Origin: Rheinheimera sp.
Lineage (GTDB): Bacteria > Pseudomonadota > Gammaproteobacteria > Enterobacterales > Alteromonadaceae
Assembly (NCBI RefSeq): GCF_030690345.1
Contig: NZ_JAUYGV010000008.1
Coordinates: 433 to 64,432 of the forward strand
Reading direction: 5' to 3'
Length of the DNA: 64,000 nucleotides
This document shows positions 1 through 64,000 of the stretch, piece after piece (within the stretch, counting starts at the first letter, position 1; the number at the start of each line of letters is the position of its first letter). The notes below the pieces were generated by a model. That model had not been told where the DNA came from, searched no databases, and saw nothing but the letters and a program-made list of their open reading frames with translations. The position numbers were made by a program, and so were the translations under genes.

Positions 1-359
1 TCATGCGCAATGTGAGTGGTATTCATAAACAGGTTATGGCTACCGATAATGGTTTTACCCTGGTCCTGCACCGTACCACGGTGCACTGAGCAGCCTTCAC
101 GAAATACGTTGTAGTCGCCAACAATAAGTTGGGTAGCTTCACCTTTATACTTTTTATCCTGGCACGACTCACCGATACTGGCGAACTGGAAAAAGTGGTT
201 ACCTTTACCAATAATACTGGGGCCTTTAATCGCCACATGCGATTCCAAAACACAGTCATCACCAATGACCACGTCATGGCCAATGTAGCAAAACGGCCCG
301 ACTTTAACGTTCTTACCCAGTTTGGCACTGGCTTCAATTACTGCAGATGGATGGATCAC
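1..359 (-). CDS. lpxA: UDP-N-acetylglucosamine O-acyltransferase LpxA, N-terminal ~119 codons (3' end runs off the window start)
   Basis: Not listed in the ORF track (GTG start at 359..357). My minus-strand translation reads (V/M)[63 protein letters not shown]..., a hexapeptide-repeat LpxA N-terminus. It lies directly downstream of fabZ as in the E. coli lpxD-fabZ-lpxA order. Confidence 0.88.
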
Positions 360-360
360 G

Positions 361-813
361 TTATAGCTCTCTTCTGGCACACATCAGCTCAGCCGAGCAG
401 ACAATTTGGCCTTCAACCTTAGCTTCGCCGTAAAACTTCCACATGTTGCGGCGTTCTTTTAAAAATTTAACTTCGAGGATCATGGTATCACCGGGTACCA
501 CCGGCTTTTTAAAGCGGGCATCGTCTATAGCGGCGAATAAGTACAGCTCATTTTCAGAGCGTTCAGTTACCGTTTTAAAACCCAGAATACCGGTAGCCTG
601 CGCCAGAGCTTCAAGAATTAATACACCGGGAAAAATAGGCATGCCCGGAAAATGACCGGTAAAAATGGGCTCATTAATAGTGACATTTTTAAGCGCCGTC
701 AGACTTTCACCCGGAGTGAAATCCAATACACGGTCAATCAGTAAAAACGGATAGCGGTGTGGTAGTAACGCCATAATCTCCTGCACCTGGAGACTATTAA
801 GTTGGTTAGCCAA
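361..813 (-). CDS. fabZ: 3-hydroxyacyl-ACP dehydratase FabZ
   Basis: 150-aa ORF with [13 protein letters not shown]...[28 protein letters not shown] hot-dog dehydratase motifs. Sits between lpxD and lpxA. Confidence 0.97.
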
Positions 814-827
814 GGTTGTTCCTCTGT

Positions 828-1880
828 TTAGTGATCAGCACCAGTTGCAGTTTGCATACCGGCCAGCTGTTGTTCCAGCTGCTTCACCCGCTGATAAAGT
901 TGGTCTATCTGACGTAACTTAGCGGTATTTTTACGCCATTCTAAATTGCTGACAGCGGGAATACCGGAAGAGTATACGCCTTTTTCGGTGATGGGTTTCA
1001 TCACCATGGCCATACCGGAAATATGCGCACCATCACATATTTCAATATGGCCGTTAATTACTACAGCACCGCCAATAATACAATAACGGCCAATACGGGT
1101 ACTACCGGCAACAACCGTAGCACCGGCCATCGCAGTATGATCACCGATGCGCACATTGTGAGCAATTTGGCACAGGTTATCGATGATTACATTGTTGCCT
1201 ATTACTGTATTATCTATCGCTCCACGATCGATGGTGGTATTGGCGCCAATTTCGCAATAAGCACCAATAATTACCGCGCCGGTCTGTGGGATCTTAAGCC
1301 AATTGCCCCGCTCATTAGCAAAACCAAAGCCATCAGACCCTATCACAGCACCACTATGTACTATAGTATTGCTGCCAATTTTAACGCCATGATATACCGA
1401 AACATTAGGCCAAAGCCGCACATTATCACCAAGCACAACCTGCTCGCCAACAAAACAACCGGCACCAACCTGAACATTTTCACCAATAGTTGCACCGGCG
1501 GCGACAACAGCATTCGGGCCTATAGCAGCCGATGCCGCAACGTCGGCAGTCGGGTCAATACTGGCAGAAGGATGAACGCCATCCGCAGCTGCAGGAGTCG
1601 AATCCAACAACTGCGCTACCCTGGCAAAAGCTACATATGGATCTTTGACCACTAAAGCATTTACGCCAGGTGGCATAAAAGGCACATCATCAATTTTTAC
1701 CAGCACAGCTGCAGCCTTGGTCTCAGTCAAATACTTGCGGTACTTGCTGTTAGACAAAAAACTGATTTGGCTGTCACCACCATGCTCCAATGTCGCAGTA
1801 GCTGTGATATTGCATTTTGCATCGCCAATTAACTGAGCATCTAAGTGCTCAGCTAATTCTGCCAGACAGTAACTGCGCAT
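828..1880 (-). CDS. lpxD: UDP-3-O-(3-hydroxyacyl)glucosamine N-acyltransferase LpxD
   Basis: 350-aa ORF with an N-terminal LpxD-like domain ([15 protein letters not shown]...[13 protein letters not shown]) followed by a long left-handed beta-helix of hexapeptide repeats. Synteny skp-lpxD-fabZ. Confidence 0.95.
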
Positions 1881-2398
1881 TACTTAGCTTTACCTACCTG
1901 AGCAGCAACTGCCTCAGAAATATCATATTCCGGCTTGGCATACACTGCTGCACCAGAGTTTAATACCATATCGAATTTTTCGCGCTCTGCTACCACATCA
2001 ATAGCCGTTTTGATTAAGGCCAAAACTTTATTGCGCTCTTCAGCCTGGCGGTTACGGATTTCTTCGTCCAATGGCCGGGCTAATTGCTCGTATTGCTGAC
2101 GCTGATTTGTCACAGCCGTTTTTAATTCTTCCTGCTGTTTTTCGCTCATGGTCGGGCCATCGCGACGCAGCTTTTCAATATTAAAAGTAATGTCTTTTTC
2201 CAGCTTACCTACAGCCTCAATACGCTGCGCAAACTCATTTTTAATCGTTTCCTGCATAGCGGCAGACTGTGGAATCTTTGCCGCTACAGCTTGCACATCA
2301 ACAAAGGCAATTTTCATCTCTTTTGCCGCTACGTTGCCAGCTAACATTAAACCGGCCATCAGTACCAAAGCGGATTTTACTACACGTGTATTCAACAT
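1880..2398 (-). CDS. skp: periplasmic chaperone Skp (OmpH family)
   Basis: 172-aa ORF with a signal peptide and a Lys/Glu/Gln-rich coiled body. Lies between bamA and lpxD; its stop overlaps the lpxD start by 1 nt. Confidence 0.85.
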
Positions 2399-2422
2399 CT
2401 TTTATTCCCTATTTTTTCTGTT

Positions 2423-4912
2423 CTAGAAAGTTGTACCAATATTAAAACTGAAGTTTTCCTGTAAATCACCTTCATACTTTTTGATGATTTTGGCCAAACT
2501 AAAGGTTAGCGGGCCCATCGGCGAGATCCATTGTAAAGATACACCAGCCGTAGCGCGAATCAAACCAGGATCTGAATAATCCTGTAACGCTGGCTCCCCC
2601 TGAAAGCTCGGGACCTGGATCAACGCCGCATAGCGGTTAAGATCAAACTCGGAGTCCCAAACGTTGCCGGCGTCAACAAACAAACTGGTGCGCACGGAAT
2701 TGCGATACTCATCACTTAAAAACGGTGTTGGCGTGATCAGCTCCAGTGTCAATATACCCATAGCATTACCACCAATAGAACGCGGCGAGACAGAATAAGT
2801 GTCATTTTCCGGGCCACTGGGGAACGGTACACTACCGGTATTTGGGTCAGGCAGCCCTGGTACGGATTGAGCCCGGCGGAAGATCGCATGCGGCCCAATA
2901 ATACGGCTTTCAAAGCCGCGGATATTCTGGCCACCGGCATAGAAGTTTTCAGTAAATGGTAGGGTGTAATCATAACCATTTTTTGAGCCATAACCATTAC
3001 CGTAGCCCAGTTCCAGCTTAGACAGGAATGACCAGGCATGATCGTTGCTGAGCGGAATATAATTACGCCCTTCAAAGGTAGTCTTAAAGTAAGTTAAATC
3101 AGAATTTGGTGTAGTAGCCTTTAAACTCAGTCCTAAATAATGCCCCGCCGTTGGGAACAGACCGCGGTTTAGCGTGCTGCGCACCCATGATGCCGACAAC
3201 TCATAGTTAGTAAAGTTATAACCACCATCCGGGTTTTGCGCGTCCAGCAACACGGCACGGAAATGCCGTAATTGATCATACTCATTAATTGAATTGATCT
3301 TGTTAACAATGTAGTTCGCACCGAAGTTTAGCCGATTGTACTCATTTATCGGATAACCGATATTGGCACCAAAGCCATAGCGTTGCTGATTATAGGCCTC
3401 AAGGTTGGATGAAGCACTACTGTAATCCACATCGGAGTAAAACACCTGGCCACCGAGGCTGACACCATCAAGGGTGAAATATGGATCGGTATAAGTAGCA
3501 CTTATTGATTTCTGATATTTATTGGTGTTCAGGCTAATACCGGCGCTGTTACCGGTACCAAAAAAGTTTTCCTGTTGCACCCCAACCTGGAACGACAAGC
3601 CCATATAATTGCCGTAGGAAATACCGGCGTTAAAACTACCAGACGGCTGCTCTTTAATATTAAAACCTATGTCGACCAGATCGTCGACACCTGCCACCGG
3701 TGTAGTGGCAAAATCTACGCTCTCAATATACGGCAAACGCTGAATCCGCTCTTTAGACAGCTCCAGCGCATCATTAGACAACCAGGCGCCTTCCATTTGT
3801 CGCAACTCACGGCGCAACACTTCATCGCGGGTATTGCTGTTACCACTCATATCGATGCGGCGCACATATACGCGCTTGCCCGGATCAACGCTAATGGTTA
3901 GCTCAACCTGGTTAGTATCATCATTAATTTGCGGAATAGTGCGTACTTTAGAATTGGCATAGCCAAAGCGGGCTAATAACTTGGCTATGCTCTCTTCGGT
4001 ATAGGTAACCAAAGCACCATTATATAATTCACCGTCTTTTAGCGGCATAATCTTGCGGATAAATTCATCCTGGCCAATCAAATCGCCAACAAACTTAACA
4101 CCACTGATGGTGTACTTTTCACCTTCAGTGACGTTTAACGTTACATAAACAGATTCTTTGTCCGGACTTACCGATACCTGCGACGAGTCGATATTAAAGC
4201 GAAGATAGCCACGGTCTAAATAATGGCTGTTAATTTTTTCTATATCACCCTGCAGGGTTTGCTTTTGATAGCGGTCGGAAGACATAAAACGCCACCAGGG
4301 TAAATCTTGTTTAGACTCGACATCTTGCAACAGCTCTTCATCAGAGAACAGCTGATTACCCACCACGTTTATCTGCCTGATAGAGGCTGCATCGCCTTCT
4401 TCAAAGTTAATTTTCAGATTTACGCGATTACGCGGCAGGTAAGTCACTTCAATTTCTACTTCAGCCTGATATTTACCCACACCGTGATAAAACTCAGTTA
4501 AGCCGTTTTCAATGCTTTGCAGAATAGTTTTGTCCAGCGGTTCGCCCACTTCAACACGGTTGCCGGCTAAACTTTCATTAAGCTGCTCTTCTTTAATATC
4601 TTTATTGCCATCAAACTCTATCGTATTAATGGTCGGGCGTTCGCGTAAACGGTAAATAACCGTATTGCCATCACGATATACTTTGATGTCGTCAAAATGA
4701 CCGGCCGCATAAAGTGTGCGGATACTACGGGATAAATTGTACTCCGTTACCGTGTCGCCAACATTAAAGGGTAAATTGTTCAACGCCGCGCCCAGCGCAA
4801 CGCGTTGCAGGCCTTCAACCTGAATATCCTGAACCGTAAATGATTCTTCAGCGAGCAGCGGGTTACTGGCAGAGGCAAGTAACATCGCAGCTACTAATCG
4901 TTTAATTGTCAT
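2423..4912 (-). CDS. bamA: outer membrane protein assembly factor BamA
   Basis: 829-aa ORF with a signal peptide, POTRA repeats (FTVQDIQVEGLQRV..., IRQINVVGNQLFSDEEL...) and a C-terminal Omp85 barrel ending in ...NFSFNIGTTF. Synteny rseP-bamA-skp. Confidence 0.97.
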   Translation of the reverse strand: MTIKRLVAAMLLASASNPLLAEESFTVQDIQVEGLQRVALGAALNNLPFNVGDTVTEYNLSRSIRTLYAAGHFDDIKVYRDGNTVIYRLRERPTINTIEFDGNKDIKEEQLNESLAGNRVEVGEPLDKTILQSIENGLTEFYHGVGKYQAEVEIEVTYLPRNRVNLKINFEEGDAASIRQINVVGNQLFSDEELLQDVESKQDLPWWRFMSSDRYQKQTLQGDIEKINSHYLDRGYLRFNIDSSQVSVSPDKESVYVTLNVTEGEKYTISGVKFVGDLIGQDEFIRKIMPLKDGELYNGALVTYTEESIAKLLARFGYANSKVRTIPQINDDTNQVELTISVDPGKRVYVRRIDMSGNSNTRDEVLRRELRQMEGAWLSNDALELSKERIQRLPYIESVDFATTPVAGVDDLVDIGFNIKEQPSGSFNAGISYGNYMGLSFQVGVQQENFFGTGNSAGISLNTNKYQKSISATYTDPYFTLDGVSLGGQVFYSDVDYSSASSNLEAYNQQRYGFGANIGYPINEYNRLNFGANYIVNKINSINEYDQLRHFRAVLLDAQNPDGGYNFTNYELSASWVRSTLNRGLFPTAGHYLGLSLKATTPNSDLTYFKTTFEGRNYIPLSNDHAWSFLSKLELGYGNGYGSKNGYDYTLPFTENFYAGGQNIRGFESRIIGPHAIFRRAQSVPGLPDPNTGSVPFPSGPENDTYSVSPRSIGGNAMGILTLELITPTPFLSDEYRNSVRTSLFVDAGNVWDSEFDLNRYAALIQVPSFQGEPALQDYSDPGLIRATAGVSLQWISPMGPLTFSLAKIIKKYEGDLQENFSFNIGTTF

Positions 4913-4938
4913 TATTTGAACTACTTATGATTAGTTAT

Positions 4939-6294
4939 TTACAAACGAGAAATATCGTTGAGCAGCGCAATTCCCATTAACGTCAGCAGGATTAACGCTC
5001 CGAACCGGAAACCTATTTCCTGCGTCTTTTCAGAGACAGGTTTGCCACGTATTAGTTCCAGCAGCATGTACATTAAGTGCCCGCCATCCAGTACCGGTAA
5101 CGGCAGCAAATTGATGACGGCTAAGTTAACACTTATCAGCGCCAAAAACGATAAAAATGCCACCAAACCTATACTGGCAGTAGTGCCCGCGCCTTGGGCG
5201 ATAGAAATGGGGCCGCTTAAATGCTTAACGGATACATCACCGGTTACCAGCTTACCAATCATCGCCAGGCTAAGCCGGGTCAACTGCCAGGTATGCGCCA
5301 CACCAGCACCTACCGCATCCAGCACACCATAGCGTTGGGTATACAATACGCCAGCCGGCCAATCACTGACTTTAGGTGTAACACCCAATATACCCTGCGA
5401 AAAACCATCTTCGGTTATTGATAATGCCGGCGTTACCGTTAGCGTTAATTCATTACCTCCCCGCAACAACAGCAGCGTTAAAGGCTGCTCAGCAGCATTA
5501 ACAATAATCCCCTGCAGTTGCGGCCAATCGCGGATCACCACATCATCTATCTGCAAAATTTTATCATTTGCCTGCAACCCTGCAGCCTGTGCCGCTGAGC
5601 CTTCGGCTACTGTAGCGATTTCGGTTAATGCTGTTGGCCGCGCTAAGTGCAGTCCCAAGCTGTCAAACACATTCTGTGTTTCAGGGTCAAATTGCCAATT
5701 ACGGGTATCCAACTGCACGCTACGCTGTTGCTGAGTTGCCAGGTCTTGCAAGCCCAGCGTTATGCTGTCACTGCCGATTTGCTCCACCAACAATAAATTA
5801 ACGCTGCTGGCATCGGTAGCGGGGCGTTGATTTACTGACACGATTTGCTGTTGCGCACCGATACCGGCCTGCGCCGCTATAGATTGCGGCGCCACATCAG
5901 CAATTATCGGCCGCATAGTTTGCACGCCCAATATATACATCAGCCATAAAGCAAACACAGCGAAGATAAAGTTTGCTGCCGGGCCGGCGGCAATAATTGC
6001 CATCCGCTGCCACACGGTTTTGTGGTTAAACGCCAGGTCTTTAAACTGCGGCAACACGGGGTCGATCCGTTCATCCAGCATCCGCACATAACCGCCCAAC
6101 GGAATAGCGGCAATAACAAACTCCGTACCCTGTTTATCGCGCCAGCGCAGCAGTGCTTTACCAAAACCAATAGAAAAGCGCTTTACCAATACGCCGTTTT
6201 TACGGGCGACCCAAAAATGGCCGAACTCATGCACCGTGATCAGTACACCCAGGGCGACAATAAATGACAACAAATTCCAAATCGCACCAGACAT
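4939..6294 (-). CDS. rseP: sigma-E regulatory site-2 protease RseP (zinc metalloprotease)
   Basis: 451-aa ORF with the HEFGHFWVAR HExxH motif in TM1, PDZ-like central region and a C-terminal LPLPVLDGGH motif. Confidence 0.95.
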   Translation of the reverse strand: MSGAIWNLLSFIVALGVLITVHEFGHFWVARKNGVLVKRFSIGFGKALLRWRDKQGTEFVIAAIPLGGYVRMLDERIDPVLPQFKDLAFNHKTVWQRMAIIAAGPAANFIFAVFALWLMYILGVQTMRPIIADVAPQSIAAQAGIGAQQQIVSVNQRPATDASSVNLLLVEQIGSDSITLGLQDLATQQQRSVQLDTRNWQFDPETQNVFDSLGLHLARPTALTEIATVAEGSAAQAAGLQANDKILQIDDVVIRDWPQLQGIIVNAAEQPLTLLLLRGGNELTLTVTPALSITEDGFSQGILGVTPKVSDWPAGVLYTQRYGVLDAVGAGVAHTWQLTRLSLAMIGKLVTGDVSVKHLSGPISIAQGAGTTASIGLVAFLSFLALISVNLAVINLLPLPVLDGGHLMYMLLELIRGKPVSEKTQEIGFRFGALILLTLMGIALLNDISRL

Positions 6295-7487
6295 TAACTT
6301 AGTTTCCTTAGCTGTAACCGCGCATGCTCACGTGCCTGCTGATCCAGCGCCAATATATCATCCAGCGTGCTGACACGAAAGCCGGCAAATTGCTCCAGAC
6401 TGTGCGCATTCACAGCAGCAATGTCGGTAAAGCGGATTTGCTGCTGCAAAAAGGCCTCTACAGCAATTTCATTGGCAGCATTAAGCGCCGTCGTCGCGCC
6501 CTGACCGTGTTGGCATGCCTGCATGGCGAGGTATAAGTTCGGATAGCGCTCAGGTTGTGGCTCAGTAAAAGTAAAATCACGCATCTGTTTAAAACTTAAC
6601 GGCGCCACGGGACTGGCGATACGCTTTGGAAACGCCAGGGCATGCGCGATAGGCGTACGCATATCCGGCTGACCTAACTGCGCCAGCACAGAGCCATCGG
6701 TGTATTGCACCATAGAATGAATAATACTTTGCGGATGGATCACCACCTCAATATCGGCAGCCTGGCAGTTAAATAACCAACGCGCCTCAATAAACTCCAG
6801 GCCTTTGTTCATCATCGTCGCGCTGTCAACAGAGATCTTATGCCCCATACTCCAGTTCGGGTGCGCCACGGCCTGAGCCGGCGTAATAGCAGCAAAGTCT
6901 GCTAAAGGTAACGTCAGAAAAGGCCCGCCACTGCCGGTCAGTAATAATTTACTGATACCAAAATCAGTGATTTGTTGATCATGGGTATGCTGCTGTAACG
7001 CCGCAGGTAAACACTGGAATATCGCATTGTGCTCGCTGTCTATCGGCAACAACGTAGCACCGTGGCGCTTCACTTTGTTGAGAAACAACTCACCACTCAT
7101 CACCAGCGCTTCTTTATTGGCCAGCAGTATGGTTTTACCCTGCTCTACTGCCGCCAGGGTGGGCAACAAACCGGCAGAGCCGACGATAGCGGCCATCACA
7201 ATATCAGCGTCCGGGTGCGCGGCCAACTGGCACAAACCGTCAATGCCGGCTAACACTTCTGTGCGGCTACCGGCTTGTTTTAGCGCTGCTGCCAACTCTT
7301 TAGCCGCACTGTGGTCCAGCATAGCGGCAAAGCGCGGTTGATACTGCAAACACTGCTGTAACAGCTTATCGCTTTGCGTGGCAGCTGTTAGTGCCAAGAC
7401 CTGGTAATCCTGCGGATGCGCTGCCAGTACCGATAAGGTACTGACGCCGATAGAACCGGTGGAACCGAGGATAACCACATGACGCAT
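6294..7487 (-). CDS. dxr: 1-deoxy-D-xylulose 5-phosphate reductoisomerase
   Basis: 397-aa ORF with [18 protein letters not shown]-binding N-terminus and the [19 protein letters not shown] and HPNWSMG motifs. Confidence 0.97.
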
Positions 7488-8350
7488 CAGTAAAAACCAC
7501 CAAAAATTGCCAGAATAATGGCAAACAGCGGCGCCGTCGCCGTTAAGCTGTCAATGCGATCTAAAATACCACCGTGGCCCGGCAAAAAGGCGCCACTGTC
7601 TTTTTTACCCGCCACGCGTTTCAGCATGCTTTCGGTCAGATCACCAAACACTGATAACACGGTAAGCAAGAAAGCAGCGATATACCACACTGTAGTTTGT
7701 GCCGGCCAGTCCTGCAGTGCCGCAACCACGGTAACCACTATGCCAACAAACAACAAGCCGCCAAGCATACCTTCTATTGTTTTACCAGGGCTGACTTTAG
7801 GCAGCAATTTATGCTTGCCAAACGGCTTGCCGACAATATAACCGCCAATATCCGCCGCCCATACCAGGCCAAGCAGACAGCAAATTAACCAGGCTCCGGT
7901 AAAGTTTGATGCCGCATAATCCGTTGAACGGATAAATAATACCGCAGCCCAGGCCGGTATCAGCGTTAGCCAGCCCATCAGGGCTTTGCGCCAATCACTG
8001 CCAGCCCACAATCTTTGGCTACGCGGGTAAGTAAGTACTAACACTATTGCCAGCAACCACCAGGCCACACCGGCCAATAATAAGCTGCTGAGCAACACAT
8101 TGGTTTCAACCGGCCAACTGGCCTGCACCGGCAGTTGCCAGTACAGCAGCGCCAGAATAGTCGCCGTAAGGCCAACATAAACCCATCGCATCGCTTTGGT
8201 TGCTAAACCACAAAAACCACTCCACTCCCAGGCACCAAGCAAAAAAGCGGCTGAGATGAACAGTGCAAAACCGGCCAGCGGTAAATAAAATACGGCCATT
8301 AAAGCCAGTGGCGCTAATATCAGCGCGGTAATTACGCGTTGTTTAAACAA
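7487..8350 (-). CDS. cdsA: phosphatidate cytidylyltransferase CdsA
   Basis: 287-aa polytopic membrane ORF with the C-terminal CTP-transferase signature [28 protein letters not shown]. Synteny uppS-cdsA-dxr region. Confidence 0.93.
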
Positions 8351-8355
8351 TCTCG

Positions 8356-9120
8356 TTATCCTTTACCCAGCGTTGCCAACTGCCGGATTTGTTCTCCGGT
8401 ACAGCCAAAACGACGCTCACGGTTAACAAAGGCGGCTATCGCTTCTGAGAACACCTGTTGATCAAAGTCAGGCCACAGGGTGTCTGTAAACCAAAGCTCG
8501 GCATAAGCAGCCTGCCATAGTAGAAAATTGCTGATGCGTACATCGCCACCGGTGCGGATCAATAAATCCAATTCCGGCTGTTCTGACATCTGTACCTGTG
8601 CAGCAAAAGTATGTTCGTTAATATCCGCCACAGTCAGCTCACCGTTTTGTACCTGAGTGGCCAAACAACGGGCAGCATTCACCATGTCCCAGCGGCCGCC
8701 GTAGTTAGCGGCAATATTCAGTGTCATGGCAGTGTTAGCCGCGGTCAACTGTTCGGCTTTGGCAATATTTGCTTTTAATTTATCACTGAAAGCCGATAAA
8801 TCACCGACAATTTTTAACCTGACATTGTGCTTATGCAGTGTTTTCACTTCGCTTTGCAACACCATCAGAAACAGCTGCATCAAGGTTGACACTTCTTCTT
8901 CCGGCCGGCGCCAGTTTTCGCTGCTAAAGGCAAACAATGTCAGCGAACTAATCCCCAGCTCACGGCAGAAACTGACGCTGCGGCGCACCGCTTCTACGCC
9001 CTTTTTATGGCCCCACACCCGCGGTTTACCTTGCCGCTGTGCCCAACGACCGTTGCCATCCATGATAATTGCCACATGCTGTGGCAAGCTTTGCGGCTTG
9101 AGCTGCGAGTCTGCAGTCAT
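8356..9120 (-). CDS. uppS: ditrans,polycis-undecaprenyl-diphosphate synthase UppS
   Basis: 254-aa ORF with the HVAIIMDGNGRWA, FAFSSENWRRP and IRTGG..RISNFLLWQAAYAEL motifs. Confidence 0.96.
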   Translation of the reverse strand: MTADSQLKPQSLPQHVAIIMDGNGRWAQRQGKPRVWGHKKGVEAVRRSVSFCRELGISSLTLFAFSSENWRRPEEEVSTLMQLFLMVLQSEVKTLHKHNVRLKIVGDLSAFSDKLKANIAKAEQLTAANTAMTLNIAANYGGRWDMVNAARCLATQVQNGELTVADINEHTFAAQVQMSEQPELDLLIRTGGDVRISNFLLWQAAYAELWFTDTLWPDFDQQVFSEAIAAFVNRERRFGCTGEQIRQLATLGKG

Positions 9121-9251
9121 AACGTGCGACCTGTCCTTAACTTGTAATACCCATCAGTCTGCTGCTGATGTCAGATAAAACTATTACCGGATAGAAAAAA
9201 GCGCCGTAATGCCAAAGCGTCACGACGCTGTAATGTTAACAGAAGGCCAAA

Positions 9252-9809
9252 TCAGACTTCCATTAGTTCCTTTTCTTTCTCTGCCAACACGTCATCAATT
9301 TTCTTCACGAAAGTGTCGGTAATTTTCTGGATCTCATCCGCTGCACGGCGCTCGTCATCTTCACTGATTTCTTTATCTTTTTGCAGTGTTTTTAAATCAG
9401 CATTGGCATCACGACGGATATTACGCACGGCAACACGGCCGTTCTCGGCTTCAGCACGTACCAGTTTCACCAGGCTTTTACGCCGCTCTTCGGTCAACGC
9501 CGGCAAAGGTACACGAATAATGGTGCCGGCAGACATCGGGTTTAAGCCCAGGTCAGACGCCATAATGGCTTTCTCTACCGCGGCTGTCATGCTTTTGTCG
9601 AATACGGTAATAGCAAGGGTGCGGGCATCATCGATTGACACGTTAGCCACCTGGCGCAGCGGTGTATCCGTGCCGTAGTAAGACACGGAAATGCCATCCA
9701 ATAAGCTTGGGTGCGCGCGGCCGGTGCGCACTTTAGTTAATTGTACTTTAAGCGCATCAACGCTTTTTTCCATCCGTACTTTACTGTCTGTAATAATGTC
9801 GTTAATCAC
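9252..9809 (-). CDS. frr: ribosome recycling factor
   Basis: The ORF-track frame is 9252..9848. I prefer the in-frame GTG at 9809 ((V/M)[19 protein letters not shown]..., 185 aa, typical Frr length), which has an AAGGA Shine-Dalgarno ~9 nt upstream. Confidence 0.93.
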
Positions 9810-9868
9810 GATCGGTATCCTTGTTTGTTCATGGCGTCGATTCAGCACGCCTTACTCAGCGCTCTAGT

Positions 9869-10609
9869 TTACTGTAAATTTTCGGCGTGGTCGATGACCG
9901 TGCCTTCCGGCTCGCCCATAATCACCCGTTTCAGCGCGCCGGCAGTATTCATATTAAACACACGAATTTGCAAATTATGGTCCCGCGCCAGCGTAAAGGC
10001 TGCTAAATCCATCACTTTAAGCTCTTTATCCAGCACTTCGTTATATGTCAGTTGGCTGTAAAGGGTAGCAGTAGGGTCTTTTACCGGGTCGGCCGAGAAC
10101 ACACCGTCAACCTTAGTTGCTTTTAGTACGGCGTCGGCTTCAATTTCAATGCCGCGCAAACAGGCAGCAGAGTCGGTAGTAAAGAACGGGTTACCGGTAC
10201 CGGCAGAGAAAATGACCACCCGGCCCGATTTTAACAAGCTGATGGCCTCGGCCCAGCTGTAATTGTCACAGACACCATTTAACGGAATAGCACTCATCAT
10301 CCGCGCGTTCACGTAGGCGCGGTGCAATGCATCACGCATCGCCAGACCATTCATTACCGTCGCCAGCATCCCCATGTGGTCACCCACTACGCGGTTCATC
10401 CCGGCTTTGGCCAGGCCTTCACCACGGAAGATATTACCGCCGCCGATCACTATGCCAACCTGTACGCCTAATTCGACCAGCTCTTTTATTTCCTGCGCCA
10501 TCCGGTCCAGCACTTTGGGGTCAATACCAAAGCCCTCATCGCCCATCAGTGCTTCGCCACTGAGTTTTAATAAGATCCTGCGGTAAGTTGGTTTTGGATT
10601 CGTGCTCAT
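9869..10609 (-). CDS. pyrH: UMP kinase PyrH
   Basis: 246-aa ORF nearly colinear with E. coli PyrH ([13 protein letters not shown]...GGGNIFRG...[17 protein letters not shown]...). Confidence 0.97.
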
Positions 10610-10650
10610 GAGATCCCCATAGTGCGTGGTTAATTAGGATTATTGCGGGT

Positions 10651-10692
10651 AAAAAAAACCGCGGCCAGGTTGTTAGACCTGAAGCCGCGGTT
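10651..10692 (-). terminator. intrinsic terminator downstream of tsf
   Basis: On the minus strand, AACCGCGGC...GCCGCGGTT forms a 9-bp GC-rich stem followed by a run of 8 T. Confidence 0.75.
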
Positions 10693-10728
10693 ATTCTAGC
10701 GGGTTTTGCCGTCAGGCAGAAGAATAAA

Positions 10729-11601
10729 TTACTTCTTCGCTGCCGCGATTTGGGCTGCAACTTCAGCCGCAAAGTCTTCTTCTTTCTTCTCGATACCTTC
10801 GCCTACTTCCAGACGAATGAAAGAAACAGCTTTAGCACTGTTTTGCTTCAGGAAGTCACCAACAGAAACTGATGGATCTTTCACGAACGGCTGACCGGTT
10901 AAGCTTACTTCACCGGTGAACTTGCTCATACGGCCGGCAACCATTTTCTCAGCGATTTCCTGTGGCTTACCAGAGTTAACCGCGATGTCGATTTGGATAA
11001 CGCGCTCACGCTCTACTACATCAGCCGGTACGTCGCCAGGTGTTAAGAAACCCGGGTTGTTCGCTGCAACATGCATTGCTACGTCTTTAGCGATATCTTC
11101 GTTACCGCCTTCCAGCACGGCCAATACACCTATACGGCCAGAATGCACGTAAGAACCAATTACGCCGCCTTCAACTACTGCTGCACGGCGTACGTTGATG
11201 TTTTCACCAATTTTGGCTACTAAAGTCGCGCGGGTATCTTCAACTGAAGTACCGTTTAAATCAGCAGCTAAAATCGCTTCAGCAGTGAACAGCTTGTTAG
11301 CGTGCGCTAAGTCGGCAACTGCGTTAGCAAAAGCCAGGAAGCTGGCATCACGTGCTACGAAGTCTGTTTCACAGTTAAACTCGATAGCTAAACCGTAACC
11401 GTTAGCTACGCGGGTTAAAATAGTACCTTCAGCGGCAATACGGCCTGCTTTCTTGGCAGCTTTGGCCAAACCACTTTTACGCATCGCGTCGATTGCAGCT
11501 TCGATATCGCCTGCAGTTTCTTCCAATGCTTTTTTACAATCCATCATGCCAGCGCCAGTGCGCTCGCGAAGTTCTTTTACTAAAGCGGCAGTTACAGCCA
11601 T
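10729..11601 (-). CDS. tsf: translation elongation factor Ts
   Basis: 290-aa ORF with the [25 protein letters not shown]-like N-terminus. Classic rpsB-tsf pair. Confidence 0.97.
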
Positions 11602-11707
11602 GGGAGCTTCCTCGTATTAATTCGGGTTGGACAAACAGGGGCCGGGGCCCCTGTCGCAATTTGGCACTGTGTTAGCGCAAGCTTAGCCTGCGCTAATGAC
11701 AGAGAAA

Positions 11708-12439
11708 TTACTCTGCTTCAACAACGAAGGCTTCGGCTTCAGCCTGGACTTCGATGTTTTTGTCACGACCTTCCAGGATAGCCTGACCTACAGCAGCCAG
11801 ATATAACTGGATAGCGCGGATCGCGTCATCGTTACCCGGTACTACAAAGTCAACGCCTTTTGGATCAGAGTTGGTATCAACGATAGATACAACCGGAATA
11901 CCCAGGTTGTTAGCTTCTTTGATCGCAATGTGTTCATGGTCAGCGTCGATCACGAACAGCACGTCTGGCAAGCCGCCCATGTCTTTAATACCGCCTAAGC
12001 TCTTTTCCAGCTTGTCCATTTCACGGGTACGGTCTAAAGCTTCTTTCTTGGTCAGCTTGTCGAAAGTACCGTCCTGGCTTTGCGCTTCCAGATCTTTTAA
12101 ACGCTTGATTGACTGACGAACAGTTTTCCAGTTAGTCAGCATGCCACCTAACCAACGGTGGTTTACGTAGAACTGATCAACTTTGCTTGCCGCTTCTTTG
12201 ATTGCTTCAGAAGCCGCACGCTTAGTACCAACGAACAGGATTTTGCCCTTTTTCGCTGCTACTTGCTGAATGAATGCCAGTGCATCGTTCATCATAGGAA
12301 CAGTTTGTTCCAGGTTGATGATGTGTACTTTGTTACGCGCACCGAAAATGAATGGCTTCATTTTTGGATTCCAGTAACGGGTTTGGTGACCGAAGTGCAC
12401 GCCCGCCTGGAGCATGTCGCGCATAGAAACTTTTGCCAT
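11708..12439 (-). CDS. rpsB: 30S ribosomal protein S2
   Basis: 243-aa ORF: [27 protein letters not shown]... Confidence 0.98.
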
Positions 12440-12545
12440 GATTTATTTTCCTGTATAAGGGGTTAAGCCTCCATGTATCCCATATGCCGACCTTGGTCTG
12501 GCTGTGGTTCAGCGCAGAGCAAAGCACCCCGGAATATGTGCCGAT
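12440..12545 (-). promoter_or_regulatory. rpsB 5' leader (candidate S2 autoregulatory structure)
   Basis: The ~105-nt untranslated leader has long-range GGGGUG...AACCCC pairing enclosing GC-rich helices just 5' of the SD. S2-mediated autoregulation via a conserved leader is established in gammaproteobacteria. The match to that structure is from memory only. Confidence 0.35.
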
Positions 12546-12749
12546 ACATGTGTGTTTTGTTTAGATTCCGCCGATTAACTCAGTGTTATCTCTATCTGAG
12601 AACAAAAGGTTCTGCAATAACAGATAAAGCAATTTGCTAATTTGCGGCGCGCTTTATACCATAGGCACCTTACAAACACAATCAAATGTGTATTTTTGCA
12701 GCAGTACGGCGGGCAACATAGTCCTTCGGTATAACCAGAGAGAACAGGC

Positions 12750-13538
12750 ATGACAGCAAGCATCAAAACCCCGGCCGAAATTGAAAAAATGCGTGTCGCA
12801 GGCCGCCTCGCCGCCGACGTGTTGGAAATGATTGAGCCTTATGTAACAGCCGGTGTTACCACCGACGAACTGAACACCATCTGTCACAATTACATTGTTA
12901 ACGAGCAGCAGGCGATACCGGCACCGCTGAACTACCACGGTTTTCCCAAATCCATCTGCACCTCGGTTAACCAGGTGATTTGCCACGGTATACCTGGCGA
13001 CAAAAAGCTTAAAGAAGGCGATATTGTTAATATCGACATCACGGTAATTAAAGATGGCTACCACGGCGATACCTCGAAGATGTTCGTGGTAGGTAAAGCC
13101 AGCATCATGGCCGAGCGGCTGATACGGGTTACGCAAGAGTGCATGTATCTGGGCTTGAAGAAAGTGAAAAACGGCGTGCGCTTAGGCGATATCGGCCATG
13201 TTATCCAGCAACACGCGGAAAAGCACAGCTACTCGGTGGTGCGTGAATACTGCGGCCACGGTATAGGGGCGGTATTTCATGAAGACCCGCAGGTATTGCA
13301 TTACGGCAAACCTGGCACCGGTGAAGTACTAAAAACCGGCATGTGCTTAACCATAGAGCCGATGATTAACGCCGGTGGCCGCCACAGTAAATTATTGGCC
13401 GATGGTTGGACAGTGGTGACCAAAGATCGTAGTTTATCAGCCCAGTTTGAACACACTATTTTAGTTACCGATACCGGCTGCGAAATTTTAACCCTACGCA
13501 GCGACGATACTATAGAGCGGATCTTAACGGCGGAGTAA
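12750..13538 (+). CDS. map: type I methionine aminopeptidase
   Basis: 262-aa ORF with ICHGIPGDKKLKEGDIVNIDITV..., HGIG and FEHT metal-ligand motifs. Divergent from rpsB as in E. coli. Confidence 0.97.
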   Translation: MTASIKTPAEIEKMRVAGRLAADVLEMIEPYVTAGVTTDELNTICHNYIVNEQQAIPAPLNYHGFPKSICTSVNQVICHGIPGDKKLKEGDIVNIDITVIKDGYHGDTSKMFVVGKASIMAERLIRVTQECMYLGLKKVKNGVRLGDIGHVIQQHAEKHSYSVVREYCGHGIGAVFHEDPQVLHYGKPGTGEVLKTGMCLTIEPMINAGGRHSKLLADGWTVVTKDRSLSAQFEHTILVTDTGCEILTLRSDDTIERILTAE

Positions 13539-13559
13539 CCGCCCCAACGGAGTAGCAGT

Positions 13560-16184
13560 ATGAGCCAGGCGGTAACCTACAGCAAAGCGCTTCCGGACAG
13601 TTACAGCCTGGAAGCTTATAAAAAGCATTTTGCTGACTTTCATGACTGGCTAAGCCGCAGCTTCTCGCAGCATCCGGTAAATGCGCTGGTAAAAGCCCGC
13701 GCCCGTTTTATTGACGATGTACTGGTGCAGCTGTGGCACAAGTACGAGTTACATAAAAGCAAAGACTTAAGCCTGATTGCAGTGGGCGGCTATGGCCGCG
13801 GCGAGTTGCATCCCTGCTCTGACATTGACTTGCTGCTACTGGCAGACGGCCGGTTATCCGCGGCACAACAAGAGGCGATCGCGCAATTTATTACCGTATT
13901 GTGGGATTTACGCCTTGAAGTTGGCCACAGTGTGCGCACGATAAAAGAATCGATAAAACTGGGCAAAGACGACATTACCATTGCCACTAACCTGTTAGAA
14001 ATGCGCCTGCTTACCGGTAATAAGCCGCTGTTTGAACAACTGCAATCAGACGTCAGCAAAGACAGCTTCTGGACCAGCCAGGCGTTTTTCCAAGCCAAAC
14101 GCCACGAGCAACAACAACGCCATGCCCAGTATCACGGCACGGCTTACAACCTCGAACCCAACTTAAAAGCCAACCCGGGTGGCCTGCGCGATATTCAAAC
14201 CATTGGCTGGGTGGCCAAACGGCATTTTCAAACCCGCACCATGCGCGAGCTGGTGGCCTACCAGTACCTGACCGAAGATGAATACCAGGAACTGATGGAA
14301 TGTGAAGCCTATTTATGGCAAATGCGCTTTGCACTGCACATAGAAGCCGGCCGTAACGAAAACCGTATTCTGTTTGACTACCAGCCGGCCGTGGCAGAAC
14401 GGCTGGGTTTTGGCGCCGACGGTAAAGCTTCGGTGGAACGGATGATGAAGCGGTTTTTCCGCACCGTACAGCGCGTAGCAGAGCTAAACGAAATGCTGTT
14501 GCAACACTTTGACGGCAGCATTTTAAACCACAAAGAAAAAGTGAAAACCCTGCTGCTGGATGACTACTTCGAGCTGCAGGGCCATTTGATCGCCGCCCGT
14601 GATAACGCGGTATTTGCCAGGCGCGATAACCTGCTGCGGCTGTTTTGGCATATTGCCAATAACTCTAATATTACCGGCGTACATTCCTCTACCATGCGGC
14701 TGATCCGTCAGGTGCGGCGGCGCTTAATGGGCGACTTACAGGACTATGAAGCCTGCCGCCAGCTGTTTTTAGCCATTATCCGCCATCCGCGCGGTATGGA
14801 TAAAGCCATTACCTTAATGCACCGCTATGGCGTACTGGCGGCTTACTTGCCGCAGTGGCGTAATATTGTCGGCCAGATGCAGTTTGATTTATTCCATGCT
14901 TACACCGTGGATGAACATACCCACCGTTTACTGAAAAACTTATACAAATACACGCTAAGCGAACATGAAAGTGAGTTTCCGCTGTGCAGCGATATCGTCA
15001 AAAAAATGGAAAAACCGGAGCTGTTGTATTTAGCCGGTATTTTTCATGATATCGCCAAAGGCCGCGGCGGCGATCACTCTGAGCTTGGTGCTATGGATGT
15101 GCGCGAATTTTCCAAGTTGCACAAACTCAGTGAGTTTGACAGCAAGCTGATTGCCTGGCTGGTCGAGCATCACCTGCTGATGTCAGTAACGGCGCAGCGC
15201 CGTGACATTCACGACCCGGCGGTAGTGGCGGAATTTGCCGAAAAAGTGCGCGACGAAACCCGGCTGAATTATCTGTACTGCTTAACCCTGGCCGATATCC
15301 GCGCCACTAACGACAATTTATGGAACGACTGGAAAGGCTCCTTACTGCGCGAGCTGTTTTTGGCCACGCAAAAAGCCTTTCGCCGCGGTTTGGAAAAACC
15401 AATGGATTTGCGCGACCTTATCCGCGAAAACCAAAGCGAAGCTATGCCACTGCTGCTAAAGCAAACCTTTAGTGAGAGTGAAATTTTGCAATTATGGAGC
15501 CGGATTAAAGCCGATTACTTTGCCCGCTACAGCGCGCGGCAAATTGCCTGGCACTGCGAGCATATTTTGCGGCATAAAAACCCGGACGAACCGCTGGTGC
15601 TGATCAGCAAAGCGCCCATCCGCGGTGGTACCCAGGTATTTATTTACACTAAAGATCAGCCCAAGCTATTTGCCCGGTTAGTGGCGGCGCTCGACAGCAA
15701 AAAAGTGAATATTTTCGATGCCCAAATTATGACCAACAAAGACGGTTATGCGATGGACACCTTTGTTATTCTGGAGCAAAACGGCGAGGCGGTAAATTCG
15801 CCATCACGCCAACAAAGCATTAAACGCGCGTTAGAGCTGTATATTCTGGACAAACCGGATTTATCGCGGCAAAAAACCAGGTTATCGCGCCAGATGCGCC
15901 AGTTTAACGTGCCGCCCAAGGTAGTGTTTTTACCCGGCAACACTGCCAGACGTACTATGGTGGAATTGGCCGCACTGGATACCCCGGGGCTGCTGGCCAA
16001 TATCGGCGAAGTATTTCAGCGCTGCGATGTGAATATTCATGCGGCTAAGATCACTACCATCGGCGAGCGGGCTGAAGACTTTTTTATGATTTCAAATAGC
16101 GACGAGCAGGCCCTGAGCAGCGAGCAGCAAAGCGCGCTGAAACGGGCACTGATCGAGCAACTATCACAGCAAACAGAAGGCTAA
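13560..16184 (+). CDS. glnD: bifunctional [protein-PII] uridylyltransferase/uridylyl-removing enzyme GlnD
   Basis: 874-aa ORF with a nucleotidyltransferase [17 protein letters not shown] motif, an HD domain ([15 protein letters not shown]) and two C-terminal ACT-like regions. Synteny map-glnD-dapD. Confidence 0.95.
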
Positions 16185-16192
16185 CAAAGACA

Positions 16193-17017
16193 ATGTCAGA
16201 GTTAAAAAGCATTATCGAACAAGCATTTGAACAACGTGCCGACATCACCCCTGCTACTGTCAGCAGCGAAGTAAAACAGGCAGTAGAATCGGCCATCAGC
16301 ATGCTGGATAACGGCAGTGCCCGGGTGGCTGAAAAACTTGCCGGCGAATGGGTAGTACATCAGTGGCTGAAAAAAGCCGTATTACTGTCGTTTCGTATTA
16401 ACGACAACCAGGTGATGGACGGGGCAGAGAACCGCTTTTTCGATAAAGTAGCGATGAAATATGCCGGCTACAGCGATGCACAGTTTCGCAGCGATGGCGT
16501 GCGCGTAGTACCGCCGGCTGCAGTGCGCCGTGGCAGCTATATTGCAAAAAATGTGGTGCTGATGCCTTCATACGTCAATATCGGCGCCTATGTCGGTGAA
16601 GGTACTATGGTCGATACCTGGGCTACCGTAGGCAGCTGCGCACAAATTGGTAAAAACGTGCATTTATCCGGCGGCGTAGGCATTGGCGGTGTATTAGAGC
16701 CGTTGCAGGCCAACCCGACCATTATTGAAGATAACTGCTTTATCGGCGCCCGCTCTGAAGTGGTAGAAGGCGTTATCGTGGAAGAAGGCGCGGTGTTATC
16801 CATGGGCGTATATATCAGCCAGAGCACGCGCATTTATGACAGGGAAACCGGTGAAATCAGCTATGGCCGCGTACCGGCCGGTGCTGTGGTCGTGCCCGGG
16901 ACTATCCCGGCAAAAGATGGCAGCCACAGCTTATATGCGGCTATTATCGTGAAAAAAGTCGATGCACAAACCCGTGCTAAAGTAGGCATTAACGCTCTGC
17001 TGCGCAGCATAGAGTAA
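16193..17017 (+). CDS. dapD: 2,3,4,5-tetrahydropyridine-2,6-dicarboxylate N-succinyltransferase
   Basis: 274-aa ORF with hexapeptide repeats and typical DapD length and N-terminus. Confidence 0.95.
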
Positions 17018-17034
17018 CTTACTGTTATAAAAGC

Positions 17035-17065
17035 AAAACGGCAGGTTATACCTGCCGTTTTTTAT
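17035..17065. terminator. bidirectional intrinsic terminator (dapD / small membrane protein gene)
   Basis: ACGGCAGG-ttata-CCTGCCGT hairpin followed by TTTTTT on the plus strand and a T-rich tract on the minus strand. Confidence 0.8.
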
Positions 17066-17080
17066 TACGCAGCTGCAGCG

Positions 17081-17275
17081 TTAGCCGATATACAGCAGTA
17101 CCGCAAAGCTGACTAAACCCACAGCGGCAAACATACCGTACTCCAGGCGCTTTTCAAATTGTTTCTCCGCCCCCACTTCCGCCGGCACCAACAGCGCCGA
17201 AAACAAACAGGTTAACCCTGCCAGTAAACACAGTGTGGTTACCCCAAACACCAGCGCAGAACCTAACATCGCCAT
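17081..17275 (-). CDS. small two-TM membrane protein, function unknown
   Basis: 64-aa ORF with two clear hydrophobic helices separated by a charged loop (AEKQFEKRLEY). It has its own terminator. Family assignment is uncertain. Confidence 0.55.
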   Translation of the reverse strand: MAMLGSALVFGVTTLCLLAGLTCLFSALLVPAEVGAEKQFEKRLEYGMFAAVGLVSFAVLLYIG

Positions 17276-17484
17276 ATGCCACCCTTAGTTGCTGTTAAAA
17301 CCGGTTAAGCCGCGTCGCGGCAAAAAACTGCGCGCATTCTAGCATAAAAATACCGCTGTTATGCCAGAGCTCTGTTACAACGTTATATTCTGTTACCAAA
17401 AAACTGCCGTCAATACAGCGGAATGTCAGCTAAACACCTTATACTGCCTGCATAGCTGTTGCCGGTATTTTAGCTGAGGGTGTA

Positions 17485-18246
17485 ATGTACTACTTTTTTC
17501 GTGGCCTGACTTTGATCCACACCAAAGGTTTAAAGCGTTTTGTGCTGGTGCCGCTGTTAATCAACCTGGTGCTGTTTTCCTTTGCGTTTTACATCTTACT
17601 GGCTCAGGTAAATGCCATGGTCGCGGCTGTGCAGCACTATCTGCCCGGCTGGTTGCACTGGTTAGAGTATTTACTGATCCCGCTGGGCGTAATGACACTG
17701 GTAATTGGTTTAGCCTACAGCTTTACCATGGTAGCCAACTTTATTGCCGCGCCCTTTAATGGCTTGCTCAGTGAAAAAGTAGAAGCACATCTTAGTGGTA
17801 AAACACTGCCCGATGTCGGCATAGCAGGCTTTATAAAAGATATCCCGCGCATGCTCGGCCGCGAATGGCAAAAACTGCTGTATGCTCTGCCGCGCGCTAT
17901 CATTTTATTTGTGCTGTTTTTGTTTCTGCCGCTGGTGGGCCCTATCCTGTGGTTTTTATTTACCAGCTGGTTGCTGGCTATTCAGTATGTCGACTACCCG
18001 TACGATAACCATAAAATTGACTTTCGCACCATGCGCGCGCAACTGCGCAGCCAACCCGGAACCAGCTTTGCCTTTGGCGTGACGGTAAATATCGCCTGTA
18101 TGATCCCGTTGTTTAACCTGTTTGTGATGCCGATAGCCGTATGCGGCGCCACCGCCATGTGGGTAGATAAACTGGCAGCACAAAATGACCCGGCACTAAA
18201 AGCTCCGGGCGCCAGGGCATACAATAAGCTGGACAAATACTGTTAG
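17485..18246 (+). CDS. cysZ: sulfate transporter CysZ
   Basis: 253-aa polytopic membrane ORF. Length and the FFRGLTLI..KGLKRFVLVPLLINL N-terminus resemble CysZ/EI24-family proteins. Confidence 0.8.
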   Translation: MYYFFRGLTLIHTKGLKRFVLVPLLINLVLFSFAFYILLAQVNAMVAAVQHYLPGWLHWLEYLLIPLGVMTLVIGLAYSFTMVANFIAAPFNGLLSEKVEAHLSGKTLPDVGIAGFIKDIPRMLGREWQKLLYALPRAIILFVLFLFLPLVGPILWFLFTSWLLAIQYVDYPYDNHKIDFRTMRAQLRSQPGTSFAFGVTVNIACMIPLFNLFVMPIAVCGATAMWVDKLAAQNDPALKAPGARAYNKLDKYC

Positions 18247-18365
18247 CTTTTCCGTCAGGAACACCAGACCAAACCTTACCCTTGTCGCTACCAGTGTCTA
18301 TGCTTGGTTTAACTGTCAACTTTGACAACCGCTGATTAACCACAGCACACCAGCATGGAAATATA

Positions 18366-19229
18366 ATGAAAATCGAGCCCTGTGATTACCGCGTGCAACC
18401 CGGTGAGAACCTTGACCTGACACAGCGTCCAACCCATGTTGAGCCGGTTTATGACGACAAAAAGGACTACAAAAAGCTGTTGCGGGAACAGGTCGGTGAC
18501 CTCAGTGAGTTACAGCGGCTGCATTACGCGTCGAATAAATATGCTTTATTAATAATTTTTCAGGGCATGGATACTGCCGGCAAAGACAGCGCTATCCGGC
18601 ATGTGATGTCAGGCGTTAATCCACAGGGCTGCCAGGTATTTAGTTTTAAACAACCCAGTGCAGCAGAGCTGGAGCACGACTTCCTGTGGCGCACGGTCAA
18701 ACGCCTGCCAGAGCGGGGACGGATTGGCATATTTAACCGTTCTTACTACGAGGAAGTACTGGTAGTGCGGGTACACCCGGAGCTACTGAAGGCACAAGGT
18801 TTTGCCAACGATGTCCTCGCAGGGCAAACCATCTGGCAGCAGCGCTTTAAATCAATAACGGATCTGGAAGCGCATTTACACCTTAACGGTACCCGGGTGG
18901 TTAAGTTCTTTTTGCACTTGTCTAAACAGCAGCAGCGCGAGCGGCTTTTAGCCCGTATCGACGAGCCGGAGAAAAACTGGAAGTTTAGTGTCGCTGACAT
19001 AAAAGAACGCGGACACTGGGACGACTATATGCACGCCTATGAAGCTTGCCTTAGCGCCACCAGCACTGCTGCGTCACCTTGGTTTGTTATTCCGGCCGAT
19101 GATAAGAAAAATGCCAGGCTGATTATCTCGCAGATCGTCATCGACAGCTTACAAAACCTGGACATGCACTACCCAAAAGTCAGCGCGGCGCGGCGCCGGC
19201 AATTGCTAAAACTACGCGAGCAACTTTGA
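18366..19229 (+). CDS. polyphosphate kinase 2 (PPK2) family protein
   Basis: 287-aa ORF with a P-loop [13 protein letters not shown] and the FLWR...[23 protein letters not shown] signature of single-domain PPK2 enzymes. Confidence 0.85.
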
Positions 19230-19268
19230 CCACCGCCGCACAAGTTTCAACAAACCGAATCTGCCTTA

Positions 19269-19556
19269 TTACCGCGCCGAAAAATGTTGCTCAAGCCACG
19301 GCAACGCAATCGTCTCTGGCTCCAGCGTTTCGCCGGTGTCAATGCGCAGCATCGGCGCCAGTTCCGTACCCTGAATTTCCAGTAACAGCTCACGCAGCTG
19401 CTCTCCGGCACCGCAAAACGTATCGTAACTGCTATCACCCAAGGCAATGAACGCAAACTGTTTGCCGGTTAACAACGGAAAACGGCTTTGTACATCCAGA
19501 TAAAACGGCAACAGGTTGTCCGGAATATCACCCAGCCCAGTACCGAACTGTAGAGT
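19269..19556 (-). pseudogene. 5'-truncated fragment of a yqcA/mioC-type flavodoxin gene (diverged duplicate of 20651..~20950)
   Basis: The translation ...PFYLDVQSRFPLLTGKQFAFIALGDSSYDTFCGAGEQLRELLLEIQGTELAPMLRIDTGETLEPETIALPWLEQ matches residues ~70-145 of the intact 151-aa flavodoxin at 20651..21106. There is no N-terminal FMN-binding half, and homology decays with indels near 19540-19560. Confidence 0.85.
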
Positions 19557-19682
19557 TCAACCTGATACTTAACACCAACTCCGCGCAAAATACACAAACA
19601 AAACTTATTGACACAATATAAATTACAATATAACAATATTCCTGCATGATTAACATATTTAACTTAACGGAAAAACATAGAG

Positions 19683-19850
19683 ATGAAACCATTTAGTATA
19701 TTATTAGTTACATTACTCTTCTCTGCTTCAGCACTGTCACTACCGATGACATGTAAATGCACTTCGGGAAGTATGGTGGTAGAGGTTTCTGGAGGCACAA
19801 CTAAGATGAGCTGTTCAGGTGGCGGACGCGTTAGCTGCAGGATTGGATAA
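19683..19850 (+). CDS. candidate 55-aa secreted Cys/Gly-rich peptide (not in the ORF track, below its length cutoff)
   Basis: My translation is MKPFSILLVTLLFSASALSLPMTCKCTSGSMVVEVSGGTTKMSCSGGGRVSCRIG*. It has a Sec-type signal peptide (K2, hydrophobic core, ASA-like cleavage site) and a mature part with 4 Cys and many Gly/Ser. It is co-oriented with and 51 nt upstream of the 231-aa ORF, in AT-rich foreign-looking DNA. The SD is weak. Confidence 0.45.
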   Translation: MKPFSILLVTLLFSASALSLPMTCKCTSGSMVVEVSGGTTKMSCSGGGRVSCRIG

Positions 19851-19901
19851 GATAACTCAAGGGCTTTATTTACAAGCTCTTCTTCAAAAACAGAGCGGAT
19901 C

Positions 19902-20597
19902 ATGAAATTAAATATTAATGTATTGGTAGTTATAACTGTGATAATTGCAGCTTTATTTCTTTATAGCTTCGATGGCAATGTTGAGATACTAAACCAGCAC
20001 CCAGAGCAACAGGCAGCTTCACAGAATAATAAAACTACCGAAAGCGATGTCACACCGCCTATACAGCTTGCTACGCTGCACGATAAAGATGTTGCTCCGG
20101 AATCTGCAATACCTGATAGCGTTGAGCAACTACCCAGCTCAGATCCTGAAGCGATAGCGCACCGTAAAGCAATAATGTTTTTCAACAGCTCGGCATTTAA
20201 GTCTGCGGAAACCATAAACGCAGCGTATCTAAATCACGATGGTATTGTGTCACGAAATACATTGGAAATGTCATTTTCCAATAATGACTTTAACCAATTA
20301 GTAACTGTAATTAAAAACGCGGAAAAAAATTCAGCGAGCTTCGAATTAGAAACGACCTTAGAGCAACATTTACTCCGCACATTAAGCAGCAAAGTTTTTG
20401 ACGAAAGCTATTCTTGTGCAGGACGCGTTTGCGCCTTAACTTTCAAAGCAATTCAGCCAGAACAAAACGTTGAATCAGTCAAAGACTTTACAACAAGTTA
20501 TGCATTTACTAACATTAGCCAAGATGATACCGGTGCTTATATTTATAAAGCTATTTTTATTCAGACAACTGATCCCAGTAATTTGCAGATACAATAA
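19902..20597 (+). CDS. hypothetical membrane-anchored protein (N-terminal TM helix), no recognisable family
   Basis: 231-aa ORF whose N-terminus MKLNINVLVVITVIIAALFLY is a signal anchor. The gene is ~30-35% G+C, against ~53% in the flanks (hand counts of 60-nt lines). Confidence 0.65.
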   Translation: MKLNINVLVVITVIIAALFLYSFDGNVEILNQHPEQQAASQNNKTTESDVTPPIQLATLHDKDVAPESAIPDSVEQLPSSDPEAIAHRKAIMFFNSSAFKSAETINAAYLNHDGIVSRNTLEMSFSNNDFNQLVTVIKNAEKNSASFELETTLEQHLLRTLSSKVFDESYSCAGRVCALTFKAIQPEQNVESVKDFTTSYAFTNISQDDTGAYIYKAIFIQTTDPSNLQIQ

Positions 20598-20603
20598 AAC
20601 ACT

Positions 20604-20636
20604 GAAAGAACTTAATTAGCTTCATTAAGTTCTTCA
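20604..20636 (+). terminator. AT-rich hairpin closing the islet operon
   Basis: AAGAACTTAAT-tagcttc-ATTAAGTTCTT forms an 11-bp perfect stem just after the 231-aa ORF stop. There is no strong U tract, so termination efficiency is uncertain. Confidence 0.45.
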
Positions 20637-20650
20637 GCTTCTATCACACC

Positions 20651-21106
20651 TTACTTTTCGTCTTTGAGTGCAAACTTCTGCTCAAGCCACGGCAAAGCAA
20701 TCGTCTCCGGCTCCAGCGTTTCGCCGGCGTCAATGCGCAGCATCGGCGCCAGTTCCGTGCCCTGAATTTCCAGTAACAGCTCACGCAGCTGCTCACCGGC
20801 ACCGCAAAACGTATCGTAACTGCTATCACCCAAGGCAATGACCGCAAACTGTTTGCCGGTTAACAGCGGAAAGCGGCTTTGTACATCAAGGAAAAACGGC
20901 AGCAGGTTGTCCGGAATATCGCCCTGCCCGGTGGTAGAGCTTATCAGCAACCAGATATCAGCATTAAAGCTTAATACCTGATCCAGTTTTGCTTCCTCAT
21001 ACAGCGCCACCTCGTGTCCCAAGCCGGTTAATAACGGCTGCGCCTCTTCAGCAACGTATTGGGCAGCACCATATACGCTACCGACAATCAGGGCTATTTT
21101 TGCCAT
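20651..21106 (-). CDS. yqcA: FMN-binding flavodoxin (YqcA/MioC type)
   Basis: 151-aa ORF: IALIVGSVYGAAQYVAEE...SSTTGQGDIPDNL...IALGDSSYDTFCGAG... It is colinear with E. coli YqcA and adjacent to truC and yqcC, as in E. coli. Confidence 0.85.
   Translation of the reverse strand: MAKIALIVGSVYGAAQYVAEEAQPLLTGLGHEVALYEEAKLDQVLSFNADIWLLISSTTGQGDIPDNLLPFFLDVQSRFPLLTGKQFAVIALGDSSYDTFCGAGEQLRELLLEIQGTELAPMLRIDAGETLEPETIALPWLEQKFALKDEK
20679..20928. repeat. direct repeat copy B (inside intact yqcA) of the ~250-bp segment also present at 19288..19537
   Basis: Hand alignment at an offset of 1391 bp shows about 15 mismatches in ~250 nt (~94% identity). Confidence 0.85.
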
Positions 21107-21900
21107 TTTTCCTCCATAAAAAGCTCAGCAAATTGTTGCTGATAATAAGTTTCATCTACCGGCCAGCCAAATTGGGCAAACAACGGTGCAAGCTCGTTCA
21201 GACCAGCGCTAAACTGCAAAGTTTCAGCGGTTACCGGATGCGGTAACTGTAATTGCTTAGCAACCAACATTAAGCGACGGCAATTAAAATGCTGTTTAAA
21301 CAACGCATTGTGCTTGCCATCACCGTGGCTGGTGTCGCCGACAATCGGATGGCGTAAATGCGCCAAGTGGCGGCGCAACTGATGTTTGCGACCGGTTATT
21401 GGCTGCAGTGCCACTAATGAGTAACGCGCAGCCGGGTATTTACTTACCGCAATGGGCAGTTCTACCTGCTGTAACGGCTGGTAGCGGGTTATAGCCTGCT
21501 GCGGCGCTTTATCGTCACGGCTGAACTTATCGGCAATTTTATCCAACTGTTCTTTAAGCGGGTAATCCAGCTCGCCGCCCTGCGGCAAAAAACCGCGAAC
21601 CACTGCCAGATAGTGCTTACGCCACAGCTTTAGCTCCTGTTGCTCGCCCAGCAGGCGCGCAACCTCAGCAGATAATGCAAACAGCAGTACGCCTGACGTG
21701 GGCCTGTCTAAGCGGTGCACCGGGAAGACATGTTGGCCGATCTGATCGCGCAGCGTTTGCATAACAAACACCGTTTCGTGTTTATCTAAAAAAGAGCGAT
21801 GCACCAACATGCCGCCGGGTTTATCTATCGCCACGATATAGTCGTCCTGATACAGGATAGTTAGCGGCGCTTGTAGCACAAAGGGTTCAGCTGAGCTCAT
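21094..21900 (-). CDS. truC: tRNA pseudouridine(65) synthase TruC
   Basis: 268-aa ORF with the RluA-family catalytic motif HRLDRPTSGVLLFA. Its position between yqcC and yqcA matches E. coli. Confidence 0.88.
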   Translation of the reverse strand: MSSAEPFVLQAPLTILYQDDYIVAIDKPGGMLVHRSFLDKHETVFVMQTLRDQIGQHVFPVHRLDRPTSGVLLFALSAEVARLLGEQQELKLWRKHYLAVVRGFLPQGGELDYPLKEQLDKIADKFSRDDKAPQQAITRYQPLQQVELPIAVSKYPAARYSLVALQPITGRKHQLRRHLAHLRHPIVGDTSHGDGKHNALFKQHFNCRRLMLVAKQLQLPHPVTAETLQFSAGLNELAPLFAQFGWPVDETYYQQQFAELFMEEKWQK

Positions 21901-22232
21901 GTATCACCCGACCATGTATTGCCCGACAAAGTGTTGTCAATACGCGCAATAATACCAAGCAGCGGGGCAAGCCGAGCACCGTAAGCGTTAAAGGCATGTT
22001 CTGCTATTGGTAGTACACTGATCTTTGTTGGCAAGGCCGAGTGTGCATCCAGCAGTGCCTGCAGCCGTGGCAGAAAGATAAATTGCAGCCATTGCTCAAG
22101 CGACATAGTATCGCAGCAAAATGGTGCCGTACTGGCCATCGCTTTAGCAACGGGCGGCGCAGCACTCCAGAGTTGCTGCTGCTTCAGCTCGGTTTCCAGT
22201 TCAATAAGCAGGGATTTAACGGCGTCTGACAT
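21897..22232 (-). CDS. yqcC: YqcC family protein (DUF446)
   Basis: The ORF-track frame is 21897..22313. I prefer the ATG at 22232 (MSDAVKSLLIELETELKQQQLWS..., ~111 aa) because it is preceded by GAGG and gives typical YqcC length. There is a 4-nt overlap with truC. Confidence 0.72.
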   Translation of the reverse strand: MSDAVKSLLIELETELKQQQLWSAAPPVAKAMASTAPFCCDTMSLEQWLQFIFLPRLQALLDAHSALPTKISVLPIAEHAFNAYGARLAPLLGIIARIDNTLSGNTWSGDT

Positions 22233-22341
22233 AACTACCTCATAGTAAGCAGCGCAGTTTAGCATAAGCAAAAGCCACAGCCAGCCCTTGTAAAACAACA
22301 TGCTAATCAGCATTATCAGCCAATAGCTTTAGGAGTAGAGT

Positions 22342-22641
22342 ATGGGTTCGGTATTATTGCTGCTGGCAGTCAGCACTATTTGTTATCTGTTTTGGCTGCA
22401 GCGTAAACAGGATGAGCGTGCCGTTGTCGTAGCGCGCCAGTTGTGCCAACAGCAGCAACTACAGCTGCTCGATTGCGGTCGCAGTGGTCATAGTTTTCGC
22501 AGAATTAACGGCCGCTTACGTTTTATTACGCTATACCAGGTCGATTTCAGCGGCGATGGCGAAAGCCGATATCAAGCAGAACTGTTGCTAAGCGGTATGC
22601 GGCTGGCCGCTTTTAACTTACCGGCTTACCGTATTAATTAG
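22342..22641 (+). CDS. DUF3301-like small membrane-anchored protein
   Basis: 99-aa ORF with an N-terminal TM helix followed by WLQRKQDERA...QQLQLLD... The pattern resembles DUF3301, recalled from memory. Confidence 0.6.
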   Translation: MGSVLLLLAVSTICYLFWLQRKQDERAVVVARQLCQQQQLQLLDCGRSGHSFRRINGRLRFITLYQVDFSGDGESRYQAELLLSGMRLAAFNLPAYRIN

Positions 22642-22951
22642 CCGGCAGCTTGCGTTTTAACTGCCCGGTAAGAAAGTCTTTTAGCATGACCCAATCCGCC
22701 GCCAGGCTGTAAAACGGATAGTCAAAGGTTGCCGGTTTATTGTGTTCAAACATAAAATGGCCAAGCCAGGCAAAACCGTAACCAATAACCGGCAATAGCC
22801 ACAACCAGAGCCATTGCTGCGTCAACAGCACATACAACAACACGGCGATCACTAAAGCGCTGCCAATATAATGCAGCGCACGGCATACAGGGTTTTGGTG
22901 TTCACTTAAATAATACGGGTAAAACTCTGCGAAACTACTGAATTTACTCAT
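22634..22951 (-). CDS. DUF962 (Mpo1-like) membrane protein
   Basis: 105-aa ORF: FAEFYPYYLSEHQNPVCRALHYIGS...GYGFAWLGHFMFEHNKPATF..., typical of DUF962. Confidence 0.7.
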   Translation of the reverse strand: MSKFSSFAEFYPYYLSEHQNPVCRALHYIGSALVIAVLLYVLLTQQWLWLWLLPVIGYGFAWLGHFMFEHNKPATFDYPFYSLAADWVMLKDFLTGQLKRKLPAN

Positions 22952-22972
22952 AAAAGTTATCCCCTTATTAAG

Positions 22973-23623
22973 TCACACGGCCAGCTGCTGCCGTGGCCGG
23001 AACATCAGGGTACCACTTACCGTATTAAACGCCAGTTCAGTTACCGGCTGATATTTATCATCAGCAAAAAAGGCCTGGTATTTTTCCAGCGTAACAAAGA
23101 CACCAATACCGGCAGAGTGCTGGTCTTTGTCGACAATCGAATCCACCGCATGGATCAGATAATGCCCAAGGCCCAGATGTTGTTGCTTGGGGGCAACAGC
23201 AATAAAGGCCAGCATATGGTAGCGCTGCGCTGGCATAGCGGCATGAATTTTTTGCTCTTTTTCCAGCAACTGTTTAGTAGAAACGTAACCGGCCGTCAGC
23301 AGCATTTTCAGGCGCCAGTGCCACAACCGCCCGGCACCGATACCGGAGTCCGGTGCTATCACACAGGCCACGCCCAGCAACTGCTCGCCGTTAAACAGCC
23401 CTATCATTGGCTGTTTAGCTTGCCAAAAGGTATTGAGCTCTTCTCTGATCGCGGCCCGCAACCGCTGCTCATAATCCGGCTTGTCGGCACGGAAAATTTC
23501 CATAAACAACGGGTCATCATGATAAGACTGATACAACAACGACGCTGCCAATTTTAATTCATCAGCACTGAGTAACATGGCTTTTAACCGGTCCAACTCT
23601 ACTGTATTCAGTTCAGCTAACAT
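22973..23623 (-). CDS. GNAT-family N-acetyltransferase (putative)
   Basis: The ORF frame extends to 23713. I prefer the ATG at 23623 (MLAELNTVELDRL...), which is preceded by GGGGA. The C-terminal half has an acetyl-CoA-binding-like segment (LAFIAVAPKQQHLGLGHYLI). Confidence 0.55.
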   Translation of the reverse strand: MLAELNTVELDRLKAMLLSADELKLAASLLYQSYHDDPLFMEIFRADKPDYEQRLRAAIREELNTFWQAKQPMIGLFNGEQLLGVACVIAPDSGIGAGRLWHWRLKMLLTAGYVSTKQLLEKEQKIHAAMPAQRYHMLAFIAVAPKQQHLGLGHYLIHAVDSIVDKDQHSAGIGVFVTLEKYQAFFADDKYQPVTELAFNTVSGTLMFRPRQQLAV

Positions 23624-23758
23624 ACATTCCCCGACTGTTATTGTTGTTTTTTTATCCACAATAGCAGTGCGGCTATCAATTGCCAAGCAACCCATTACAG
23701 CAATCAGCAGCAAAGCTGACTATGCTTACAACAACGCTTTAAACAGCAGAGGCTTTTT

Positions 23759-23986
23759 ATGGATATGTCAGAGCACAATTTACGCACTTTGTTTGCCCAA
23801 CTCGGCCTGAGTAACAATGAACAGGCGATAGCGCAGTTTATCCGCCAACACAGGTTGGCGCCGGGCATGGCCATTCAGGATGCGCCGTTCTGGAATAGCG
23901 CCCAGGCCAGCTTTTTGCGTGAGTCGCTAAAACAGGATGCCGAATGGTGTGAGATTATTGATGAGTTAAATGCTCTGTTGCATTAA
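23759..23986 (+). CDS. DUF2789-like small protein
   Basis: 75-aa ORF: LRTLFAQLGLSNNEQAIAQFIRQHRL...FWNSAQASFLRESLKQDAEWCEIIDELN, resembling the DUF2789 family from memory. Confidence 0.6.
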   Translation: MDMSEHNLRTLFAQLGLSNNEQAIAQFIRQHRLAPGMAIQDAPFWNSAQASFLRESLKQDAEWCEIIDELNALLH

Positions 23987-24020
23987 GCAACAGAGCGAAT
24001 TTATTACAGATACGGCGGGA

Positions 24021-24380
24021 TTACAGATACTTGTAGGCTTTGTCGCCCCAACCTGTTAGAAGGTTTTGTTTGAAAATCAGCGGTGTGCATTCTTCTTTAG
24101 TGGTTTTACCATCACTTTTATGATGATGGGTGCGGTAAAATAATACTGTTACCGTTTCTCCCTCATGGCTGAATGACTCGGTGAAATCCGGCGTACCCAA
24201 TAATGTACGTATATCTTCTGCACTGCTATCCAATGCCAGTTTACTGATTTGTTGCTGATTATACTGCTGGGTTTTCTTCCAGTTGCTGTCATCATCAAAC
24301 TCATGATCACCACCCACAGCAATAACACATCCCGACAACGTCACTGCCAAAGCCGCAGCAATAAAAAATTTACCTAACAT
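24021..24380 (-). CDS. DUF3192-like lipoprotein
   Basis: 119-aa ORF with a lipobox LSGC and LLGTPDFTESF...TVLFYRTHHHKSDGKTTKEECTPLIFKQNLL. A paralogous C-terminal domain occurs at 31319..31723. Confidence 0.7.
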   Translation of the reverse strand: MLGKFFIAAALAVTLSGCVIAVGGDHEFDDDSNWKKTQQYNQQQISKLALDSSAEDIRTLLGTPDFTESFSHEGETVTVLFYRTHHHKSDGKTTKEECTPLIFKQNLLTGWGDKAYKYL

Positions 24381-24556
24381 AATGATTTTCCTGTGTTGTT
24401 TTAGTTAACCGGCCGCTATTTCAGGCTCTTATGCATACAGCAAAGAGCGTGCCACAGATTAAAGCGATATAAAACAGTATGTTAATAAACACAAGCTACT
24501 CTTCAACGCGGATTAGTGGTAAATTCCGCCACTAGTTAGTCAAACAGGCAACCAAC

Positions 24557-24847
24557 ATGACAGACCCGGTACAACTGCTGCAACAAGTAGCGACTCAGCT
24601 GCAACAGGAAGGTAAAACCCCCAGCCTGGCGCTGTTTCGTGCACGGTTGGCAGGCCGGATTGCGCCGCAGCAGCTGTTTACGGCTTATCAGCACTGGCGC
24701 AACAACCCTGTTATTGCCGCTGTGATTGAAAACACTGAACCAGCCACCACAGCGCCTGCAATGCCGGTGGATAATAACGACATCGCGGCCAGCCTGGCGA
24801 GGATTGAAGCTAAGCTGGATTTACTGCTCAGTAAGTTGGATAAATAG
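24557..24847 (+). CDS. KfrA_N-like putative DNA-binding protein with C-terminal coiled coil
   Basis: 96-aa ORF. The N-terminus QLLQQVATQLQQEGKTPSLALFRARLAGRIAPQQLFTAYQHWR follows the KfrA N-terminal pattern (G.xPT/S..x.R..LG...). The stop lies 2 nt before the next gene's ATG. Confidence 0.5.
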   Translation: MTDPVQLLQQVATQLQQEGKTPSLALFRARLAGRIAPQQLFTAYQHWRNNPVIAAVIENTEPATTAPAMPVDNNDIAASLARIEAKLDLLLSKLDK

Positions 24848-24849
24848 CC

Positions 24850-25629
24850 ATGTATGTGGCGCAGCTGCAATTTAAGCTGATTGCGGATACGGATTTTGGC
24901 AGTGCTGAAGCCGCTATTCGCCGCTATATTGAAGCACTGATTTTTAATGGCCAGCTACTGGGCCGCGAATTCCCTACTGCGTGGCAGCAAGACAGCTTTA
25001 GCAGTAGGGTTGTGCTGCCGGCAGAAGATGCGCTGCTGCAAAAATATCACAGTGCACGCGGCATTAAGGCAATGGAGCACTTAGCCAGCGCAGGGCTGGC
25101 CTACCCGCAACTGCAGCTGCTGGGTATGGATCTGATGTCACAACATACCGATCCGTGCCAACAGCCGGAGTTTTATATTCTGTACAGCCGCTTTAATGAC
25201 ACCTGCTCAGCACTACGCTGTGGTGAACATTTCGCACCGCTGCCGTTATATCAGCTGAAAACCACACAACCGGACCATGAACAGTTGATCCGCTGGCAGT
25301 TGCAATATCAGGCGCTGGACGAAATACAGATGCAGCAAAGCCGCGTCCTGCTAAAAAGTGCCGAGCGCAGTTTGCAGCAACTTAACAGCCGGTTAAACAA
25401 CCAGGGCCGGCAGTTGGCCCGGCAACTGGAACGCAGCAACGGTAAAGCCGTGTACTACGCACTTTATAGTGGCAGCAGTAACGACTGCTCACAGGAAGCC
25501 GGAAAAACCTGCCCCGGCTGCGGCGGTAATTGGCGCTTAGCCCAACCGCTGCATCAGCTGTTTGATTTTAAATGCGAGCCATGCCGTTTAGTCAGCAATA
25601 TTGCCTGGGATTGTCAGAGCCCGTCATAA
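24850..25629 (+). CDS. Zn-ribbon protein, DUF2310-like
   Basis: 259-aa ORF with a C-terminal CPGCGGNW...FKCEPCRL CxxC...CxxC ribbon. Overall layout resembles DUF2310 proteins of Vibrio/Shewanella-type genomes (from memory). Confidence 0.55.
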   Translation: MYVAQLQFKLIADTDFGSAEAAIRRYIEALIFNGQLLGREFPTAWQQDSFSSRVVLPAEDALLQKYHSARGIKAMEHLASAGLAYPQLQLLGMDLMSQHTDPCQQPEFYILYSRFNDTCSALRCGEHFAPLPLYQLKTTQPDHEQLIRWQLQYQALDEIQMQQSRVLLKSAERSLQQLNSRLNNQGRQLARQLERSNGKAVYYALYSGSSNDCSQEAGKTCPGCGGNWRLAQPLHQLFDFKCEPCRLVSNIAWDCQSPS

Positions 25630-26180
25630 CTGCAAGGCGTAAGCTGCGCCAAAAAGTCAGCCAGATTATCCGCCAGCTTTTCTGTCACCTCACGGCCGAC
25701 ATGCTCCAGATAGACTTCGCCGGTGCTATTTAACACCGACAGCAATACGGCATCATCTTCCGTGGTGGCGAAAAATACTGTTTCACGCTGTTTTAACCGC
25801 CGCTTCATCAAGATATGGCCGATGATATTTTCCTGCAGCCGTTTTATATCCTCACTGTTCCATACCATCAGCAACGCCAGCTTGCCGCGCGGGTGCACAG
25901 CGGCCAGTCCGGCACCGTAATACAGCTGGTAAAAAGCTTTAATATCGTCGTGCAGCTTCAGCTCCAGTGCTTGTTCAACATTGCTGAAATCTGCTGCCGG
26001 CTGCTGTAACAACGGCTGCCATTGCACAGTGTTATCGACAATAGCGCCTACCTGACAAGGCGATGGGCTAGCCGGGTCTGCCAGGGTACTTAATGCCAGA
26101 TTGTGTTGCTGATGCCATTGTATGGCTTGTTGGATAAATTGGCTGTAATTCGTTGCCAGAGCCACGCGACCTTCCGTCAA
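25614..26180 (-). CDS. syd: SecY-interacting protein Syd
   Basis: 188-aa ORF colinear with E. coli Syd (..WQPLLQ..., SEDIKRLQENIIGHILMKRRLKQ...). Adjacent to queF as in E. coli. Confidence 0.85.
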   Translation of the reverse strand: MTEGRVALATNYSQFIQQAIQWHQQHNLALSTLADPASPSPCQVGAIVDNTVQWQPLLQQPAADFSNVEQALELKLHDDIKAFYQLYYGAGLAAVHPRGKLALLMVWNSEDIKRLQENIIGHILMKRRLKQRETVFFATTEDDAVLLSVLNSTGEVYLEHVGREVTEKLADNLADFLAQLTPCSYDGL

Positions 26181-26238
26181 ACTTTATGATAAACTTGCGC
26201 CATTGTAACGCCAACTACGCCGTGATGACAAAGCAGAC

Positions 26239-27081
26239 ATGACCAGCAGCCACTCAGATCTTCTTGCCGGGTTAAGCCTTGGTAAAGTAACCGCCTATGC
26301 CGATAAATACGATGCCGGTTTATTACAGGCAGTGCCGCGCAGTTTGGGCCGGGATGATATTGGTTTGGACCCTGCTGCCCTGCCTTTTGTCGGCCAGGAT
26401 ATCTGGCACGGTTACGAGTTGTCCTGGCTTAACGCCAAAGGCAAACCGATGGTAGCGCTGGCCACCTTTGTAGTGCCGTTTGATTCTGCCAACCTGATTG
26501 AATCCAAATCGTTTAAGCTGTACCTGAACAGCTTTAATCAAAGCCGTTTTCCTGATCTGGGCCAGGTATATCAGCATTTACAGCGCGATTTATCGGCTTG
26601 CGCCGGTAAGCCGGTAAAAGTCAGCCTGCACAACGTAAATGAAATTATGGCATTTCAGCCAACCTGGATCCCGGGCCGCTGCATTGATGATCTGGATATT
26701 GAAATCGATCAGTACCAGTATGATGCCAGCTTGCTACAAACCCAAACCGACGCTGATATTGTCGAAGAGAAGCTACACTCGCATTTACTGAAATCAAATT
26801 GCTTAATTACCTCGCAACCTGACTGGGCCAGTGTTTATATTCACTATCGCGGCAAAGCGCTGGATCATGCAGCACTGTTACGCTATCTGATCAGTTTTCG
26901 CAGTCATAACGAATTTCATGAACAATGTGTAGAACGTATTTTTTCTGACATCTGGTCCCGTTGTCAGCCGTCTTTTCTTGCTGTCTATGCCCGCTACACC
27001 AGACGCGGCGGCCTGGATATCAATCCCTGGCGTGCCAGTGAGCTTTGCACCCCACCTGCTATCCGCCTGAGCCGACAGTAA
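26239..27081 (+). CDS. queF: NADPH-dependent 7-cyano-7-deazaguanine reductase (two-domain type)
   Basis: 280-aa ORF with the [14 protein letters not shown] and ...[14 protein letters not shown]... (catalytic Cys) motifs. Confidence 0.93.
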
Positions 27082-27327
27082 TCATGTTTTAATACATAAC
27101 TACTTTCACAGAATTAGCAATTAGCCGATTTTGAAAAATAAATTAAGTGTTATTTATCAACAATCTGAGCAAAAATCGGTTAACTGTACACTTTACATAA
27201 CGGGAAAAAGCTGTAACTCAGCATGAAATACTACAGATCAACTTTCAAAAATAACTGATTTCTGCTTAAATAGTCGGCGTTTGGCAGACGGACTGCCGGA
27301 CAGTAGTTCCAACAAGGAATGCTGATT

Positions 27328-27390
27328 ATGCAATATCTTACCTCTACTGAAGAACAATCCTGGTTACCTTATTACCTGTGTAAAAAGTAA
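27328..27390 (+). CDS. candidate 20-codon small ORF (MQYLTSTEEQSWLPYYLCKK)
   Basis: ATG preceded by AAGGA ~8 nt upstream. The stop is followed ~25 nt later by a strong intrinsic terminator. Coding status is unproven. Confidence 0.25.
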   Translation: MQYLTSTEEQSWLPYYLCKK

Positions 27391-27415
27391 ACCGGTAAAA
27401 AAACATCCCCTACCA

Positions 27416-27442
27416 CAGCGGGCTTTGCCCGCTGTTTTTTTT
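27416..27442 (+). terminator. intrinsic terminator in the queF-GGDEF intergenic region
   Basis: CAGCGGGC-ttt-GCCCGCTG hairpin followed by 8 T. Confidence 0.78.
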
Positions 27443-27511
27443 CCATTCAGCTCATTTCTGTACAAACAGTGATCGCATTTACAGCGATAGTCGATATACT
27501 TAAGCCTAAAC

Positions 27512-29092
27512 ATGCATTTAACCATGAACTCTCAGGTGGTGGCCTTGCAGGACGACTCTAAACAACAGCTGACTAATGCTCTGAAAGCACGTAAAACGCT
27601 GGAAGACACTTATGAAGCGCAGTTTAAAATCCTGGCGTTATTTGTGTCCAGATTATCATTGGCATGTAAAGGTGTTGATATTGACCTGGATAACCGGTTG
27701 GCGAAACTTCGCACCGAGCTTAATCGTGGCACTGACCTCGAAAAGCTATTGCCTTTTATTGAAGCTACCAGCGACAACCTTAAGCTGTTGGAATCACGCC
27801 ACCAGGCGGACATTCAGCGCATGCAACAAGGCCTGGCTGACGCCGGGAAAATGTTGCAACAACAAAAAGGTCTTCCTGATCAACTACGCCGCGATTTACG
27901 CCTGTTGTTGGGTAAAGTTGGCCAACCCTCCGCTACCGTGCATGCCTTTTTACCGCATTTAACTGAACTGGCCAAACTGTATCAAAACGTGCTGCAAGCC
28001 AAACATCAACTGGCAGATGACAGTGAAGATGATGTGCGCTACGGCCATATTTGCCGCCAAATCAGTGTCGAGTTAACCAACCTGCTTAGCGAGTTGGCTT
28101 TTGCCGAAGAAAGCGCGGCTGAAATTGATGAAATTCGTCTGAGCTTGTTGGGTAAGCTGCCGATTGATGCCCTGCTGGAAGCCTGTTTAAAAACCATCGG
28201 TATTATTATCAGCAGCATTAACCGCGAACGGCAGTCCGCTGAGCATTTTCTGTTAAAGCTGAATGACGCCCTGACCAGCGTGCAGCAATCGGTGGTATCG
28301 TCGCTAAGCACCTCTGCTGATCTGAAACAAAAAATGCAGGTGCTGAATCAACAAATTGAGCAGCAAATTGAGCATTTAGGCCATGCCAGCCAAAAAGCCA
28401 CCTCACTGGAGCAATTAAAATTATTGGTCAGCGATAAGTTAACCGCTATTACCGGCTCTTTGCGCGAGAAAGAACAACTGGAACAGCAGGAGCGGCAACA
28501 GTTGTTGTTAACCCTGGGCAATATGGAACAACGTTTGGGCGAGCTGGAAACAGATGCCGGCACTTTTAAAAAGCGCATTGCCGAGCAGAACTTCCGCAGC
28601 CTGCAAGACGCCCTGACCGAAATACCCAACCGCGCCGCTTTTGATGAGCGCTATCAGTTAGAGATTAAACGCTGGCAGCGCTATAAAAAACCGCTTTGTG
28701 TGGTACTGGCAGATGTTGATCACTTTAAGAGCATTAATGACAACTACGGCCACAGCGCCGGTGATAAAACGCTCAAAGTGATAGCTAAAACACTGAAACT
28801 TAACCTGCGCGAAACCGATTTTATCGCCCGTTACGGTGGCGAAGAATTTATTATGCTGTTTCCGGAAACCGAGTTAGCCGAGCTGGAAAAGCCGCTTAAC
28901 GCCTTAAGAGAGAAAATAGGAAAAATCCCGTTTAAATTCAAAAATGTAAACGTGCCTATTACCATTTCATTCGGTGCCACCCGGTATACAGAACAAGACA
29001 CCAACCGCAGCGCTTTTGACCGCGCCGATGAAGCACTGTATGAAGCCAAAAAAGCAGGCCGTGATAAAGTAATTCTTAAACCTGCGTCCTGA
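27512..29092 (+). CDS. diguanylate cyclase (GGDEF domain) with long N-terminal coiled-coil region
   Basis: 526-aa ORF whose C-terminal domain carries DVDHFKSINDNYGHSAGD and RYGGEEF. The ~350-aa N-terminal region is Leu/Gln/Glu-rich with no TM segments. Confidence 0.9.
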   Translation: MHLTMNSQVVALQDDSKQQLTNALKARKTLEDTYEAQFKILALFVSRLSLACKGVDIDLDNRLAKLRTELNRGTDLEKLLPFIEATSDNLKLLESRHQADIQRMQQGLADAGKMLQQQKGLPDQLRRDLRLLLGKVGQPSATVHAFLPHLTELAKLYQNVLQAKHQLADDSEDDVRYGHICRQISVELTNLLSELAFAEESAAEIDEIRLSLLGKLPIDALLEACLKTIGIIISSINRERQSAEHFLLKLNDALTSVQQSVVSSLSTSADLKQKMQVLNQQIEQQIEHLGHASQKATSLEQLKLLVSDKLTAITGSLREKEQLEQQERQQLLLTLGNMEQRLGELETDAGTFKKRIAEQNFRSLQDALTEIPNRAAFDERYQLEIKRWQRYKKPLCVVLADVDHFKSINDNYGHSAGDKTLKVIAKTLKLNLRETDFIARYGGEEFIMLFPETELAELEKPLNALREKIGKIPFKFKNVNVPITISFGATRYTEQDTNRSAFDRADEALYEAKKAGRDKVILKPAS

Positions 29093-29125
29093 GACGGCAT
29101 TAACTGATTGTATAAAGGAGCACAT

Positions 29126-30484
29126 ATGCATGTGCAATTAAACCCGCTTGGGTCTATGGATTTATTGTCCCAACTGGAAGTCGACCACCTAAAACAAAAC
29201 ACGCAACAAGCTGCCTTTACCTTATTTCGTAATTGTTGCCTGGCAGTACTTAATGTTGGCAGCCATACCGACAGCTCGGCTGAAATTTATGACCAGTATA
29301 AAGATTTTGCCGTTAACCTGCTCAGCCGCGAACGCGGTATTAAAATAGAACTGTTTAATCCGCCACTGAGTGCTTTTGTCGACGGCCAGATTATTAAAGG
29401 TATCCACGAACACCTGTTTGCCGTACTGCGCGATATTCTGTTTTACCATAGCCGGCTGCAGAGCAACAAAAGCTGGCTGGATTTAAACAACAGCGCGCAT
29501 ATTACCCACACCGTATTTGATATTTTGCGTAACGCCCGCGTCATAGATGCCAGCAACGAGCCAAATATGATTGTCTGCTGGGGCGGCCATTCCATCAACG
29601 AAACCGAATATAAGTACACCAAAGAAGTAGGCTATGAGCTGGGTCTGCGGGGCATGGATATTTGTACCGGCTGTGGCCCGGGCGCGATGAAAGGCCCGAT
29701 GAAAGGCGCCACCATTGGCCACAATAAACAACGCATCAGCAGCGGCCGTTATCTCGGTCTGACAGAACCGAGCATTATTGCCGCTGAACCGCCCAACCCT
29801 ATCGTTAATGAGCTGGTGATCCTGCCGGATATTGAAAAACGGCTGGAAGCTTTTGTCCGCGTAGCACACGGTATTATTATTTTCCCGGGTGGTGCCGGTA
29901 CCGCAGAAGAGTTGCTGTATTTGCTTGGTATCATGCTGCATAAAGACAACCGGCAGCAAAGCTTGCCGGTTATTTTAACCGGACCAAAACAAAGCGAAGC
30001 TTACTTTCGTGAGATTGCCGGTTTTATCGAAAACACCCTGGGCAACGAAGCACTGAAGCTGATAGAAATTATCATCGATGACGCCCCTGCAGTGGCGCGT
30101 AAGCTGAAACTGGGCGCGGCAGAAGTACGCCACTACCGTAAGTCGGTGGGCGATGCTTATCATTTTAACTGGACACTGCAAATAGAGCCCGACTTCCAGC
30201 AACCCTTTGTCCCGAATCATCAGAATATGGCCGCACTGGACTTGCACACCAACCAGGACAGCGCCAAACTGGCTGCTAACCTGCGCCGTGCTTTTTCCGG
30301 CATAGTAGCCGGCAATGTTAAAGACGAAGGCATTAAAGCTATTCGTCAGCATGGTCCGTTCCAAATAACCGGTGAAGCTAAACTGATGCAAATGATGGAT
30401 ACCCTGTTACAGGCGTTTGTGGAACAAGGCCGGATGAAATTACCCGGCAGTAAATATGAGCCTTGTTACCAGGTACTGCGTTGA
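29126..30484 (+). CDS. ppnN: pyrimidine/purine nucleotide 5'-monophosphate nucleosidase PpnN (YgdH)
   Basis: Colinear with E. coli YgdH (PLGSMDLLSQLEV..., CWGGHSINE, CTGCGPGAMKGPMKGA, PGGAGTAEEL, RRAFSGIVAGNVK). I chose the start at 29126 (MHVQLNPLGS) because it is preceded by AAGGAG; the ORF-track start at 29108 is less likely. Confidence 0.92.
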   Translation: MHVQLNPLGSMDLLSQLEVDHLKQNTQQAAFTLFRNCCLAVLNVGSHTDSSAEIYDQYKDFAVNLLSRERGIKIELFNPPLSAFVDGQIIKGIHEHLFAVLRDILFYHSRLQSNKSWLDLNNSAHITHTVFDILRNARVIDASNEPNMIVCWGGHSINETEYKYTKEVGYELGLRGMDICTGCGPGAMKGPMKGATIGHNKQRISSGRYLGLTEPSIIAAEPPNPIVNELVILPDIEKRLEAFVRVAHGIIIFPGGAGTAEELLYLLGIMLHKDNRQQSLPVILTGPKQSEAYFREIAGFIENTLGNEALKLIEIIIDDAPAVARKLKLGAAEVRHYRKSVGDAYHFNWTLQIEPDFQQPFVPNHQNMAALDLHTNQDSAKLAANLRRAFSGIVAGNVKDEGIKAIRQHGPFQITGEAKLMQMMDTLLQAFVEQGRMKLPGSKYEPCYQVLR

Positions 30485-31296
30485 TGGCACATTTGCTATT
30501 GATAGATGCACTTAACCTGATCAGGCGGCTGTATGCTGTGCAGGAGCGGCCGTATCTGCCATTAGCAGATGATGTAGCAGAAGGCACTAAAACACAGATC
30601 ATCCGTAATACGGAAAACATGTTACGCCAGGCGCTGGCCAGATTGCAGTTGGAACTGCAGCCCAGCCACGCGCTGCTGGTGTTTGACGGCCGTGACAGCC
30701 TGTGGCGTAAAACGCTGTATGCCGATTACAAAGCCAATCGCAAACCAATGCCGGCTATTTTGGCCGATGCCTTACCGGGGCTGCAGCAAACCGCGCAGAC
30801 ATTGGGGTTTAGCAGCGTGCAGCAAGCTGATTATGAAGCCGATGATGTCATCGCCTCGGTTGCGGTCAGATTAGCTCAGCACGGCCAGCAGGTGACCATA
30901 GTATCCACCGACAAAGGTTTTTTGCCGTTGTTGGGGCCCCATATTGCTATTTATGATGCCTTTGCCAGGCAGTTTCAAACCGAAGACGCGGTGCTGCAAA
31001 AGTTCGGTGTTAATAGCGAGCAATTGGTACGTTATTGGAGCCTGGTCGGTGACAGCACGAATAATATTCCCGGCGTGCACGGTATCGGCCCCAAGGGCGC
31101 ACATGATCTTATGGCGTTGGGCGAGACGCTGACACAAGCGTTGGAGCACCCGGATTGCCATAAAAAGTTACGCGAGAAAATTCTTCAACACAAAGAGCAA
31201 ATCAAAATTTTTATGCAGATTTTAACGTTAAAAACTGATGTGCAGTTGGGGCTTAATCTGCAAGATATGCGCATCCAACAGCATGCAAACTCTTAG
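30484..31296 (+). CDS. xni: flap endonuclease Xni (exonuclease IX)
   Basis: MAHLLLIDALNLIRRLYAV... is colinear with E. coli Xni/YgdG. The ATG overlaps the ppnN stop (TGATG). ppnN-xni adjacency matches E. coli ygdH-ygdG. Confidence 0.9.
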   Translation: MAHLLLIDALNLIRRLYAVQERPYLPLADDVAEGTKTQIIRNTENMLRQALARLQLELQPSHALLVFDGRDSLWRKTLYADYKANRKPMPAILADALPGLQQTAQTLGFSSVQQADYEADDVIASVAVRLAQHGQQVTIVSTDKGFLPLLGPHIAIYDAFARQFQTEDAVLQKFGVNSEQLVRYWSLVGDSTNNIPGVHGIGPKGAHDLMALGETLTQALEHPDCHKKLREKILQHKEQIKIFMQILTLKTDVQLGLNLQDMRIQQHANS

Positions 31297-31318
31297 CACA
31301 CACGAGGCTACGCACGCT

Positions 31319-31723
31319 ATGCTATCGGTCAAATCCCGCAAGCTGACGTTTTTTCTGTCCGGCCTCGGGATTTACCTGTTGCTGACACTGGCGGTATTGT
31401 TCTGGTATCAGGACGATGTTGAGCAAATGAGCTGGGTAGACCGTGAAGTGTTTAATCATAAAATTATTAACAGCTACAGCTCTACTGCCAATATTCAGCA
31501 GCAAGAAGTACTGCAGCGTTTGGGCAGCCCCGACATTACCACCGCTGTGCAACAAAATAACACCCTGTATCAGCTGTTATACTACCGCACTCATCGCAGC
31601 GTTGCTGATGGCATCACCACCGCAGATGAATGCACGGCGCTGTTGTTCAAAAACCGTCGCTTAATTGCACTGGGCGAGCCTGCTGTGACGCAATATCAGG
31701 CAATAGCAGCTAATGGAGGCTAA
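31319..31723 (+). CDS. DUF3192-like membrane-anchored protein
   Basis: The ORF-track frame starts at 31238 and overlaps xni. I prefer the ATG at 31319 (MLSVKSRKLTFFLSGLGIYLL...), which follows GAGG; 31283 is also possible. The C-terminus LGSPDITTAV...LLYYRTHRSVADGITTADECTALLFKNRRL parallels the protein at 24021..24380. Confidence 0.6.
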   Translation: MLSVKSRKLTFFLSGLGIYLLLTLAVLFWYQDDVEQMSWVDREVFNHKIINSYSSTANIQQQEVLQRLGSPDITTAVQQNNTLYQLLYYRTHRSVADGITTADECTALLFKNRRLIALGEPAVTQYQAIAANGG

Positions 31724-33119
31724 TAACCCCGCCTGGCTGCGCTATCAGCATTTATTACAACAAAGTGCAGAGCAGCTTAGAACCGCGTCCGACATAAGCT
31801 CCCTGCTTACACTCAGCCGGCAATTGGCGGCACAGCGGTTGGCTATCGCTGATACCAACGCTGCCGACATTGACACCACAGACGTATTGCAACACATTGC
31901 CGCTCTACCCGCAGCGGCGCAGCCGGCAGAGCTATTGTTGCTGTTTTGTCAGCTTTATCGCTGGCCGGCTAAAGTACGACAATTGCTGCTGTTCGCCGGT
32001 TATTGCAGTACGCTGGCCAAACACCTGCCGCAAGCGGCTGAGCATGTTAAGTTGCAACCTTACCCTGCACTGTTGGCGGCGAAGTTACTGCACAAACTAC
32101 CGCAGGCCGCTGCTGTTACAACGCTGCTCAACAACTGTTATCCAACCGAGCGCAATATAGCCCCCTGGCAGCAAAACCCGCTTAGCCTATTGCTGACACA
32201 ATGTGAATACCTGTGCCGCGATACAGAGTTGTCAGCCCAACCGCTGCGGCAGCGCATTGGCCTGCGCCTGGCGCTGACTAAAAGCGAATATGAGCTGCAA
32301 TTATTACAGCGCTTATTACAGCCGCCACGGCCCGGCATTGAACTGTCGGACAGCAGCGATTTACTCAGCCAGTCCCAATTTACCCGGCTGTGCGATGCCA
32401 ACACTAAACAGTTAGTGCTGTATCTGGGCCAATCAGCGACGTTAGCCGCGCCGGTATTGGCACTGGCAACGGAGCTGAACCGGCAACAACAACCTGTTAC
32501 TGACTTGCGGCTGGCGTTAAATCTGATAGGACAGCAGCAATTGCCTTATATGCTGGCCGAAGCGGAATTGCAGGCGAACCTGCAGCAATTACAACAGCCG
32601 GCACAGGTGTTATTGCATCAATTCAGTTTCTGTATGGCGCAGGCACTGCACTTATTACCCACCCTGCAGCTGTCGCTGCCACAGAGCCGCACGCTGGCAC
32701 TGTGTCTGTGTTCTGAGTTGTGGCGCAATGAGGCAGCTTATACCGGCGGTTTACTCAAACGCGCCGCTCAAAGCTGGCACAGCGCTATTGATAGCCGCTG
32801 CTACACACAAGACGACACCTGTGCCGACCGGCTGGCAGCCTTGTTACAGCATTATCGTCTGCAGCAATGGCTAAAGCCGGCTCAGCATTGGTTGCAAAGC
32901 CTTAGCGGCAATGCGGTGCCGCGCGACAGTAACACCCTGGCACTGCTATTGGCGTGGCACAGCAGCCTGTTGCTGTTTACAGCGCATAGCCCACAGACAC
33001 TGCAACGGGTGTTCAGCCTTGCACAGCAGCCGTTGCTGCTGCCTGCCGACAGCGATACCTGGTTGCAGCAGTTGCTGGCCGGCAGTAACTGTTATTATCC
33101 GCTTGAATTAACATTGTAG
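31713..33119 (+). CDS. hypothetical Leu/Gln/Ala-rich protein, no recognisable family
   Basis: 468-aa ORF with an 11-nt overlap with the preceding gene. Codon usage resembles its neighbours and no motifs were recognised. Confidence 0.55.
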   Translation: MEANNPAWLRYQHLLQQSAEQLRTASDISSLLTLSRQLAAQRLAIADTNAADIDTTDVLQHIAALPAAAQPAELLLLFCQLYRWPAKVRQLLLFAGYCSTLAKHLPQAAEHVKLQPYPALLAAKLLHKLPQAAAVTTLLNNCYPTERNIAPWQQNPLSLLLTQCEYLCRDTELSAQPLRQRIGLRLALTKSEYELQLLQRLLQPPRPGIELSDSSDLLSQSQFTRLCDANTKQLVLYLGQSATLAAPVLALATELNRQQQPVTDLRLALNLIGQQQLPYMLAEAELQANLQQLQQPAQVLLHQFSFCMAQALHLLPTLQLSLPQSRTLALCLCSELWRNEAAYTGGLLKRAAQSWHSAIDSRCYTQDDTCADRLAALLQHYRLQQWLKPAQHWLQSLSGNAVPRDSNTLALLLAWHSSLLLFTAHSPQTLQRVFSLAQQPLLLPADSDTWLQQLLAGSNCYYPLELTL

Positions 33120-33283
33120 TTTTATTACAACATTCACCGGCTTTATAGTGCCTATAACGGCAAAAACAGCAGTAAACTTGTGCCAAACTGGCACTTTGGG
33201 CCGAAAAATGCTATATTCTGCGCCGTTTTCAGGCCCGCCAGAGGCCCTCTTTCCGAATAATTACGACAGCTAAGGATCCCCCC

Positions 33284-34291
33284 ATGAGTAAGCAAATTAT
33301 TACTGTCATTAAAGGCGATGGCATAGGCCCAAGCATTGTTGAAGCCGCCATCCAGGTACTGGATAAAGTGGGCTGTGACTTCGACTACGAGTATGTCGAT
33401 GCCGGTTTAACCGCACTGGAGAAAACCGGTGAGTTGTTACCCCAGGCCACGCTGGATGCCATAGCACGTAACAAAATTACGTTAAAAGGCCCGCTGACTA
33501 CGCCGGTAGGCGAAGGCTTTACCTCTATTAACGTAACGCTGCGGAAAAAGTTTAACCTGTATTCCAACGTACGCCCGGTAATTTCCTTTAAGGGCACTAA
33601 GGCACGTTACGAGAATATCGACATCATCACTATCCGTGAAAATACCGAAGGCATGTACTCCGGTCACGGCCAGGTAGTGTCTGCTGATGGCATGGTTGCC
33701 GAAGCCACCAGTATTGTGACTAAAGACGGTGCCGAGCGTATTGCGGTGTTTGCCTTTGAAACGGCACGGCGCGAAAAGCGCAAGAAAGTGACCATTGTGC
33801 ACAAGGCCAACATTCTCAAATCCACCTCTGGTTTATTCCTGAAAACGGCGCGTGAAGTGGCGACCCGTTACCCGGATATTGAAGCTCAGGAAATGATTGT
33901 CGATAACGCCTGTATGCAGCTGGTGATGAACCCGCAACAGTTCGACGTTATTGTTACCACTAACCTGTTTGGTGACATTTTATCTGACTTATGCGCCGGT
34001 TTAGTTGGCGGCTTAGGCATGGCACCTGGCGCCAACATTGGTGCCGATTGCGCTATTTTTGAAGCGGTACACGGCAGTGCACCGGATATTGCCGGTAAAA
34101 ACCTGGCTAACCCAAGTTCGGTGATCCTGGCTTCTATTCAAATGCTGGAATATTTAGGCATGCAGGATAAAGCCGAGAAAATCCGCAGCGCTCTGGCCGA
34201 TGTTATCGCCAGCGGCGATCGTACCACGCGTGATTTAGGCGGCAGCTTCGGCACCACCGACTTTACCGCTGCGGTATTAGAGCGTTTATAA
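33284..34291 (+). CDS. NAD-dependent isocitrate dehydrogenase (isocitrate/isopropylmalate dehydrogenase family, 335-aa type)
   Basis: KGDGIGPSIV..., SINVTLRKKFNLYSNVRP, IIRENTEGMYSG and NLFGDILSDLCAGLVGGLGMAPGANIG motifs. Substrate assignment (isocitrate versus other) is by similarity from memory. Confidence 0.82.
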   Translation: MSKQIITVIKGDGIGPSIVEAAIQVLDKVGCDFDYEYVDAGLTALEKTGELLPQATLDAIARNKITLKGPLTTPVGEGFTSINVTLRKKFNLYSNVRPVISFKGTKARYENIDIITIRENTEGMYSGHGQVVSADGMVAEATSIVTKDGAERIAVFAFETARREKRKKVTIVHKANILKSTSGLFLKTAREVATRYPDIEAQEMIVDNACMQLVMNPQQFDVIVTTNLFGDILSDLCAGLVGGLGMAPGANIGADCAIFEAVHGSAPDIAGKNLANPSSVILASIQMLEYLGMQDKAEKIRSALADVIASGDRTTRDLGGSFGTTDFTAAVLERL

Positions 34292-34308
34292 GCAATATTG
34301 CTGTTAGA

Positions 34309-34337
34309 ATAGCCACCTTAGGGTGGCTATTTTTTTA
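34309..34337 (+). terminator. intrinsic terminator after the dehydrogenase gene
   Basis: ATAGCCACC-ttag-GGTGGCTAT hairpin followed by 7 T. Confidence 0.82.
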
Positions 34338-34360
34338 CCGTCAACAACAGAGGACTTTAC

Positions 34361-34585
34361 ATGTCTCAACCGAAAAACCCGCTGCACGGTGTCACGCTGG
34401 AGCAAATCGTCACCGCGTTGGTCGATCACTTCGGCTGGCCGGCTCTGGCGCAGCAGATAGATATCAACTGCTTTAAAACAGATCCGTCAGTAAAAAGCAG
34501 CCTGAAATTTTTACGCAAAACGCCGTGGGCACGGCAAAAAGTAGAAGAGTTGTATGTGGCAAAAAAGCTGTATCAGCAAGTCTGA
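34361..34585 (+). CDS. VF530-family (DUF2132) small putative DNA-binding protein
   Basis: 74-aa ORF: [60 protein letters not shown], matching the DUF2132 pattern. Confidence 0.7.
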
Positions 34586-34598
34586 TACAGCTTTTCGT

Positions 34599-35171
34599 CT
34601 AACCGTTGTAAATAGCCCCGCCGCCACTCACATAGCTTTGCAGTACACTGTTAGCCGCATCGCGCTGTACCAACCGCACTACTTCAACACCGGCATTGGT
34701 AAGATATTCATAACTGCTGTCATACACCGGGCCTTCATCAAAACCGATAGCACGGGCGTCGTCGGCTGTAGCCGCACAGACTAAACGCTTTACCCCACTC
34801 CATAAAGTACCGCCCAAGCACATAGCGCAAGGCTCGCACGAGGTAAACAGCTCACGCTTAACACCATCGGCTGATAAACTAAAGCTCTGCACGCTTTGCT
34901 CTGCCAGCATTATCGCCATCATCTCGCCATGCGCAGTAGAGTTATGCAGTGGCATTACGCGGTTTACGCCAACACTGACCAGTTTGCCGCTGGCGCAGTC
35001 AAAAATAGCACTACCAAAAGGGCCGCCGGTGCCGCGCAGCACGTTTTGCTTTGACAGCTCTACCGCCAGCGCCATTTTTTCATCGTCGTTTTGATACACT
35101 TTTTGCCAGTCGACTACTTCGTTAATCCAGTCCGGCAAGTGCAGGGTTAATTGTTGTACTGCTGTCATCAT
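34599..35171 (-). CDS. CMP/dCMP-type zinc deaminase (guanine-deaminase-like nucleoside/base deaminase)
   Basis: HGEMMAIM (HAE-type) and SCEPCAMCLGG (PCxxC) zinc motifs. The ORF frame extends to 35237. I prefer the tandem ATGs at 35171/35168, which follow GGAG; the upstream extension lies inside a structured GC-rich element. Confidence 0.8.
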   Translation of the reverse strand: MMTAVQQLTLHLPDWINEVVDWQKVYQNDDEKMALAVELSKQNVLRGTGGPFGSAIFDCASGKLVSVGVNRVMPLHNSTAHGEMMAIMLAEQSVQSFSLSADGVKRELFTSCEPCAMCLGGTLWSGVKRLVCAATADDARAIGFDEGPVYDSSYEYLTNAGVEVVRLVQRDAANSVLQSYVSGGGAIYNG

Positions 35172-35200
35172 TACTCCAAAAACATCTGCTGCAAGCAAAC

Positions 35201-35298
35201 GAGTCGGATTGCCCACGCCAACACGCCGTAAACCCATCCCTGGGGGCTCGTCTCAGCCCGTCCGGGGCTTCAACGGTTAGCTTAGGGCAATCCGACTC
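35201..35298. other. 98-nt GC-rich rod-like imperfect palindrome in the gpt-deaminase spacer (candidate cis-regulatory RNA or REP/ERIC-like repeat)
   Basis: Perfect 14-bp arms GAGTCGGATTGCCC (35201..35214) and GGGCAATCCGACTC (35285..35298). On the minus-strand RNA they are extended by inner helices GCUAAC/GUUGGC, AAGCCC/GGGUUU and GGGCU/AGCCC with an apical loop GAGACG, about 31 bp in total. Confidence 0.5.
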
Positions 35299-35318
35299 TC
35301 AGCCTCTCGCTTCTTTCT

Positions 35319-35789
35319 TTACTTCTCAGCCAATGGCTTGCTATAAGCCAGTTCCATATCCCATGGCAGCTGGATCCAGGTGTCCTGCTCGATATCCGTT
35401 ACATACTTATCCACCAGTGGCTTACCTTGTGGCTTGGCATAAACGGTAACAAAGCAAGCTTTAGGGAAATGCTCACGCAGGGCTTTGGCCGTTTCACCGG
35501 TATCCACCAGATCGTCGACAATTAACAGCTTGTCTGAATCGGCCAGGCTGGCGTCTTTTAAAATGCTTAAGCTACCTTGCTTATCATGCTCGTAGCTGGC
35601 AACACAGATACTGTCTACCACACGGATATTCAGCTCACGGGCTAAAATAGCCGCCGGCACCAGGCCACCGCGGCTTACTGCCACTATGGCATTATAGTCA
35701 TGGCCTAACAGCTGATGCGCCAGCTCTTTGGTGGCGCGGTGAAAGGCTTCCCAGGAAACATAAAACATTTTATTGCTGGATAACGACAT
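35319..35789 (-). CDS. gpt: xanthine-guanine phosphoribosyltransferase
   Basis: 156-aa ORF colinear with E. coli Gpt (IVAVSRGGLVPAAILARELNIR..., LIVDDLVDTGETA, DTWIQLPWD). Confidence 0.92.
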   Translation of the reverse strand: MSLSSNKMFYVSWEAFHRATKELAHQLLGHDYNAIVAVSRGGLVPAAILARELNIRVVDSICVASYEHDKQGSLSILKDASLADSDKLLIVDDLVDTGETAKALREHFPKACFVTVYAKPQGKPLVDKYVTDIEQDTWIQLPWDMELAYSKPLAEK

Positions 35790-35819
35790 GGTTCAATCCT
35801 GTAGTCAGTTAAACGGTGA

Positions 35820-36521
35820 TCAGAGGCAGCCCAGTGCCACTTCGACCATTTCATTAAAGCTGTTCTGCCGCAGCTCTGCGCTTAACGCCTCGCCGGTGCG
35901 AATATGATCGCTTACCGTGAAAATCGCCAACGCATTGATGCCGTATTCTGCAGCCACGCCGTACAAACCGGCGGCTTCCATTTCAACTGCCAACACACCA
36001 TACTTTTCTAAGGTGTCGAACAGGGTTTCGCTGGGGTTGTAGAACAAGTCTGAGGTAAACACATTACCCACTTTGACATTGATATTTTTTGCTCTGGCTG
36101 CGGCTACCGCTTTTTCCAGTAAGGCAAAGCTGGCCATAGCGGCAAAGTCCATCCCCGCCAGGCGGTTACGGTTAACGTTAGAGTCGGTGCTGGCACCCAT
36201 ACCAATAACTACGTCACGTACTTTAACATCCAGTGGCAAGCCACCGCAGGAGCCGATACGGATAATGTTTTTTACGCCATAAAACTTTACCAGCTCGGTG
36301 GCATAGATTGACATCGACGGTATGCCCATGCCGGAGCCCAGCACGCTAACCGGCTTACCTTTATAGGTACCGGTATAACCAAACATATTGCGCACAGTGT
36401 TTACACACACCGCGTCGGTTAAAAAGGTTTCAGCAATGTGCTTAGCGCGCAGCGGGTCGCCCGGCATCAATACTGTTGCAGCAAAAGCGCCCTCTGGCGC
36501 ATTAATATGCGGAGTTGCCAT
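35820..36521 (-). CDS. deoD: purine nucleoside phosphorylase DeoD type
   Basis: 233-aa ORF: [34 protein letters not shown]...[10 protein letters not shown]...VEMEAAGLY. Confidence 0.95.
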
Positions 36522-36530
36522 AAATATCTC

Positions 36531-37745
36531 TTAGTTAATTTTATCCAGGAAGGAATCGCCGTACGCCATAGCGTCCAGCGTAAAATAATCGGCCAGCGTC
36601 TGGCCAATATCAGCAAAGCTCATACGCTCGCCCAGATCTGTGCCTTGCATGCCGGGTTTATACACCAACACCGGGATATATTCCCGGGTATGTTCAGTGC
36701 CATGCCAGGTTGGGTCACAGCCATGATCCGCGGTCAATATCATCAGTGTGTCATCAGCACAGGCGGCCATTAATTCCGGCAAACGGCGGTCAAAATACTC
36801 CAGCGCTTCGCCATAGCCGATAGGATCACGCCTGTGGCCAAAGTTCTGGTCAAAATCCACCAGGTTGGTAAAGACCAAGCTGTTGCCCGTCTGCTGTGCC
36901 ATCTGTGCCAGGGTTTTATCAATCAGCGCTTCCAGCCCGGTGGCTTTTAAACTTTCACTAATGCCCTGATGAGCATAAATATCGGCAATTTTACCGATGC
37001 TTACCACCCTGCCGCCAGCGGCAGTAAGTTTATCCAACACAGTGGGTGCCGGCGGCAGTACGGAATAATCGCGGCGGTTACCGGTGCGGGCATAGTTGTT
37101 TGCGCTGTCGCCCAAAAACGGCCTGGCGATAACGCGGCCAATATTGTAGTCGTCCAGCAGTTCACGCGCGACCAGGCAAAAATCCAGCAGCTTTTGCAGG
37201 CCAAAATGCTCTTCGTGCGCCGCCACCTGAAACACGCTGTCGGCCGAGGTATAACAAATCGGTTTACCGGTTTTTATATGTTCATCACCCAGCTTTACCA
37301 GAATATCGGTACCTGAAGCATGGCAATTGCCCAAAATACCAGGCACACCGGTGCGCCGGCACAGCTCGTCTATTAATGCCGGCGGAAAGCTGTCGGTTTT
37401 GTTATGAAAATAGCCCCAGTCAAACAGTACCGGTACACCGGCAATCTCCCAGTGGCCGCTGGGAGTGTCTTTACCGCTGCTCAGCTCGCGGGCATAGCCA
37501 TAGCCGCCAACTATGTTATCGCTGTCGGCTACATCAGCCGCAATGCCATGCGATGCGGCAGCGCCGGCTTTAACCAGCCCCAGCCGCGCCAGGTTAGGCA
37601 ACGCCAGCTGACGGCCGGTTTTAGCACGAAATGCTTTGGCAATACTGGCGAAGGTATTAGCACCGACATCACCAAAGGTGTCTGCATCCGGTGCATAACC
37701 GATACCGAAACTATCCAATACCAGGATCACTGCTTTTTTTGCCAT
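36531..37745 (-). CDS. deoB: phosphopentomutase
   Basis: [16 protein letters not shown]..., ...[11 protein letters not shown]... and [10 protein letters not shown] motifs. I chose the start at 37745 (AGGAG upstream) over the ORF-track 37799. Confidence 0.93.
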
Positions 37746-37914
37746 AGTCCTGCTCCTGCCATCTGTGTTAATCGTTGGTATATCTACTGCGACCAGCATA
37801 ACCGCTATAGGGTTCGTGCAACAGTGGCCGACACATTTTAAAAAAGGGCACGCAGTGTAAAACGAACGCTGCAGCTTTACAATAAGGCCGGCGGGCTTTG
37901 CCGTTAGCCAAAGA

Positions 37915-37945
37915 CAAAAAACCCGCCGGTTGGCGGGTCTTTTAT
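37915..37945 (-). terminator. intrinsic terminator downstream of the prolyl oligopeptidase gene
   Basis: ACCCGCC-aacc-GGCGGGT hairpin followed by TTTTTTGTC on the minus strand. Confidence 0.8.
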
Positions 37946-37958
37946 GCCATAGCAGCGG

Positions 37959-40124
37959 TTACGGCAACTGCTGATAGCCCATGTTATACAACGTAAAGCT
38001 GAAGATATCCGCCATCTGTTCAATCTGCTTTGACACCGGCGTACCGGCACCATGCCCGGCATTGGTTTCAATGCGGATCAGCTGCGGGTTTGCTCCGGCA
38101 TCTTTGGCCTGCAGCTCAGCAGCAAACTTAAACGAATGCGCCGGCACCACGCGATCGTCATGATCGGCTGTGGTCACCATAGTGGCAGGATGCGCCACAC
38201 CGGCTTTAACATTATGCACCGGTGAGTAACCCAGCAGGTAATCAAACATTTCTTGACTCTGCTCGCTGGTGCCGTAGTCATACGCCCAGCCGGCGCCGGC
38301 AGTAAAGGTATGATAACGCAACATATCCAGCACACCCACGGCCGGCAATGCTACTTTTACCAGCTCAGGCTTCTGTGTCATTACCGCGCCCACCAGCAAG
38401 CCACCGTTTGAGCCACCGCGAATAGCCAGTTTATCTTTTGAGGTATAGCCTTCTTGTTGCAGGTATTCTGCTGCAGCAATAAAGTCGTCAAACACATTTT
38501 GCTTTTGCAACTGCGTACCGGCCTGATGCCAGGCTTTACCGTATTCACCGCCGCCACGCAGGTTCGGTACAGCGTAGACACCGCCCATATCCAGCCATAC
38601 CGCATTAGGGATACTGAAACCCGGTGTCAGGCTAACGTTAAAGCCACCGTAACCATATAGGATAGTTGGGTTAGTGCCATCGCGTTTTAAGCCTTTTTTG
38701 TAACTGATGATCATCGGTACTTTAGTGCCGTCTTTTGAGCTATAAAATACCTGCTCAGACACATAGTTATCGCTGTCAAAATCCGCGCCTGACTTACTGT
38801 ACACCTCTGAGCTGCCGGTTGCCGGTGCAAAGCTGTATATGGTTTGCGCTGTAGTGTAGTTAGTAAAGGTGTAATACAGCGTATCGTCGGCTTTTTTAGC
38901 GCTGAAACCGCCTACACTACCCACGCCCGGCAGGCTGATATCGCGTACCAGTTTGCCGCTGTAGTCGTATTGCTGCACTTTGGCGATAGCATCAACCATA
39001 TACTCGGCAAAAATGTAGCCGGCGCCGGTGGACGCACTCAGCACGTTGTCAGTGTGCGGGATTAAATCAACCCAATGCTCAGGCTGAGGCTTAGCCGCAT
39101 CTACCGTTACCACTTTTTTGTTCGGCGCATTCAGGTTAGTCACCAGATACAATTTACTGCCATCGTTATCCAGTAAGTCGGTATCAGAATCGGTGTGGTC
39201 TAAAATAGTCACCAGGGCGCTGTCAGGCTTGGTTAAATCTTTTAAAAACAGCTTATTGCCGGATGTAGATACCGCAGCAGAGATCAACAGGTAGCGATCA
39301 TCTTCAGTGACAGAAGCACCAACATAACGGTGTTTTTCCGCATCAGTACCACCAAAAACGACGGTATCGTCTTTTTGTGCTGTACCCAGTTTATGGTAGT
39401 ACAGCTTATGCTGATCGGTTTTGGCCGACAGCTCACTGCCATCCGGTTTGTCATAGCTGGAGTAGTAAAACCCTTCGTTACCTAACCAACTGATACCACT
39501 GAACTTTACATCAACCAGTTCAGTTTCCAATTGCTGTTTGGTTTCAACATCAATAACGATAATTTTGCGCCAGTCACTGCCACCTTCAGAAATGGAGTAG
39601 GCCAGTTTAGAACCATCTTTGGAAAAGCTGACCTCCGCCAAAGATGTGGTGCCGTCTTCACTAAAAGTATTGGGGTCAAGAAATACTTCGCTGCTGCCAT
39701 CAGCTAACTGACGATACAACACATACTGGTTTTGCAGGCCGTCATTTTTGTAAAAATAGGTGTACTTGCCTTCTTTAAACGGCGCACTGACTTTTTCATA
39801 ATTCCATGATGCCGCCAGCTTTTGCTTAATTTGTTCGCGGTACGGAATTTGCTCCAGATAACCAAAGGTAACTTTGTTTTGTGCTTTTACCCAGGCTTCA
39901 GTTTCACTGCTGCGGTCATCTTCTAACCAGCGGTACGGGTCGGCAATTTGTTGTTCGAAATAGCTGTCTACCACCTCAATTTTGGTAGTTTGCGGATAGC
40001 TGATAGTCAGTTTTTTAGTTTCTGTCATAGTAGTACTGTCAGGTCCGGTTACGCTGTCGGTGCCAGGGGCGCCGCCACAAGCGGCCAGTAAGGATAGGGT
40101 AAGAATGCTTAAAACATGTTTCAT
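37959..40124 (-). CDS. prolyl oligopeptidase (S9A family), lipoprotein-type signal
   Basis: [18 protein letters not shown] lipobox start at 40124 (AGGAAG upstream; the ORF-track start 40175 is less likely). It has a DPYRWLED N-terminal motif, a beta-propeller region and a C-terminal catalytic domain with GGSNGGLL (nucleophile Ser) and ...DHDDRV..H. Confidence 0.92.
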
Positions 40125-40226
40125 CTGCGCGGACTTCCTGTTTCTGGTTGTTATAAACGCCAACGAGCTTAACAAAGAAGCAGGCCCTTGCCTATTTCAA
40201 CAGCGCAGATTTTGCCGGCGGTTAAA

Positions 40227-40258
40227 CGAAAAAACCCTAACCAAATGGTTAGGGTTTT
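40227..40258 (-). terminator. intrinsic terminator of the tRNA cluster
   Basis: AACCCTAACC-attt-GGTTAGGGTT hairpin followed by TTTTTTCG on the minus strand, just 3' of the last tRNA. Confidence 0.78.
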
Positions 40259-40263
40259 AAGTA

Positions 40264-40339
40264 TGGTGCCCAGACCCGGAATCGAACCAGGGACACGCGG
40301 ATTTTCAATCCGCTGCTCTACCGACTGAGCTATCTGGGC
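40264..40339 (-). tRNA. tRNA-Phe (GAA)
   Basis: Hand-folded cloverleaf: acceptor GCCCAGA/TCTGGGC, D stem GCTC/GAGC, anticodon stem GCGGA/TCCGC with loop TTGAAAA, T arm CCTGG-TTCGATT-CCGGG, encoded CCA. Near-identical layout to E. coli tRNA-Phe. Confidence 0.97.
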
Positions 40340-40356
40340 AAAACTGTGACGCTAAA

Positions 40357-40432
<76 letters not shown>

Positions 40433-40496
40433 TGCGACAACATGGAAAAAGTTATTTAAGTTTGATACTTTACAACAACTTTAGCACCGAAATTAA

Positions 40497-40572
40497 TGGT
40501 GCCCAGACCCGGAATCGAACCAGGGACACGCGGATTTTCAATCCGCTGCTCTACCGACTGAGCTATCTGGGC
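40497..40572 (-). tRNA. tRNA-Phe (GAA), identical copy
   Basis: Sequence identical to 40264..40339 by direct comparison. Confidence 0.97.
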
Positions 40573-40584
40573 AACGCGGGTCGT

Positions 40585-40613
40585 ATTAAACGGATTTTAC
40601 GATCCTAAGTCAA
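40585..40613 (-). promoter_or_regulatory. candidate sigma-70 promoter of the tRNA Phe-Thr-Phe operon
   Basis: The minus strand reads TTGACT, a 17-nt spacer, then TTTAAT, followed by a GC-rich discriminator (ACGACCCGCG) immediately before the first tRNA. There is an AT-rich UP-like tract upstream. Confidence 0.5.
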
Positions 40614-40801
40614 CAGATATTTTAGTGCACAAGGTGCGTTAGCTTATTAGTTGAACAAAAGCCCGAAAGATCTGTATCACGGTTGAAAAACACGGCTACT
40701 TTTTGCTTAAAAACTAAGCCGCTACCTTATTTAGCAAAAGTTGTTAGAATGCCGGCTATCAATGTTACTTTGCTCTGTCGGCAGCTATGATTGGATAATA
40801 A

Positions 40802-43561
40802 ATGGAAAATACGTCGTTTAGTAAACCGATTTTTAAACGCCTGGCTTTATTGTCAGTACTACTGTTGTTAGTCCAGGCTGCGCTGTTACTGCTATGGCAT
40901 AAACCTGAACCGGGCCTGGTTAATAAACAACTGGAACGGCTGGCTGCCGATACCCGGTTGGTTGGCCGCGTAGTGCAACCTTTACTGCGCCGAAACGATT
41001 ACAGTGCTATAGAACAAATATTGGCGCAGGCACGCGATGGCAACACTGACAGAGCAATGTACCTGTATCGTACTACCGAAAGTAACGAGACAGAACTGAT
41101 CGCCAACACCAACAACGTACAGGGCTTTGTACCACAGCCGGCATGGCAGGAAACCGCAGTGCAGCAACCGGGCTATCTGGTAGTACATCACCTTATAAAC
41201 GTTGGCCAGCAAAAAGCCTTACTGGTGTATGTACAGCAATTAACAATTAAACCGCTGTGGCCTTACGCAGCTATTTTTGCCATTAGTTTGGTAATAGGCC
41301 TGTTGCTCAGCGGCTTTTTTGCCTCTGCTATTTCCGGCTTTTTCAGCCGCCGTATTAAGCCTTTATTGCAGGGCACTAAACTGGCACTGGATAAAAATCA
41401 ATTTAACAGCAGCCTCGACAGCCACGCGCGTGACAGCTACGGCACCCTTGGCAGTTATATTAACCAGTTATTTCGCAAAATTGAGGCTGCACAACAAGGC
41501 CTTGCCGAATCAGAGCAAAATATTAAAACGCTGAAGCAGGAAGTAGACACGCGAATTAAAGAGCGCACCGACGCACTGGAAACGGCAAAACTGACAGCGG
41601 AAAAGGCCAATGAAGCCAAATCTACCTTCCTGGCTACCATGAGCCACGAAATACGCACGCCAATGAACGGCATTATCGGCACTATCGATTTACTGCGTAA
41701 AACCCAGCTGTCTACCTCGCAATTTCGTATGACAGATACCGTACGGGAGTCGTCATTCTCGCTGCTGCGCATTTTAGACGACATTCTGGATTTCTCTAAA
41801 ATTGAAGCCGGTAAGCTGGAACTGGAAACCATACCGCTGTCGTTGGTGGAAATTATTGAAGCGGTAGGCCGTATTCTGGTGTCAGTAGCGTATCAGCGCC
41901 AAATCGATTTAAAGCTGTTTATCGACCCGCGCATTCCGGATGGCCTGGTTGGCGACCCTGTGCGGTTACGGCAAATTCTGTATAACCTGGCCGGCAATGC
42001 GATTAAATTTACCCAAACCACACCGGAAACCACCGGTCTGGTGGTAATAAAAGCTGAACTGCTGGAAGAGAATATGGACTTCAGCCAAATTCAGTTCAGT
42101 ATTATCGACAACGGCAAAGGCATGACGCAGCGCCAAATAAGCTATGTGTTCCAACCATTTAACCAGGCCGAAGGTTCCATTACGCGTAAATTTGGCGGCA
42201 CCGGACTGGGCTTGTCTATTTGCCAGCGCTTAACCACGCTGATGTACGGCGACATTAATGTGGTCAGTGAAGTTGATAAAGGTACCGAATTTAAAGTACG
42301 GGTGCCGATGCGCCGCTCAGACGAAATTCATTATCTGGATAAAGAGCTGTTACGCGATATTCATCTGTGCCTGTTTACTACAGATGCGCATAACCGGGCG
42401 CACTTACAAGCGTACTTTGCTTATGCCGGTGCCGAACTTAGCACAGAGCACAGCTTTGAAGCACTGCAGGCCAGAGCCGCTGCGATGAAGCCGCTACCGC
42501 CCAAGCAAGCCGCTGTCTGGGTACTGGATGCTACCTATGAGCAAATTTCTGCGAATGAAATTGACCTGCTGCAACAAACGCCGGGCATGAGTCAGGTACA
42601 GTTTGTTGTCATTACCAATCAGGTGGAGTTATCTGAGCGTAGTAATGACAAAATCTATTATCTGCACAGCTCACCTATTTGCCGCAGCCATTTATACGAT
42701 GCGGTGTTAATTGCGGCTAAACGTAAAGCTAAACCGGTGTACGCCGGTGAGAAAACCCCGACCGCCGCAGCGCCGTCGATTGAACAAGCACGTAAACAAC
42801 GCCGCCTGGTGTTACTGGCCGAAGACAATCTGATGAACCAACGGGTGATTGTCGACCAATTAAACGCCCTTGGCTATGCGGTAGAAGTCGCCGACGATGG
42901 CGCTATCGCGCTGGAAAAATGGCGCCGCTATCACTACCCGTTGCTGTTGACTGATCTGCATATGCCCAATATGAGCGGCTATGACCTGGCAAGCGCAATA
43001 CGTAAAGAAAGCCTGCACCTGAGCGAAGGCGCTGAGTTTACCCGCATTGTCGCTGTAACTGCCAATGCTCTCAAAGGTGAAGAGCAAAAGTGCCTGAGTA
43101 TTGGTATGGACGGTTATATTACTAAACCGATTGAGCTGGCCACGCTGGAACTGATGTTAGCGCGCTGGCTACCGCACCCGCAAAGCGGTAAAAAAGCAGT
43201 GCCGGTAAGTGGCGATAATGGCCAGAATAACTCACCGATTTGTTTTACCACCATCGCCAATTTCCTTGGCAATGACCCGGCCAAACACGAAGAATACCTG
43301 AATTACTTTGTCAAACATGCTGCTGAACTGCTAACCAACCTGAGCAACAGTGCAGAGCAACAAGATCGCAGTACCGCGCGCTCTATAGCACATCAGTTTA
43401 AATCAGTGGCAAAAAGCGTCGGCGCCCTCAGTTTATCCGCTGATGCAGCGAAGCTGGAAAAAGCCGCAGAAGAAAGCGATTGGTCAGTTATCAACGAGTA
43501 TATCCGTCAAATGCAGGAGAAATATCAGGAAGTGGTAAGCTACGTGAAGCAGCGTTACTAA
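40802..43561 (+). CDS. hybrid sensor histidine kinase/response regulator with C-terminal Hpt domain
   Basis: 919-aa ORF with two TM helices flanking a ~130-aa periplasmic region, HisKA ([15 protein letters not shown]), HATPase_c (N-box [12 protein letters not shown]-boxes DNGKGM and GGTGLGLSI), a receiver ([10 protein letters not shown]...[16 protein letters not shown]...TANA...KP) and Hpt-like [12 protein letters not shown]. Confidence 0.9.
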
Positions 43562-43563
43562 GT
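43493..43563. repeat. direct repeat copy 1 (last 22 codons + stop of the hybrid kinase gene), repeated at 46396..46466
   Basis: Hand alignment at an offset of 2903 bp gives 66/71 identical. All 5 differences are synonymous third-codon positions. Confidence 0.9.
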
Positions 43564-43576
43564 CGCCTCATTGATT

Positions 43577-43600
43577 AACCGGAGCCTTAAGGCTCCGGTT
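43577..43600. terminator. perfect 10-bp palindromic hairpin between the convergent kinase and lipoprotein genes
   Basis: AACCGGAGCC-ttaa-GGCTCCGGTT. There is no U tract on either side, so terminator function is uncertain. Confidence 0.45.
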
Positions 43601-43613
43601 ACACTTGTGCTAA

Positions 43614-46244
43614 TCAGAACGTTGTATATTGTGCTTTGCTTGGTTTAAGCACTTTACGTACTACTTTTTTCACATTAAAAGTCTGGGTGCTAAGCGCATT
43701 TTGCGGTGCGGTATCATTCCAGTATTCGTAGTCAATCTCTTCATACATACCAATACGACCAGCAATTATCAAGGCGCCTTCACGGAATGACTCTTCCCGA
43801 ACATACAAACGCCGTCCCAACAGACCATCTTCCATTTTTAACACTGTCCATTCACGCTGTTGCTGTAAAGGCTCGTAGAATAATGTCATACCGTTATCGC
43901 CATTGAGCTGCCAGGTTAATGGTGGCGTGTTCACTTTCGGGTCAAATGCCGGTGGAAAATCTGTTAACGGAAATGGGGAAATTACCCTGTTACCGCTATT
44001 GTCAGCGTTCAGTTGCCAACCAAAAAACTGTGAAAAGACGTTTTCTGTGTCACTGCAATCAGGATCCGCCGGACAAAATAATAACCGGCCGTTATCCCAA
44101 CTTTCTTTAGTCCAGGAGTTAATCATCGTTTGCCAATATTGTTCTTCAGCATTGGCCAGCAAGCTTGCATCAACACCAGCATCGGTTTTAAAGGCATACT
44201 CTGCCTCAGCCGCAATAATGTTGTCGTCTGTATCATAGACCGTAGTAAACACCTGCAAGTCTGTACCGGACTGGTCAATAATTTCCAGTTTAACAGCAGT
44301 GCCATCTGATATTGTAAGGAATAGCTGGCCATCAGTTACCTGCCAATTGAAGGTTCTGTCAGTGGCAGTTCCTAAACCGGTACCATCGGCATTAAACAGC
44401 AGTGGGTCCAGGTAGAAATTAGTTAAATCTCCGCCTTGAAACGGCAGGTTTTGCGTATAGTAGGTATTTATCGCCCAAGTTCCGGCCATTTGTTCTGCAT
44501 CAAAAGCTAACTCTGAGTTACTCTGCTTACGCATTAAAACATTGCTGCTAAATTCAATCGTATCTGATGCTTCAACTAAGCCCTGACTCGTTTGCACAGG
44601 TACCACTTCACGCCGTTGTATACCTGCCTGACGATATGTATCAATTAGTTGGCCTTGTGTAACTCTGGATAACTCAACCGAATCGATATAATACATAACT
44701 GCAACCTGAGAAATATTATCCGTAGTTAACCAATCTACCTGTTGTTGAGTCAGGCCTGCAGCTCCAACTGCCACACCGACAAAACTGGTGAAACTTGAAG
44801 CTGCATTAATATAATCAATGCTGATTTTGCCATTTATCAGTTCCCATTCAAAAGTAGATTCACCGCTACTGATTGCATGTAAACCTGTGCCGTCCTCATT
44901 AAACTGCCAACGCTCACCACCGCGGGATAAAAAGCCCGGCGCAGCAGCGTAAGTGCGAAAGTACAATGGTGCAATTGCATCGGCGGTTACCGGCGGAGTT
45001 AATGTCGGATCTGCCACGATGGCTGCGATGGTATCTTCAATCAAGCTCGGCTGTTCTGCTTCAATTTGCGTAACCAAAGCATTGTAAGCGCCAACATTCG
45101 CCAGTAGCGCTACTATATCTGTAGTACCGTCCGGCAGAGCAATATCCGGGTTGTCAGTAAGAATCTTTACAACAGCTGCAGCCTCGGCCAATTCATCAGC
45201 ATCAATAGATTTTTCTACGAAGGTTAGATCATTGATATTTGCCGGCACCACTCCGTTATTGGCACTAACTAGTAAAGAGTACAACGCGGTGGATACAGCT
45301 GTTACCGAAACAGTGTTAGAGCCATCTGCTGCCACACTGACTTGAGTATCTGCAGGCTTGCTTTTTACGGAAGCGACAGAAACTACTTCAGCCACGGTAA
45401 AACCGGAATAGACAGCATTGTATTTTAAGCGAGTGTTGGCAACTGATGTCACCTCAACAACTACTACGCTATCAGTAAGGTCATCATCTAATTCCAGCTC
45501 AATTACAAAGGCACCATTTTCGTCTACTACAGCAGTTGCCGGCAGCGCCGCGCCGCTCAAAACAGCCTCAGCACCACTGAAATCAGCACCACTAACCTGC
45601 CCCTCCAGCGTAAACGCTACCAATGCAGGCGCAATATCGACCACTAACTCTAATTCGGCAGTTTCATCATCATCATCTGTCACCGTTAACATAAAGCTAA
45701 GCGAAGTAAGCTCTGTAACCGCTGGTGTAGTGAAACTAACCGTATCAGTGTCGCTTCCGGTCAAGGCTACAGTTGGCCCTGCTGTTTGCAGCCAACTAAC
45801 AGCAGTAATCTCGCCGTCATCAGTAAGCGGGGCTGTTAATGAGATGTCTGCTTTTTCGGCTATCGCATCAGGTTCACCACTTAACTGCGGCAGGAGGTTA
45901 TTTAAAAGAGTAACAGTGACATCATCCGTTGCCGTCTGCCCTTTGGCGTCGGTTACCGATAGCCTTAACACAGCGGCACTGTCAACATCTACCGATGGGG
46001 CAGTTATCGTCGGCGACAACGTATCCAGGGCTGAAAAGATCACGTCGGGCCCTGACATCTGAGACCAGCTAACCGTCAATTCGCCCTCACCGCTGGCAGA
46101 ACTGCCGCTGATTTGCACTGAGCGTCGCTCTTTCAGACTAACGTCTGCGCCGGCATTTGCCACGGCATCATCGTCAGATGAACAGCCTCCTAACAAAACA
46201 CCTGCGACAAGCACTGCTGCCACTTTTTTACGCCATACAGCCAT
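43614..46244 (-). CDS. large surface/periplasmic lipoprotein with two N-terminal PKD/Ig-like repeats, function unknown
   Basis: 876-aa ORF with a lipobox LLGGCSSDDD and two ~95-aa repeats (VSWSQMSGPDV...LSVTDAKGQTATDDVTVTL / VSWLQTAGPTV...LTVTDDDDETAELELVV). Recurring later modules have the form F/W-x-F-N-x-DGTG...F-x-W-x-(V/L)-x-x-G. Confidence 0.8.
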   Translation of the reverse strand: MAVWRKKVAAVLVAGVLLGGCSSDDDAVANAGADVSLKERRSVQISGSSASGEGELTVSWSQMSGPDVIFSALDTLSPTITAPSVDVDSAAVLRLSVTDAKGQTATDDVTVTLLNNLLPQLSGEPDAIAEKADISLTAPLTDDGEITAVSWLQTAGPTVALTGSDTDTVSFTTPAVTELTSLSFMLTVTDDDDETAELELVVDIAPALVAFTLEGQVSGADFSGAEAVLSGAALPATAVVDENGAFVIELELDDDLTDSVVVVEVTSVANTRLKYNAVYSGFTVAEVVSVASVKSKPADTQVSVAADGSNTVSVTAVSTALYSLLVSANNGVVPANINDLTFVEKSIDADELAEAAAVVKILTDNPDIALPDGTTDIVALLANVGAYNALVTQIEAEQPSLIEDTIAAIVADPTLTPPVTADAIAPLYFRTYAAAPGFLSRGGERWQFNEDGTGLHAISSGESTFEWELINGKISIDYINAASSFTSFVGVAVGAAGLTQQQVDWLTTDNISQVAVMYYIDSVELSRVTQGQLIDTYRQAGIQRREVVPVQTSQGLVEASDTIEFSSNVLMRKQSNSELAFDAEQMAGTWAINTYYTQNLPFQGGDLTNFYLDPLLFNADGTGLGTATDRTFNWQVTDGQLFLTISDGTAVKLEIIDQSGTDLQVFTTVYDTDDNIIAAEAEYAFKTDAGVDASLLANAEEQYWQTMINSWTKESWDNGRLLFCPADPDCSDTENVFSQFFGWQLNADNSGNRVISPFPLTDFPPAFDPKVNTPPLTWQLNGDNGMTLFYEPLQQQREWTVLKMEDGLLGRRLYVREESFREGALIIAGRIGMYEEIDYEYWNDTAPQNALSTQTFNVKKVVRKVLKPSKAQYTTF

Positions 46245-46395
46245 AATAACTATCCTTATATTCGTCTAATCCACATGGATAAAACGCTTACATTCAGCAA
46301 AAATTCATAATCAACTATACCTGCAACTTGATAAACAGCCGAGGACATTCATTTATAGCGGATAATTTGCAGCAAAAGATGAGTAAAAAAGAAAT

Positions 46396-46464
46396 AACGA
46401 ATATATCCGTCAAATGCAGGAAAAATACCAGGAAGTGGTGAGTTACGTGAAGCAGCGTTACTAA
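46396..46464 (+). pseudogene. orphan 3' fragment (22 codons + stop) of a hybrid-kinase allele
   Basis: Translates to [22 protein letters not shown], identical to the kinase C-terminus, with 5 synonymous nucleotide differences. There is no upstream coding continuity. It is followed by a strong terminator. Confidence 0.85.
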
Positions 46465-46481
46465 GTTGTATTGCGCAGTTT

Positions 46482-46508
46482 AAAACGCCGGCGCAAAGCC
46501 GGCGTTTT
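46482..46508. terminator. bidirectional intrinsic terminator (kinase-fragment side / endonuclease gene side)
   Basis: AAAA-CGCCGGC-gcaaa-GCCGGCG-TTTT. Confidence 0.82.
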
Positions 46509-46513
46509 ACATT

Positions 46514-48121
46514 TTAATTGCCCCAAATGGCGCTGACAAATTGCGGGTGATCAATAAAAGGGTTACGGTTACCCTGATATTGATAAGCTGCGTCGTTACG
46601 ATCGCGCTCTTTCTGGCTGACCGGATCCTGCTGATGCCACTGCTTTAACAGCTGCAACAGCCAGCTTTCAAATACCTGAGTGGTGCTGCCATTTAGCGCT
46701 GCGTTGGCTTCACTGCTGTTGTTCTGCCAGTTAGCCAACTGGTGCTGATAACGCGTTGCCATATAAAAATATGCCCGCGCCACATCGCCTTTAAACTCAT
46801 CAATCGGCTCAAACACCACACCACTGTAGCCGGTGCCCGCAGCGGCATTGCCTAGTTTGCTACCATTGGTTGAGGTAAAACTTGCACTGCCTACTTCACC
46901 AAACGGATAACTGCCGCGTTTAGCATTAACGTAACCGTCGGTGGCGAATATATGGTGGATATCCGAGTTCATCGGCTCTATTGCACCACCAAACCAACTG
47001 CGCGGAAAGCTGTGCTCACGGTTATAGCAATCGGCCTCGCTGTTATAGCTGCCACACTGATCACTGCCGGCGGCATAGACATAGCTATCGCTTGCCGATG
47101 GTTTTTCGGAGTAAATATCTAAAATGGAACCGTCGTTCTCATAGTAGTTATCCAGCTCGTAAACATTATAAAAGCCCCAAATTGCGCTGTAGCCCTGCGC
47201 CGTATGGGTTTTAATAATGTTATGCAGTGCGGTTTTCAGGTTGTAGCCGGTTAAGCCGGCAGCATCTGCATAATAACTGCCTAAATCGCCGCCACCGCCC
47301 GTGCTGCCCAACGTAAAGCTATGGCTTTGCTGGCTGGCAAAAGCGCCGCCACTAAACACCGGTTGACCGCCTAAGGTCAGGCTATAGCTGCCATTACCAT
47401 AGCTGCAACAAATACCATCACCGTAGCTGTCGAAAATGGTAAAGGTGTAGTCCCCATCCGCCAGGCACCACTGTTCAGTGTAACTGCTGCTGGCGGCATA
47501 GCCATCGCCGCTGTACACAGTACCGCTGACATTTGCTACCAACTGCCAGCTGGTTTCAGCACCATAGTTGTCGGTGTTAAGTTCAAAGTCTGCGCTGGTA
47601 TTAGCACAGCCGGTCGGCGGTGGTGCCTGAGTTGTGGCCGGTTCAAACTGATCAACATACACCAGCTCTGCACCATCAAAACCGCTGACATCATAAAAGC
47701 GCAGACCAATTTCGATATTACCGCTGCTGGCAGCGGTATAGCTGTAACTCAGCGTTTGCCACTGTCCGGTTAGTTGCTCATTGGAGTAGCCCTGATAACC
47801 GTTAACATATAGCCGGGCTCTGACATTGCCCTCCGTATGATATACCGCGGTACTGAAGTTATAGGTTTGGCCGGCCGTAACGCTGACCAGTTGGCGAAAA
47901 TCGGTATTGGCCTGATCGGTAGTATTAACGCTAATGGCCGCGGCGCTGCTGCCGCTCAGTTTAGTATTGCCTGATTGGCTCAACGTAATACCGCTGTCAA
48001 TCAGGCTCCAGCTATCCGGCTGATTGCCTGTCCACTGCTCAAAACCGCCGTTAAGTACAGTAGCCTGTGCCGCTATACTGAGGGTAGCAAGCAGACCCGA
48101 CAAGATCGTAATTTTTCTCAT
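46514..48121 (-). CDS. secreted endonuclease I family nuclease fused to N-terminal CBM-like and Cys-rich domains
   Basis: 535-aa ORF with a signal peptide and an N-terminal jelly-roll-like region (VLNGGFEQW...). A middle module carries DSYGDGICCSYGNGSY. The C-terminal Endonuclease_1 motifs are YNREHSFPRSWFGG, DIHHIFATDGYVNAKRGSYPFG, KGDVARAYFYMATRY and GNRNPFIDHP. Confidence 0.85.
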   Translation of the reverse strand: MRKITILSGLLATLSIAAQATVLNGGFEQWTGNQPDSWSLIDSGITLSQSGNTKLSGSSAAAISVNTTDQANTDFRQLVSVTAGQTYNFSTAVYHTEGNVRARLYVNGYQGYSNEQLTGQWQTLSYSYTAASSGNIEIGLRFYDVSGFDGAELVYVDQFEPATTQAPPPTGCANTSADFELNTDNYGAETSWQLVANVSGTVYSGDGYAASSSYTEQWCLADGDYTFTIFDSYGDGICCSYGNGSYSLTLGGQPVFSGGAFASQQSHSFTLGSTGGGGDLGSYYADAAGLTGYNLKTALHNIIKTHTAQGYSAIWGFYNVYELDNYYENDGSILDIYSEKPSASDSYVYAAGSDQCGSYNSEADCYNREHSFPRSWFGGAIEPMNSDIHHIFATDGYVNAKRGSYPFGEVGSASFTSTNGSKLGNAAAGTGYSGVVFEPIDEFKGDVARAYFYMATRYQHQLANWQNNSSEANAALNGSTTQVFESWLLQLLKQWHQQDPVSQKERDRNDAAYQYQGNRNPFIDHPQFVSAIWGN

Positions 48122-48235
48122 GCTGTTTGTCCTGTGGCTGAAAAAACTGCCGGCCGGATAGCCAACAGTGCCACTACACTATTGCAAATAATTTGTATAA
48201 AAATAAAGCAGTGATGAATTTTTTATGAAAAATTC

Positions 48236-48263
48236 AATAAAAAAGGGCAGCACAAGGCTGCCC
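48236..48263 (-). terminator. intrinsic terminator downstream of aceA
   Basis: Minus strand GGGCAGC-cttgt-GCTGCCC followed by TTTTTTATT. Confidence 0.8.
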
Positions 48264-48328
48264 AAACTGTCAGTTACCTGACCACGTAGTATAAAACTAA
48301 ACTTAACTCATCACTTAACACTCAAAAG

Positions 48329-49924
48329 TTAAAACTGATTCATGGTGTTATGCGTACCACCGGCTTTCAGTGCGGCTTCACCGGAGAAATATTCTTTATG
48401 GTCATCGCCCACATCTGAGCCGGACATGTTCTGGTGTTTAACGCAGGCAATACCCTGGCGAATTTCTTTGCGTTGTACACCTTCTACATAACCCAGCATA
48501 CCGGCAGCACCAAAGTACTCTTTGGCCAGGTTGTCGGTAGACAGCGCCGCCGTATGATAAGTAGGCAGGGTGATCAGGTGATGGAAGATACCGGCTTCAC
48601 GCGCCGCATCGGCCTGGAAGGTACGAATACGGTTATCGGCTTCCAACGCCAGTTCTGTCGCATCGTAATCGGCACTCATCAGCAGCGCCCGATCATAGAC
48701 CGACACATCTTTACCGGCTGTTTTCCAGGCATCAAATACCTGCTGGCGGAAATTCAGTGTCCAGTTAAAGCTTGGGCTGTTGTTGTACACCAGCTTGGCA
48801 TTGGGTACCACTTCACGAATGCGGTTTACCATCTCCGCTATCTGGCCAACGTGCGGTTTTTCCGTTTCAATCCACAGTAAATCCGCACCGTGCTGCAGTG
48901 ACGTAATACAATCCAGTACTACCCGGTCAACACCACTGCCCGGTTTAAACTGAAACAAACCACTGGCTAAGCGTTTTGGTTTTAACAGCTTACCGTTGGC
49001 TTTTACTACCACATCGCCGTTGGCAATATCGTCCGCACCGCTGATTACGTCACCGTCTAAGAAGCTGTTGTATAAATCACCCAAGTCACCAGGCGCGTTA
49101 GTGACCGCAATTTGTTTGGTTAACCCGGCGCCTAAGGAGTCGGTGCGGGCGACGATAATACCGTCATCCACGCCCAGTTCTAAAAAGGCGTAACGCACAG
49201 CGTTAATTTTCGCCAAAAAGTCAGCGTGTGGCACGGTAACCTTACCGTCCTGGTGACCACATTGTTTTTCATCCGACACCTGGTTTTCAATCTGAATAGC
49301 ACAAGCACCGGCTTCAATCATTTTCTTCGCCAGTAAATAGGTGGCTTCTTCGTTACCAAAGCCGGCGTCGATATCAGCAATAATCGGCACAACATGGGTT
49401 TCAAAGTTATCAATTTTGCTTTGTACCGCTACGGCTTTGCTGCTGTCGCCGGCAGCTTTGGCGGCATCCAGTTCACGGAACAAGCCGCCTAACTCACGGG
49501 CATCGGCTTGCTTTAAAAAGGTATACAGCTCTTCGATTAAAGCCGGCACCGCCGTTTTCTCGTGCATCGATTGATCCGGCAACGGACCAAACTCAGAACG
49601 CAGCGCCGCTATCATCCAGCCGGACAAATACAGGTATTTACGTTTGGTAGTGCCGAAATGTTTCTTGATAGCGATCAGTTTTTGCTGACCAACGAAGCCA
49701 TGCCAGCAACCTAACGATTGCGTGTATTGGCTGCTGTCAGCATCATAGGCTGCCATATCAGCGCGCATAATTTTGGCGGTATATTTGGCAATGTCCAGCC
49801 CGGTATGAAAACGGTTCTGCGCCCGCATTCTGGCGGCAGACTCAGGGTTTATTGCACTCCATGCGTCGCCGTTTTGCTGGCGTAACTGCGCGATTTGTTG
49901 TATTGCATCTTGGTAAGCTGACAT
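48329..49924 (-). CDS. aceA: isocitrate lyase (long ~530-aa type)
   Basis: 531-aa ORF with the catalytic-loop signature QCGHQDGKV (KxCGH type), IENQVSDEK, and the general layout of Pseudomonas/Colwellia-type ICL. Confidence 0.93.
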   Translation of the reverse strand: MSAYQDAIQQIAQLRQQNGDAWSAINPESAARMRAQNRFHTGLDIAKYTAKIMRADMAAYDADSSQYTQSLGCWHGFVGQQKLIAIKKHFGTTKRKYLYLSGWMIAALRSEFGPLPDQSMHEKTAVPALIEELYTFLKQADARELGGLFRELDAAKAAGDSSKAVAVQSKIDNFETHVVPIIADIDAGFGNEEATYLLAKKMIEAGACAIQIENQVSDEKQCGHQDGKVTVPHADFLAKINAVRYAFLELGVDDGIIVARTDSLGAGLTKQIAVTNAPGDLGDLYNSFLDGDVISGADDIANGDVVVKANGKLLKPKRLASGLFQFKPGSGVDRVVLDCITSLQHGADLLWIETEKPHVGQIAEMVNRIREVVPNAKLVYNNSPSFNWTLNFRQQVFDAWKTAGKDVSVYDRALLMSADYDATELALEADNRIRTFQADAAREAGIFHHLITLPTYHTAALSTDNLAKEYFGAAGMLGYVEGVQRKEIRQGIACVKHQNMSGSDVGDDHKEYFSGEAALKAGGTHNTMNQF

Positions 49925-50152
49925 AGCAGTATCCTCTTGTTGCTTGTTGCCCGGCTTGCCGGACGCTGACTGTTCCCAGGCTGATGTGTTACCTGTTGCC
50001 TTACACTATAGGTTTCATTTTGATAATTCATAAAGGTGATTTTTGTGATGCCGGCCATTCATGGTATTAATACCAAACCAGGCTTGACGCTGGCCTGGTG
50101 GCTAATGCTATGATTCAGTTTAGTTATGAAAAATTGCCAGGCTATTTAACTA

Positions 50153-51091
50153 ATGAATATTAATAAGATGGATTTGAATCTGCTGGTGTACCTGGACGTA
50201 CTGCTGCGCGAGAAAAACGTTACCCGCGCGGCCAACCAGCTGAACATTACCCAGCCGGCGATGAGTAATGGTTTAAAACGGCTGCGCGATTTACTCAACG
50301 ATCCCATCTTAGTACGCACCTCAGATGGCATGGTACCGACCGAGCGCGCGCGTGAGTTGGCGCCAATAGTGCGCGGCGTATTATTAACATTGGAAGAAAC
50401 CCTGCAGCCAAATAAAGACTTTGAGCCGCTGCACAGCCAACGCGTATTTCGCATTATGGCCAGTGATTATGCCGCTTCAACCTTAATACCGGCACTGCTG
50501 AAAAAGATGCGCGCGCAAGCGCCGCATACCAGCCTGGATATTATGACGCCTTCCGATGTGACCTTTCACGATGTTGAAAACGGCAAAGTAGATATGGCGA
50601 TTAACCGCTTTGATCAGTTGCCGCAGTCGTTTCATCAAAAAACCGTATGGCGCGACAGCTTCTCCTGTTTAATCAATGCGCAAAACCCTGTACTGAAAAA
50701 CTTTAACTTAGACAGTTATTTAAAAGCACAGCATATTTGGGTGAGTAAAACCGGCTTTGGCGTAGGCGTAGGCATGGACCCGAAAGACGTGCAAAAGCTC
50801 GGCTGGGTAGACGAAGCCCTGGCTAAGTTGGGCAAGCAGCGCAGCATCTCGGTATTTACCCGTAACTACCATGTGGCGATGCACTTAGCCGTAGGCATAG
50901 ATTTAATCGCCACCCTGCCCAGCCGCGCTGCTAAGTTGTACGAGAACGACGCCACGATGGCCATTATGGACCCGCCGTTTGCCATACCCTCGATTGAGCT
51001 GAAGATGATTTGGAGCCCGTTACTGCACCAGGATGCCAGCCATATCTGGTTCCGCCGGCTGATTGTAGAAACTGCAGATGAATTGAACTGA
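50153..51091 (+). CDS. LysR-family transcriptional regulator
   Basis: 312-aa ORF with an N-terminal wHTH (MDLNLLVYLDVLLREKNVTRAANQLNITQPAMSNGLKRLR). Divergent from aceA. Confidence 0.9.
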   Translation: MNINKMDLNLLVYLDVLLREKNVTRAANQLNITQPAMSNGLKRLRDLLNDPILVRTSDGMVPTERARELAPIVRGVLLTLEETLQPNKDFEPLHSQRVFRIMASDYAASTLIPALLKKMRAQAPHTSLDIMTPSDVTFHDVENGKVDMAINRFDQLPQSFHQKTVWRDSFSCLINAQNPVLKNFNLDSYLKAQHIWVSKTGFGVGVGMDPKDVQKLGWVDEALAKLGKQRSISVFTRNYHVAMHLAVGIDLIATLPSRAAKLYENDATMAIMDPPFAIPSIELKMIWSPLLHQDASHIWFRRLIVETADELN

Positions 51092-51414
51092 CCCCTCCAG
51101 CGAAGGCTGGAATCCCGATTTGGTCGACACAGAGTGTCTGAGTGAGTGCGCAAGCGCGAGCGACAAATTCGTCTGGAACGAATTTGAACAGCTTTAGCTG
51201 GCCCGGAGGGTGCAAGGCAGGAAGCCTGAAATAGTTGCTGTGGCGAGCCAAAGCGGGAGTTGCAGCCGAAGCCTTGCTGCTGGCTTAGTAAAACACCCTG
51301 CCTCACTCGCCGGGGCAACTCGCCCTAATGCCTACGGCAGGGCTCAGACACTCCCCGACTCCTTCAACAGGGTCTTTTTCACGCAGCCGACCTTGGATGT
51401 TTCAACCTTAAAGC
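51092..51414. other. ~320-bp GC-rich structured non-coding element (candidate mosaic intergenic repeat or sRNA)
   Basis: There is no credible ORF (only short overlapping frames without SD). An 11-bp perfect inverted repeat GAGTGTCTGAG (51132..51142) / CTCAGACACTC (51343..51353) is present. A 9-bp hairpin CAAATTCGT-ctgga-ACGAATTTG lies at 51164..51186, with several further GC-rich helices. Confidence 0.4.
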
Positions 51415-51450
51415 CATAAAAAAGGCGCTGTCAGCAAGTCAGCGCCTTTT
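51415..51450. terminator. bidirectional intrinsic terminator downstream of aceB
   Basis: AAAAAA-GGCGCTG-(9-nt loop)-CAGCGCC-TTTT. Confidence 0.8.
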
Positions 51451-51470
51451 GCATTGGTGGTTTACTCAGG

Positions 51471-53075
51471 TTAATCAAGTAACTGATACGCCGGCAGGGT
51501 CAGGAAATCTACCAGCTGATCAGAAGTCGTGATATCAAGCAGTAAAGTTTGCGCCCGGGCAAAATTTTGCTCTGCCCATAGCGTTTCACCTACTTCTGCC
51601 CGCACCACTTTTGCCTCTTCTTCTAACATAGAAGCAAATAGGGTTTTGGTAATCAGCTTGCCGTTGCTTAAGCTTTTACCGTGTTTAATCCACTGCCAAA
51701 TCGAAGTACGCGAAATCTCTGCTGTGGCAGCATCTTCCATCAAACCATAAATCGGCACACAGCCTTTGCCACTGATCCAGGCGGCAATATATTGCAACGC
51801 TACGCGAATATTGGTGCGCATGCCCTCCTCCGTGCGCTCACCGTCACAGGGTTCCAGCAACTGCGCTGCAGTAATCTCTGTATCTTCTGCGCGGCTGACA
51901 TCCAGCTGGTTCTGCTTGCCGCCGGCCAGATACTTAGCAAATACCGCATTGGCAGTAGCCGCCAGTCCCGGGTGCGCCACCCAGGTGCCGTCGTGACCGT
52001 TAACCGCCTCAAGCTCTTTATCTGCGGTTACTTTGGCCAGAATAGCCGCGTTTTGTTCAGCGTCTTTGGCCGGAATAAAGGCCGCCATACCACCCATTGC
52101 CAAAGCGCCGCGTTTATGACAGGTTTTTACCAGCAAGCGCGAGTAGGCATTTAAAAACGGTTGTTTCATGCTAACCACCTGGCGGTCAGGCAGTACGCGG
52201 TCAGCATGATTTTTTAACGTTTTGATATAGCTGAAAATGTAATCCCAACGGCCGCAGTTAAGCGCCACTATGTGATCGCGCAGCATATACAAAATTTCGT
52301 CCATCTCAAACACCGCCGGCAGGGTTTCAATTAACACCGTGGCGCGAATGGTGCCAATCTTTTGGCTGAATTTTTGCTCGGTGTAACGGAACACATCGTC
52401 CCACCATTTGGCTTCCAAATGGCTTTGCAGTTTCGGCAGGTAATAGTACACACCGCTGCCATTGGCTAAGCGGGTTTGGTAGTTGTGCAGGAAATACAGC
52501 GCAAAGTCGACCAGCGAACCCGGAATTTGCTCACCATCAACCAACAAATGTTTTTCCCACAAGTGCAAACCGCGCACCCGGGCTATTAACAAGGCAGGGT
52601 TATCAGCCAACGCATAGTGTTTGCCACTTTGCGGATCGGTATAACTAATAGTACCAAGGTTAGCGTCGCGCAGATTAATCTGCCCCTCGATAACCCCGGC
52701 CCAACTGGGCGCCTGCGAATCTTCAAAGTCGGCCATAAACACTTTTACATCAGCGTTTAGCGCATTAATGATCATCTTACGGTCTACCGGGCCGGTAATT
52801 TCCACCCTTCGGTCCTGCAAATCCGCCGGTATGGCAGCTACCTGCCAATCAGACTGGCGAATATTGGCCGTTTGCGGCAGAAAATCCGGCAAGGTGCCCT
52901 CGTCATAGCGCTGCTGCGTAGTTTGACGGGCGGCTAATAATGCTGTTAAGCGCGGGCGGAATTCACGCGTCAATTCAACCAGTAAGGCACAAGCCTGTTC
53001 CGTCAGAATGCTGTCATAGCCATCATGTAACGGCGCGTTAATGGTTAAACCGGCACGGCTGATGCTTGTTGTCAT
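51471..53075 (-). CDS. aceB: malate synthase A
   Basis: 534-aa ORF with RRVEITGPVDRKMIINALNADVKVFMADFEDS... and ...NCGRWDYIFS... motifs. Confidence 0.95.
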   Translation of the reverse strand: MTTSISRAGLTINAPLHDGYDSILTEQACALLVELTREFRPRLTALLAARQTTQQRYDEGTLPDFLPQTANIRQSDWQVAAIPADLQDRRVEITGPVDRKMIINALNADVKVFMADFEDSQAPSWAGVIEGQINLRDANLGTISYTDPQSGKHYALADNPALLIARVRGLHLWEKHLLVDGEQIPGSLVDFALYFLHNYQTRLANGSGVYYYLPKLQSHLEAKWWDDVFRYTEQKFSQKIGTIRATVLIETLPAVFEMDEILYMLRDHIVALNCGRWDYIFSYIKTLKNHADRVLPDRQVVSMKQPFLNAYSRLLVKTCHKRGALAMGGMAAFIPAKDAEQNAAILAKVTADKELEAVNGHDGTWVAHPGLAATANAVFAKYLAGGKQNQLDVSRAEDTEITAAQLLEPCDGERTEEGMRTNIRVALQYIAAWISGKGCVPIYGLMEDAATAEISRTSIWQWIKHGKSLSNGKLITKTLFASMLEEEAKVVRAEVGETLWAEQNFARAQTLLLDITTSDQLVDFLTLPAYQLLD

Positions 53076-53314
53076 AAGTCTGTCCTTTTTTGCTGCTAAT
53101 ACCCGGCGACTAATTCAGCCTTGCGGGATCAGGGATACGCACTAACTATAAGCGCTTTTTAGCTATAAAATGTATCAATGCAAACAATGCCTGCCATTCG
53201 CAGCATAAATAGTTAAGTTGTAAAATCAGCCCTAATGTTGGCACAACTTATGCTTTAACTATCACAGTGTTGTGGTGTGTCAGACACCGGGTCAATTTTC
53301 TGTCGGAGGTGTGC

Positions 53315-53968
53315 ATGGAGTATGTCCTGCTATTAATTTTACTTTTGGTAATAGTGGTCGCGATGGTAGCCAGCCGTTTTATTGACAGTGGTAACCCTTT
53401 TCCGCTGCAGAAGAAAGGCAGCTTGTTCAGCCCGGTAGAGCGCTCTTTTATGCAACTGCTGGAAAAAGCCGTAGCGGACGACTACAAAATTATAAACAGA
53501 GTGCGGCTGGCCGACGTAATGGAGTTAAAAAACGGCACCAGCGATAAAACCCGCGCCAGCACCATGCAAAAGTTAAACGCCAAATACTTAGACTTTGTAT
53601 TATGCGACCCACAAGATTTCAGCGTTATAGCGGTATTAGATTTGGTGAATAACAGTAGTAAAGACGGCCACAAAGCGGTGCCGGATTGGTTTGTTAACGG
53701 TGCTTTAGACGCGGCCGGTGTGCCTTATCTACGCATGAAAATAAAAGCCGGTTATACTGCCGCCGATATTCAGGCCGCTATTGCCGCCCGCTTAGGCAAA
53801 ACGGTTGCCAAAGCTGAACCTATGTACAAAGGATTAGTGAAAACAGGCCCCACCCGGCCAGTACGTTCACTAAGACCGGCAACAACCGGCGGCAATACTT
53901 TGCCGGTACCGGCGTTGTCACACTCACAAATTAAGGCGCAGCAAACTGCGCTGATCCGGGCTTCTTAA
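53315..53968 (+). CDS. DUF2726-like protein with N-terminal TM helix
   Basis: I chose the start at 53315 (MEYVLLLILLLVIVV...) because GGAGG lies upstream. SPVERSFMQLLEKAV...YKIINRVRLADV...KYLDFVLCD resembles the DUF2726 (endonuclease-fold) pattern from memory. Confidence 0.65.
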   Translation: MEYVLLLILLLVIVVAMVASRFIDSGNPFPLQKKGSLFSPVERSFMQLLEKAVADDYKIINRVRLADVMELKNGTSDKTRASTMQKLNAKYLDFVLCDPQDFSVIAVLDLVNNSSKDGHKAVPDWFVNGALDAAGVPYLRMKIKAGYTAADIQAAIAARLGKTVAKAEPMYKGLVKTGPTRPVRSLRPATTGGNTLPVPALSHSQIKAQQTALIRAS

Positions 53969-54006
53969 CGCACATGGAGAAATGAGTCACTCCGCGCTAA
54001 GTTGGA

Positions 54007-54038
54007 ATGCCGCCCGCTGCAACGGGCGGCATTTTTTT
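54007..54038 (+). terminator. intrinsic terminator
   Basis: ATGCCGCCCG-ctgcaa-CGGGCGGCAT followed by 7 T. Confidence 0.85.
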
Positions 54039-54121
54039 ATCTGTAAAAAAATGCGTAATAAATGCTAAAGGTATTTATCTCCCGGCCGTTACAGTCTTGA
54101 GGAATTGGCAAAGGAGGTTCT

Positions 54122-54316
54122 ATGAGTCAATCCGTTGGCGCTTTGGCGTCGAACCAGGGCTTTGAAGTACTGGGGGCCGTAATGGCCAAAAAGCAACAAA
54201 ACCAGGAAGCTAAAATGGCGACCATGCTGGTACAAAGTGCTATGCAATCGGTTGAGCAGGTACAGGCTTCATCCCCTGTAGGCAACCTGGGACAAAACAT
54301 TAATATCACGGTTTAA
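54122..54316 (+). CDS. YjfB-like putative motility-associated small protein
   Basis: 64-aa ORF with a strong SD (AAAGGAGG). The Gln/Ala/Met-rich helix and the C-terminal ...GNLGQNINITV resemble the YjfB family (from memory). It has its own terminator. Confidence 0.5.
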   Translation: MSQSVGALASNQGFEVLGAVMAKKQQNQEAKMATMLVQSAMQSVEQVQASSPVGNLGQNINITV

Positions 54317-54334
54317 CGGATATTAATGTAGTAA

Positions 54335-54365
54335 AAACAAAGGCCGGCATCTGCCGGCCTTTTCT
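54335..54365. terminator. bidirectional intrinsic terminator (small gene / MCP gene)
   Basis: AGGCCGGCA-tc-TGCCGGCCT with flanking A and T runs. Confidence 0.8.
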
Positions 54366-54399
54366 ATATCTGCAGCTTATAGCCCGGTTAACTGCCGCC

Positions 54400-55953
54400 C
54401 TAGCGGGCAAAGCGCACCACTAATTCATGTAACTCATTTGATACTAACTGTAATTGCTTAATGCTGTCGGCTGAGTTTGCCGCTTCGGTCAGGCTGTTAT
54501 TAGCTAAACCGGAAATATTAACCACCTGCTGGTTCACTTCTTCTGCCACATTAGCTTGTTGCTCTACCGCTGCCGCCATTTGAATAGACATATTGGCGAT
54601 ATTACCCACTGCATCTGAAATGCCATTCAACATTTCTTCGGTTTCTTTTACTCTGCTAAGCCCGGTTTCAGCACCGGCAGTGCCGCTTTGGGCCACACGC
54701 ACGGCGGTGTCAGCTCTGCTGGTTAAATCACTGACAATTTGATGAATTTCTTTGGTGGACTCCTGCGTACGCTGCGCCAGGTTGCGAACTTCATCTGCCA
54801 CCACGGCAAAGCCCCGGCCCTGCTCTCCGGCGCGCGCGGCTTCAATAGCGGCATTTAGCGCCAGCAAATTGGTTTGCTCAGCAATTTGTTCAATCATTTG
54901 CGCTACTGTGGCTATTTTGCGGGTTTGCTCCGACACCTCGGTAACAGAGCTGCTGATAGCATTCACGGTTTCGCGCAGCTCTTCTATCGCCTTGCGCGTT
55001 ATGCCCGCAGTATGCCGGCTCTTGCCGGCCAGTTCATTAGACTGCTCGGCTTGTTGCGCGGTTTCCTGTACATGCTTTGATACTTCAGCGATGGTGGTGG
55101 TCATCTGATGCATCGCTGTCGCAGCTTGCTCGGTTTCCTGCTGCTGGCGCTCGATTAACTTCATTGAAGATTGCGCCAGCTGCAAGCCCAGATCTGACTG
55201 CTTCGACACACTTTTGGCTGCATCTTCCATCCGGCTCAACACAGCCCCCAGATGAGCTTTAGAGCTCATCACAGCCACTTTCAGCTCACCAACATCCGGT
55301 GAGTCATCGGTAAAGGTTTGCACCGCCAGCTCATGTCGGAACGAGTTAGCTAACAACATTTTGACGCTATCCAGCGCGTTCTTCTTGCTGACATTAGCCC
55401 AAGCCACATAGCCAATCAGCGCCAGCAACAGCACTAACTGTGATATGCCGGCAAAGCCACTAAAGTGTAAACCGGCGGCCAGCAGCAGCACAGCTGCCAA
55501 CCCGGCATTGGCGGCCCCGAGGTGAAAATTGCGCGCGCGGAACTTGCCGTTGTTAATGGCAGCATAAAGTTTTTCCGCCCGTTTGATATCGTCGCGCGCC
55601 GGACAAGAGCGCACCGATTCATAGCCAATAACACGGCCGTTTTCCGTTACCGGTGTCACATACGCATCGACCCAGTAATAATCACCGTTTTTGCTGCGGT
55701 TTTTTACCAACCCCATCCACGGCTTGCCGGCTTTTAAATGCTCCCACATTATTTTATACGCCAATGGCGGCATATCCGGGTGGCGCACGATATTGTGCGG
55801 CTGACCAATTAACTCCGCTTTGCTAAAGCCGCTTATTTCAATAAACGCGTCGTTACAGTGCCGGATATTACCGTTCAAATCAGTGTTAGAAATCAATTTT
55901 TGTTGCGGGGGAAAAGTACGTTCGGTGTTAGTAACCGGCATATTACGACGCAT
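54400..55953 (-). CDS. PAS-domain methyl-accepting chemotaxis protein (Aer-like topology)
   Basis: 517-aa ORF with an N-terminal PAS domain ([22 protein letters not shown]...NIVRHPDMP...[17 protein letters not shown]), a central hydrophobic hairpin and a C-terminal MCP signalling domain ([31 protein letters not shown]). The start could instead be the ATG at 55941. Confidence 0.9.
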
Positions 55954-56173
55954 AACAGAGTGCTCCGTGCATTAACAAATATTTAAGCTGTGCCCTAAAA
56001 ATAGCAACAGTTCGCAATAAGGCAATGAAGATTAAAGAATATAGTGTGAAGAGCGACAGCTTGCCGCGAAAACGTTAAGTAAGGTTAAGCAAAGTAAAGC
56101 AGGGTAAATTATTGAACCGCAGTGCGGATAACGCATTCTTAGCCCCGTTATATCATCTACTTAATGAGGCGTT

Positions 56174-57520
56174 ATGCGTATTTTTTTAACAGTATCGGCA
56201 CTTGGCAGCTTAATGATGTTAACCGGTTGTGGTAGCAGCAGTTCTGATGACACATCAGCCACTTACACCAGCAGCTATATTCAGCTGTATAACGGTTCTG
56301 CCAACAGTACCTCCACCAGGCTGTTACTCACCGACAGTGATGACAGCACTGTGCTGGCCGGCACTGCTGCCTATGCTGATGCTACATCCTTAGTTAGTTA
56401 CACCCCGGCCACTTATGACATCTCCCTTAGTCGCCTGAATAGCGACGGCGATGATATCAGCATGCTGGATACAAGTATTACCCTGCGTAAAAGTTACAAA
56501 CACCTGTTGTTGCTAACCGGCGACTACAACGCCCCTGAACTGCTAAAGCTGGAGTTTTTGCGCGATGACAGCCTGACAGACAGTTTTAAGCTGTATGTGG
56601 TCAGCTTATTGCCCGACGACAGCGCCTATGATGTGTACTTAAGCACGTCCGATACCGGCTTTGACGATGCCACCCTGGCGGCAACCTTAAATTACAGCCA
56701 AATAAGCTCTGTGCTGGAATTTGACAGCGGTAATTATATTGTTTACATCACTGTAGCCGGTAGCCGCGACATATTATTTCAATCACCAAAATATAACTTT
56801 GAATATCTTACCGAGTATGTGCTGGTGCCACGCATTGCGTCAGGCCCGCTGGCAGGCAACATAGCGGTAGATGTTATTAATAACACCACTACCGTTGGCG
56901 ACCTGACCGATCTGACCGCACAAGCACAGTTCCGGCTTTACAACAGTGTAGACAGCGCCGGCAGCAGTGATATTTATCTGGATGGCGATGTAGCAATAAC
57001 ATCAATTAGCGCTGACAGTTTGTCCGATTATGTCGAGTTAGCGGCGAAAGACTACCGCTTGTCGGCAACCGGTGAACAAGGACAATTGTTTTTAAATAAC
57101 GCCCTGCTGACCTTAAACCAGGGTGAAAGCAAAGCTGTGGTGTTATATCAAAACGCCAATGCTGCAACCGCGGTTATGGTGATAGAGGAAAGCAATACAC
57201 CGCAAATTTATGACTTTGATCTGAATGTGGTAAACACCATTTTTGATTACAGTACCTTAAGTATTTATTTTGTACCGCCCAACGAAACCATTGATACCAC
57301 AGAGTATTACATTACGTCGGTTAACAGCGGGGCACAAAAAGAAATCAACCTGCCGGACGGCGAATACACTATTTTTCTGCTTTATACCGACGACAATAAG
57401 AACAAAACCCTGATAGCCGAGTCTGACATGCAGCAGTTTGTTGCCGGCAGCAACTATTTGCTGGTTGCCGAACCCGACAGCGGCAGCAGCAGCGGTTACA
57501 AATTGAGCTTATTGCGTTAA
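56174..57520 (+). CDS. DUF4397-like lipoprotein
   Basis: 448-aa ORF with a lipobox LTGCGSS. A repetitive beta-rich sequence carries recurring ...YD(I/V)(S/Y)L... modules, as in DUF4397 (from memory). Confidence 0.65.
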   Translation: MRIFLTVSALGSLMMLTGCGSSSSDDTSATYTSSYIQLYNGSANSTSTRLLLTDSDDSTVLAGTAAYADATSLVSYTPATYDISLSRLNSDGDDISMLDTSITLRKSYKHLLLLTGDYNAPELLKLEFLRDDSLTDSFKLYVVSLLPDDSAYDVYLSTSDTGFDDATLAATLNYSQISSVLEFDSGNYIVYITVAGSRDILFQSPKYNFEYLTEYVLVPRIASGPLAGNIAVDVINNTTTVGDLTDLTAQAQFRLYNSVDSAGSSDIYLDGDVAITSISADSLSDYVELAAKDYRLSATGEQGQLFLNNALLTLNQGESKAVVLYQNANAATAVMVIEESNTPQIYDFDLNVVNTIFDYSTLSIYFVPPNETIDTTEYYITSVNSGAQKEINLPDGEYTIFLLYTDDNKNKTLIAESDMQQFVAGSNYLLVAEPDSGSSSGYKLSLLR

Positions 57521-57539
57521 ACAACTTACTGAGGTAGCC

Positions 57540-58232
57540 GTGCTGCACATACTGTTAATTGATGATGACGTTCAACTAACCGCCCTGCTGGCAGAATACC
57601 TGCAAAAAGATGGCTTTAACGTGTCCAGCGCTAATAACGGCGCGGCCGGATTAGAGTGTTGTCAAAAGCAGGCAGTTGATCTGGTCATACTGGATGTAAT
57701 GATGCCGCAGTTAGATGGTATCTCGGTATTAAAACAGCTGCGCCGCGACAGTAATATCCCCGTGATCATGTTAACGGCGCGGGGAGAAGACCTGGATAAA
57801 GTAATAGGCCTGGAGCTGGGGGCGGACGACTACATTGCCAAACCCTGTCTACCGCGGGAGCTCAGTGCCCGCATTAAAGCCATACTGCGCCGTGTACAAC
57901 AAAGCCGCAACCAAACTGAACTGCAACTGGGTGCTTTGTGCATTAAGCCGGTTAACCGCAGTGTGTCGCTGCAACAGCACAATATTGAATTAACCGGTGC
58001 CGAGTTCAGTATTTTATACCTGCTGGCACAACACGCCGGCCATGTTATCAGTAAAGCGGAGCTGTCACAGCAAGCGCTGGGTAAACCGCTGGGCAGTTAC
58101 GATCGCAGCATTGATGTGCATATCAGCCATATCCGGCAAAAGCTGGGTAAGCCACCGGCAGGGCAACAATGGGTCACCTCTGTGCGTGGCAAAGGCTATC
58201 AGTTTACCTATCCGTTTGGCGGCGGAGCATAA
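57540..58232 (+). CDS. OmpR-family response regulator (CpxR-like)
   Basis: 230-aa ORF with a GTG start. ILLIDDD...DLVILDVMMPQLDGISVLKQLR...PVIMLTARGEDLDKVIGLELGADDYIAKP is very close to E. coli CpxR, with a winged-helix C-terminus (VRGKGYQF). Confidence 0.9.
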   Translation: MLHILLIDDDVQLTALLAEYLQKDGFNVSSANNGAAGLECCQKQAVDLVILDVMMPQLDGISVLKQLRRDSNIPVIMLTARGEDLDKVIGLELGADDYIAKPCLPRELSARIKAILRRVQQSRNQTELQLGALCIKPVNRSVSLQQHNIELTGAEFSILYLLAQHAGHVISKAELSQQALGKPLGSYDRSIDVHISHIRQKLGKPPAGQQWVTSVRGKGYQFTYPFGGGA

Positions 58233-58236
58233 CAAG

Positions 58237-59394
58237 ATGAATAAATTGTTTTGGCGTTTTTTCCTCGTATTTTGGGCCACCTTGCTTATGGCAGTTGTGT
58301 TAGTGCGCCTGACCTTTACCTGGGATGATGCTCCCCCCTGGTTGCCACCGGACAAGCTACCGTTTGGGGCCGGCTTTTTCAGCCAGCCATCAATACCGGC
58401 GCACAGTATCAACGCTGCAGGCGCCGCAGCTCTCCCCGTAACTGTTGCAACTCCGCATCCCGTGCCGCCATTTTGGCGCCGGCCGTTGCTGCATTTGGCG
58501 GTGTTGCTGGCCACCAGTATCTTGTTTAGCTGGGTACTGGCGCGCAATATTGCCGCGCCGGTACGCCAGCTAAAGCTGGCGCTGGCCGGGTTAGCGGCAA
58601 ATAACTGGCGCACCCAGCTTGGCCCGGAGCTGATAACGCGGCGGGACGAATTTGGTAGCTTGAGCCGCAACTTCAACCAAATGGCCGGCCAGGCAGCAGA
58701 GGCCATCGCCTCGCAGCGCCGTCTGCTGCACGATGTATCCCACGAGCTGCGCTCGCCGCTGGCCAGAATGCAAATTCTTACCGGGCTGGCGGCACAGTCA
58801 CCATCTTATGCAACTATGGCAATGGAAAAAATTGAACAAGAGGCCAGCAAGCTCGATGCGCTGGTTACTGAAATTCTGACCTTTTCCAGGTTGGAAAGCG
58901 GAGCAGTTTGCGCCGAACATATTGATATTAACCTGGCGGAGTTAGTCGCTTCGGTCTGCGATGATGCGCGACTGGAAGCCGACAGCAGCAATAAGTCACT
59001 ATGGTTGCATCTGGAAAATGTGCCGTTAATTAAAGGCGATCCGTCTTTGCTGTACAGTGCGATAGAAAATGTGATCCGCAATGCAGTGAAATATACCCCG
59101 CCGTACTCAGAAGTCAGTGTTTGCCTGCGGCAACATCAGCAACAGCTGAGTTTGCAAGTGCGCGATCAGGGCCCGGGTGTGGCACCGCAGTACCTGGCTA
59201 AATTGTTTACGCCGTTTTTTCGCGCCCAGAGCAATCACAACGGTATAGGTTTAGGGCTAAGCATTGCCAAACGCGCCACTGAGGCCTGCAATGGCAGTAT
59301 AGATGTAGCTAATATCATGACAAATAACGAAATTAGTGGCTTTAGCGTGGTCATTACCTTACCACTCAGTTCATCTGCCGTTCAGGCGGAATAA
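58237..59394 (+). CDS. sensor histidine kinase (CpxA-like)
   Basis: I chose the start at 58237 (MNKLFWRFFLVFWATLL...; GGAG upstream, 4 nt after the regulator stop). The ORF-track start 57997 would overlap the regulator gene. It has HAMP, HisKA (LLHDVSHELRSPLA) and HATPase (NVIRNAVKYT, DQGPGV, GIGLGLSI). Confidence 0.88.
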   Translation: MNKLFWRFFLVFWATLLMAVVLVRLTFTWDDAPPWLPPDKLPFGAGFFSQPSIPAHSINAAGAAALPVTVATPHPVPPFWRRPLLHLAVLLATSILFSWVLARNIAAPVRQLKLALAGLAANNWRTQLGPELITRRDEFGSLSRNFNQMAGQAAEAIASQRRLLHDVSHELRSPLARMQILTGLAAQSPSYATMAMEKIEQEASKLDALVTEILTFSRLESGAVCAEHIDINLAELVASVCDDARLEADSSNKSLWLHLENVPLIKGDPSLLYSAIENVIRNAVKYTPPYSEVSVCLRQHQQQLSLQVRDQGPGVAPQYLAKLFTPFFRAQSNHNGIGLGLSIAKRATEACNGSIDVANIMTNNEISGFSVVITLPLSSSAVQAE

Positions 59395-59476
59395 ATAAAC
59401 TGCAACGCTGTTTTTTCCGTTTTAGTTAATTTTTGCATTACACTGTAATTGCATCTGCGACCGCAAAGGATCTGCC

Positions 59477-59860
59477 ATGACACAACAACAGTGCTCAATA
59501 TTGATAATTGATGACGCCTACACCGTGCGTGAATACTTGCGCCAAACGCTGTTACATCTGGGGATCAGTAATGTGCATGAAGCAGCGAGCGGCAGCAAAG
59601 GCTTGTCTGCGTTTAAACAACATCATCATGATTTGGTCTTTTTAGATATTGAATTGCCCGACATGAATGGCCAGCAAATTCTGCAGAAAATTAAATTACA
59701 GGCCGACAAAACCCATGTGGTGATGGTGACGGCGCATAACTCTGTGGATAATGTGCAGCAAAGTATTGCCGCCGGTGCCAGCGGTTTTATTGCCAAACCC
59801 TTTTCACCACAAAAGATAAAAAATATTGTCGACCGTTGCCTGGCAGCAAAATTAAATTAA
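59477..59860 (+). CDS. single-domain CheY-like response regulator
   Basis: 127-aa ORF: ILIIDDAYTVRE...DLVFLDIELPDMNG...VMVTAH...FIAKPF. Confidence 0.85.
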   Translation: MTQQQCSILIIDDAYTVREYLRQTLLHLGISNVHEAASGSKGLSAFKQHHHDLVFLDIELPDMNGQQILQKIKLQADKTHVVMVTAHNSVDNVQQSIAAGASGFIAKPFSPQKIKNIVDRCLAAKLN

Positions 59861-59876
59861 ATACTGTTGAATAACA

Positions 59877-59908
59877 AAGGCCGCATTGCTGCGGCCTTTT
59901 GTTTTTAT
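59877..59908. terminator. bidirectional intrinsic terminator (CheY-like gene / phytase gene)
   Basis: AAGGCCGC-attgct-GCGGCCTT followed by TTGTTTTT. It overlaps the phytase stop codon. Confidence 0.8.
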
Positions 59909-61827
59909 AGCGGCTTAAGTTGTTGCACAATATGCTGCCATGGCACCAGTTTCAGGTTTTGGCCCTGCTCCGGCATGCGGTTACGGCCATCCTGTACTAT
60001 TAATGCCCCCTGCTCAAACCCCGGCCCCAGCGAACGGGTCGTTACCTCCAGGCCATCGGTTTCAGAGCTGCCATCTATGCCCAATTGCGTATTAGTGCTG
60101 ACACGAAAGTGCAACCGCATACTATACGGCGCTACAGCATCATAAACCACATAGCTGTCGTTACCCTGGCTGGATACCACCAGATAGGTTTGCCCGCCCG
60201 CTTTTGCTAAAGCCAGGCCCTCGACATCGTCTACCAGGGTGCTACCGTCAACCAGAATGATTTTTTCACCGTTAGCAGTAGCATCCGCTTCAGCCGCAAA
60301 GCGCCAAATACCTGCATCTTCTTCGCCGACAAATAAAGTACCGCTTTGGTCGTCCGCCACGCAGCCTTCCGGCTGCGAAGGCACCTGCAATGAGCGCACT
60401 AAAGTGCCCTGCCAGGCTGTGCCATCGCTATCGATACGGTATTGCTGAATTAAACCGGACTTATCATTAACAAACACATAGTGCTTATTGCTTTGTGTAC
60501 TCTGGTACATACACAAGCCATAAATATCATCCATCCCGGTCGCTACGTTGCCGGCATTGTGCAGCTTGCCGCTGCTATCAATAGCAAACAGCTGCAGGCT
60601 GTTATCGTCACGCAAACTGGCTACGGCAATATCGTAGGCACTACCCTGCCAGTTAAGGCCGTAGCGTACATCGACATTATTTAACCGGCCCACGCTAAGC
60701 TGCTGCACACGCTTACCCTGCATATTGTAAACATCCAGCCCGGCGCGTTTGTCAGTACCAAGGATCAGGCTAAGCTCGCTCTTAAGCGGATGATGCCACA
60801 CTGCCGGGTCGTCCATCACATCGCCACGCTGACTGGCCGCTTCGGTCTGCAGTGTTGGCTGCAGCTGCGTTATTGCCGCTTTAGGGCTACGCTCATTTGC
60901 CAGCGGCAGTGTTAGCGATAACTGCTGCACCGCTTCAGCATCTTCGCTGCTGATATAGGCTGTCGCGGTGTTGTTCCGCATACTGACAGCTAAACCGCTG
61001 GCCCCGGCCAACGCCGGGACAGCGGCGGCGCTGCGCAGTTGGCCGTCGCTGTTAATCAGCAATAACCTGGCAGGCTGCTCTTCCAGTGCCAGCAGACTGC
61101 CGTCAGGCAAGGTTTGCAGCGCTTTTACTTCGCCTTGCAACTGACCAAAGGGTTTATTTACCTGCACTAAACTGCGGCCTTCGTCAGCTTCAGGTTCAGC
61201 CTGGTAACGCCAGATAGCTCGGTCTGCCTCGGCAACATAAAGTACGCCTGCCGTTTGATCCACCACACAGGCCGTGCTGCCATAAGGTATATTCAGCTCA
61301 CGTATTACCAGCGGTTGTGTCAGCCACTGTTGCTGCTGTTGCAGTAGCAACTGATCTGCTCCGCCGCGGCCACCGAGTAAAAACAGGCTGAGCTGCTGGT
61401 TTTCGCTACTGTGATAAAAACACAGATCGTCTACTACCCGGCTGCTGATCAGCTGTTGCTGCACCAACTGCAGCGGCGTTGGCTCTGCCGGGGCAAAACG
61501 CCATATATACAGGCTGTTACTGTTGTCATCCATCGCGGCCAGTAGCAGGCTATCGTTGCCAAGCGGCTGCACGGTCAGGCGGATAAAAGCACCGTTGTAA
61601 CGGCTAAGCACAGTGGCACCCTGTTGCACTTGTAACCCTGTCGCATCAGTAAACAGCTGATATTCAGCGCCCGCCAGTTGCACCTCGTGATAATGACTGG
61701 CATTAACCGCTAACGCCTGTGCTGCCGGCGCCGGTGTCTGCTCAGTGCCGGCCTGACAAGCACTGAGCAGTGCAGCTAACGCCAGGCTCAGCACACTTAA
61801 TTGAAACATATTTTTATTGCTTAACAT
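59905..61827 (-). CDS. tandem beta-propeller phytase (3-phytase family)
   Basis: 640-aa ORF with a signal peptide and lipobox-like LLSAC. The C-terminal domain carries DDPAVWHHP..., ...DVEGLAL... and FVGEEDAGIWRF, the BPP phytase signatures. The N-terminal half is a degenerate second propeller (LYVAEADRAIWRY). Confidence 0.85.
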   Translation of the reverse strand: MLSNKNMFQLSVLSLALAALLSACQAGTEQTPAPAAQALAVNASHYHEVQLAGAEYQLFTDATGLQVQQGATVLSRYNGAFIRLTVQPLGNDSLLLAAMDDNSNSLYIWRFAPAEPTPLQLVQQQLISSRVVDDLCFYHSSENQQLSLFLLGGRGGADQLLLQQQQQWLTQPLVIRELNIPYGSTACVVDQTAGVLYVAEADRAIWRYQAEPEADEGRSLVQVNKPFGQLQGEVKALQTLPDGSLLALEEQPARLLLINSDGQLRSAAAVPALAGASGLAVSMRNNTATAYISSEDAEAVQQLSLTLPLANERSPKAAITQLQPTLQTEAASQRGDVMDDPAVWHHPLKSELSLILGTDKRAGLDVYNMQGKRVQQLSVGRLNNVDVRYGLNWQGSAYDIAVASLRDDNSLQLFAIDSSGKLHNAGNVATGMDDIYGLCMYQSTQSNKHYVFVNDKSGLIQQYRIDSDGTAWQGTLVRSLQVPSQPEGCVADDQSGTLFVGEEDAGIWRFAAEADATANGEKIILVDGSTLVDDVEGLALAKAGGQTYLVVSSQGNDSYVVYDAVAPYSMRLHFRVSTNTQLGIDGSSETDGLEVTTRSLGPGFEQGALIVQDGRNRMPEQGQNLKLVPWQHIVQQLKPL

Positions 61828-61841
61828 TGTGCTTCCCTTGC

Positions 61842-64000
61842 TTACCAGTTGGTGATCTGCACGCCCAGCACAAAGGTGCGGCCATATTGCTCATACTGGA
61901 AGTTATAAGGCGTACGGCCTGTGTAGGCGTAATAAGGTTCGTCGTTAATATTTATCACGTTAAAATACAACTGCATACCACGACGAAGGGTCCATTTGCC
62001 GGTAAAATCGAGCTGCATATGGTCATCAGAATAGACATCGTAAGCCGCATCGGTAACATCGCCCACTTCGGCCAGATACTTCGATTTATAGTTGGCGGCC
62101 AGGCGCAGGCTAATCACATCGGTTTCATAGCCGATGCTCAGGTTAGCGGTTTTATCCGACTGGCTGGGCAGCGCCACTTCACGGCTAAATAACGCCCCAT
62201 CGTCAAACCATTCAATATCGGCGGCAGAATCCGTTAATGTCAGGTTGGCGGACAACAACAGGTTATCCAGCCAATTGCCAAAACCCGACAGCTGATGAAT
62301 AGCGTTCAGTTCCAGGCCGTATAAATCGGCCTTACCACCGTTAACATAGGTTTCGGCTACCGCAAAGTCGGCATACGCGCCACGGCCGGCCAAATCAGCT
62401 TCGTAGATAAAATTATCAATTTGCTTGTAAAACAACATGGCAGAGAGCACGCCCAGTTTGTCGGCATAATGCTCGATACCCAGGTCAAAGTTATTTGACG
62501 TCAGCGCTTTTAACTCCGGGTTACCAAAGGTAGCTTCGAGCTCATCGTCATCTTCTTCCAGGATAAAGGCCGGCGATAGCTGCTCAAAGTTAGGCCTTAC
62601 CAAACCGGTGCTGAACGCCGCCCGCACTATACTTTGCTCCGACAGGTTATAGCGCCCTACTACGGCCGGTAACCAGTAACCTTCAGAACTACTTACCTGA
62701 TTGGCACTGAATACTTCTTCTATAGCATCATAGCGGCTACCTGTTGCTTCACGTTTCTCGTGCTCATAACGCACACCGGTAATCAGCTGCCAGTTATCCC
62801 GCTCCCACTGCGCCATAAAGTACGCCGCGCTGATATCTTCATCTACCTGGTAGTCGTTAATTTGTGACTCAACTTCGTCAATAAAATCGGCACGGTCTAA
62901 GCTGCTAACCAGCTGATAAATACTGCCGCTATTGATGGCAGCGCCCATGTTGCCCAAGCCGTAATCCACCGCGGCGCCGGCATAATCACTCAGGCTTAGC
63001 GCGCTAATGCCGGAATCTTCAAAGTCTTCAAACAGCCAAACATCCTCTTCGGCGCTTTTCTCACGCTGGCTGAATTTGGCCCCGCCTTTTAACAGCACGC
63101 TGCCGTGGCGCTGAATAATCTCGCGGCTTAGATCAAACTTAATATTGCGTTCGGTTTCTTCGGCGTAGGTATCGCCCATCTCAACTTCTTTCAGCTCATA
63201 ACCATCGGTAAGCACGGCCTCTGCCGGCGCAGTAAGCCGCAGTATCTTGCTACCGCTAAAGCCGACGCCGTCGTCCAATTCTTGCTCAAAATCAGCCGCG
63301 CCGATATTAAACGGCGTATCTTCATCGGCTTTACTGGCGCCGGCTTCCAACAACCATTCCCAGCTGCCGGAAATTTGTTTGGTACCAATCACCAGTGCGC
63401 TGATGCTCTGAGTTTCTTCACGCTGCTTCAGTGAGCGGATAAGCTCAGCACCACCACTGTTGCCGGCAAATTGTGGATCGGCCAATTCCACTATCATGCC
63501 CTGGCGCGTTTCGGTGTCACTAAAACGGCTGTAGAGGCTACGCAGGTAGTATTCGTTATTGTTACCCGGCCGGTAATCGACATTTAGTGCCAAACCAATA
63601 CGCTCGCGGCTAATGTTATAATCACGCAGTTCAAACTCTTCCAGTCCCTCGTCAAAATCCCAGCTGCCGCCGGTCTCAACGTTTTCAGAGCCGAATTTAC
63701 GCTCGGCGTAACTGGCTGCGATGGCGATACCTAAACTATCAGTTTCACCAGCGGCATCCAGTATCTTGCTAAACACACCGGAGACCTTCGGGCTGGTTTT
63801 ACTTTGCTGCTCGTTATAGCCGGCTTCTGCAGTAAAGGAATAAAAATCGTTGCTGCGATCAAAGGCCGACAAGCTTTTAATTTCTACCGTACCGCCTAAG
63901 GACCCGGCCGGCATATCCGGTGTCAGGGTTTTGTTTACTTCTACTGATTCGAGCAGATCCGATGGGATCACATCCAGCGCTACTGCGCGGCGACCCGCTT
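61842..64000 (-). CDS. TonB-dependent receptor (5' end beyond window)
   Basis: The frame stays open to position 64000 (upstream codons read ...GRRAVALDVIPSDLLESVEV..., the end of the plug domain). There is a long beta-barrel and a C-terminal ...RTFVLGVQITNW aromatic terminus. Confidence 0.9.
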   Translation of the reverse strand, partial: AGRRAVALDVIPSDLLESVEVNKTLTPDMPAGSLGGTVEIKSLSAFDRSNDFYSFTAEAGYNEQQSKTSPKVSGVFSKILDAAGETDSLGIAIAASYAERKFGSENVETGGSWDFDEGLEEFELRDYNISRERIGLALNVDYRPGNNNEYYLRSLYSRFSDTETRQGMIVELADPQFAGNSGGAELIRSLKQREETQSISALVIGTKQISGSWEWLLEAGASKADEDTPFNIGAADFEQELDDGVGFSGSKILRLTAPAEAVLTDGYELKEVEMGDTYAEETERNIKFDLSREIIQRHGSVLLKGGAKFSQREKSAEEDVWLFEDFEDSGISALSLSDYAGAAVDYGLGNMGAAINSGSIYQLVSSLDRADFIDEVESQINDYQVDEDISAAYFMAQWERDNWQLITGVRYEHEKREATGSRYDAIEEVFSANQVSSSEGYWLPAVVGRYNLSEQSIVRAAFSTGLVRPNFEQLSPAFILEEDDDELEATFGNPELKALTSNNFDLGIEHYADKLGVLSAMLFYKQIDNFIYEADLAGRGAYADFAVAETYVNGGKADLYGLELNAIHQLSGFGNWLDNLLLSANLTLTDSAADIEWFDDGALFSREVALPSQSDKTANLSIGYETDVISLRLAANYKSKYLAEVGDVTDAAYDVYSDDHMQLDFTGKWTLRRGMQLYFNVININDEPYYAYTGRTPYNFQYEQYGRTFVLGVQITNW

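Follow-up and report, generated by a model that had tools for sequence, protein, structure and literature searches.

Prophage e14 and phage 21 integrate into the icd gene of Escherichia coli, leave the pseudogene icdC behind, and carry a replacement 3' end for the gene. As annotated in NC_000913.3, e14 spans 15 kb and encodes intE and xisE; the icd/icdC repeat was computed to be 165 nt long and 92.7% identical, with 11 of its 12 differences at third codon positions. Another described process, homology-facilitated illegitimate recombination (HFIR), combines one-ended homologous recombination with an illegitimate join at the other end. The passages on HFIR and displaced 3' ends in two papers (PMC5361080, PMC2884548) report its experimental demonstration in Acinetobacter, Streptococcus pneumoniae, and Pseudomonas stutzeri and cite the underlying work (de Vries and Wackernagel, 2002; Prudhomme et al., 2002; Meier and Wackernagel, 2003). 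HFIR was also proposed as the origin of variable segments in natural genomes (PMC2884548). C-terminal displacement arrays are described for rhs (Jackson et al., 2009), CDI, and T6SS effector-immunity loci (Kirchberger et al., 2017, PMC5361080).

The locus presented here lies in a 64-kb stretch of Rheinheimera DNA, denoted as the window, which was analyzed at its full length. It comprises an intact yqcA gene, a low-GC islet, and an orphan copy of the gene's 3' half, an arrangement that we are somewhat inclined to read as the scar of a "3'-end displacement", i.e. one-ended homologous plus illegitimate recombination, followed by spread via ordinary homologous recombination. The features of this locus (locus 1) are given below in window positions; L numbers denote the compared loci.

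18247..19268, plus strand: second variable cassette, ppk2 (18366-19229) with spacers, between cysZ and the orphan (presence/absence)
19269..19541, minus strand: orphan 5'-truncated yqcA 3' fragment, consisting of repeat copy O and its own tail (repeat alignment)
19542..20671, no strand assigned: islet, 1.13 kb, 37.9% G+C (missing from empty-site relatives)
19608..19637, plus strand: sigma-70-like promoter match before cargo55, TTGACA, 18-nt spacer, AACAAT (consensus match only)
19683..19850, plus strand: cargo55, a 55-aa precursor (conserved pairing with a cargo231 homologue)
19902..20597, plus strand: cargo231, a 231-aa protein with N-terminal membrane anchor, variable linker, and conserved C-terminal domain
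20602..20637, no strand assigned: hairpin between the convergent cargo231 and yqcA (fold energy; also in L081/L082)
20651..20671, minus strand: islet-borne yqcA replacement tail ALKDEK plus stop (found only in islet-bearing genomes)
20651..21106, minus strand: intact yqcA flavodoxin gene, 151 aa (NCBIfam NF005989, Pfam PF00258)
20672..20932, minus strand: repeat copy I, codons 59-145/146 of intact yqcA (243/261 identical to copy O)
20732..20849, minus strand: minimal homogenised tract (gene conversion or exchange) of copy I, with its partner in copy O at 19341-19458 (site patterns)

The direct repeat (19281-19541 and 20672-20932, offset 1391) comprises 261 gap-free nt with 93.1% identity (243/261) and is the longest repeat within the window, close to the ~250 bp and ~94% that an initial annotation had estimated at the same offset. 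The order of genes given there (intact 151-aa flavodoxin, islet, 5'-truncated 3' copy) is borne out by alignment and family matches, the intact gene being a YqcA-type flavodoxin (NF005989, 174.5 bits vs a cut-off of 160 bits; PF00258 is matched as well). The stretch 19421-20789, which includes both junctions, is 100% identical in L083, a Logan assembly made independently from a public run, and the structure is therefore no assembly artefact. truC/yqcA of 80 related loci are collinear with the intact yqcA, whose codons 1-146 are of the host type and whose final six codons plus stop are supplied by the islet. Junction J1 directly follows codon F146, and the C-terminal tails differ as claimed before, with ..EQKFALKDEK and stop in the intact gene and ..EQHFSAR and stop in the orphan. 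The ALKDEK tail is common only to the islet-bearing L002/L082, and other genomes show different tails after ..LPWLxQxF. The orphan is composed of copy O (19281-19541, codons 59-145) and a native-type SAR/stop tail at 19269-19280; the empty-site genomes L089-L092 are collinear with the window over this tail, a 39-nt spacer, and ppk2. Its end, formerly placed at ~19556, lies at 19541, and positions 19542-19700 align with the 5' half of yqcA no better than shuffled sequences. A candidate older third yqcA remnant between cysZ and ppk2 was rejected; it comprises 11 matching nt, mostly of the cysZ stop region.

The limits of the islet are set by the alignment with L089, which stops at window position 19542 and resumes at 20672, where the alignment with L001 starts too. 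Its low G+C content (37.9%; 33-47% in 200-nt windows) contrasts with about 50-55% in the flanks and a window mean of 49.3%; the AT-richness noted at first sight is thus real, the accompanying figure of 30-35% is not. The islet contains two ORFs only, neither of which matches a recombinase or transposase family; no inverted repeats flanking it and no recombinase within it or several kb around were found, in agreement with the earlier statement that integrase, transposase, and terminal inverted repeats are absent. A search of Rfam over 19000-21200 gave no match.

cargo55 is predicted to consist of a signal peptide and a mature peptide of roughly 36 aa with four cysteines. The conserved C-terminal domain of cargo231 bears the motif ..YSCAGxVCALTF.., and the protein matches no Pfam, NCBIfam, or PADLOC family significantly, the weak matches being PF23659 (20.5 vs a curated cut-off of 27 bits) and a PADLOC model (E = 9e-4). 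Nine scanned representatives of its family yielded no significant Pfam family either; the family counts 84 representatives in 1.84e9 proteins, and named cluster members are called hypothetical. The AlphaFold2 model of cargo231 (pLDDT 38) is unusable. cargo55 and the cargo231 homologue are kept as a pair in L002, L081, Thalassotalea hakodatensis (L093), and L095, and in the latter two the module lies away from yqcA. Outside Rheinheimera, the module is thus found in marine gammaproteobacteria in unrelated contexts. No confirmed match to the cargo was found in JGI metagenome contigs and viral contigs. The analysis thereby flags a conserved two-gene module of marine gammaproteobacteria, comprising a putatively secreted ~36-aa four-cysteine peptide and a membrane-anchored partner. 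The promoter-like site before cargo55 agrees with the consensus at 10 of 12 positions, and its TTGACA is kept at the same place in L002. The hairpin at 20602..20637 (-12.8 kcal/mol on the plus and -16.3 kcal/mol on the minus strand; z-scores -4.2 and -3.1) is probably a bidirectional terminator.

Two types of empty site are found in relatives. In L001 and most other relatives yqcA is directly convergent on cysZ, and L089-L092 show the order cysZ-ppk2-yqcA with one yqcA only, an arrangement the initial annotation had predicted. The single yqcA of L089 (6916-7177) aligns to both window copies. These sites uphold the interpretation of intact gene, cargo, and orphan as an insertion scar, and the cargo polymorphism expected among relatives is observed, the islet being present in some and missing in others. 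Rheinheimera pacifica DSM 17616 (L002) harbors this islet too; its cargo/orphan junction is collinear with that of the window, and ppk2 is absent. Its orphan, the only one detected among 80 genome loci, is decayed (about 61-67% identity, 108-nt internal deletion). Because L002 bears the same islet and junction with a decayed orphan, the insertion is old and polymorphic among relatives, not recent or private to this genome. As L002 shares the junction, the 93% similarity of the repeat does not simply represent donor-recipient divergence frozen at the original insertion. In L081 the orphan boundary lies at codon 105 and the tail is different, through a separate second event or through deletions that came later. 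All three diverged islet versions found (window with L083; L002/L082; L081) carry the same two genes. An orphan-free yqcA-islet order, the donor type for locus 1, was not seen in the 80 genome loci.

The site just after yqcA codon 146 is a hotspot, with cysZ directly, ppk2, or other cassettes downstream depending on the Rheinheimera lineage. The ppk2 cassette occurs in 0/80 genome loci, including the nearest relative L001, and is present in L089-L092; dS of ppk2 to L089 is 0.35 vs 0.87-1.03 for the flanking genes. Window and L089 are collinear for ~7 kb upstream and ~6 kb downstream except for the islet and a gap of ~320 nt at yqcC (21905-22227), and in L089 the genes of this stretch are of housekeeping type or uncharacterised (DUF), none of them encoding a recombinase or transposase. 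Around ppk2 lies a direct repeat of 16 nt (18317-18332 and 19221-19236) that was considered as a target duplication; it is not conserved in L089-L091 and is probably due to chance.

Copies I and O differ with dS 0.224 and dN 0.031 (omega 0.14), similar to the dS of 0.14-0.29 for core genes between the window and the sister genome L001, to which copy I is 92.7% identical. The encoded amino acids differ at 5 of 87 codons (Q61L, F72Y, V89F, A127T, K144H), more than the ~3 counted by eye. Third codon positions account for 11 of the 18 nucleotide differences; the nonsynonymous changes Q61L, V89F, and A127T are unique to O and affect residues invariant elsewhere. Outside the homogenised tract, 11/15 differences are synonymous (P = 0.005), on which ground an old neutral paralogue is rejected. 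By these rates, I and O differ like functional alleles of sister species.

The relationship of the copies to relatives changes along the repeat. In its outer segments the intact copy is L001-like, and in the central ~120-135 nt I and O are alike and both unlike L001 (runs test, P = 0.0019; a two-breakpoint model fits 30/33 sites). The outer bounds of this homogenised tract are 20729-20865 in I and 19338-19474 in O, and since the tract is shared, the two copies have recombined. Some allele states of the orphan (e.g. Y72) are those of ppk2-type lineages, while the intact copy matches L001. The initial idea that one copy is native does not hold, as the mosaic site patterns (runs test, P = 0.002) make neither wholly native. 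An outgroup test gave no direction of conversion between I and O, the derived states being split about evenly between the branches, and divergence to L001 across the region varies from 85% to 100% per 100 nt. The mosaic may thus have more than one resolution.

Compared with L002, the cargo shows dS of 0.34-0.46, the flanking core genes 0.54-1.39, and the 261-nt intact segment 0.92. The cargo, being less diverged, appears younger than its flanks, suggesting spread within the genus; AT-biased codon usage could be a part-cause of its lower dS. The 261-nt part of the intact gene behaves as core, and the last 21 nt alone travel with the islet.

The initial annotation had pointed to the same topology at 43493..46466, and this second locus proves to be a true parallel with the following features.

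43493..43563, plus strand: repeat copy I2, the 3' end including stop of an intact hybrid sensor kinase gene (40802..43561) (repeat alignment)
43564..46395, no strand assigned: locus 2 cargo, consisting of a terminator hairpin (43576-43601), a gene for an 876-aa lipoprotein (43614..46244, minus strand), and its upstream region (relatives)
46396..46466, plus strand: orphan O2, a copy of the kinase 3' end (L084 alignment)

O2 is followed by the native terminator (46481-46509) and an endonuclease-I gene. The copies comprise 71 nt with 66/71 identical positions, and 5/5 differences are synonymous third positions. In L084/L085 the cargo is missing and the kinase gene directly abuts the endonuclease-I gene, L084 9691-9762 aligning to both copies. 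L088 shows the kinase gene followed by an 875-aa gene without any orphan, the product sharing 80% amino-acid identity with the locus 2 cargo protein, so that both parental gene orders of locus 2 occur in relatives (L084, L088). The kinase gene is collinear with L084 up to and past its stop, and its differences from L084 are spread throughout, with no clean switch that would mark a homologous crossover. Immediately before the repeat, the window and the empty-site relative already differ at 9 of 53 nt. By inspection, no motif is common to the junctions of locus 1 and locus 2.

According to the favored history, one Rheinheimera lineage would have gained the low-GC two-gene module and come to carry it downstream of yqcA. 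DNA with this yqcA-module order would then have recombined with a genome of ordinary order, at one end through homology within yqcA/truC and at the other through an illegitimate join at codon 59 of the resident yqcA, i.e. by HFIR. The product would be a functional yqcA with the islet's six codons, the cargo, and the resident 3' half as a dead orphan. Afterwards, the unit may have moved among Rheinheimera lineages via RecA-type homologous recombination, with the yqcA gene on one side and the orphan or the DNA beyond it on the other as homologous arms. Such spread would explain the same junction in two different downstream contexts, the cargo being younger than the flanks, the orphan resembling a recently functional allele at sister-species level, and the converted tract common to both copies. 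Empty sites would arise or persist via replacement by an empty allele or deletion between the repeats. In this history the repeat, the extent of the islet, the empty sites, the junction common to two lineages, the mosaic, the signature of selection, and the lack of mobility genes are observed, whereas an illegitimate join as first event, the direction of the transfers, and the orphan's service as a homology arm are inferred.

As expected for HFIR, one end of each insert lies in unbroken homology (yqcA is collinear with relatives to codon 146, the kinase gene past its stop). Novel joints are found at 19541/19542 and 46395/46396, with at most 2 nt shared at locus 1. The duplicated segments behave like alleles of two genomes at locus 1 (dS, omega, and mosaic affinities as given above) and at locus 2, and the parental orders are represented by both types for locus 2 and by the recipient types (L001, L089) for locus 1. 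The integrase-borne icd/icdC repeat of E. coli shows the same signature, so the signature alone is insufficient to argue against a recombinase.

A Campbell-type single crossover, offered in the initial annotation, is not required by these data, and we regard it as an unlikely though conceivable course. In this scheme, a single RecA crossover in yqcA would take up a circle made of yqcA codons 59-146, both cargo genes, and the new tail; cells with the islet could produce such a circle by recombining their two repeats, and it could form again and enter further genomes in the same way. This event yields exactly the observed topology and keeps both junctions in any downstream context, as in window vs L002, and the outer/inner/outer pattern of sites is of the sort that a crossover with an accompanying conversion tract would produce. 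However, a crossover in the central tract predicts a foreign distal intact copy and a native distal orphan, whereas the intact copy is L001-like on both sides. Moreover, it is not obvious how a non-replicating circle would pass from cell to cell, transformation would linearise it, and the raised divergence upstream of the locus 2 repeat is not predicted, although this is weak evidence.

Site-specific insertion, likewise raised at first, is disfavored. A remnant or satellite of an integrative element with an att site in yqcA and a carried replacement 3' end, whose recombinase is lost or acts in trans, is improbable, more so than the circle. The topology and the roughly 93%, mainly synonymous divergence match icd/icdC of E. 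coli K-12, and an identical junction is found in two lineages. These likenesses stand against the lack of a recombinase in the islet and for several kb around it, the deviating boundary of the L081 orphan, the absence of a junction motif common to both loci by inspection, and L088 with its locus 2 cargo but without any orphan. The recurrence of the same two genes in three diverged versions does not visibly resemble the decay of a larger element, and the 261-nt replacement would have to be carried without co-diverging with the cargo (dS 0.92 vs 0.34-0.46). A purely local origin is disfavored and very improbable: although local duplication can give direct repeats of a gene segment and I and O are overall each other's closest relatives (243/261), a scheme in which the 3' half of yqcA was duplicated in tandem on the spot, the spare copy diverged, and cargo was later inserted between the two is at odds with the purifying-selection pattern (omega 0.14; 11/15 synonymous, P = 0.005), impossible in situ for a dead truncated copy, with an I/O dS equal to sister-species divergence, with the ppk2-type states of the orphan (e.g. 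Y72) next to an L001-matching intact copy, and with 5/5 synonymous differences at locus 2.

Within the favored history of 3'-end displacement, a more speculative extension, which we hold to be doubtful, would make the orphan a portable right-hand homology arm, with the intact gene as the left one, and the islet a self-contained integrase-free cassette that is moved by host RecA double crossover into any genome with an intact yqcA, in whatever downstream context. If true, the orphan would be renewed at every transfer from the functional gene of the recipient, and a class of "recombination-mobilised" islets would be marked by the duplicated 3' end of a conserved gene, with two such islets within this 64-kb window.

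The islet is best read as a well documented yet unremarkable trace of recombination between related bacteria without an integrase, of a kind already known. It provides a natural example of how small cassettes may enter and move between related genomes without mobile-element machinery, the material at hand including empty sites, a sister copy in decay, a conversion tract, and, at locus 2, both parental orders. The signature should be annotated with caution; it is not diagnostic of integrase-mediated insertion and arises here without a recombinase. Single-gene trees are at risk as well, as a dead fragment exchanging sequence with the live gene can mislead phylogenies.

Compared with e14 in icd, the yqcA locus shares the order of intact gene, element, and orphan 3' fragment and practically the same divergence signature (261 nt, 93.1%). 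Unlike e14, the Rheinheimera islet is 1.1 kb in size and recombinase-free, and no more of the gene than its last 21 nt travels with it; the replacement 3' end of e14 belongs to the element, whereas the 261-nt segment shows no co-divergence with the cargo. No att-like core was found at the islet. The junction is the same in window and L002; in L081 the orphan starts at codon 105, through an independent event or a later deletion. From transposons, IS, and MITEs the islet differs in that it has no bracketing inverted repeat and no transposase, and in its duplication of 261 nt.

As here, C-terminal displacement arrays gain a new 3' end and cargo, and the old 3' end stays downstream as an orphan that still contains a portion of the conserved gene. 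They do so without an integrase, their proposed mechanism is HFIR, and they move on later by homologous recombination. These arrays displace polymorphic toxin genes with a conserved core and a variable toxic C-terminal domain, whereas the genes affected here are a housekeeping flavodoxin of 151 aa and a sensor kinase; the new tail measures six codons at locus 1, locus 2 has no new tail, and no link of the islet cargo to toxin or immunity functions was found.

HFIR itself usually leaves a joint with 3-10 nt of microhomology, which is not demonstrable at the yqcA joint (at most 2 nt shared), and more usually deletes target sequence, whereas a 261-nt (or 71-nt) target duplication is kept here. 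The yqcA case also differs in being deduced from comparative sequence only and in that its product would subsequently have spread among lineages. Both share one insert boundary in continuous homology and another that forms a novel joint with unrelated DNA, as well as homologous copies that correspond to alleles of different genomes, and neither needs a mobility gene.

The longest repeat in the 64-kb window is a direct repeat of 261 nt derived from the 3' end of the flavodoxin gene yqcA (19281-19541 and 20672-20932, offset 1391, in register, 243/261 identical, 93.1%). It brackets a low-GC islet, as the initial annotation had proposed. The copies differ at five amino-acid positions, not the roughly three first counted, and islet G+C is 37.9% (200-nt windows 33-47%; window mean 49.3%), above the 30-35% first claimed. 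Intact yqcA, containing copy I, scores 174.5 bits against NF005989 (YqcA-type flavodoxin; cut-off 160). The second copy is a truncated orphan (O), and the extension of it once assumed past 19541 was not detectable. Contig L083, a separate assembly of a public sequencing run, matches 19421-20789 at 100% identity and spans both junctions, which excludes a misassembly in this record as the source of the structure. The islet limits (19542-20671) follow from contig L089, in which a single segment (6916-7177) aligns with both copies: with O in one block that runs on from ppk2 and ends at window 19542, and with I in another that starts at 20672 and continues into truC. The locus comprises:

19269-19541, orphan fragment, 5'-truncated, beginning at codon 59, own tail and stop kept
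19608-19637, plus strand, promoter-like consensus match (TTGACA, 18-nt spacer, AACAAT) whose TTGACA hexamer R. pacifica DSM 17616 shares
19683-19850, plus strand, 55-aa gene encoding a signal peptide and a ~36-aa peptide with four cysteines
19902-20597, plus strand, 231-aa gene encoding an N-terminal membrane anchor and a conserved C-terminal domain
20602-20637, hairpin within the islet
20651-20671, minus strand, islet-borne six codons and stop that complete yqcA
20651-21106, minus strand, intact yqcA, 151 aa (NCBIfam NF005989 and Pfam PF00258)

Neither cargo gene has a significant match in Pfam, NCBIfam or PADLOC; the larger shows a sub-threshold hit to PF23659 (20.5 bits, cut-off 27) and a marginal one in PADLOC (E = 9e-4). 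A profile search among 1.84 billion representative proteins yielded 84 relatives of the larger product; the nine scanned all lacked a significant Pfam family, and named cluster members are called hypothetical. Structure prediction of the cargo was too poor for use (pLDDT 38). Both genes also stay together in Thalassotalea hakodatensis AP027365, at 49% and 27% identity, and in contig L095, at 59% and 37%, among unrelated neighbours and with no yqcA nearby; this makes the cargo a genuine two-gene module under selection. Its composition is foreign to Rheinheimera. Elsewhere in marine gammaproteobacteria the pair forms a conserved operon in unrelated contexts (T. hakodatensis locus L093, 2776-3717; L095 1226-2202). 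The small-gene family encodes 53-55-aa precursors (motif ..PMxC[KS]C[TS]SGSM..G....MSC..GGR..C..) and the large-gene family ~235-aa membrane-anchored proteins (motif ..YSCAGxVCA.TF..), with neither significant Pfam match nor annotation for either.

Species-representative genomes scanned with YqcA gave 80 loci, the closest from Rheinheimera. In the nearest relative, Rheinheimera sp. NSM (flanks 93.6% identical), as in most others, yqcA is directly convergent on cysZ, without islet or ppk2; none of the 80 loci, that of NSM included, carries ppk2 at that position. The empty site predicted by the initial annotation was found in contigs L089-L092, retrieved via close ppk2 homologues, where the order is cysZ-ppk2-yqcA-truC. 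From the orphan's tail (..HFSAR*) through a 39-nt spacer into ppk2, the window is collinear with these ppk2-type genomes, and the tail ALK(D/S)EK is seen in islet-bearing genomes only.

The islet also sits at the corresponding position in R. pacifica DSM 17616 (cargo proteins 75% and 85% identical), and contig L082 has a similar version. The cargo/orphan junction is collinear and gap-free between R. pacifica and the window, and therefore arose once. The R. pacifica orphan, the only one among the 80 loci, is an old pseudogene (~61-67% identity to any yqcA, 108-nt internal deletion) directly adjoining cysZ, without ppk2. A more distant version (L081) has cargo of 75% and 54% identity, flanked by an intact yqcA with a different tail and by an orphan beginning at codon 105. 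The insertion is thus an old event that several lineages have in common, not a recent one confined to this genome.

YqcA tails vary in nearly every lineage past the conserved ..LPWLxQxF (codon 146), and other relatives carry other cassettes after yqcA: a 450-aa gene (L008), a 430-aa membrane-protein gene (Arsukibacterium) or other genes (L015). The end of yqcA is therefore an insertion hotspot. Each cassette comes with a distinct YqcA tail of 0-6 residues, and no yqcA orphan is left beside those of L008, L015, Arsukibacterium and others. The position just past codon F146 (window 20651-20674; L008, L015, L021-L034) is a general rearrangement hotspot across genera and species. The ppk2 cassette (18247-19268; gene 18366-19229), present in L089-L092, is itself variable at the yqcA/cysZ hotspot; its dS against L089 (0.35), far under that of flanking cysZ (1.03) and truC (0.87), suggests horizontal exchange. 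A DUF446 (yqcC-like) gene beside truC (21897-22313) has no counterpart in L089 (compared with 8148-8193), which lacks window 21905-22227 and encodes a longer truC product (303 aa).

Between the window and R. pacifica, cargo dS (0.46 and 0.34) lies under flank dS (truC 0.70, yqcA-5' 0.54, the 261-nt segment of I 0.92, cysZ 1.39); the islet thus appears to have moved between lineages after their split, although AT-biased codon usage may lower the cargo estimate. The value of 0.92 implies that this part of live yqcA does not travel with the islet.

The divergence of I and O (dS 0.224, dN 0.031, omega 0.14; dS of core genes between the window and Rheinheimera sp. NSM 0.14-0.29) looks like that of functional alleles. 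Outside a tract shared by the copies, 11 of 15 differences are synonymous, against ~37% expected for a long-dead copy (P = 0.005), and three nonsynonymous changes unique to O (Q61L, V89F, A127T) affect residues invariant in all other sequences, which indicates a short decay period. Over repeat positions 2-66 and 204-257, the NSM sequence agrees with I against O (14 sites); over 83-200, the two copies agree and NSM differs (16 sites). This pattern is mosaic (runs test P = 0.0019; a two-breakpoint model fits 30/33 sites), and hence a tract of ~120-135 nt was homogenised between gene and orphan. Derived states are split between branches and background divergence to NSM is uneven (85%-100% per 100 nt), so that the sites favour neither direction of conversion. 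The orphan shares allele states with ppk2-type lineages (e.g. Y72), and the outer segments of I are NSM-like; after subsequent exchange by homology, neither copy can be called native outright.

The same topology recurs, as first noted, at 43493-46466, where the repeat copies are:

43493-43563, 3' end of a hybrid sensor kinase gene, stop included
46396-46466, orphan copy of this end, 66/71 identical

The five differences all fall at third codon positions and are synonymous, and the cargo is an 876-aa PKD/lipocalin-like lipoprotein gene. The site is empty in L084 and L085 (kinase protein 98% identical), where an endonuclease-I gene directly follows the kinase gene; the two window copies both align with one L084 segment, 9691-9762. 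In L088, of donor-type order, the kinase gene is followed by an 875-aa lipoprotein gene (80% identical to the window's cargo) and a homologous terminator, with no orphan and with a response-regulator gene replacing the endonuclease gene. We interpret the window as the L084-type and L088-type orders in series, with the joint 71 nt ahead of the kinase stop; at this locus the homologous crossover could not be pinned to a clean point.

Beyond the orphan, the 535-aa gene with an endonuclease-I domain (46514-48121, minus strand) is variable too: it is present in L084/L085 and missing in L087, where the kinase gene directly adjoins isocitrate lyase. An intergenic stretch of ~326 nt between LysR-type regulator and malate synthase genes (51090-51415) is absent in L084; short pieces of it match L087/L088 intergenic DNA in either orientation, and it showed no internal repeats. 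It is a candidate small dispersed repeat. Just upstream of the kinase gene lies a tRNA-Phe, tRNA-Thr, tRNA-Phe cluster (40264-40572, minus strand) with two 100% identical tRNA-Phe copies.

The initial reading as an insertion scar was right, and largely so in spirit overall. What both loci have in common is a conserved gene whose downstream neighbourhood differs among members of the population; the product would hold both neighbourhoods in series, with part of the gene's 3' end repeated between them, one boundary lying in homology and the other being a novel joint. Such an outcome is the yield of homology-facilitated illegitimate recombination, to which we attribute both loci with moderate confidence. 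Integration of a circle by a single Campbell-type crossover fits the topology and the preserved junctions, but the complementary native and foreign segments that it predicts either side of the exchange are not observed, and the circle has no obvious route between cells; we regard it as unlikely. A site-specific integrative element at yqcA deserves respect, as the repeat icd/icdC around prophage e14 of E. coli (165 nt, 92.7% identity, 11/12 differences at third positions) has virtually the same signature. It is nonetheless quite improbable: no recombinase lies in the islet or within several kb, the same two genes recur in the three diverged islet versions found, the 261-nt segment diverges like core DNA, the orphan boundary differs in L081, the yqcA and kinase loci show no common motif by inspection, and L088 bears the second cargo without an orphan. 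Local duplication followed by decay of the spare copy, the least credible account, is rejected by the selection signature of I and O.

The different downstream context of the junction in R. pacifica, a cargo younger than its flanks, a fresh allele-like orphan and the conversion tract together indicate that the yqcA unit has since been exchanged by homologous recombination. All four would follow from a double crossover with the gene as one arm and the orphan as the other. A speculative and rather doubtful extension is that such islets are cassettes mobilised by RecA, with the orphan as their portable homology arm. The yqcA locus is an instance of a known integrase-free recombination footprint: both loci show the "3'-end displacement" pattern by which rhs and T6SS effector-immunity arrays have been explained (PMC5361080, PMC2884548).

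Follow-up and report, generated by a model that had tools for sequence, protein, structure and literature searches.

A stranded kinase gene tail in Rheinheimera as a probable scar of recombination between two versions of a cassette site

We report that a 71-nt orphan copy of the 3′ end of a hybrid sensor kinase gene in Rheinheimera sp. is most probably a recombination scar without a function of its own (probability of about 0.8). The orphan lies in a 64,000-nt stretch of genomic DNA, referred to here as the window, at a site that in related genomes holds a lipoprotein gene (LIPO) or an endonuclease gene (ENDO). We favor this reading because the intact kinase end is of the LIPO type, the orphan side is of the ENDO type, and only the window and the genome of Rheinheimera sp. 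NSM are composites of both. Scars of this kind are known, and this one is a clean example from nature; it involves neither a new mobile element nor a new enzyme. The elements of the locus are listed below, with the basis of each assignment in brackets.

40802..43561, + strand: hybrid sensor histidine kinase, 919 aa, BarA-like, with HisKA, HATPase_c, receiver and Hpt domains (Pfam and NCBIfam matches)
43493..43563, + strand: repeat copy 1, the last 22 kinase codons, stop and 2 nt, corresponding to the end of the Hpt domain (self-alignment)
43576..43601, no strand: perfect 26-nt palindromic hairpin CCGGAGCC..GGCTCCGG, without a U tract, between the convergent kinase and LIPO genes (fold)
43614..46244, − strand: LIPO, predicted lipoprotein of 876 aa with K319L-like PKD domains (Pfam match, lipobox LLGGC)
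46245..46395, no strand: AT-rich LIPO upstream region, 151 nt, G+C 31.8%, ending at the non-homologous junction 46395/46396 (composition)
46396..46466, + strand: repeat copy 2, the orphan kinase tail of 22 codons, stop and 2 nt (self-alignment)
46481..46509, no strand: bidirectional intrinsic terminator with a T tract, common to the (former) kinase end and ENDO (terminator scan, fold)
46514..48121, − strand: ENDO, 535 aa, with an endonuclease I domain and a CBM domain (Pfam match)
48245..48263, no strand: terminator hairpin GGGCAGC..GCTGCCC of the isocitrate lyase gene (ICL), the conserved right boundary of the variable site (hairpin search)
48329..49924, − strand: ICL, the conserved right flank (NCBIfam PRK06498, 1053 bits)

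The two copies of the kinase tail (43493-43563 and 46396-46466, offset 2903) match without gaps at 66/71 nt, the 71 nt being made up of the coding part (64/69 nt identical) and GT after the stop. All five mismatches, at repeat positions 6, 27, 33, 45 and 48, are synonymous and occupy third codon positions, and the same 22-residue peptide is read from both copies. The computed alignment thus reproduces everything that a sequence-only reading of the window had claimed for this pair: a 69-nt coding repeat, five synonymous third-position differences and an identity of 66/71. The probability that five random substitutions in a 66-nt coding stretch would all be synonymous is 4e-5 to 8e-4, depending on the assumed transition bias. 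Identity ends sharply, with a left extension of 0 nt and a right limit 2 nt past the stop codon, and the repeats include identical runs of 20 and 23 nt. When the window was compared with itself by blastn, the pair was recovered at E = 5e-23, and only three non-trivial direct repeats were present in the 64 kb: the kinase tail, a pair at yqcA and two identical tRNA-Phe genes. The orphan has no start codon, and an in-frame TAA stands four codons upstream of it. The repeat is not an assembly artefact, since the NSM genome (L001) is arranged alike and an independent Logan contig (L082) agrees with the window; in L082 the kinase, LIPO and ENDO genes stand in the same order and their products are 100% identical to those of the window across the tblastn-aligned regions.

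The layout described earlier was also located in full, with a terminator after the orphan, a palindrome lacking a U tract, an 876-aa lipoprotein gene on the opposite strand and an AT-rich region upstream of it. The palindrome folds at -21.6 / -22.5 kcal/mol (z about -4), and the terminator at -22.1 kcal/mol on the + strand and -20.4 kcal/mol on the − strand. The product of LIPO begins with the lipoprotein signal MAVWRKKVAAVLVAGVLLGGC. Between the repeats there is no other long ORF; the GC3 of LIPO is 41%, compared with 52-54% for the genes on either side. The ORFs at 17.5-29, 33-40 and 46-62 kb yielded no integrase, recombinase or transposase domain.

The segment from the kinase stop codon to the ICL terminator is a variable cassette site that holds ENDO, or LIPO together with REG (a ToxR-like regulator of roughly 290 aa accompanying LIPO in LIPO-type loci), or nothing. 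Its boundaries are fixed, and mobility genes are absent. On the left stands the stop codon of the kinase, a conserved flank with orthologues at the equivalent locus in about 25 Rheinheimera genomes. On the right stands the ICL terminator hairpin, found with small variants at the equivalent position in the window and eleven relatives of the ENDO, LIPO and empty types, and likewise in L011, L016 and L017. ICL itself is 94-99% identical at the amino acid level across Rheinheimera loci, except in L036 (89.8%). Our census covers the Rheinheimera loci fetched with the kinase, within a comparison of about 25 genomes. ENDO alone was found in 10 of the kinase-fetched loci and in a further genome, L088 (L003, L005, L006, L007, L009, L013, L014, L015, L019, L021 and L088 in total), while LIPO with REG was found in 5 and additionally in L080. 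One locus (L010) has LIPO with REG absent, three are empty, one is rearranged and one is cut off within LIPO. The combination of LIPO, orphan and ENDO occurs in the window and NSM only, among about 25 Rheinheimera genomes.

Each half of the composite is colinear with one of these locus types. The intact kinase end, the hairpin and the 3′ end of LIPO align with LIPO-type genomes, and a hairpin with CCGGAGC also lies 3′ of the kinase in the LIPO-type L001, L002, L004, L008 and L080. The spacer after copy 1 (TAAGTCG...) carries on as in the LIPO-type L004 (TGAGTCG...), so the kinase end and LIPO came in together, as a single colinear block. ENDO-type genomes match the other half colinearly, from the orphan tail through the terminator and ENDO to ICL; for example, window positions 46395-46600 align to L003 12694-12900, covering the kinase 3′ end, the terminator and ENDO. 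ENDO-type genomes have, directly 3′ of the kinase stop, hairpins of the form AACGCC(A/G)GC that resemble the terminator after the orphan. The right repeat boundary, 2 nt past the stop codon, is the point where homology between LIPO-type and ENDO-type loci ceases, as homologous recombination predicts.

The other end of the duplication looks different. At 46395/46396 intergenic DNA from upstream of LIPO abuts kinase codon 898, with no extended homology across the join. In NSM the breakpoint is the same and 30/30 nt to its left match; this identity points to a single origin of the junction in the two genomes. The LIPO upstream region is 147/151 nt identical between them. It measures 151 nt in the window vs 156 nt in L080, where the REG stop codon follows, and the left breakpoint corresponds to the REG stop position of LIPO-type genomes. 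At the joint, L080 reads ..AAAACAATAAG/TTAC.. and the window ..AAAAGAAATAAC/GAAT.., so that at most 2-3 nt could be shared, L080 not being the true parent. No remnant of REG was found in the window; relative to LIPO-type loci its absence is a deletion only if the recipient was of the LIPO type. No parental genome was found among those compared: the nearest LIPO-type relative, L080, has a LIPO identity of 80%, and the nearest ENDO sequences (L009, L019) are 85% identical, with 83% in L087, where ENDO lies in another context. Recombination at the site is ongoing, judging by a patch of 95-96% identity shared with L018 at 43000-43400, by two allele types of the hairpin and LIPO 3′ end among the genomes, and by informative sites that split 47:51 in ICL vs 102:327 in the kinase.

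The codon states of the tail were compared with those in NSM. Position 6 is the sole difference between intact and orphan copies, 1/5, that the window and NSM have in common. Positions 27, 45 and 48 carry states of the functional kinase copy of the window and are synonymous because a functional copy can change only synonymously. At position 33 it is the window orphan that carries a derived change. The earlier argument that purely synonymous divergence marks two lineages joined as functional alleles is therefore weaker than it seemed, as just one of the five differences separates the copies in both genomes, while the notion of an integrase-free, homology-driven join of related lineages stands.

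Besides the lack of a parental genome among those compared, two observations count against the scar account. A CAA codon common to both window copies is absent from all other kinase alleles aligned (seven alleles in one alignment, 22 Rheinheimera kinase ends in another), which suggests that the parents were very closely related rather than diverged by 7%, unless the copies have been made alike by gene conversion. The account therefore requires near-conspecific parents with different cassettes, or homogenised copies. The state of the orphan in the window poses the other difficulty. The NSM orphan has 4 amino-acid changes and is therefore decaying; the window orphan has 0 nonsynonymous changes and about 1 derived change. 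Given a dS between window and NSM of 0.32-0.49 in flanking genes, the two orphans should differ at about 18 sites; they differ at 8. The window orphan is cleaner than neutral decay predicts, which weighs against the account as it stands, and an extra assumption is needed: the orphan may be constrained as part of the LIPO upstream region, it may have been converted by the intact copy, or homologous recombination may have acted on it later.

A second case is present in the same window at yqcA, with the same topology as the kinase islet.

19269..19541, − strand: orphan 3′ part of yqcA (flavodoxin), with the native-type tail ..QHFSAR-stop (colinearity with relatives)
19542..20650, + strand: cargo of a small ORF and a 231-aa ORFan, then a hairpin before the yqcA stop codon (sequence)
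20651..21106, − strand: intact yqcA, 151 aa, with a different C-terminal tail, ..QKFALKDEK-stop (domain matches, alignment)

The repeat pair (19281-19541 / 20672-20932) has 93% identity, the repeat being about 273 nt long. The cargo has a G+C of 38% vs 49% for the window and only 3 homologues in the protein database; its small ORF reads like a signal peptide. An empty site is found in three relatives (L083, L084 and L086), where PPK2 is followed directly by yqcA, and the orphan is colinear with this junction. The yqcA products of the three relatives are 148 aa long, two ending in ..QQFSAR-stop and one in ..QQFSTQ-stop; the orphan retains a C-terminus of this 148-aa type. Since intact yqcA carries a foreign C-terminal tail, the tail on the cargo side is not a copy of the native one. 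Orphan and intact yqcA differ by 11 synonymous and 5 nonsynonymous codon differences, and at least 3 of the nonsynonymous changes are specific to the orphan at conserved residues; this orphan, too, is decaying. No junction motif shared by the two islets was evident by eye. Of the pattern that had been proposed to unite them, the topology holds; the shared figure of 93% is no evidence for one donor, because part of the divergence of both orphans is decay after the join.

The colinearities, the shared junction, the missing recombinase genes, the decaying orphan and the empty sites are direct findings; how the recombination proceeded, which side was imported and how the DNA came in are inferred from them. 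In an ancestor common to the window and NSM lineages, the LIPO-type and ENDO-type versions of the locus, from closely related strains, would have been merged. One end would have been formed by ordinary homologous recombination in a shared flank (kinase or ICL), and the other by a non-homologous join at which the LIPO upstream region runs out and the kinase of the ENDO-type parent sets in at codon 898. The outcome would be the order kinase, hairpin, LIPO, 22-codon kinase tail, terminator and ENDO, with REG absent and the kinase intact. Such a product could come from homology-facilitated illegitimate recombination (HFIR) of a linear fragment, or from a single Campbell-type crossover of a fragment previously circularised by an illegitimate join. 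Both routes fit, each comprising one homologous and one illegitimate event; the circular intermediate suggested earlier is therefore one of two suitable mechanisms. LIPO and a kinase 3′ end may have entered an ENDO-type genome, or ENDO and the stranded tail may have entered a LIPO-type genome with deletion of REG. As the comparative data fit these two directions equally well, the earlier claim that one tail copy was imported with LIPO as cargo is not established. Afterwards the orphan would drift, visibly so in NSM, while the intact end would go on trading alleles through homologous recombination; by way of the two direct repeats, LIPO could in principle be lost again. A literature search for natural transformation or competence in Rheinheimera returned nothing relevant.

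Other explanations have to be weighed against the same data. The islet could be a small integrative element, possibly decayed or mobilised in trans, that is site-specific for the kinase 3′ end and brings a replacement gene end, the 71-nt repeats being attL and attR. Its topology is that of islands targeting 3′ ends (intact gene, cargo, displaced 3′ end), the repeats contain the identical runs given above, and integrase-free direct-repeat islands excised by host functions exist, such as the H47 island (PMC5426353). We nevertheless consider an element of this kind a faint prospect: integrase and recombinase genes are absent from the ORFs searched in and around the islet, the orphan is colinear with a whole alternative version of the locus, the right repeat boundary is the mere end of inter-type homology, and the two islets lack an evident common junction motif (by eye) and have repeats of 71 vs about 273 nt. 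Moreover, at least seven other species have LIPO at exactly this position, oriented alike and next to the same hairpin, but with no repeat; the genomes are L002, L004, L010, L011, L016, L017 and L080.

It is very unlikely that both tail copies are native and that LIPO came in through two illegitimate joins, whether by double illegitimate recombination or by an accident at a replication fork, with 71 bp of target duplicated like a long target-site duplication. The lineage-specific CAA codon in both copies would suit such an origin, as would position 6, which as the sole difference in both genomes allows the copies to have begun nearly identical. But it would then be a coincidence that the left join lies no more than 2 nt from the stop codon, where inter-type homology ends, the L004-like spacer after copy 1 makes the kinase end and LIPO one block, and in the yqcA islet the tail of the intact gene is foreign. 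It is barely conceivable that the composite of LIPO, ENDO and repeat is ancestral, with ENDO-only, LIPO-only and empty loci derived by deletions, some of them by recombination between the repeats. Such recombination would restore the exact ENDO-only arrangement, and the site does lose genes, as seen in the empty loci and in L010 without REG. Against this, the composite is confined to two close genomes (about 92% nucleotide identity) of about 25, LIPO-type genomes have REG and no orphan, no ENDO remnant was seen in them, the codon states of the orphan are specific to the window and NSM lineage, and the original duplication of the kinase tail would be left unexplained. Retention of the orphan for a function, whether as a regulatory region of LIPO, as context for the terminator or as a homology tag for reversible loss and gain of LIPO, is very improbable as well and would supplement the account of its origin rather than replace it. 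The absence of nonsynonymous changes from the window orphan, the shortfall of differences between the two orphans (8 vs about 18) and the 97% conservation of the adjoining 151 nt despite a dS of about 0.35 speak for it. Intergenic DNA is, however, often more conserved than synonymous sites, the 4 replacements in NSM leave no room for constraint at the protein level, the frame is closed upstream and has no start codon, and the yqcA orphan is decaying as well.

The scar account places these cases within a process that is well documented in the laboratory, namely one-sided homologous recombination with an illegitimate second join. In nature the inference of such joins comes mainly from toxin loci and is confounded there by selection for new toxin tips; here the footprint lies in ordinary genes, a sensor kinase and a flavodoxin. 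With the two parental types of locus known, and with another genome sharing the junction, the event can be followed at single-base resolution and the decay of the orphan dated. Clean replacement is the normal way in which the contents of such a site change; the locus shows how two cassettes can now and then be stacked instead. Events of this kind can be counted across a genome by a simple signature, a stranded 3′ gene fragment lying 1-5 kb downstream of the intact copy. The sequence-only reading had proposed a mechanism that targets gene 3′ ends. Nothing indicates one; tail-duplicating joins are simply those that stay both harmless and visible. A bolder view, which we regard as unlikely, is that stranded tails trace a routine integrase-free gain of cassettes in Rheinheimera and perhaps other aquatic gammaproteobacteria, the cassettes travelling, possibly as circles, with the 3′ end of a conserved gene as a homology 'address' and docking at convergent gene ends, where the repeats keep the insertion reversible. 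On this view dozens of scars per genome would be expected from the two in 64 kb, and the unexpectedly good preservation of the window orphan would reflect upkeep of the address tag.

Among known systems, integrase-dependent islands at the 3′ ends of tRNA or protein genes and islands of the H47 type (PMC5426353) share with the kinase islet direct repeats of the target 3′ end that flank the insert and leave the gene intact. The islet differs in having neither an integrase nor an att-like core common to the two islets, and LIPO elsewhere is not tied to repeats; neither a recombinase nor cargo travelling with att sites is thus found. HFIR has been described in natural transformation of Acinetobacter baylyi, Streptococcus pneumoniae and Pseudomonas stutzeri (de Vries & Wackernagel 2002; Prudhomme et al. 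2002; Meier & Wackernagel 2003, as cited in PMC5361080 and PMC3240628) and is characterized by insertions of about 1 kb and microhomologies of 3-10 bp (PMC3240628, PMC5361080); laboratory HFIR usually deletes recipient DNA of similar size (PMC3240628). The islet has the same combination of one homologous anchor and one non-homologous join, with kb-scale foreign DNA beside a conserved gene and no recombinase encoded in the inserted DNA: donor-type homology is continuous on one side and the junction lacks extended homology. In place of a similar-sized deletion, however, we find either a 71-nt duplication or loss of REG, depending on direction.

A homology of 71 nt would be a poor substrate for RecA. 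Campbell-type integration predicts chimeras of donor and recipient in both copies, and the window copies differ at 5 sites only, the circular intermediate being a candidate. The topology is the same: on both sides of the insert stands a directly repeated stretch of the homologous gene end, which is 71 nt long at the kinase and about 273 nt at yqcA. In E. coli conjugation, single crossovers of truncated circular DNA gave gene-end duplications of 109-950 bp in 56/60 clones (PMC3240628).

Displacement of 3′ ends is known from rhs, CDI and T6SS effector-immunity loci (Jackson et al. 2009, PMC2935791; Kirchberger et al. 2017, PMC5361080), for which HFIR or circular intermediates have been proposed as mechanisms (PMC2935791, PMC5361080). 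There, too, an incoming 3′ end with a downstream gene displaces the resident end, which is left as a silent, decaying orphan, and this orphan starts with a stretch repeating the upstream gene, as it does at the kinase. The displaced and the displacing tips of those loci encode different toxins along with immunity genes, so displacement alters function and is selected, whereas both kinase tails encode the same 22 Hpt residues of a housekeeping-type sensor kinase, and the gene affected in the yqcA islet is that of a flavodoxin. The cargo here is a lipoprotein or a nuclease rather than an immunity gene, and the tail is a passenger, not a payload. 'Minimal mobile elements' of Neisseria are cassette sites between conserved genes whose contents are exchanged through flanking homology. 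The kinase and ICL likewise enclose unrelated alternatives (ENDO, LIPO with REG, or nothing) without mobility genes. Clean replacement by double crossover leaves no scar; at the kinase one crossover would have been illegitimate, and both cassettes therefore stand in tandem with a stranded gene tail between them.

The last 22 codons and the stop of a hybrid sensor kinase gene recur downstream of the gene as a stranded tail (hereafter the orphan). Between the intact end and the orphan lies a gene for an 876-aa lipoprotein (LIPO), and beyond the orphan come genes for an endonuclease I (ENDO) and isocitrate lyase (ICL).

Features of the kinase-ICL region
40802-43561, + strand: BarA-like hybrid histidine kinase with a C-terminal Hpt domain
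43493-43563: copy 1, the intact kinase 3′ end
43576-43601: perfect palindrome without a U tract
43614-46244, - strand: LIPO, 876 aa, with lipobox LLGGC and K319L-like PKD domains
46245-46395: LIPO upstream region, 151 nt, G+C 31.8%
46396-46466: copy 2, the orphan
46481-46509: intrinsic-terminator-like hairpin
46514-48121, - strand: ENDO, endonuclease I with a CBM domain
48329-49924, - strand: ICL

Offset by 2903 nt, the two copies align gap-free, with 64 of 69 coding nucleotides identical (66 of 71 including the GT after the stop; self-hit E = 5e-23), and the similarity ends abruptly on both flanks. All five differences (repeat positions 6, 27, 33, 45 and 48) are third-codon and synonymous, so that both copies translate into the same residues; were five substitutions to fall here at random, the probability of every one being synonymous would be 4e-5 to 8e-4. 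The repeat, and the layout of terminator, palindrome, lipoprotein ORF and AT-rich upstream region around it, are as the sequence-only reading had described them. Rheinheimera sp. NSM carries this arrangement in its genome too, and a Logan contig (L082) has the same gene order with kinase, LIPO and ENDO products 100% identical to those of the window over the aligned regions, which together rule out an assembly artefact. The orphan was rejected as a translated small ORF: its frame is shut by a TAA four codons upstream. An ATG at 46379, read directly from the sequence, lies in a different frame and opens an ORF of 20 codons. The islet and the ORFs at 17.5-29, 33-40 and 46-62 kb showed no domain of an integrase, recombinase or transposase.

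The window comes from a Rheinheimera, and its kinase protein is 97% identical to that of NSM, 95% to that of R. lutimaris and 79-85% to those of about twenty other species. Placing the window proteins on Rheinheimera loci retrieved by way of the kinase showed what lies between kinase and ICL.

Contents of the kinase-ICL interval in related loci (REG, a regulator of ~290 aa with a winged-helix N-terminus)
ENDO alone: L003, L005, L006, L007, L009, L013, L014, L015, L019, L021, and L088 from the metagenome scan
LIPO and REG: L002, L004, L011, L016, L017, L080
LIPO alone: L010 (R. baltica)
LIPO, sequence stopping within the gene: L008
Empty site: L012, L018 (R. lutimaris), L036
LIPO, orphan and ENDO: the window and L001 (NSM) only

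The variable site begins directly after the kinase stop codon and ends at the ICL terminator hairpin GGGCAGC..GCTGCCC (48245-48263), which was found in checked relatives of every configuration. In R. baltica LIPO stands without REG or ENDO, with 213 nt (L010 15442-15654) from LIPO to the ICL terminator, indicating an independent loss of REG at the site. The third-position G+C of LIPO is ~41-42% against 50-56% in the flanking genes in five of six genomes (L001, L002, L004, L010, L011 and L080); the exception is L010, whose flanks are as low as LIPO itself (41-43%). For REG the value is 42%, taken from L080 only. The LIPO/REG cassette has the look of an accessory module that is old, distinct in composition and in circulation within the genus.

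Each copy of the kinase end is colinear with one of two locus versions. In the window the intact gene is followed by a CCGGAGC..GCTCCGG hairpin and the LIPO 3′ end, likewise in L001, L002, L004, L008 and L080. The orphan, the AACGCCGGC terminator and the ENDO 3′ end are colinear with the kinase 3′ end, terminator and ENDO of genomes that carry ENDO alone (for example, window 46395-46600 against L003 12694-12900), and in these alignments homology always sets in at 46392-46396. Homology between the two locus types ceases 2 nt after the stop, and this is what sets the right-hand limit of the repeat. The orphan starts (46395|46396) at a genuinely non-homologous junction, which the 151-nt LIPO upstream intergenic region borders on the left; the L080 equivalent is 156 nt, with the REG stop codon immediately after, and no remnant of REG is left in the window. 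Taken together, the colinearity and the junction lead us to read the window locus as a fusion of kinase, hairpin, LIPO and LIPO upstream region of the LIPO type to kinase codons 898-919, terminator, ENDO and ICL of the ENDO type. NSM shares the breakpoint and matches the window at every one of the 30 nt preceding the orphan, so the event is older than the split of the two genomes, which are ~92% identical in the region with dS of 0.32-0.49 (five genes). A metagenome scan with ENDO found no near-parental genome with ENDO alone (best matches 83% in L087, in a different context, and 73% in L088, of the ENDO type), and an exact-protein look-up of ICL for conspecific genomes gave no record.

A second islet, at yqcA, has the same topology, as had been claimed.

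Features of the yqcA islet
18366-19229, + strand: PPK2-family ADP-polyphosphate phosphotransferase
19269-19541, - strand: orphan 3′ part of yqcA
19684-19851: small ORF in the 1.1-kb cargo, reading by eye like a signal peptide
19902-20597: 231-aa ORFan in the cargo
20651-21106, - strand: intact yqcA

The cargo has 38% G+C, and a search of 5.8 billion proteins with its ORFan gave just three homologues, at 100%, 76% and 54% identity, each on a metagenomic contig of at most 1.4 kb. An empty site is present in L083, L084 and L086, where PPK2 is followed directly by a 148-aa yqcA and then truC. The orphan with its flank is colinear with this empty arrangement and has the native tail ..FSAR*, while the intact gene ends in ..FALKDEK*. 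Over 87 codons the copies differ by 11 synonymous and 5 nonsynonymous codons, and at least three replacements are specific to the orphan at residues conserved in all relatives (e.g. TGQGD to TGLGD). Judged from these comparisons, the orphan is clearly the native copy, the cargo having entered with a foreign yqcA end. Close relatives of the adjacent PPK2 are few (five matches at 86-94%, one at 82%, R. gaetbuli at 80%, Marinobacterium at 79%), and this gene may itself be accessory in Rheinheimera. The shared 93% identity of the two islets does not establish a common donor for them.

The synonymous differences had been taken to mean that both kinase ends evolved as functional alleles in different lineages, and the NSM copies do not bear this out. 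The sole difference that separates intact from orphan copies in the window and NSM alike is at position 6, with G in the two intact copies and A in the two orphans. The window intact-copy states at positions 27, 45 and 48 are common to L080, those at 45 and 48 also to L002, and the change at position 33 is unique to the window orphan. Since most of the five differences thus lie in the functional copy or at sites polymorphic among functional alleles, only synonymous states were possible; the pattern is one of selection-filtered differences, and 7% divergence of the parents is not required. A CAA codon (Gln901) is found in both window copies and both NSM copies, and is absent from the seven other alleles aligned and from 22 further kinase ends compared; this indicates that the parents were very close relatives with different cassettes or that the copies were homogenised by gene conversion.

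The NSM orphan has four amino-acid replacements and is thus a decaying fragment free of protein-level constraint. This decay argues against a function of the orphan, which might otherwise be added to an account of its origin and which its unexpectedly good preservation in the window would favour: the window orphan has about one derived change and none that is nonsynonymous, and 8 sites differ between the two orphans, against ~18 expected under neutral drift. Such preservation could have come from gene conversion, from homologous recombination at a later time, or from constraint on the stretch as part of the DNA upstream of LIPO. The adjoining 46245-46395 is identical to NSM at 147 of 151 positions despite dS of 0.32-0.49 in the flanking genes, and probably serves as a promoter or regulatory element under constraint. 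The window lacks the cognate regulator gene that neighbours LIPO in other species.

The direction of import at the kinase locus is less uniform in its signals. LIPO had been named as the cargo, which is not established: its divergence scales with that of the kinase (8% and 3%, respectively, from NSM; 20% and 7% from L080), suggesting vertical descent. ENDO is closer to L009/L019 (85%) than is the kinase (80%), and sites separating L009/L019 from L018/L080 split 47:51 in ICL (48329-49800), half being of the L009 type, and 102:327 in the kinase (40802-43561), so that the two flanks of the cassette site differ in ancestry. These affinities suggest an outside source for ENDO and for part of ICL, and it is exactly at the junction that REG is missing. 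The analogy with the yqcA islet, where the orphan is the native copy, and the window-lineage CAA codon in the orphan speak for LIPO as the import; G+C is uninformative on direction because LIPO has a third-position G+C of ~42% in every genome. The evidence thus suggests import of either ENDO or LIPO.

The intact kinase end itself keeps recombining. The hairpin and the last ~30 LIPO codons (43562-43700) occur as two allele types across species, the window resembling L004 and NSM resembling L002 and L080; window-NSM identity here is 75-77% against ~92% elsewhere, a pattern that indicates later homologous replacement at this gene end. Sliding identity along the kinase against L018 and L080 revealed, as a candidate import tract, only a 400-nt patch (43000-43400) with 95-96% identity to R. 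lutimaris and ~74-92% in the remaining gene; we read it as a recent recombination tract shared with that species, though not diagnostic of import.

Just upstream of the kinase lies a tRNA-Phe/tRNA-Thr/tRNA-Phe cluster (40264-40572, - strand) with two 100% identical Phe genes; its R. lutimaris counterpart (L018 8764-9774) is a tandem array with a period of ~233 nt and at least four units of 98-99% identity. The R. lutimaris locus also has a 98-nt intergenic direct repeat (2721-2817 and 3705-3802, 82% identity) flanking a 189-aa ORF, which may be a dispersed intergenic repeat or mark another small repeat-flanked islet. When the window was compared with itself (blastn, tblastx), the only gene-tail pairs were the two known ones, and ~765 kb of related loci gave only the NSM copy, tRNA arrays and a few short repeats between genes aside; there is thus no sign so far of a high-frequency dedicated mechanism.

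A site-specific element targeting the kinase 3′ end is very unlikely, there being no recombinase and no motif common to the junctions of the two islets by eye; at least seven species have LIPO at the kinase-ICL site with no repeats around it, and the repeat boundary is simply the end of homology. A long target-site duplication produced through two illegitimate joins would require a coincidence at the stop codon, and runs counter to both the colinear spacer and hairpin and the foreign tail of yqcA at the other islet. Differential loss from an ancestral composite locus would leave the duplication itself unexplained, and conflicts with the narrow distribution of the composite.

We therefore favour one homologous exchange and one illegitimate join at each islet, which would need no recombinase. 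This could have come about by homology-facilitated illegitimate recombination (HFIR) of a linear fragment, or by a single crossover of a circular molecule bearing part of the gene end; the sequence fits both pathways alike. The earlier core idea stands, namely import driven by homology, with no integrase and with an orphan gene end left behind, in the same topology at two loci; the dN/dS reasoning, LIPO as cargo and a common donor read from the shared 93% identity are not established.

The locus is best read as the trace left in nature by an already known process, either one-sided homologous recombination or 3′-end displacement, at a variable cassette site. HFIR is described, in the introduction of PMC3240628 and in PMC5361080, as giving ~1-kb insertions with 3-10 bp of microhomology at the joint, recipient DNA usually being deleted. 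Single crossover of circular molecules in E. coli gave gene-end duplications of 109-950 bp in 56 of 60 clones (PMC3240628). Circular intermediates have been invoked to explain how rhs C-terminal tips are displaced, a process after which strings of silent and decaying orphan tips remain, starting with an upstream-core repeat (PMC2935791), and HFIR has been proposed for the orphan immunity-gene arrays of Vibrio T6SS clusters (PMC5361080). Here the trace lies in ordinary genes, not toxin loci, with both parental configurations and a sister genome available.
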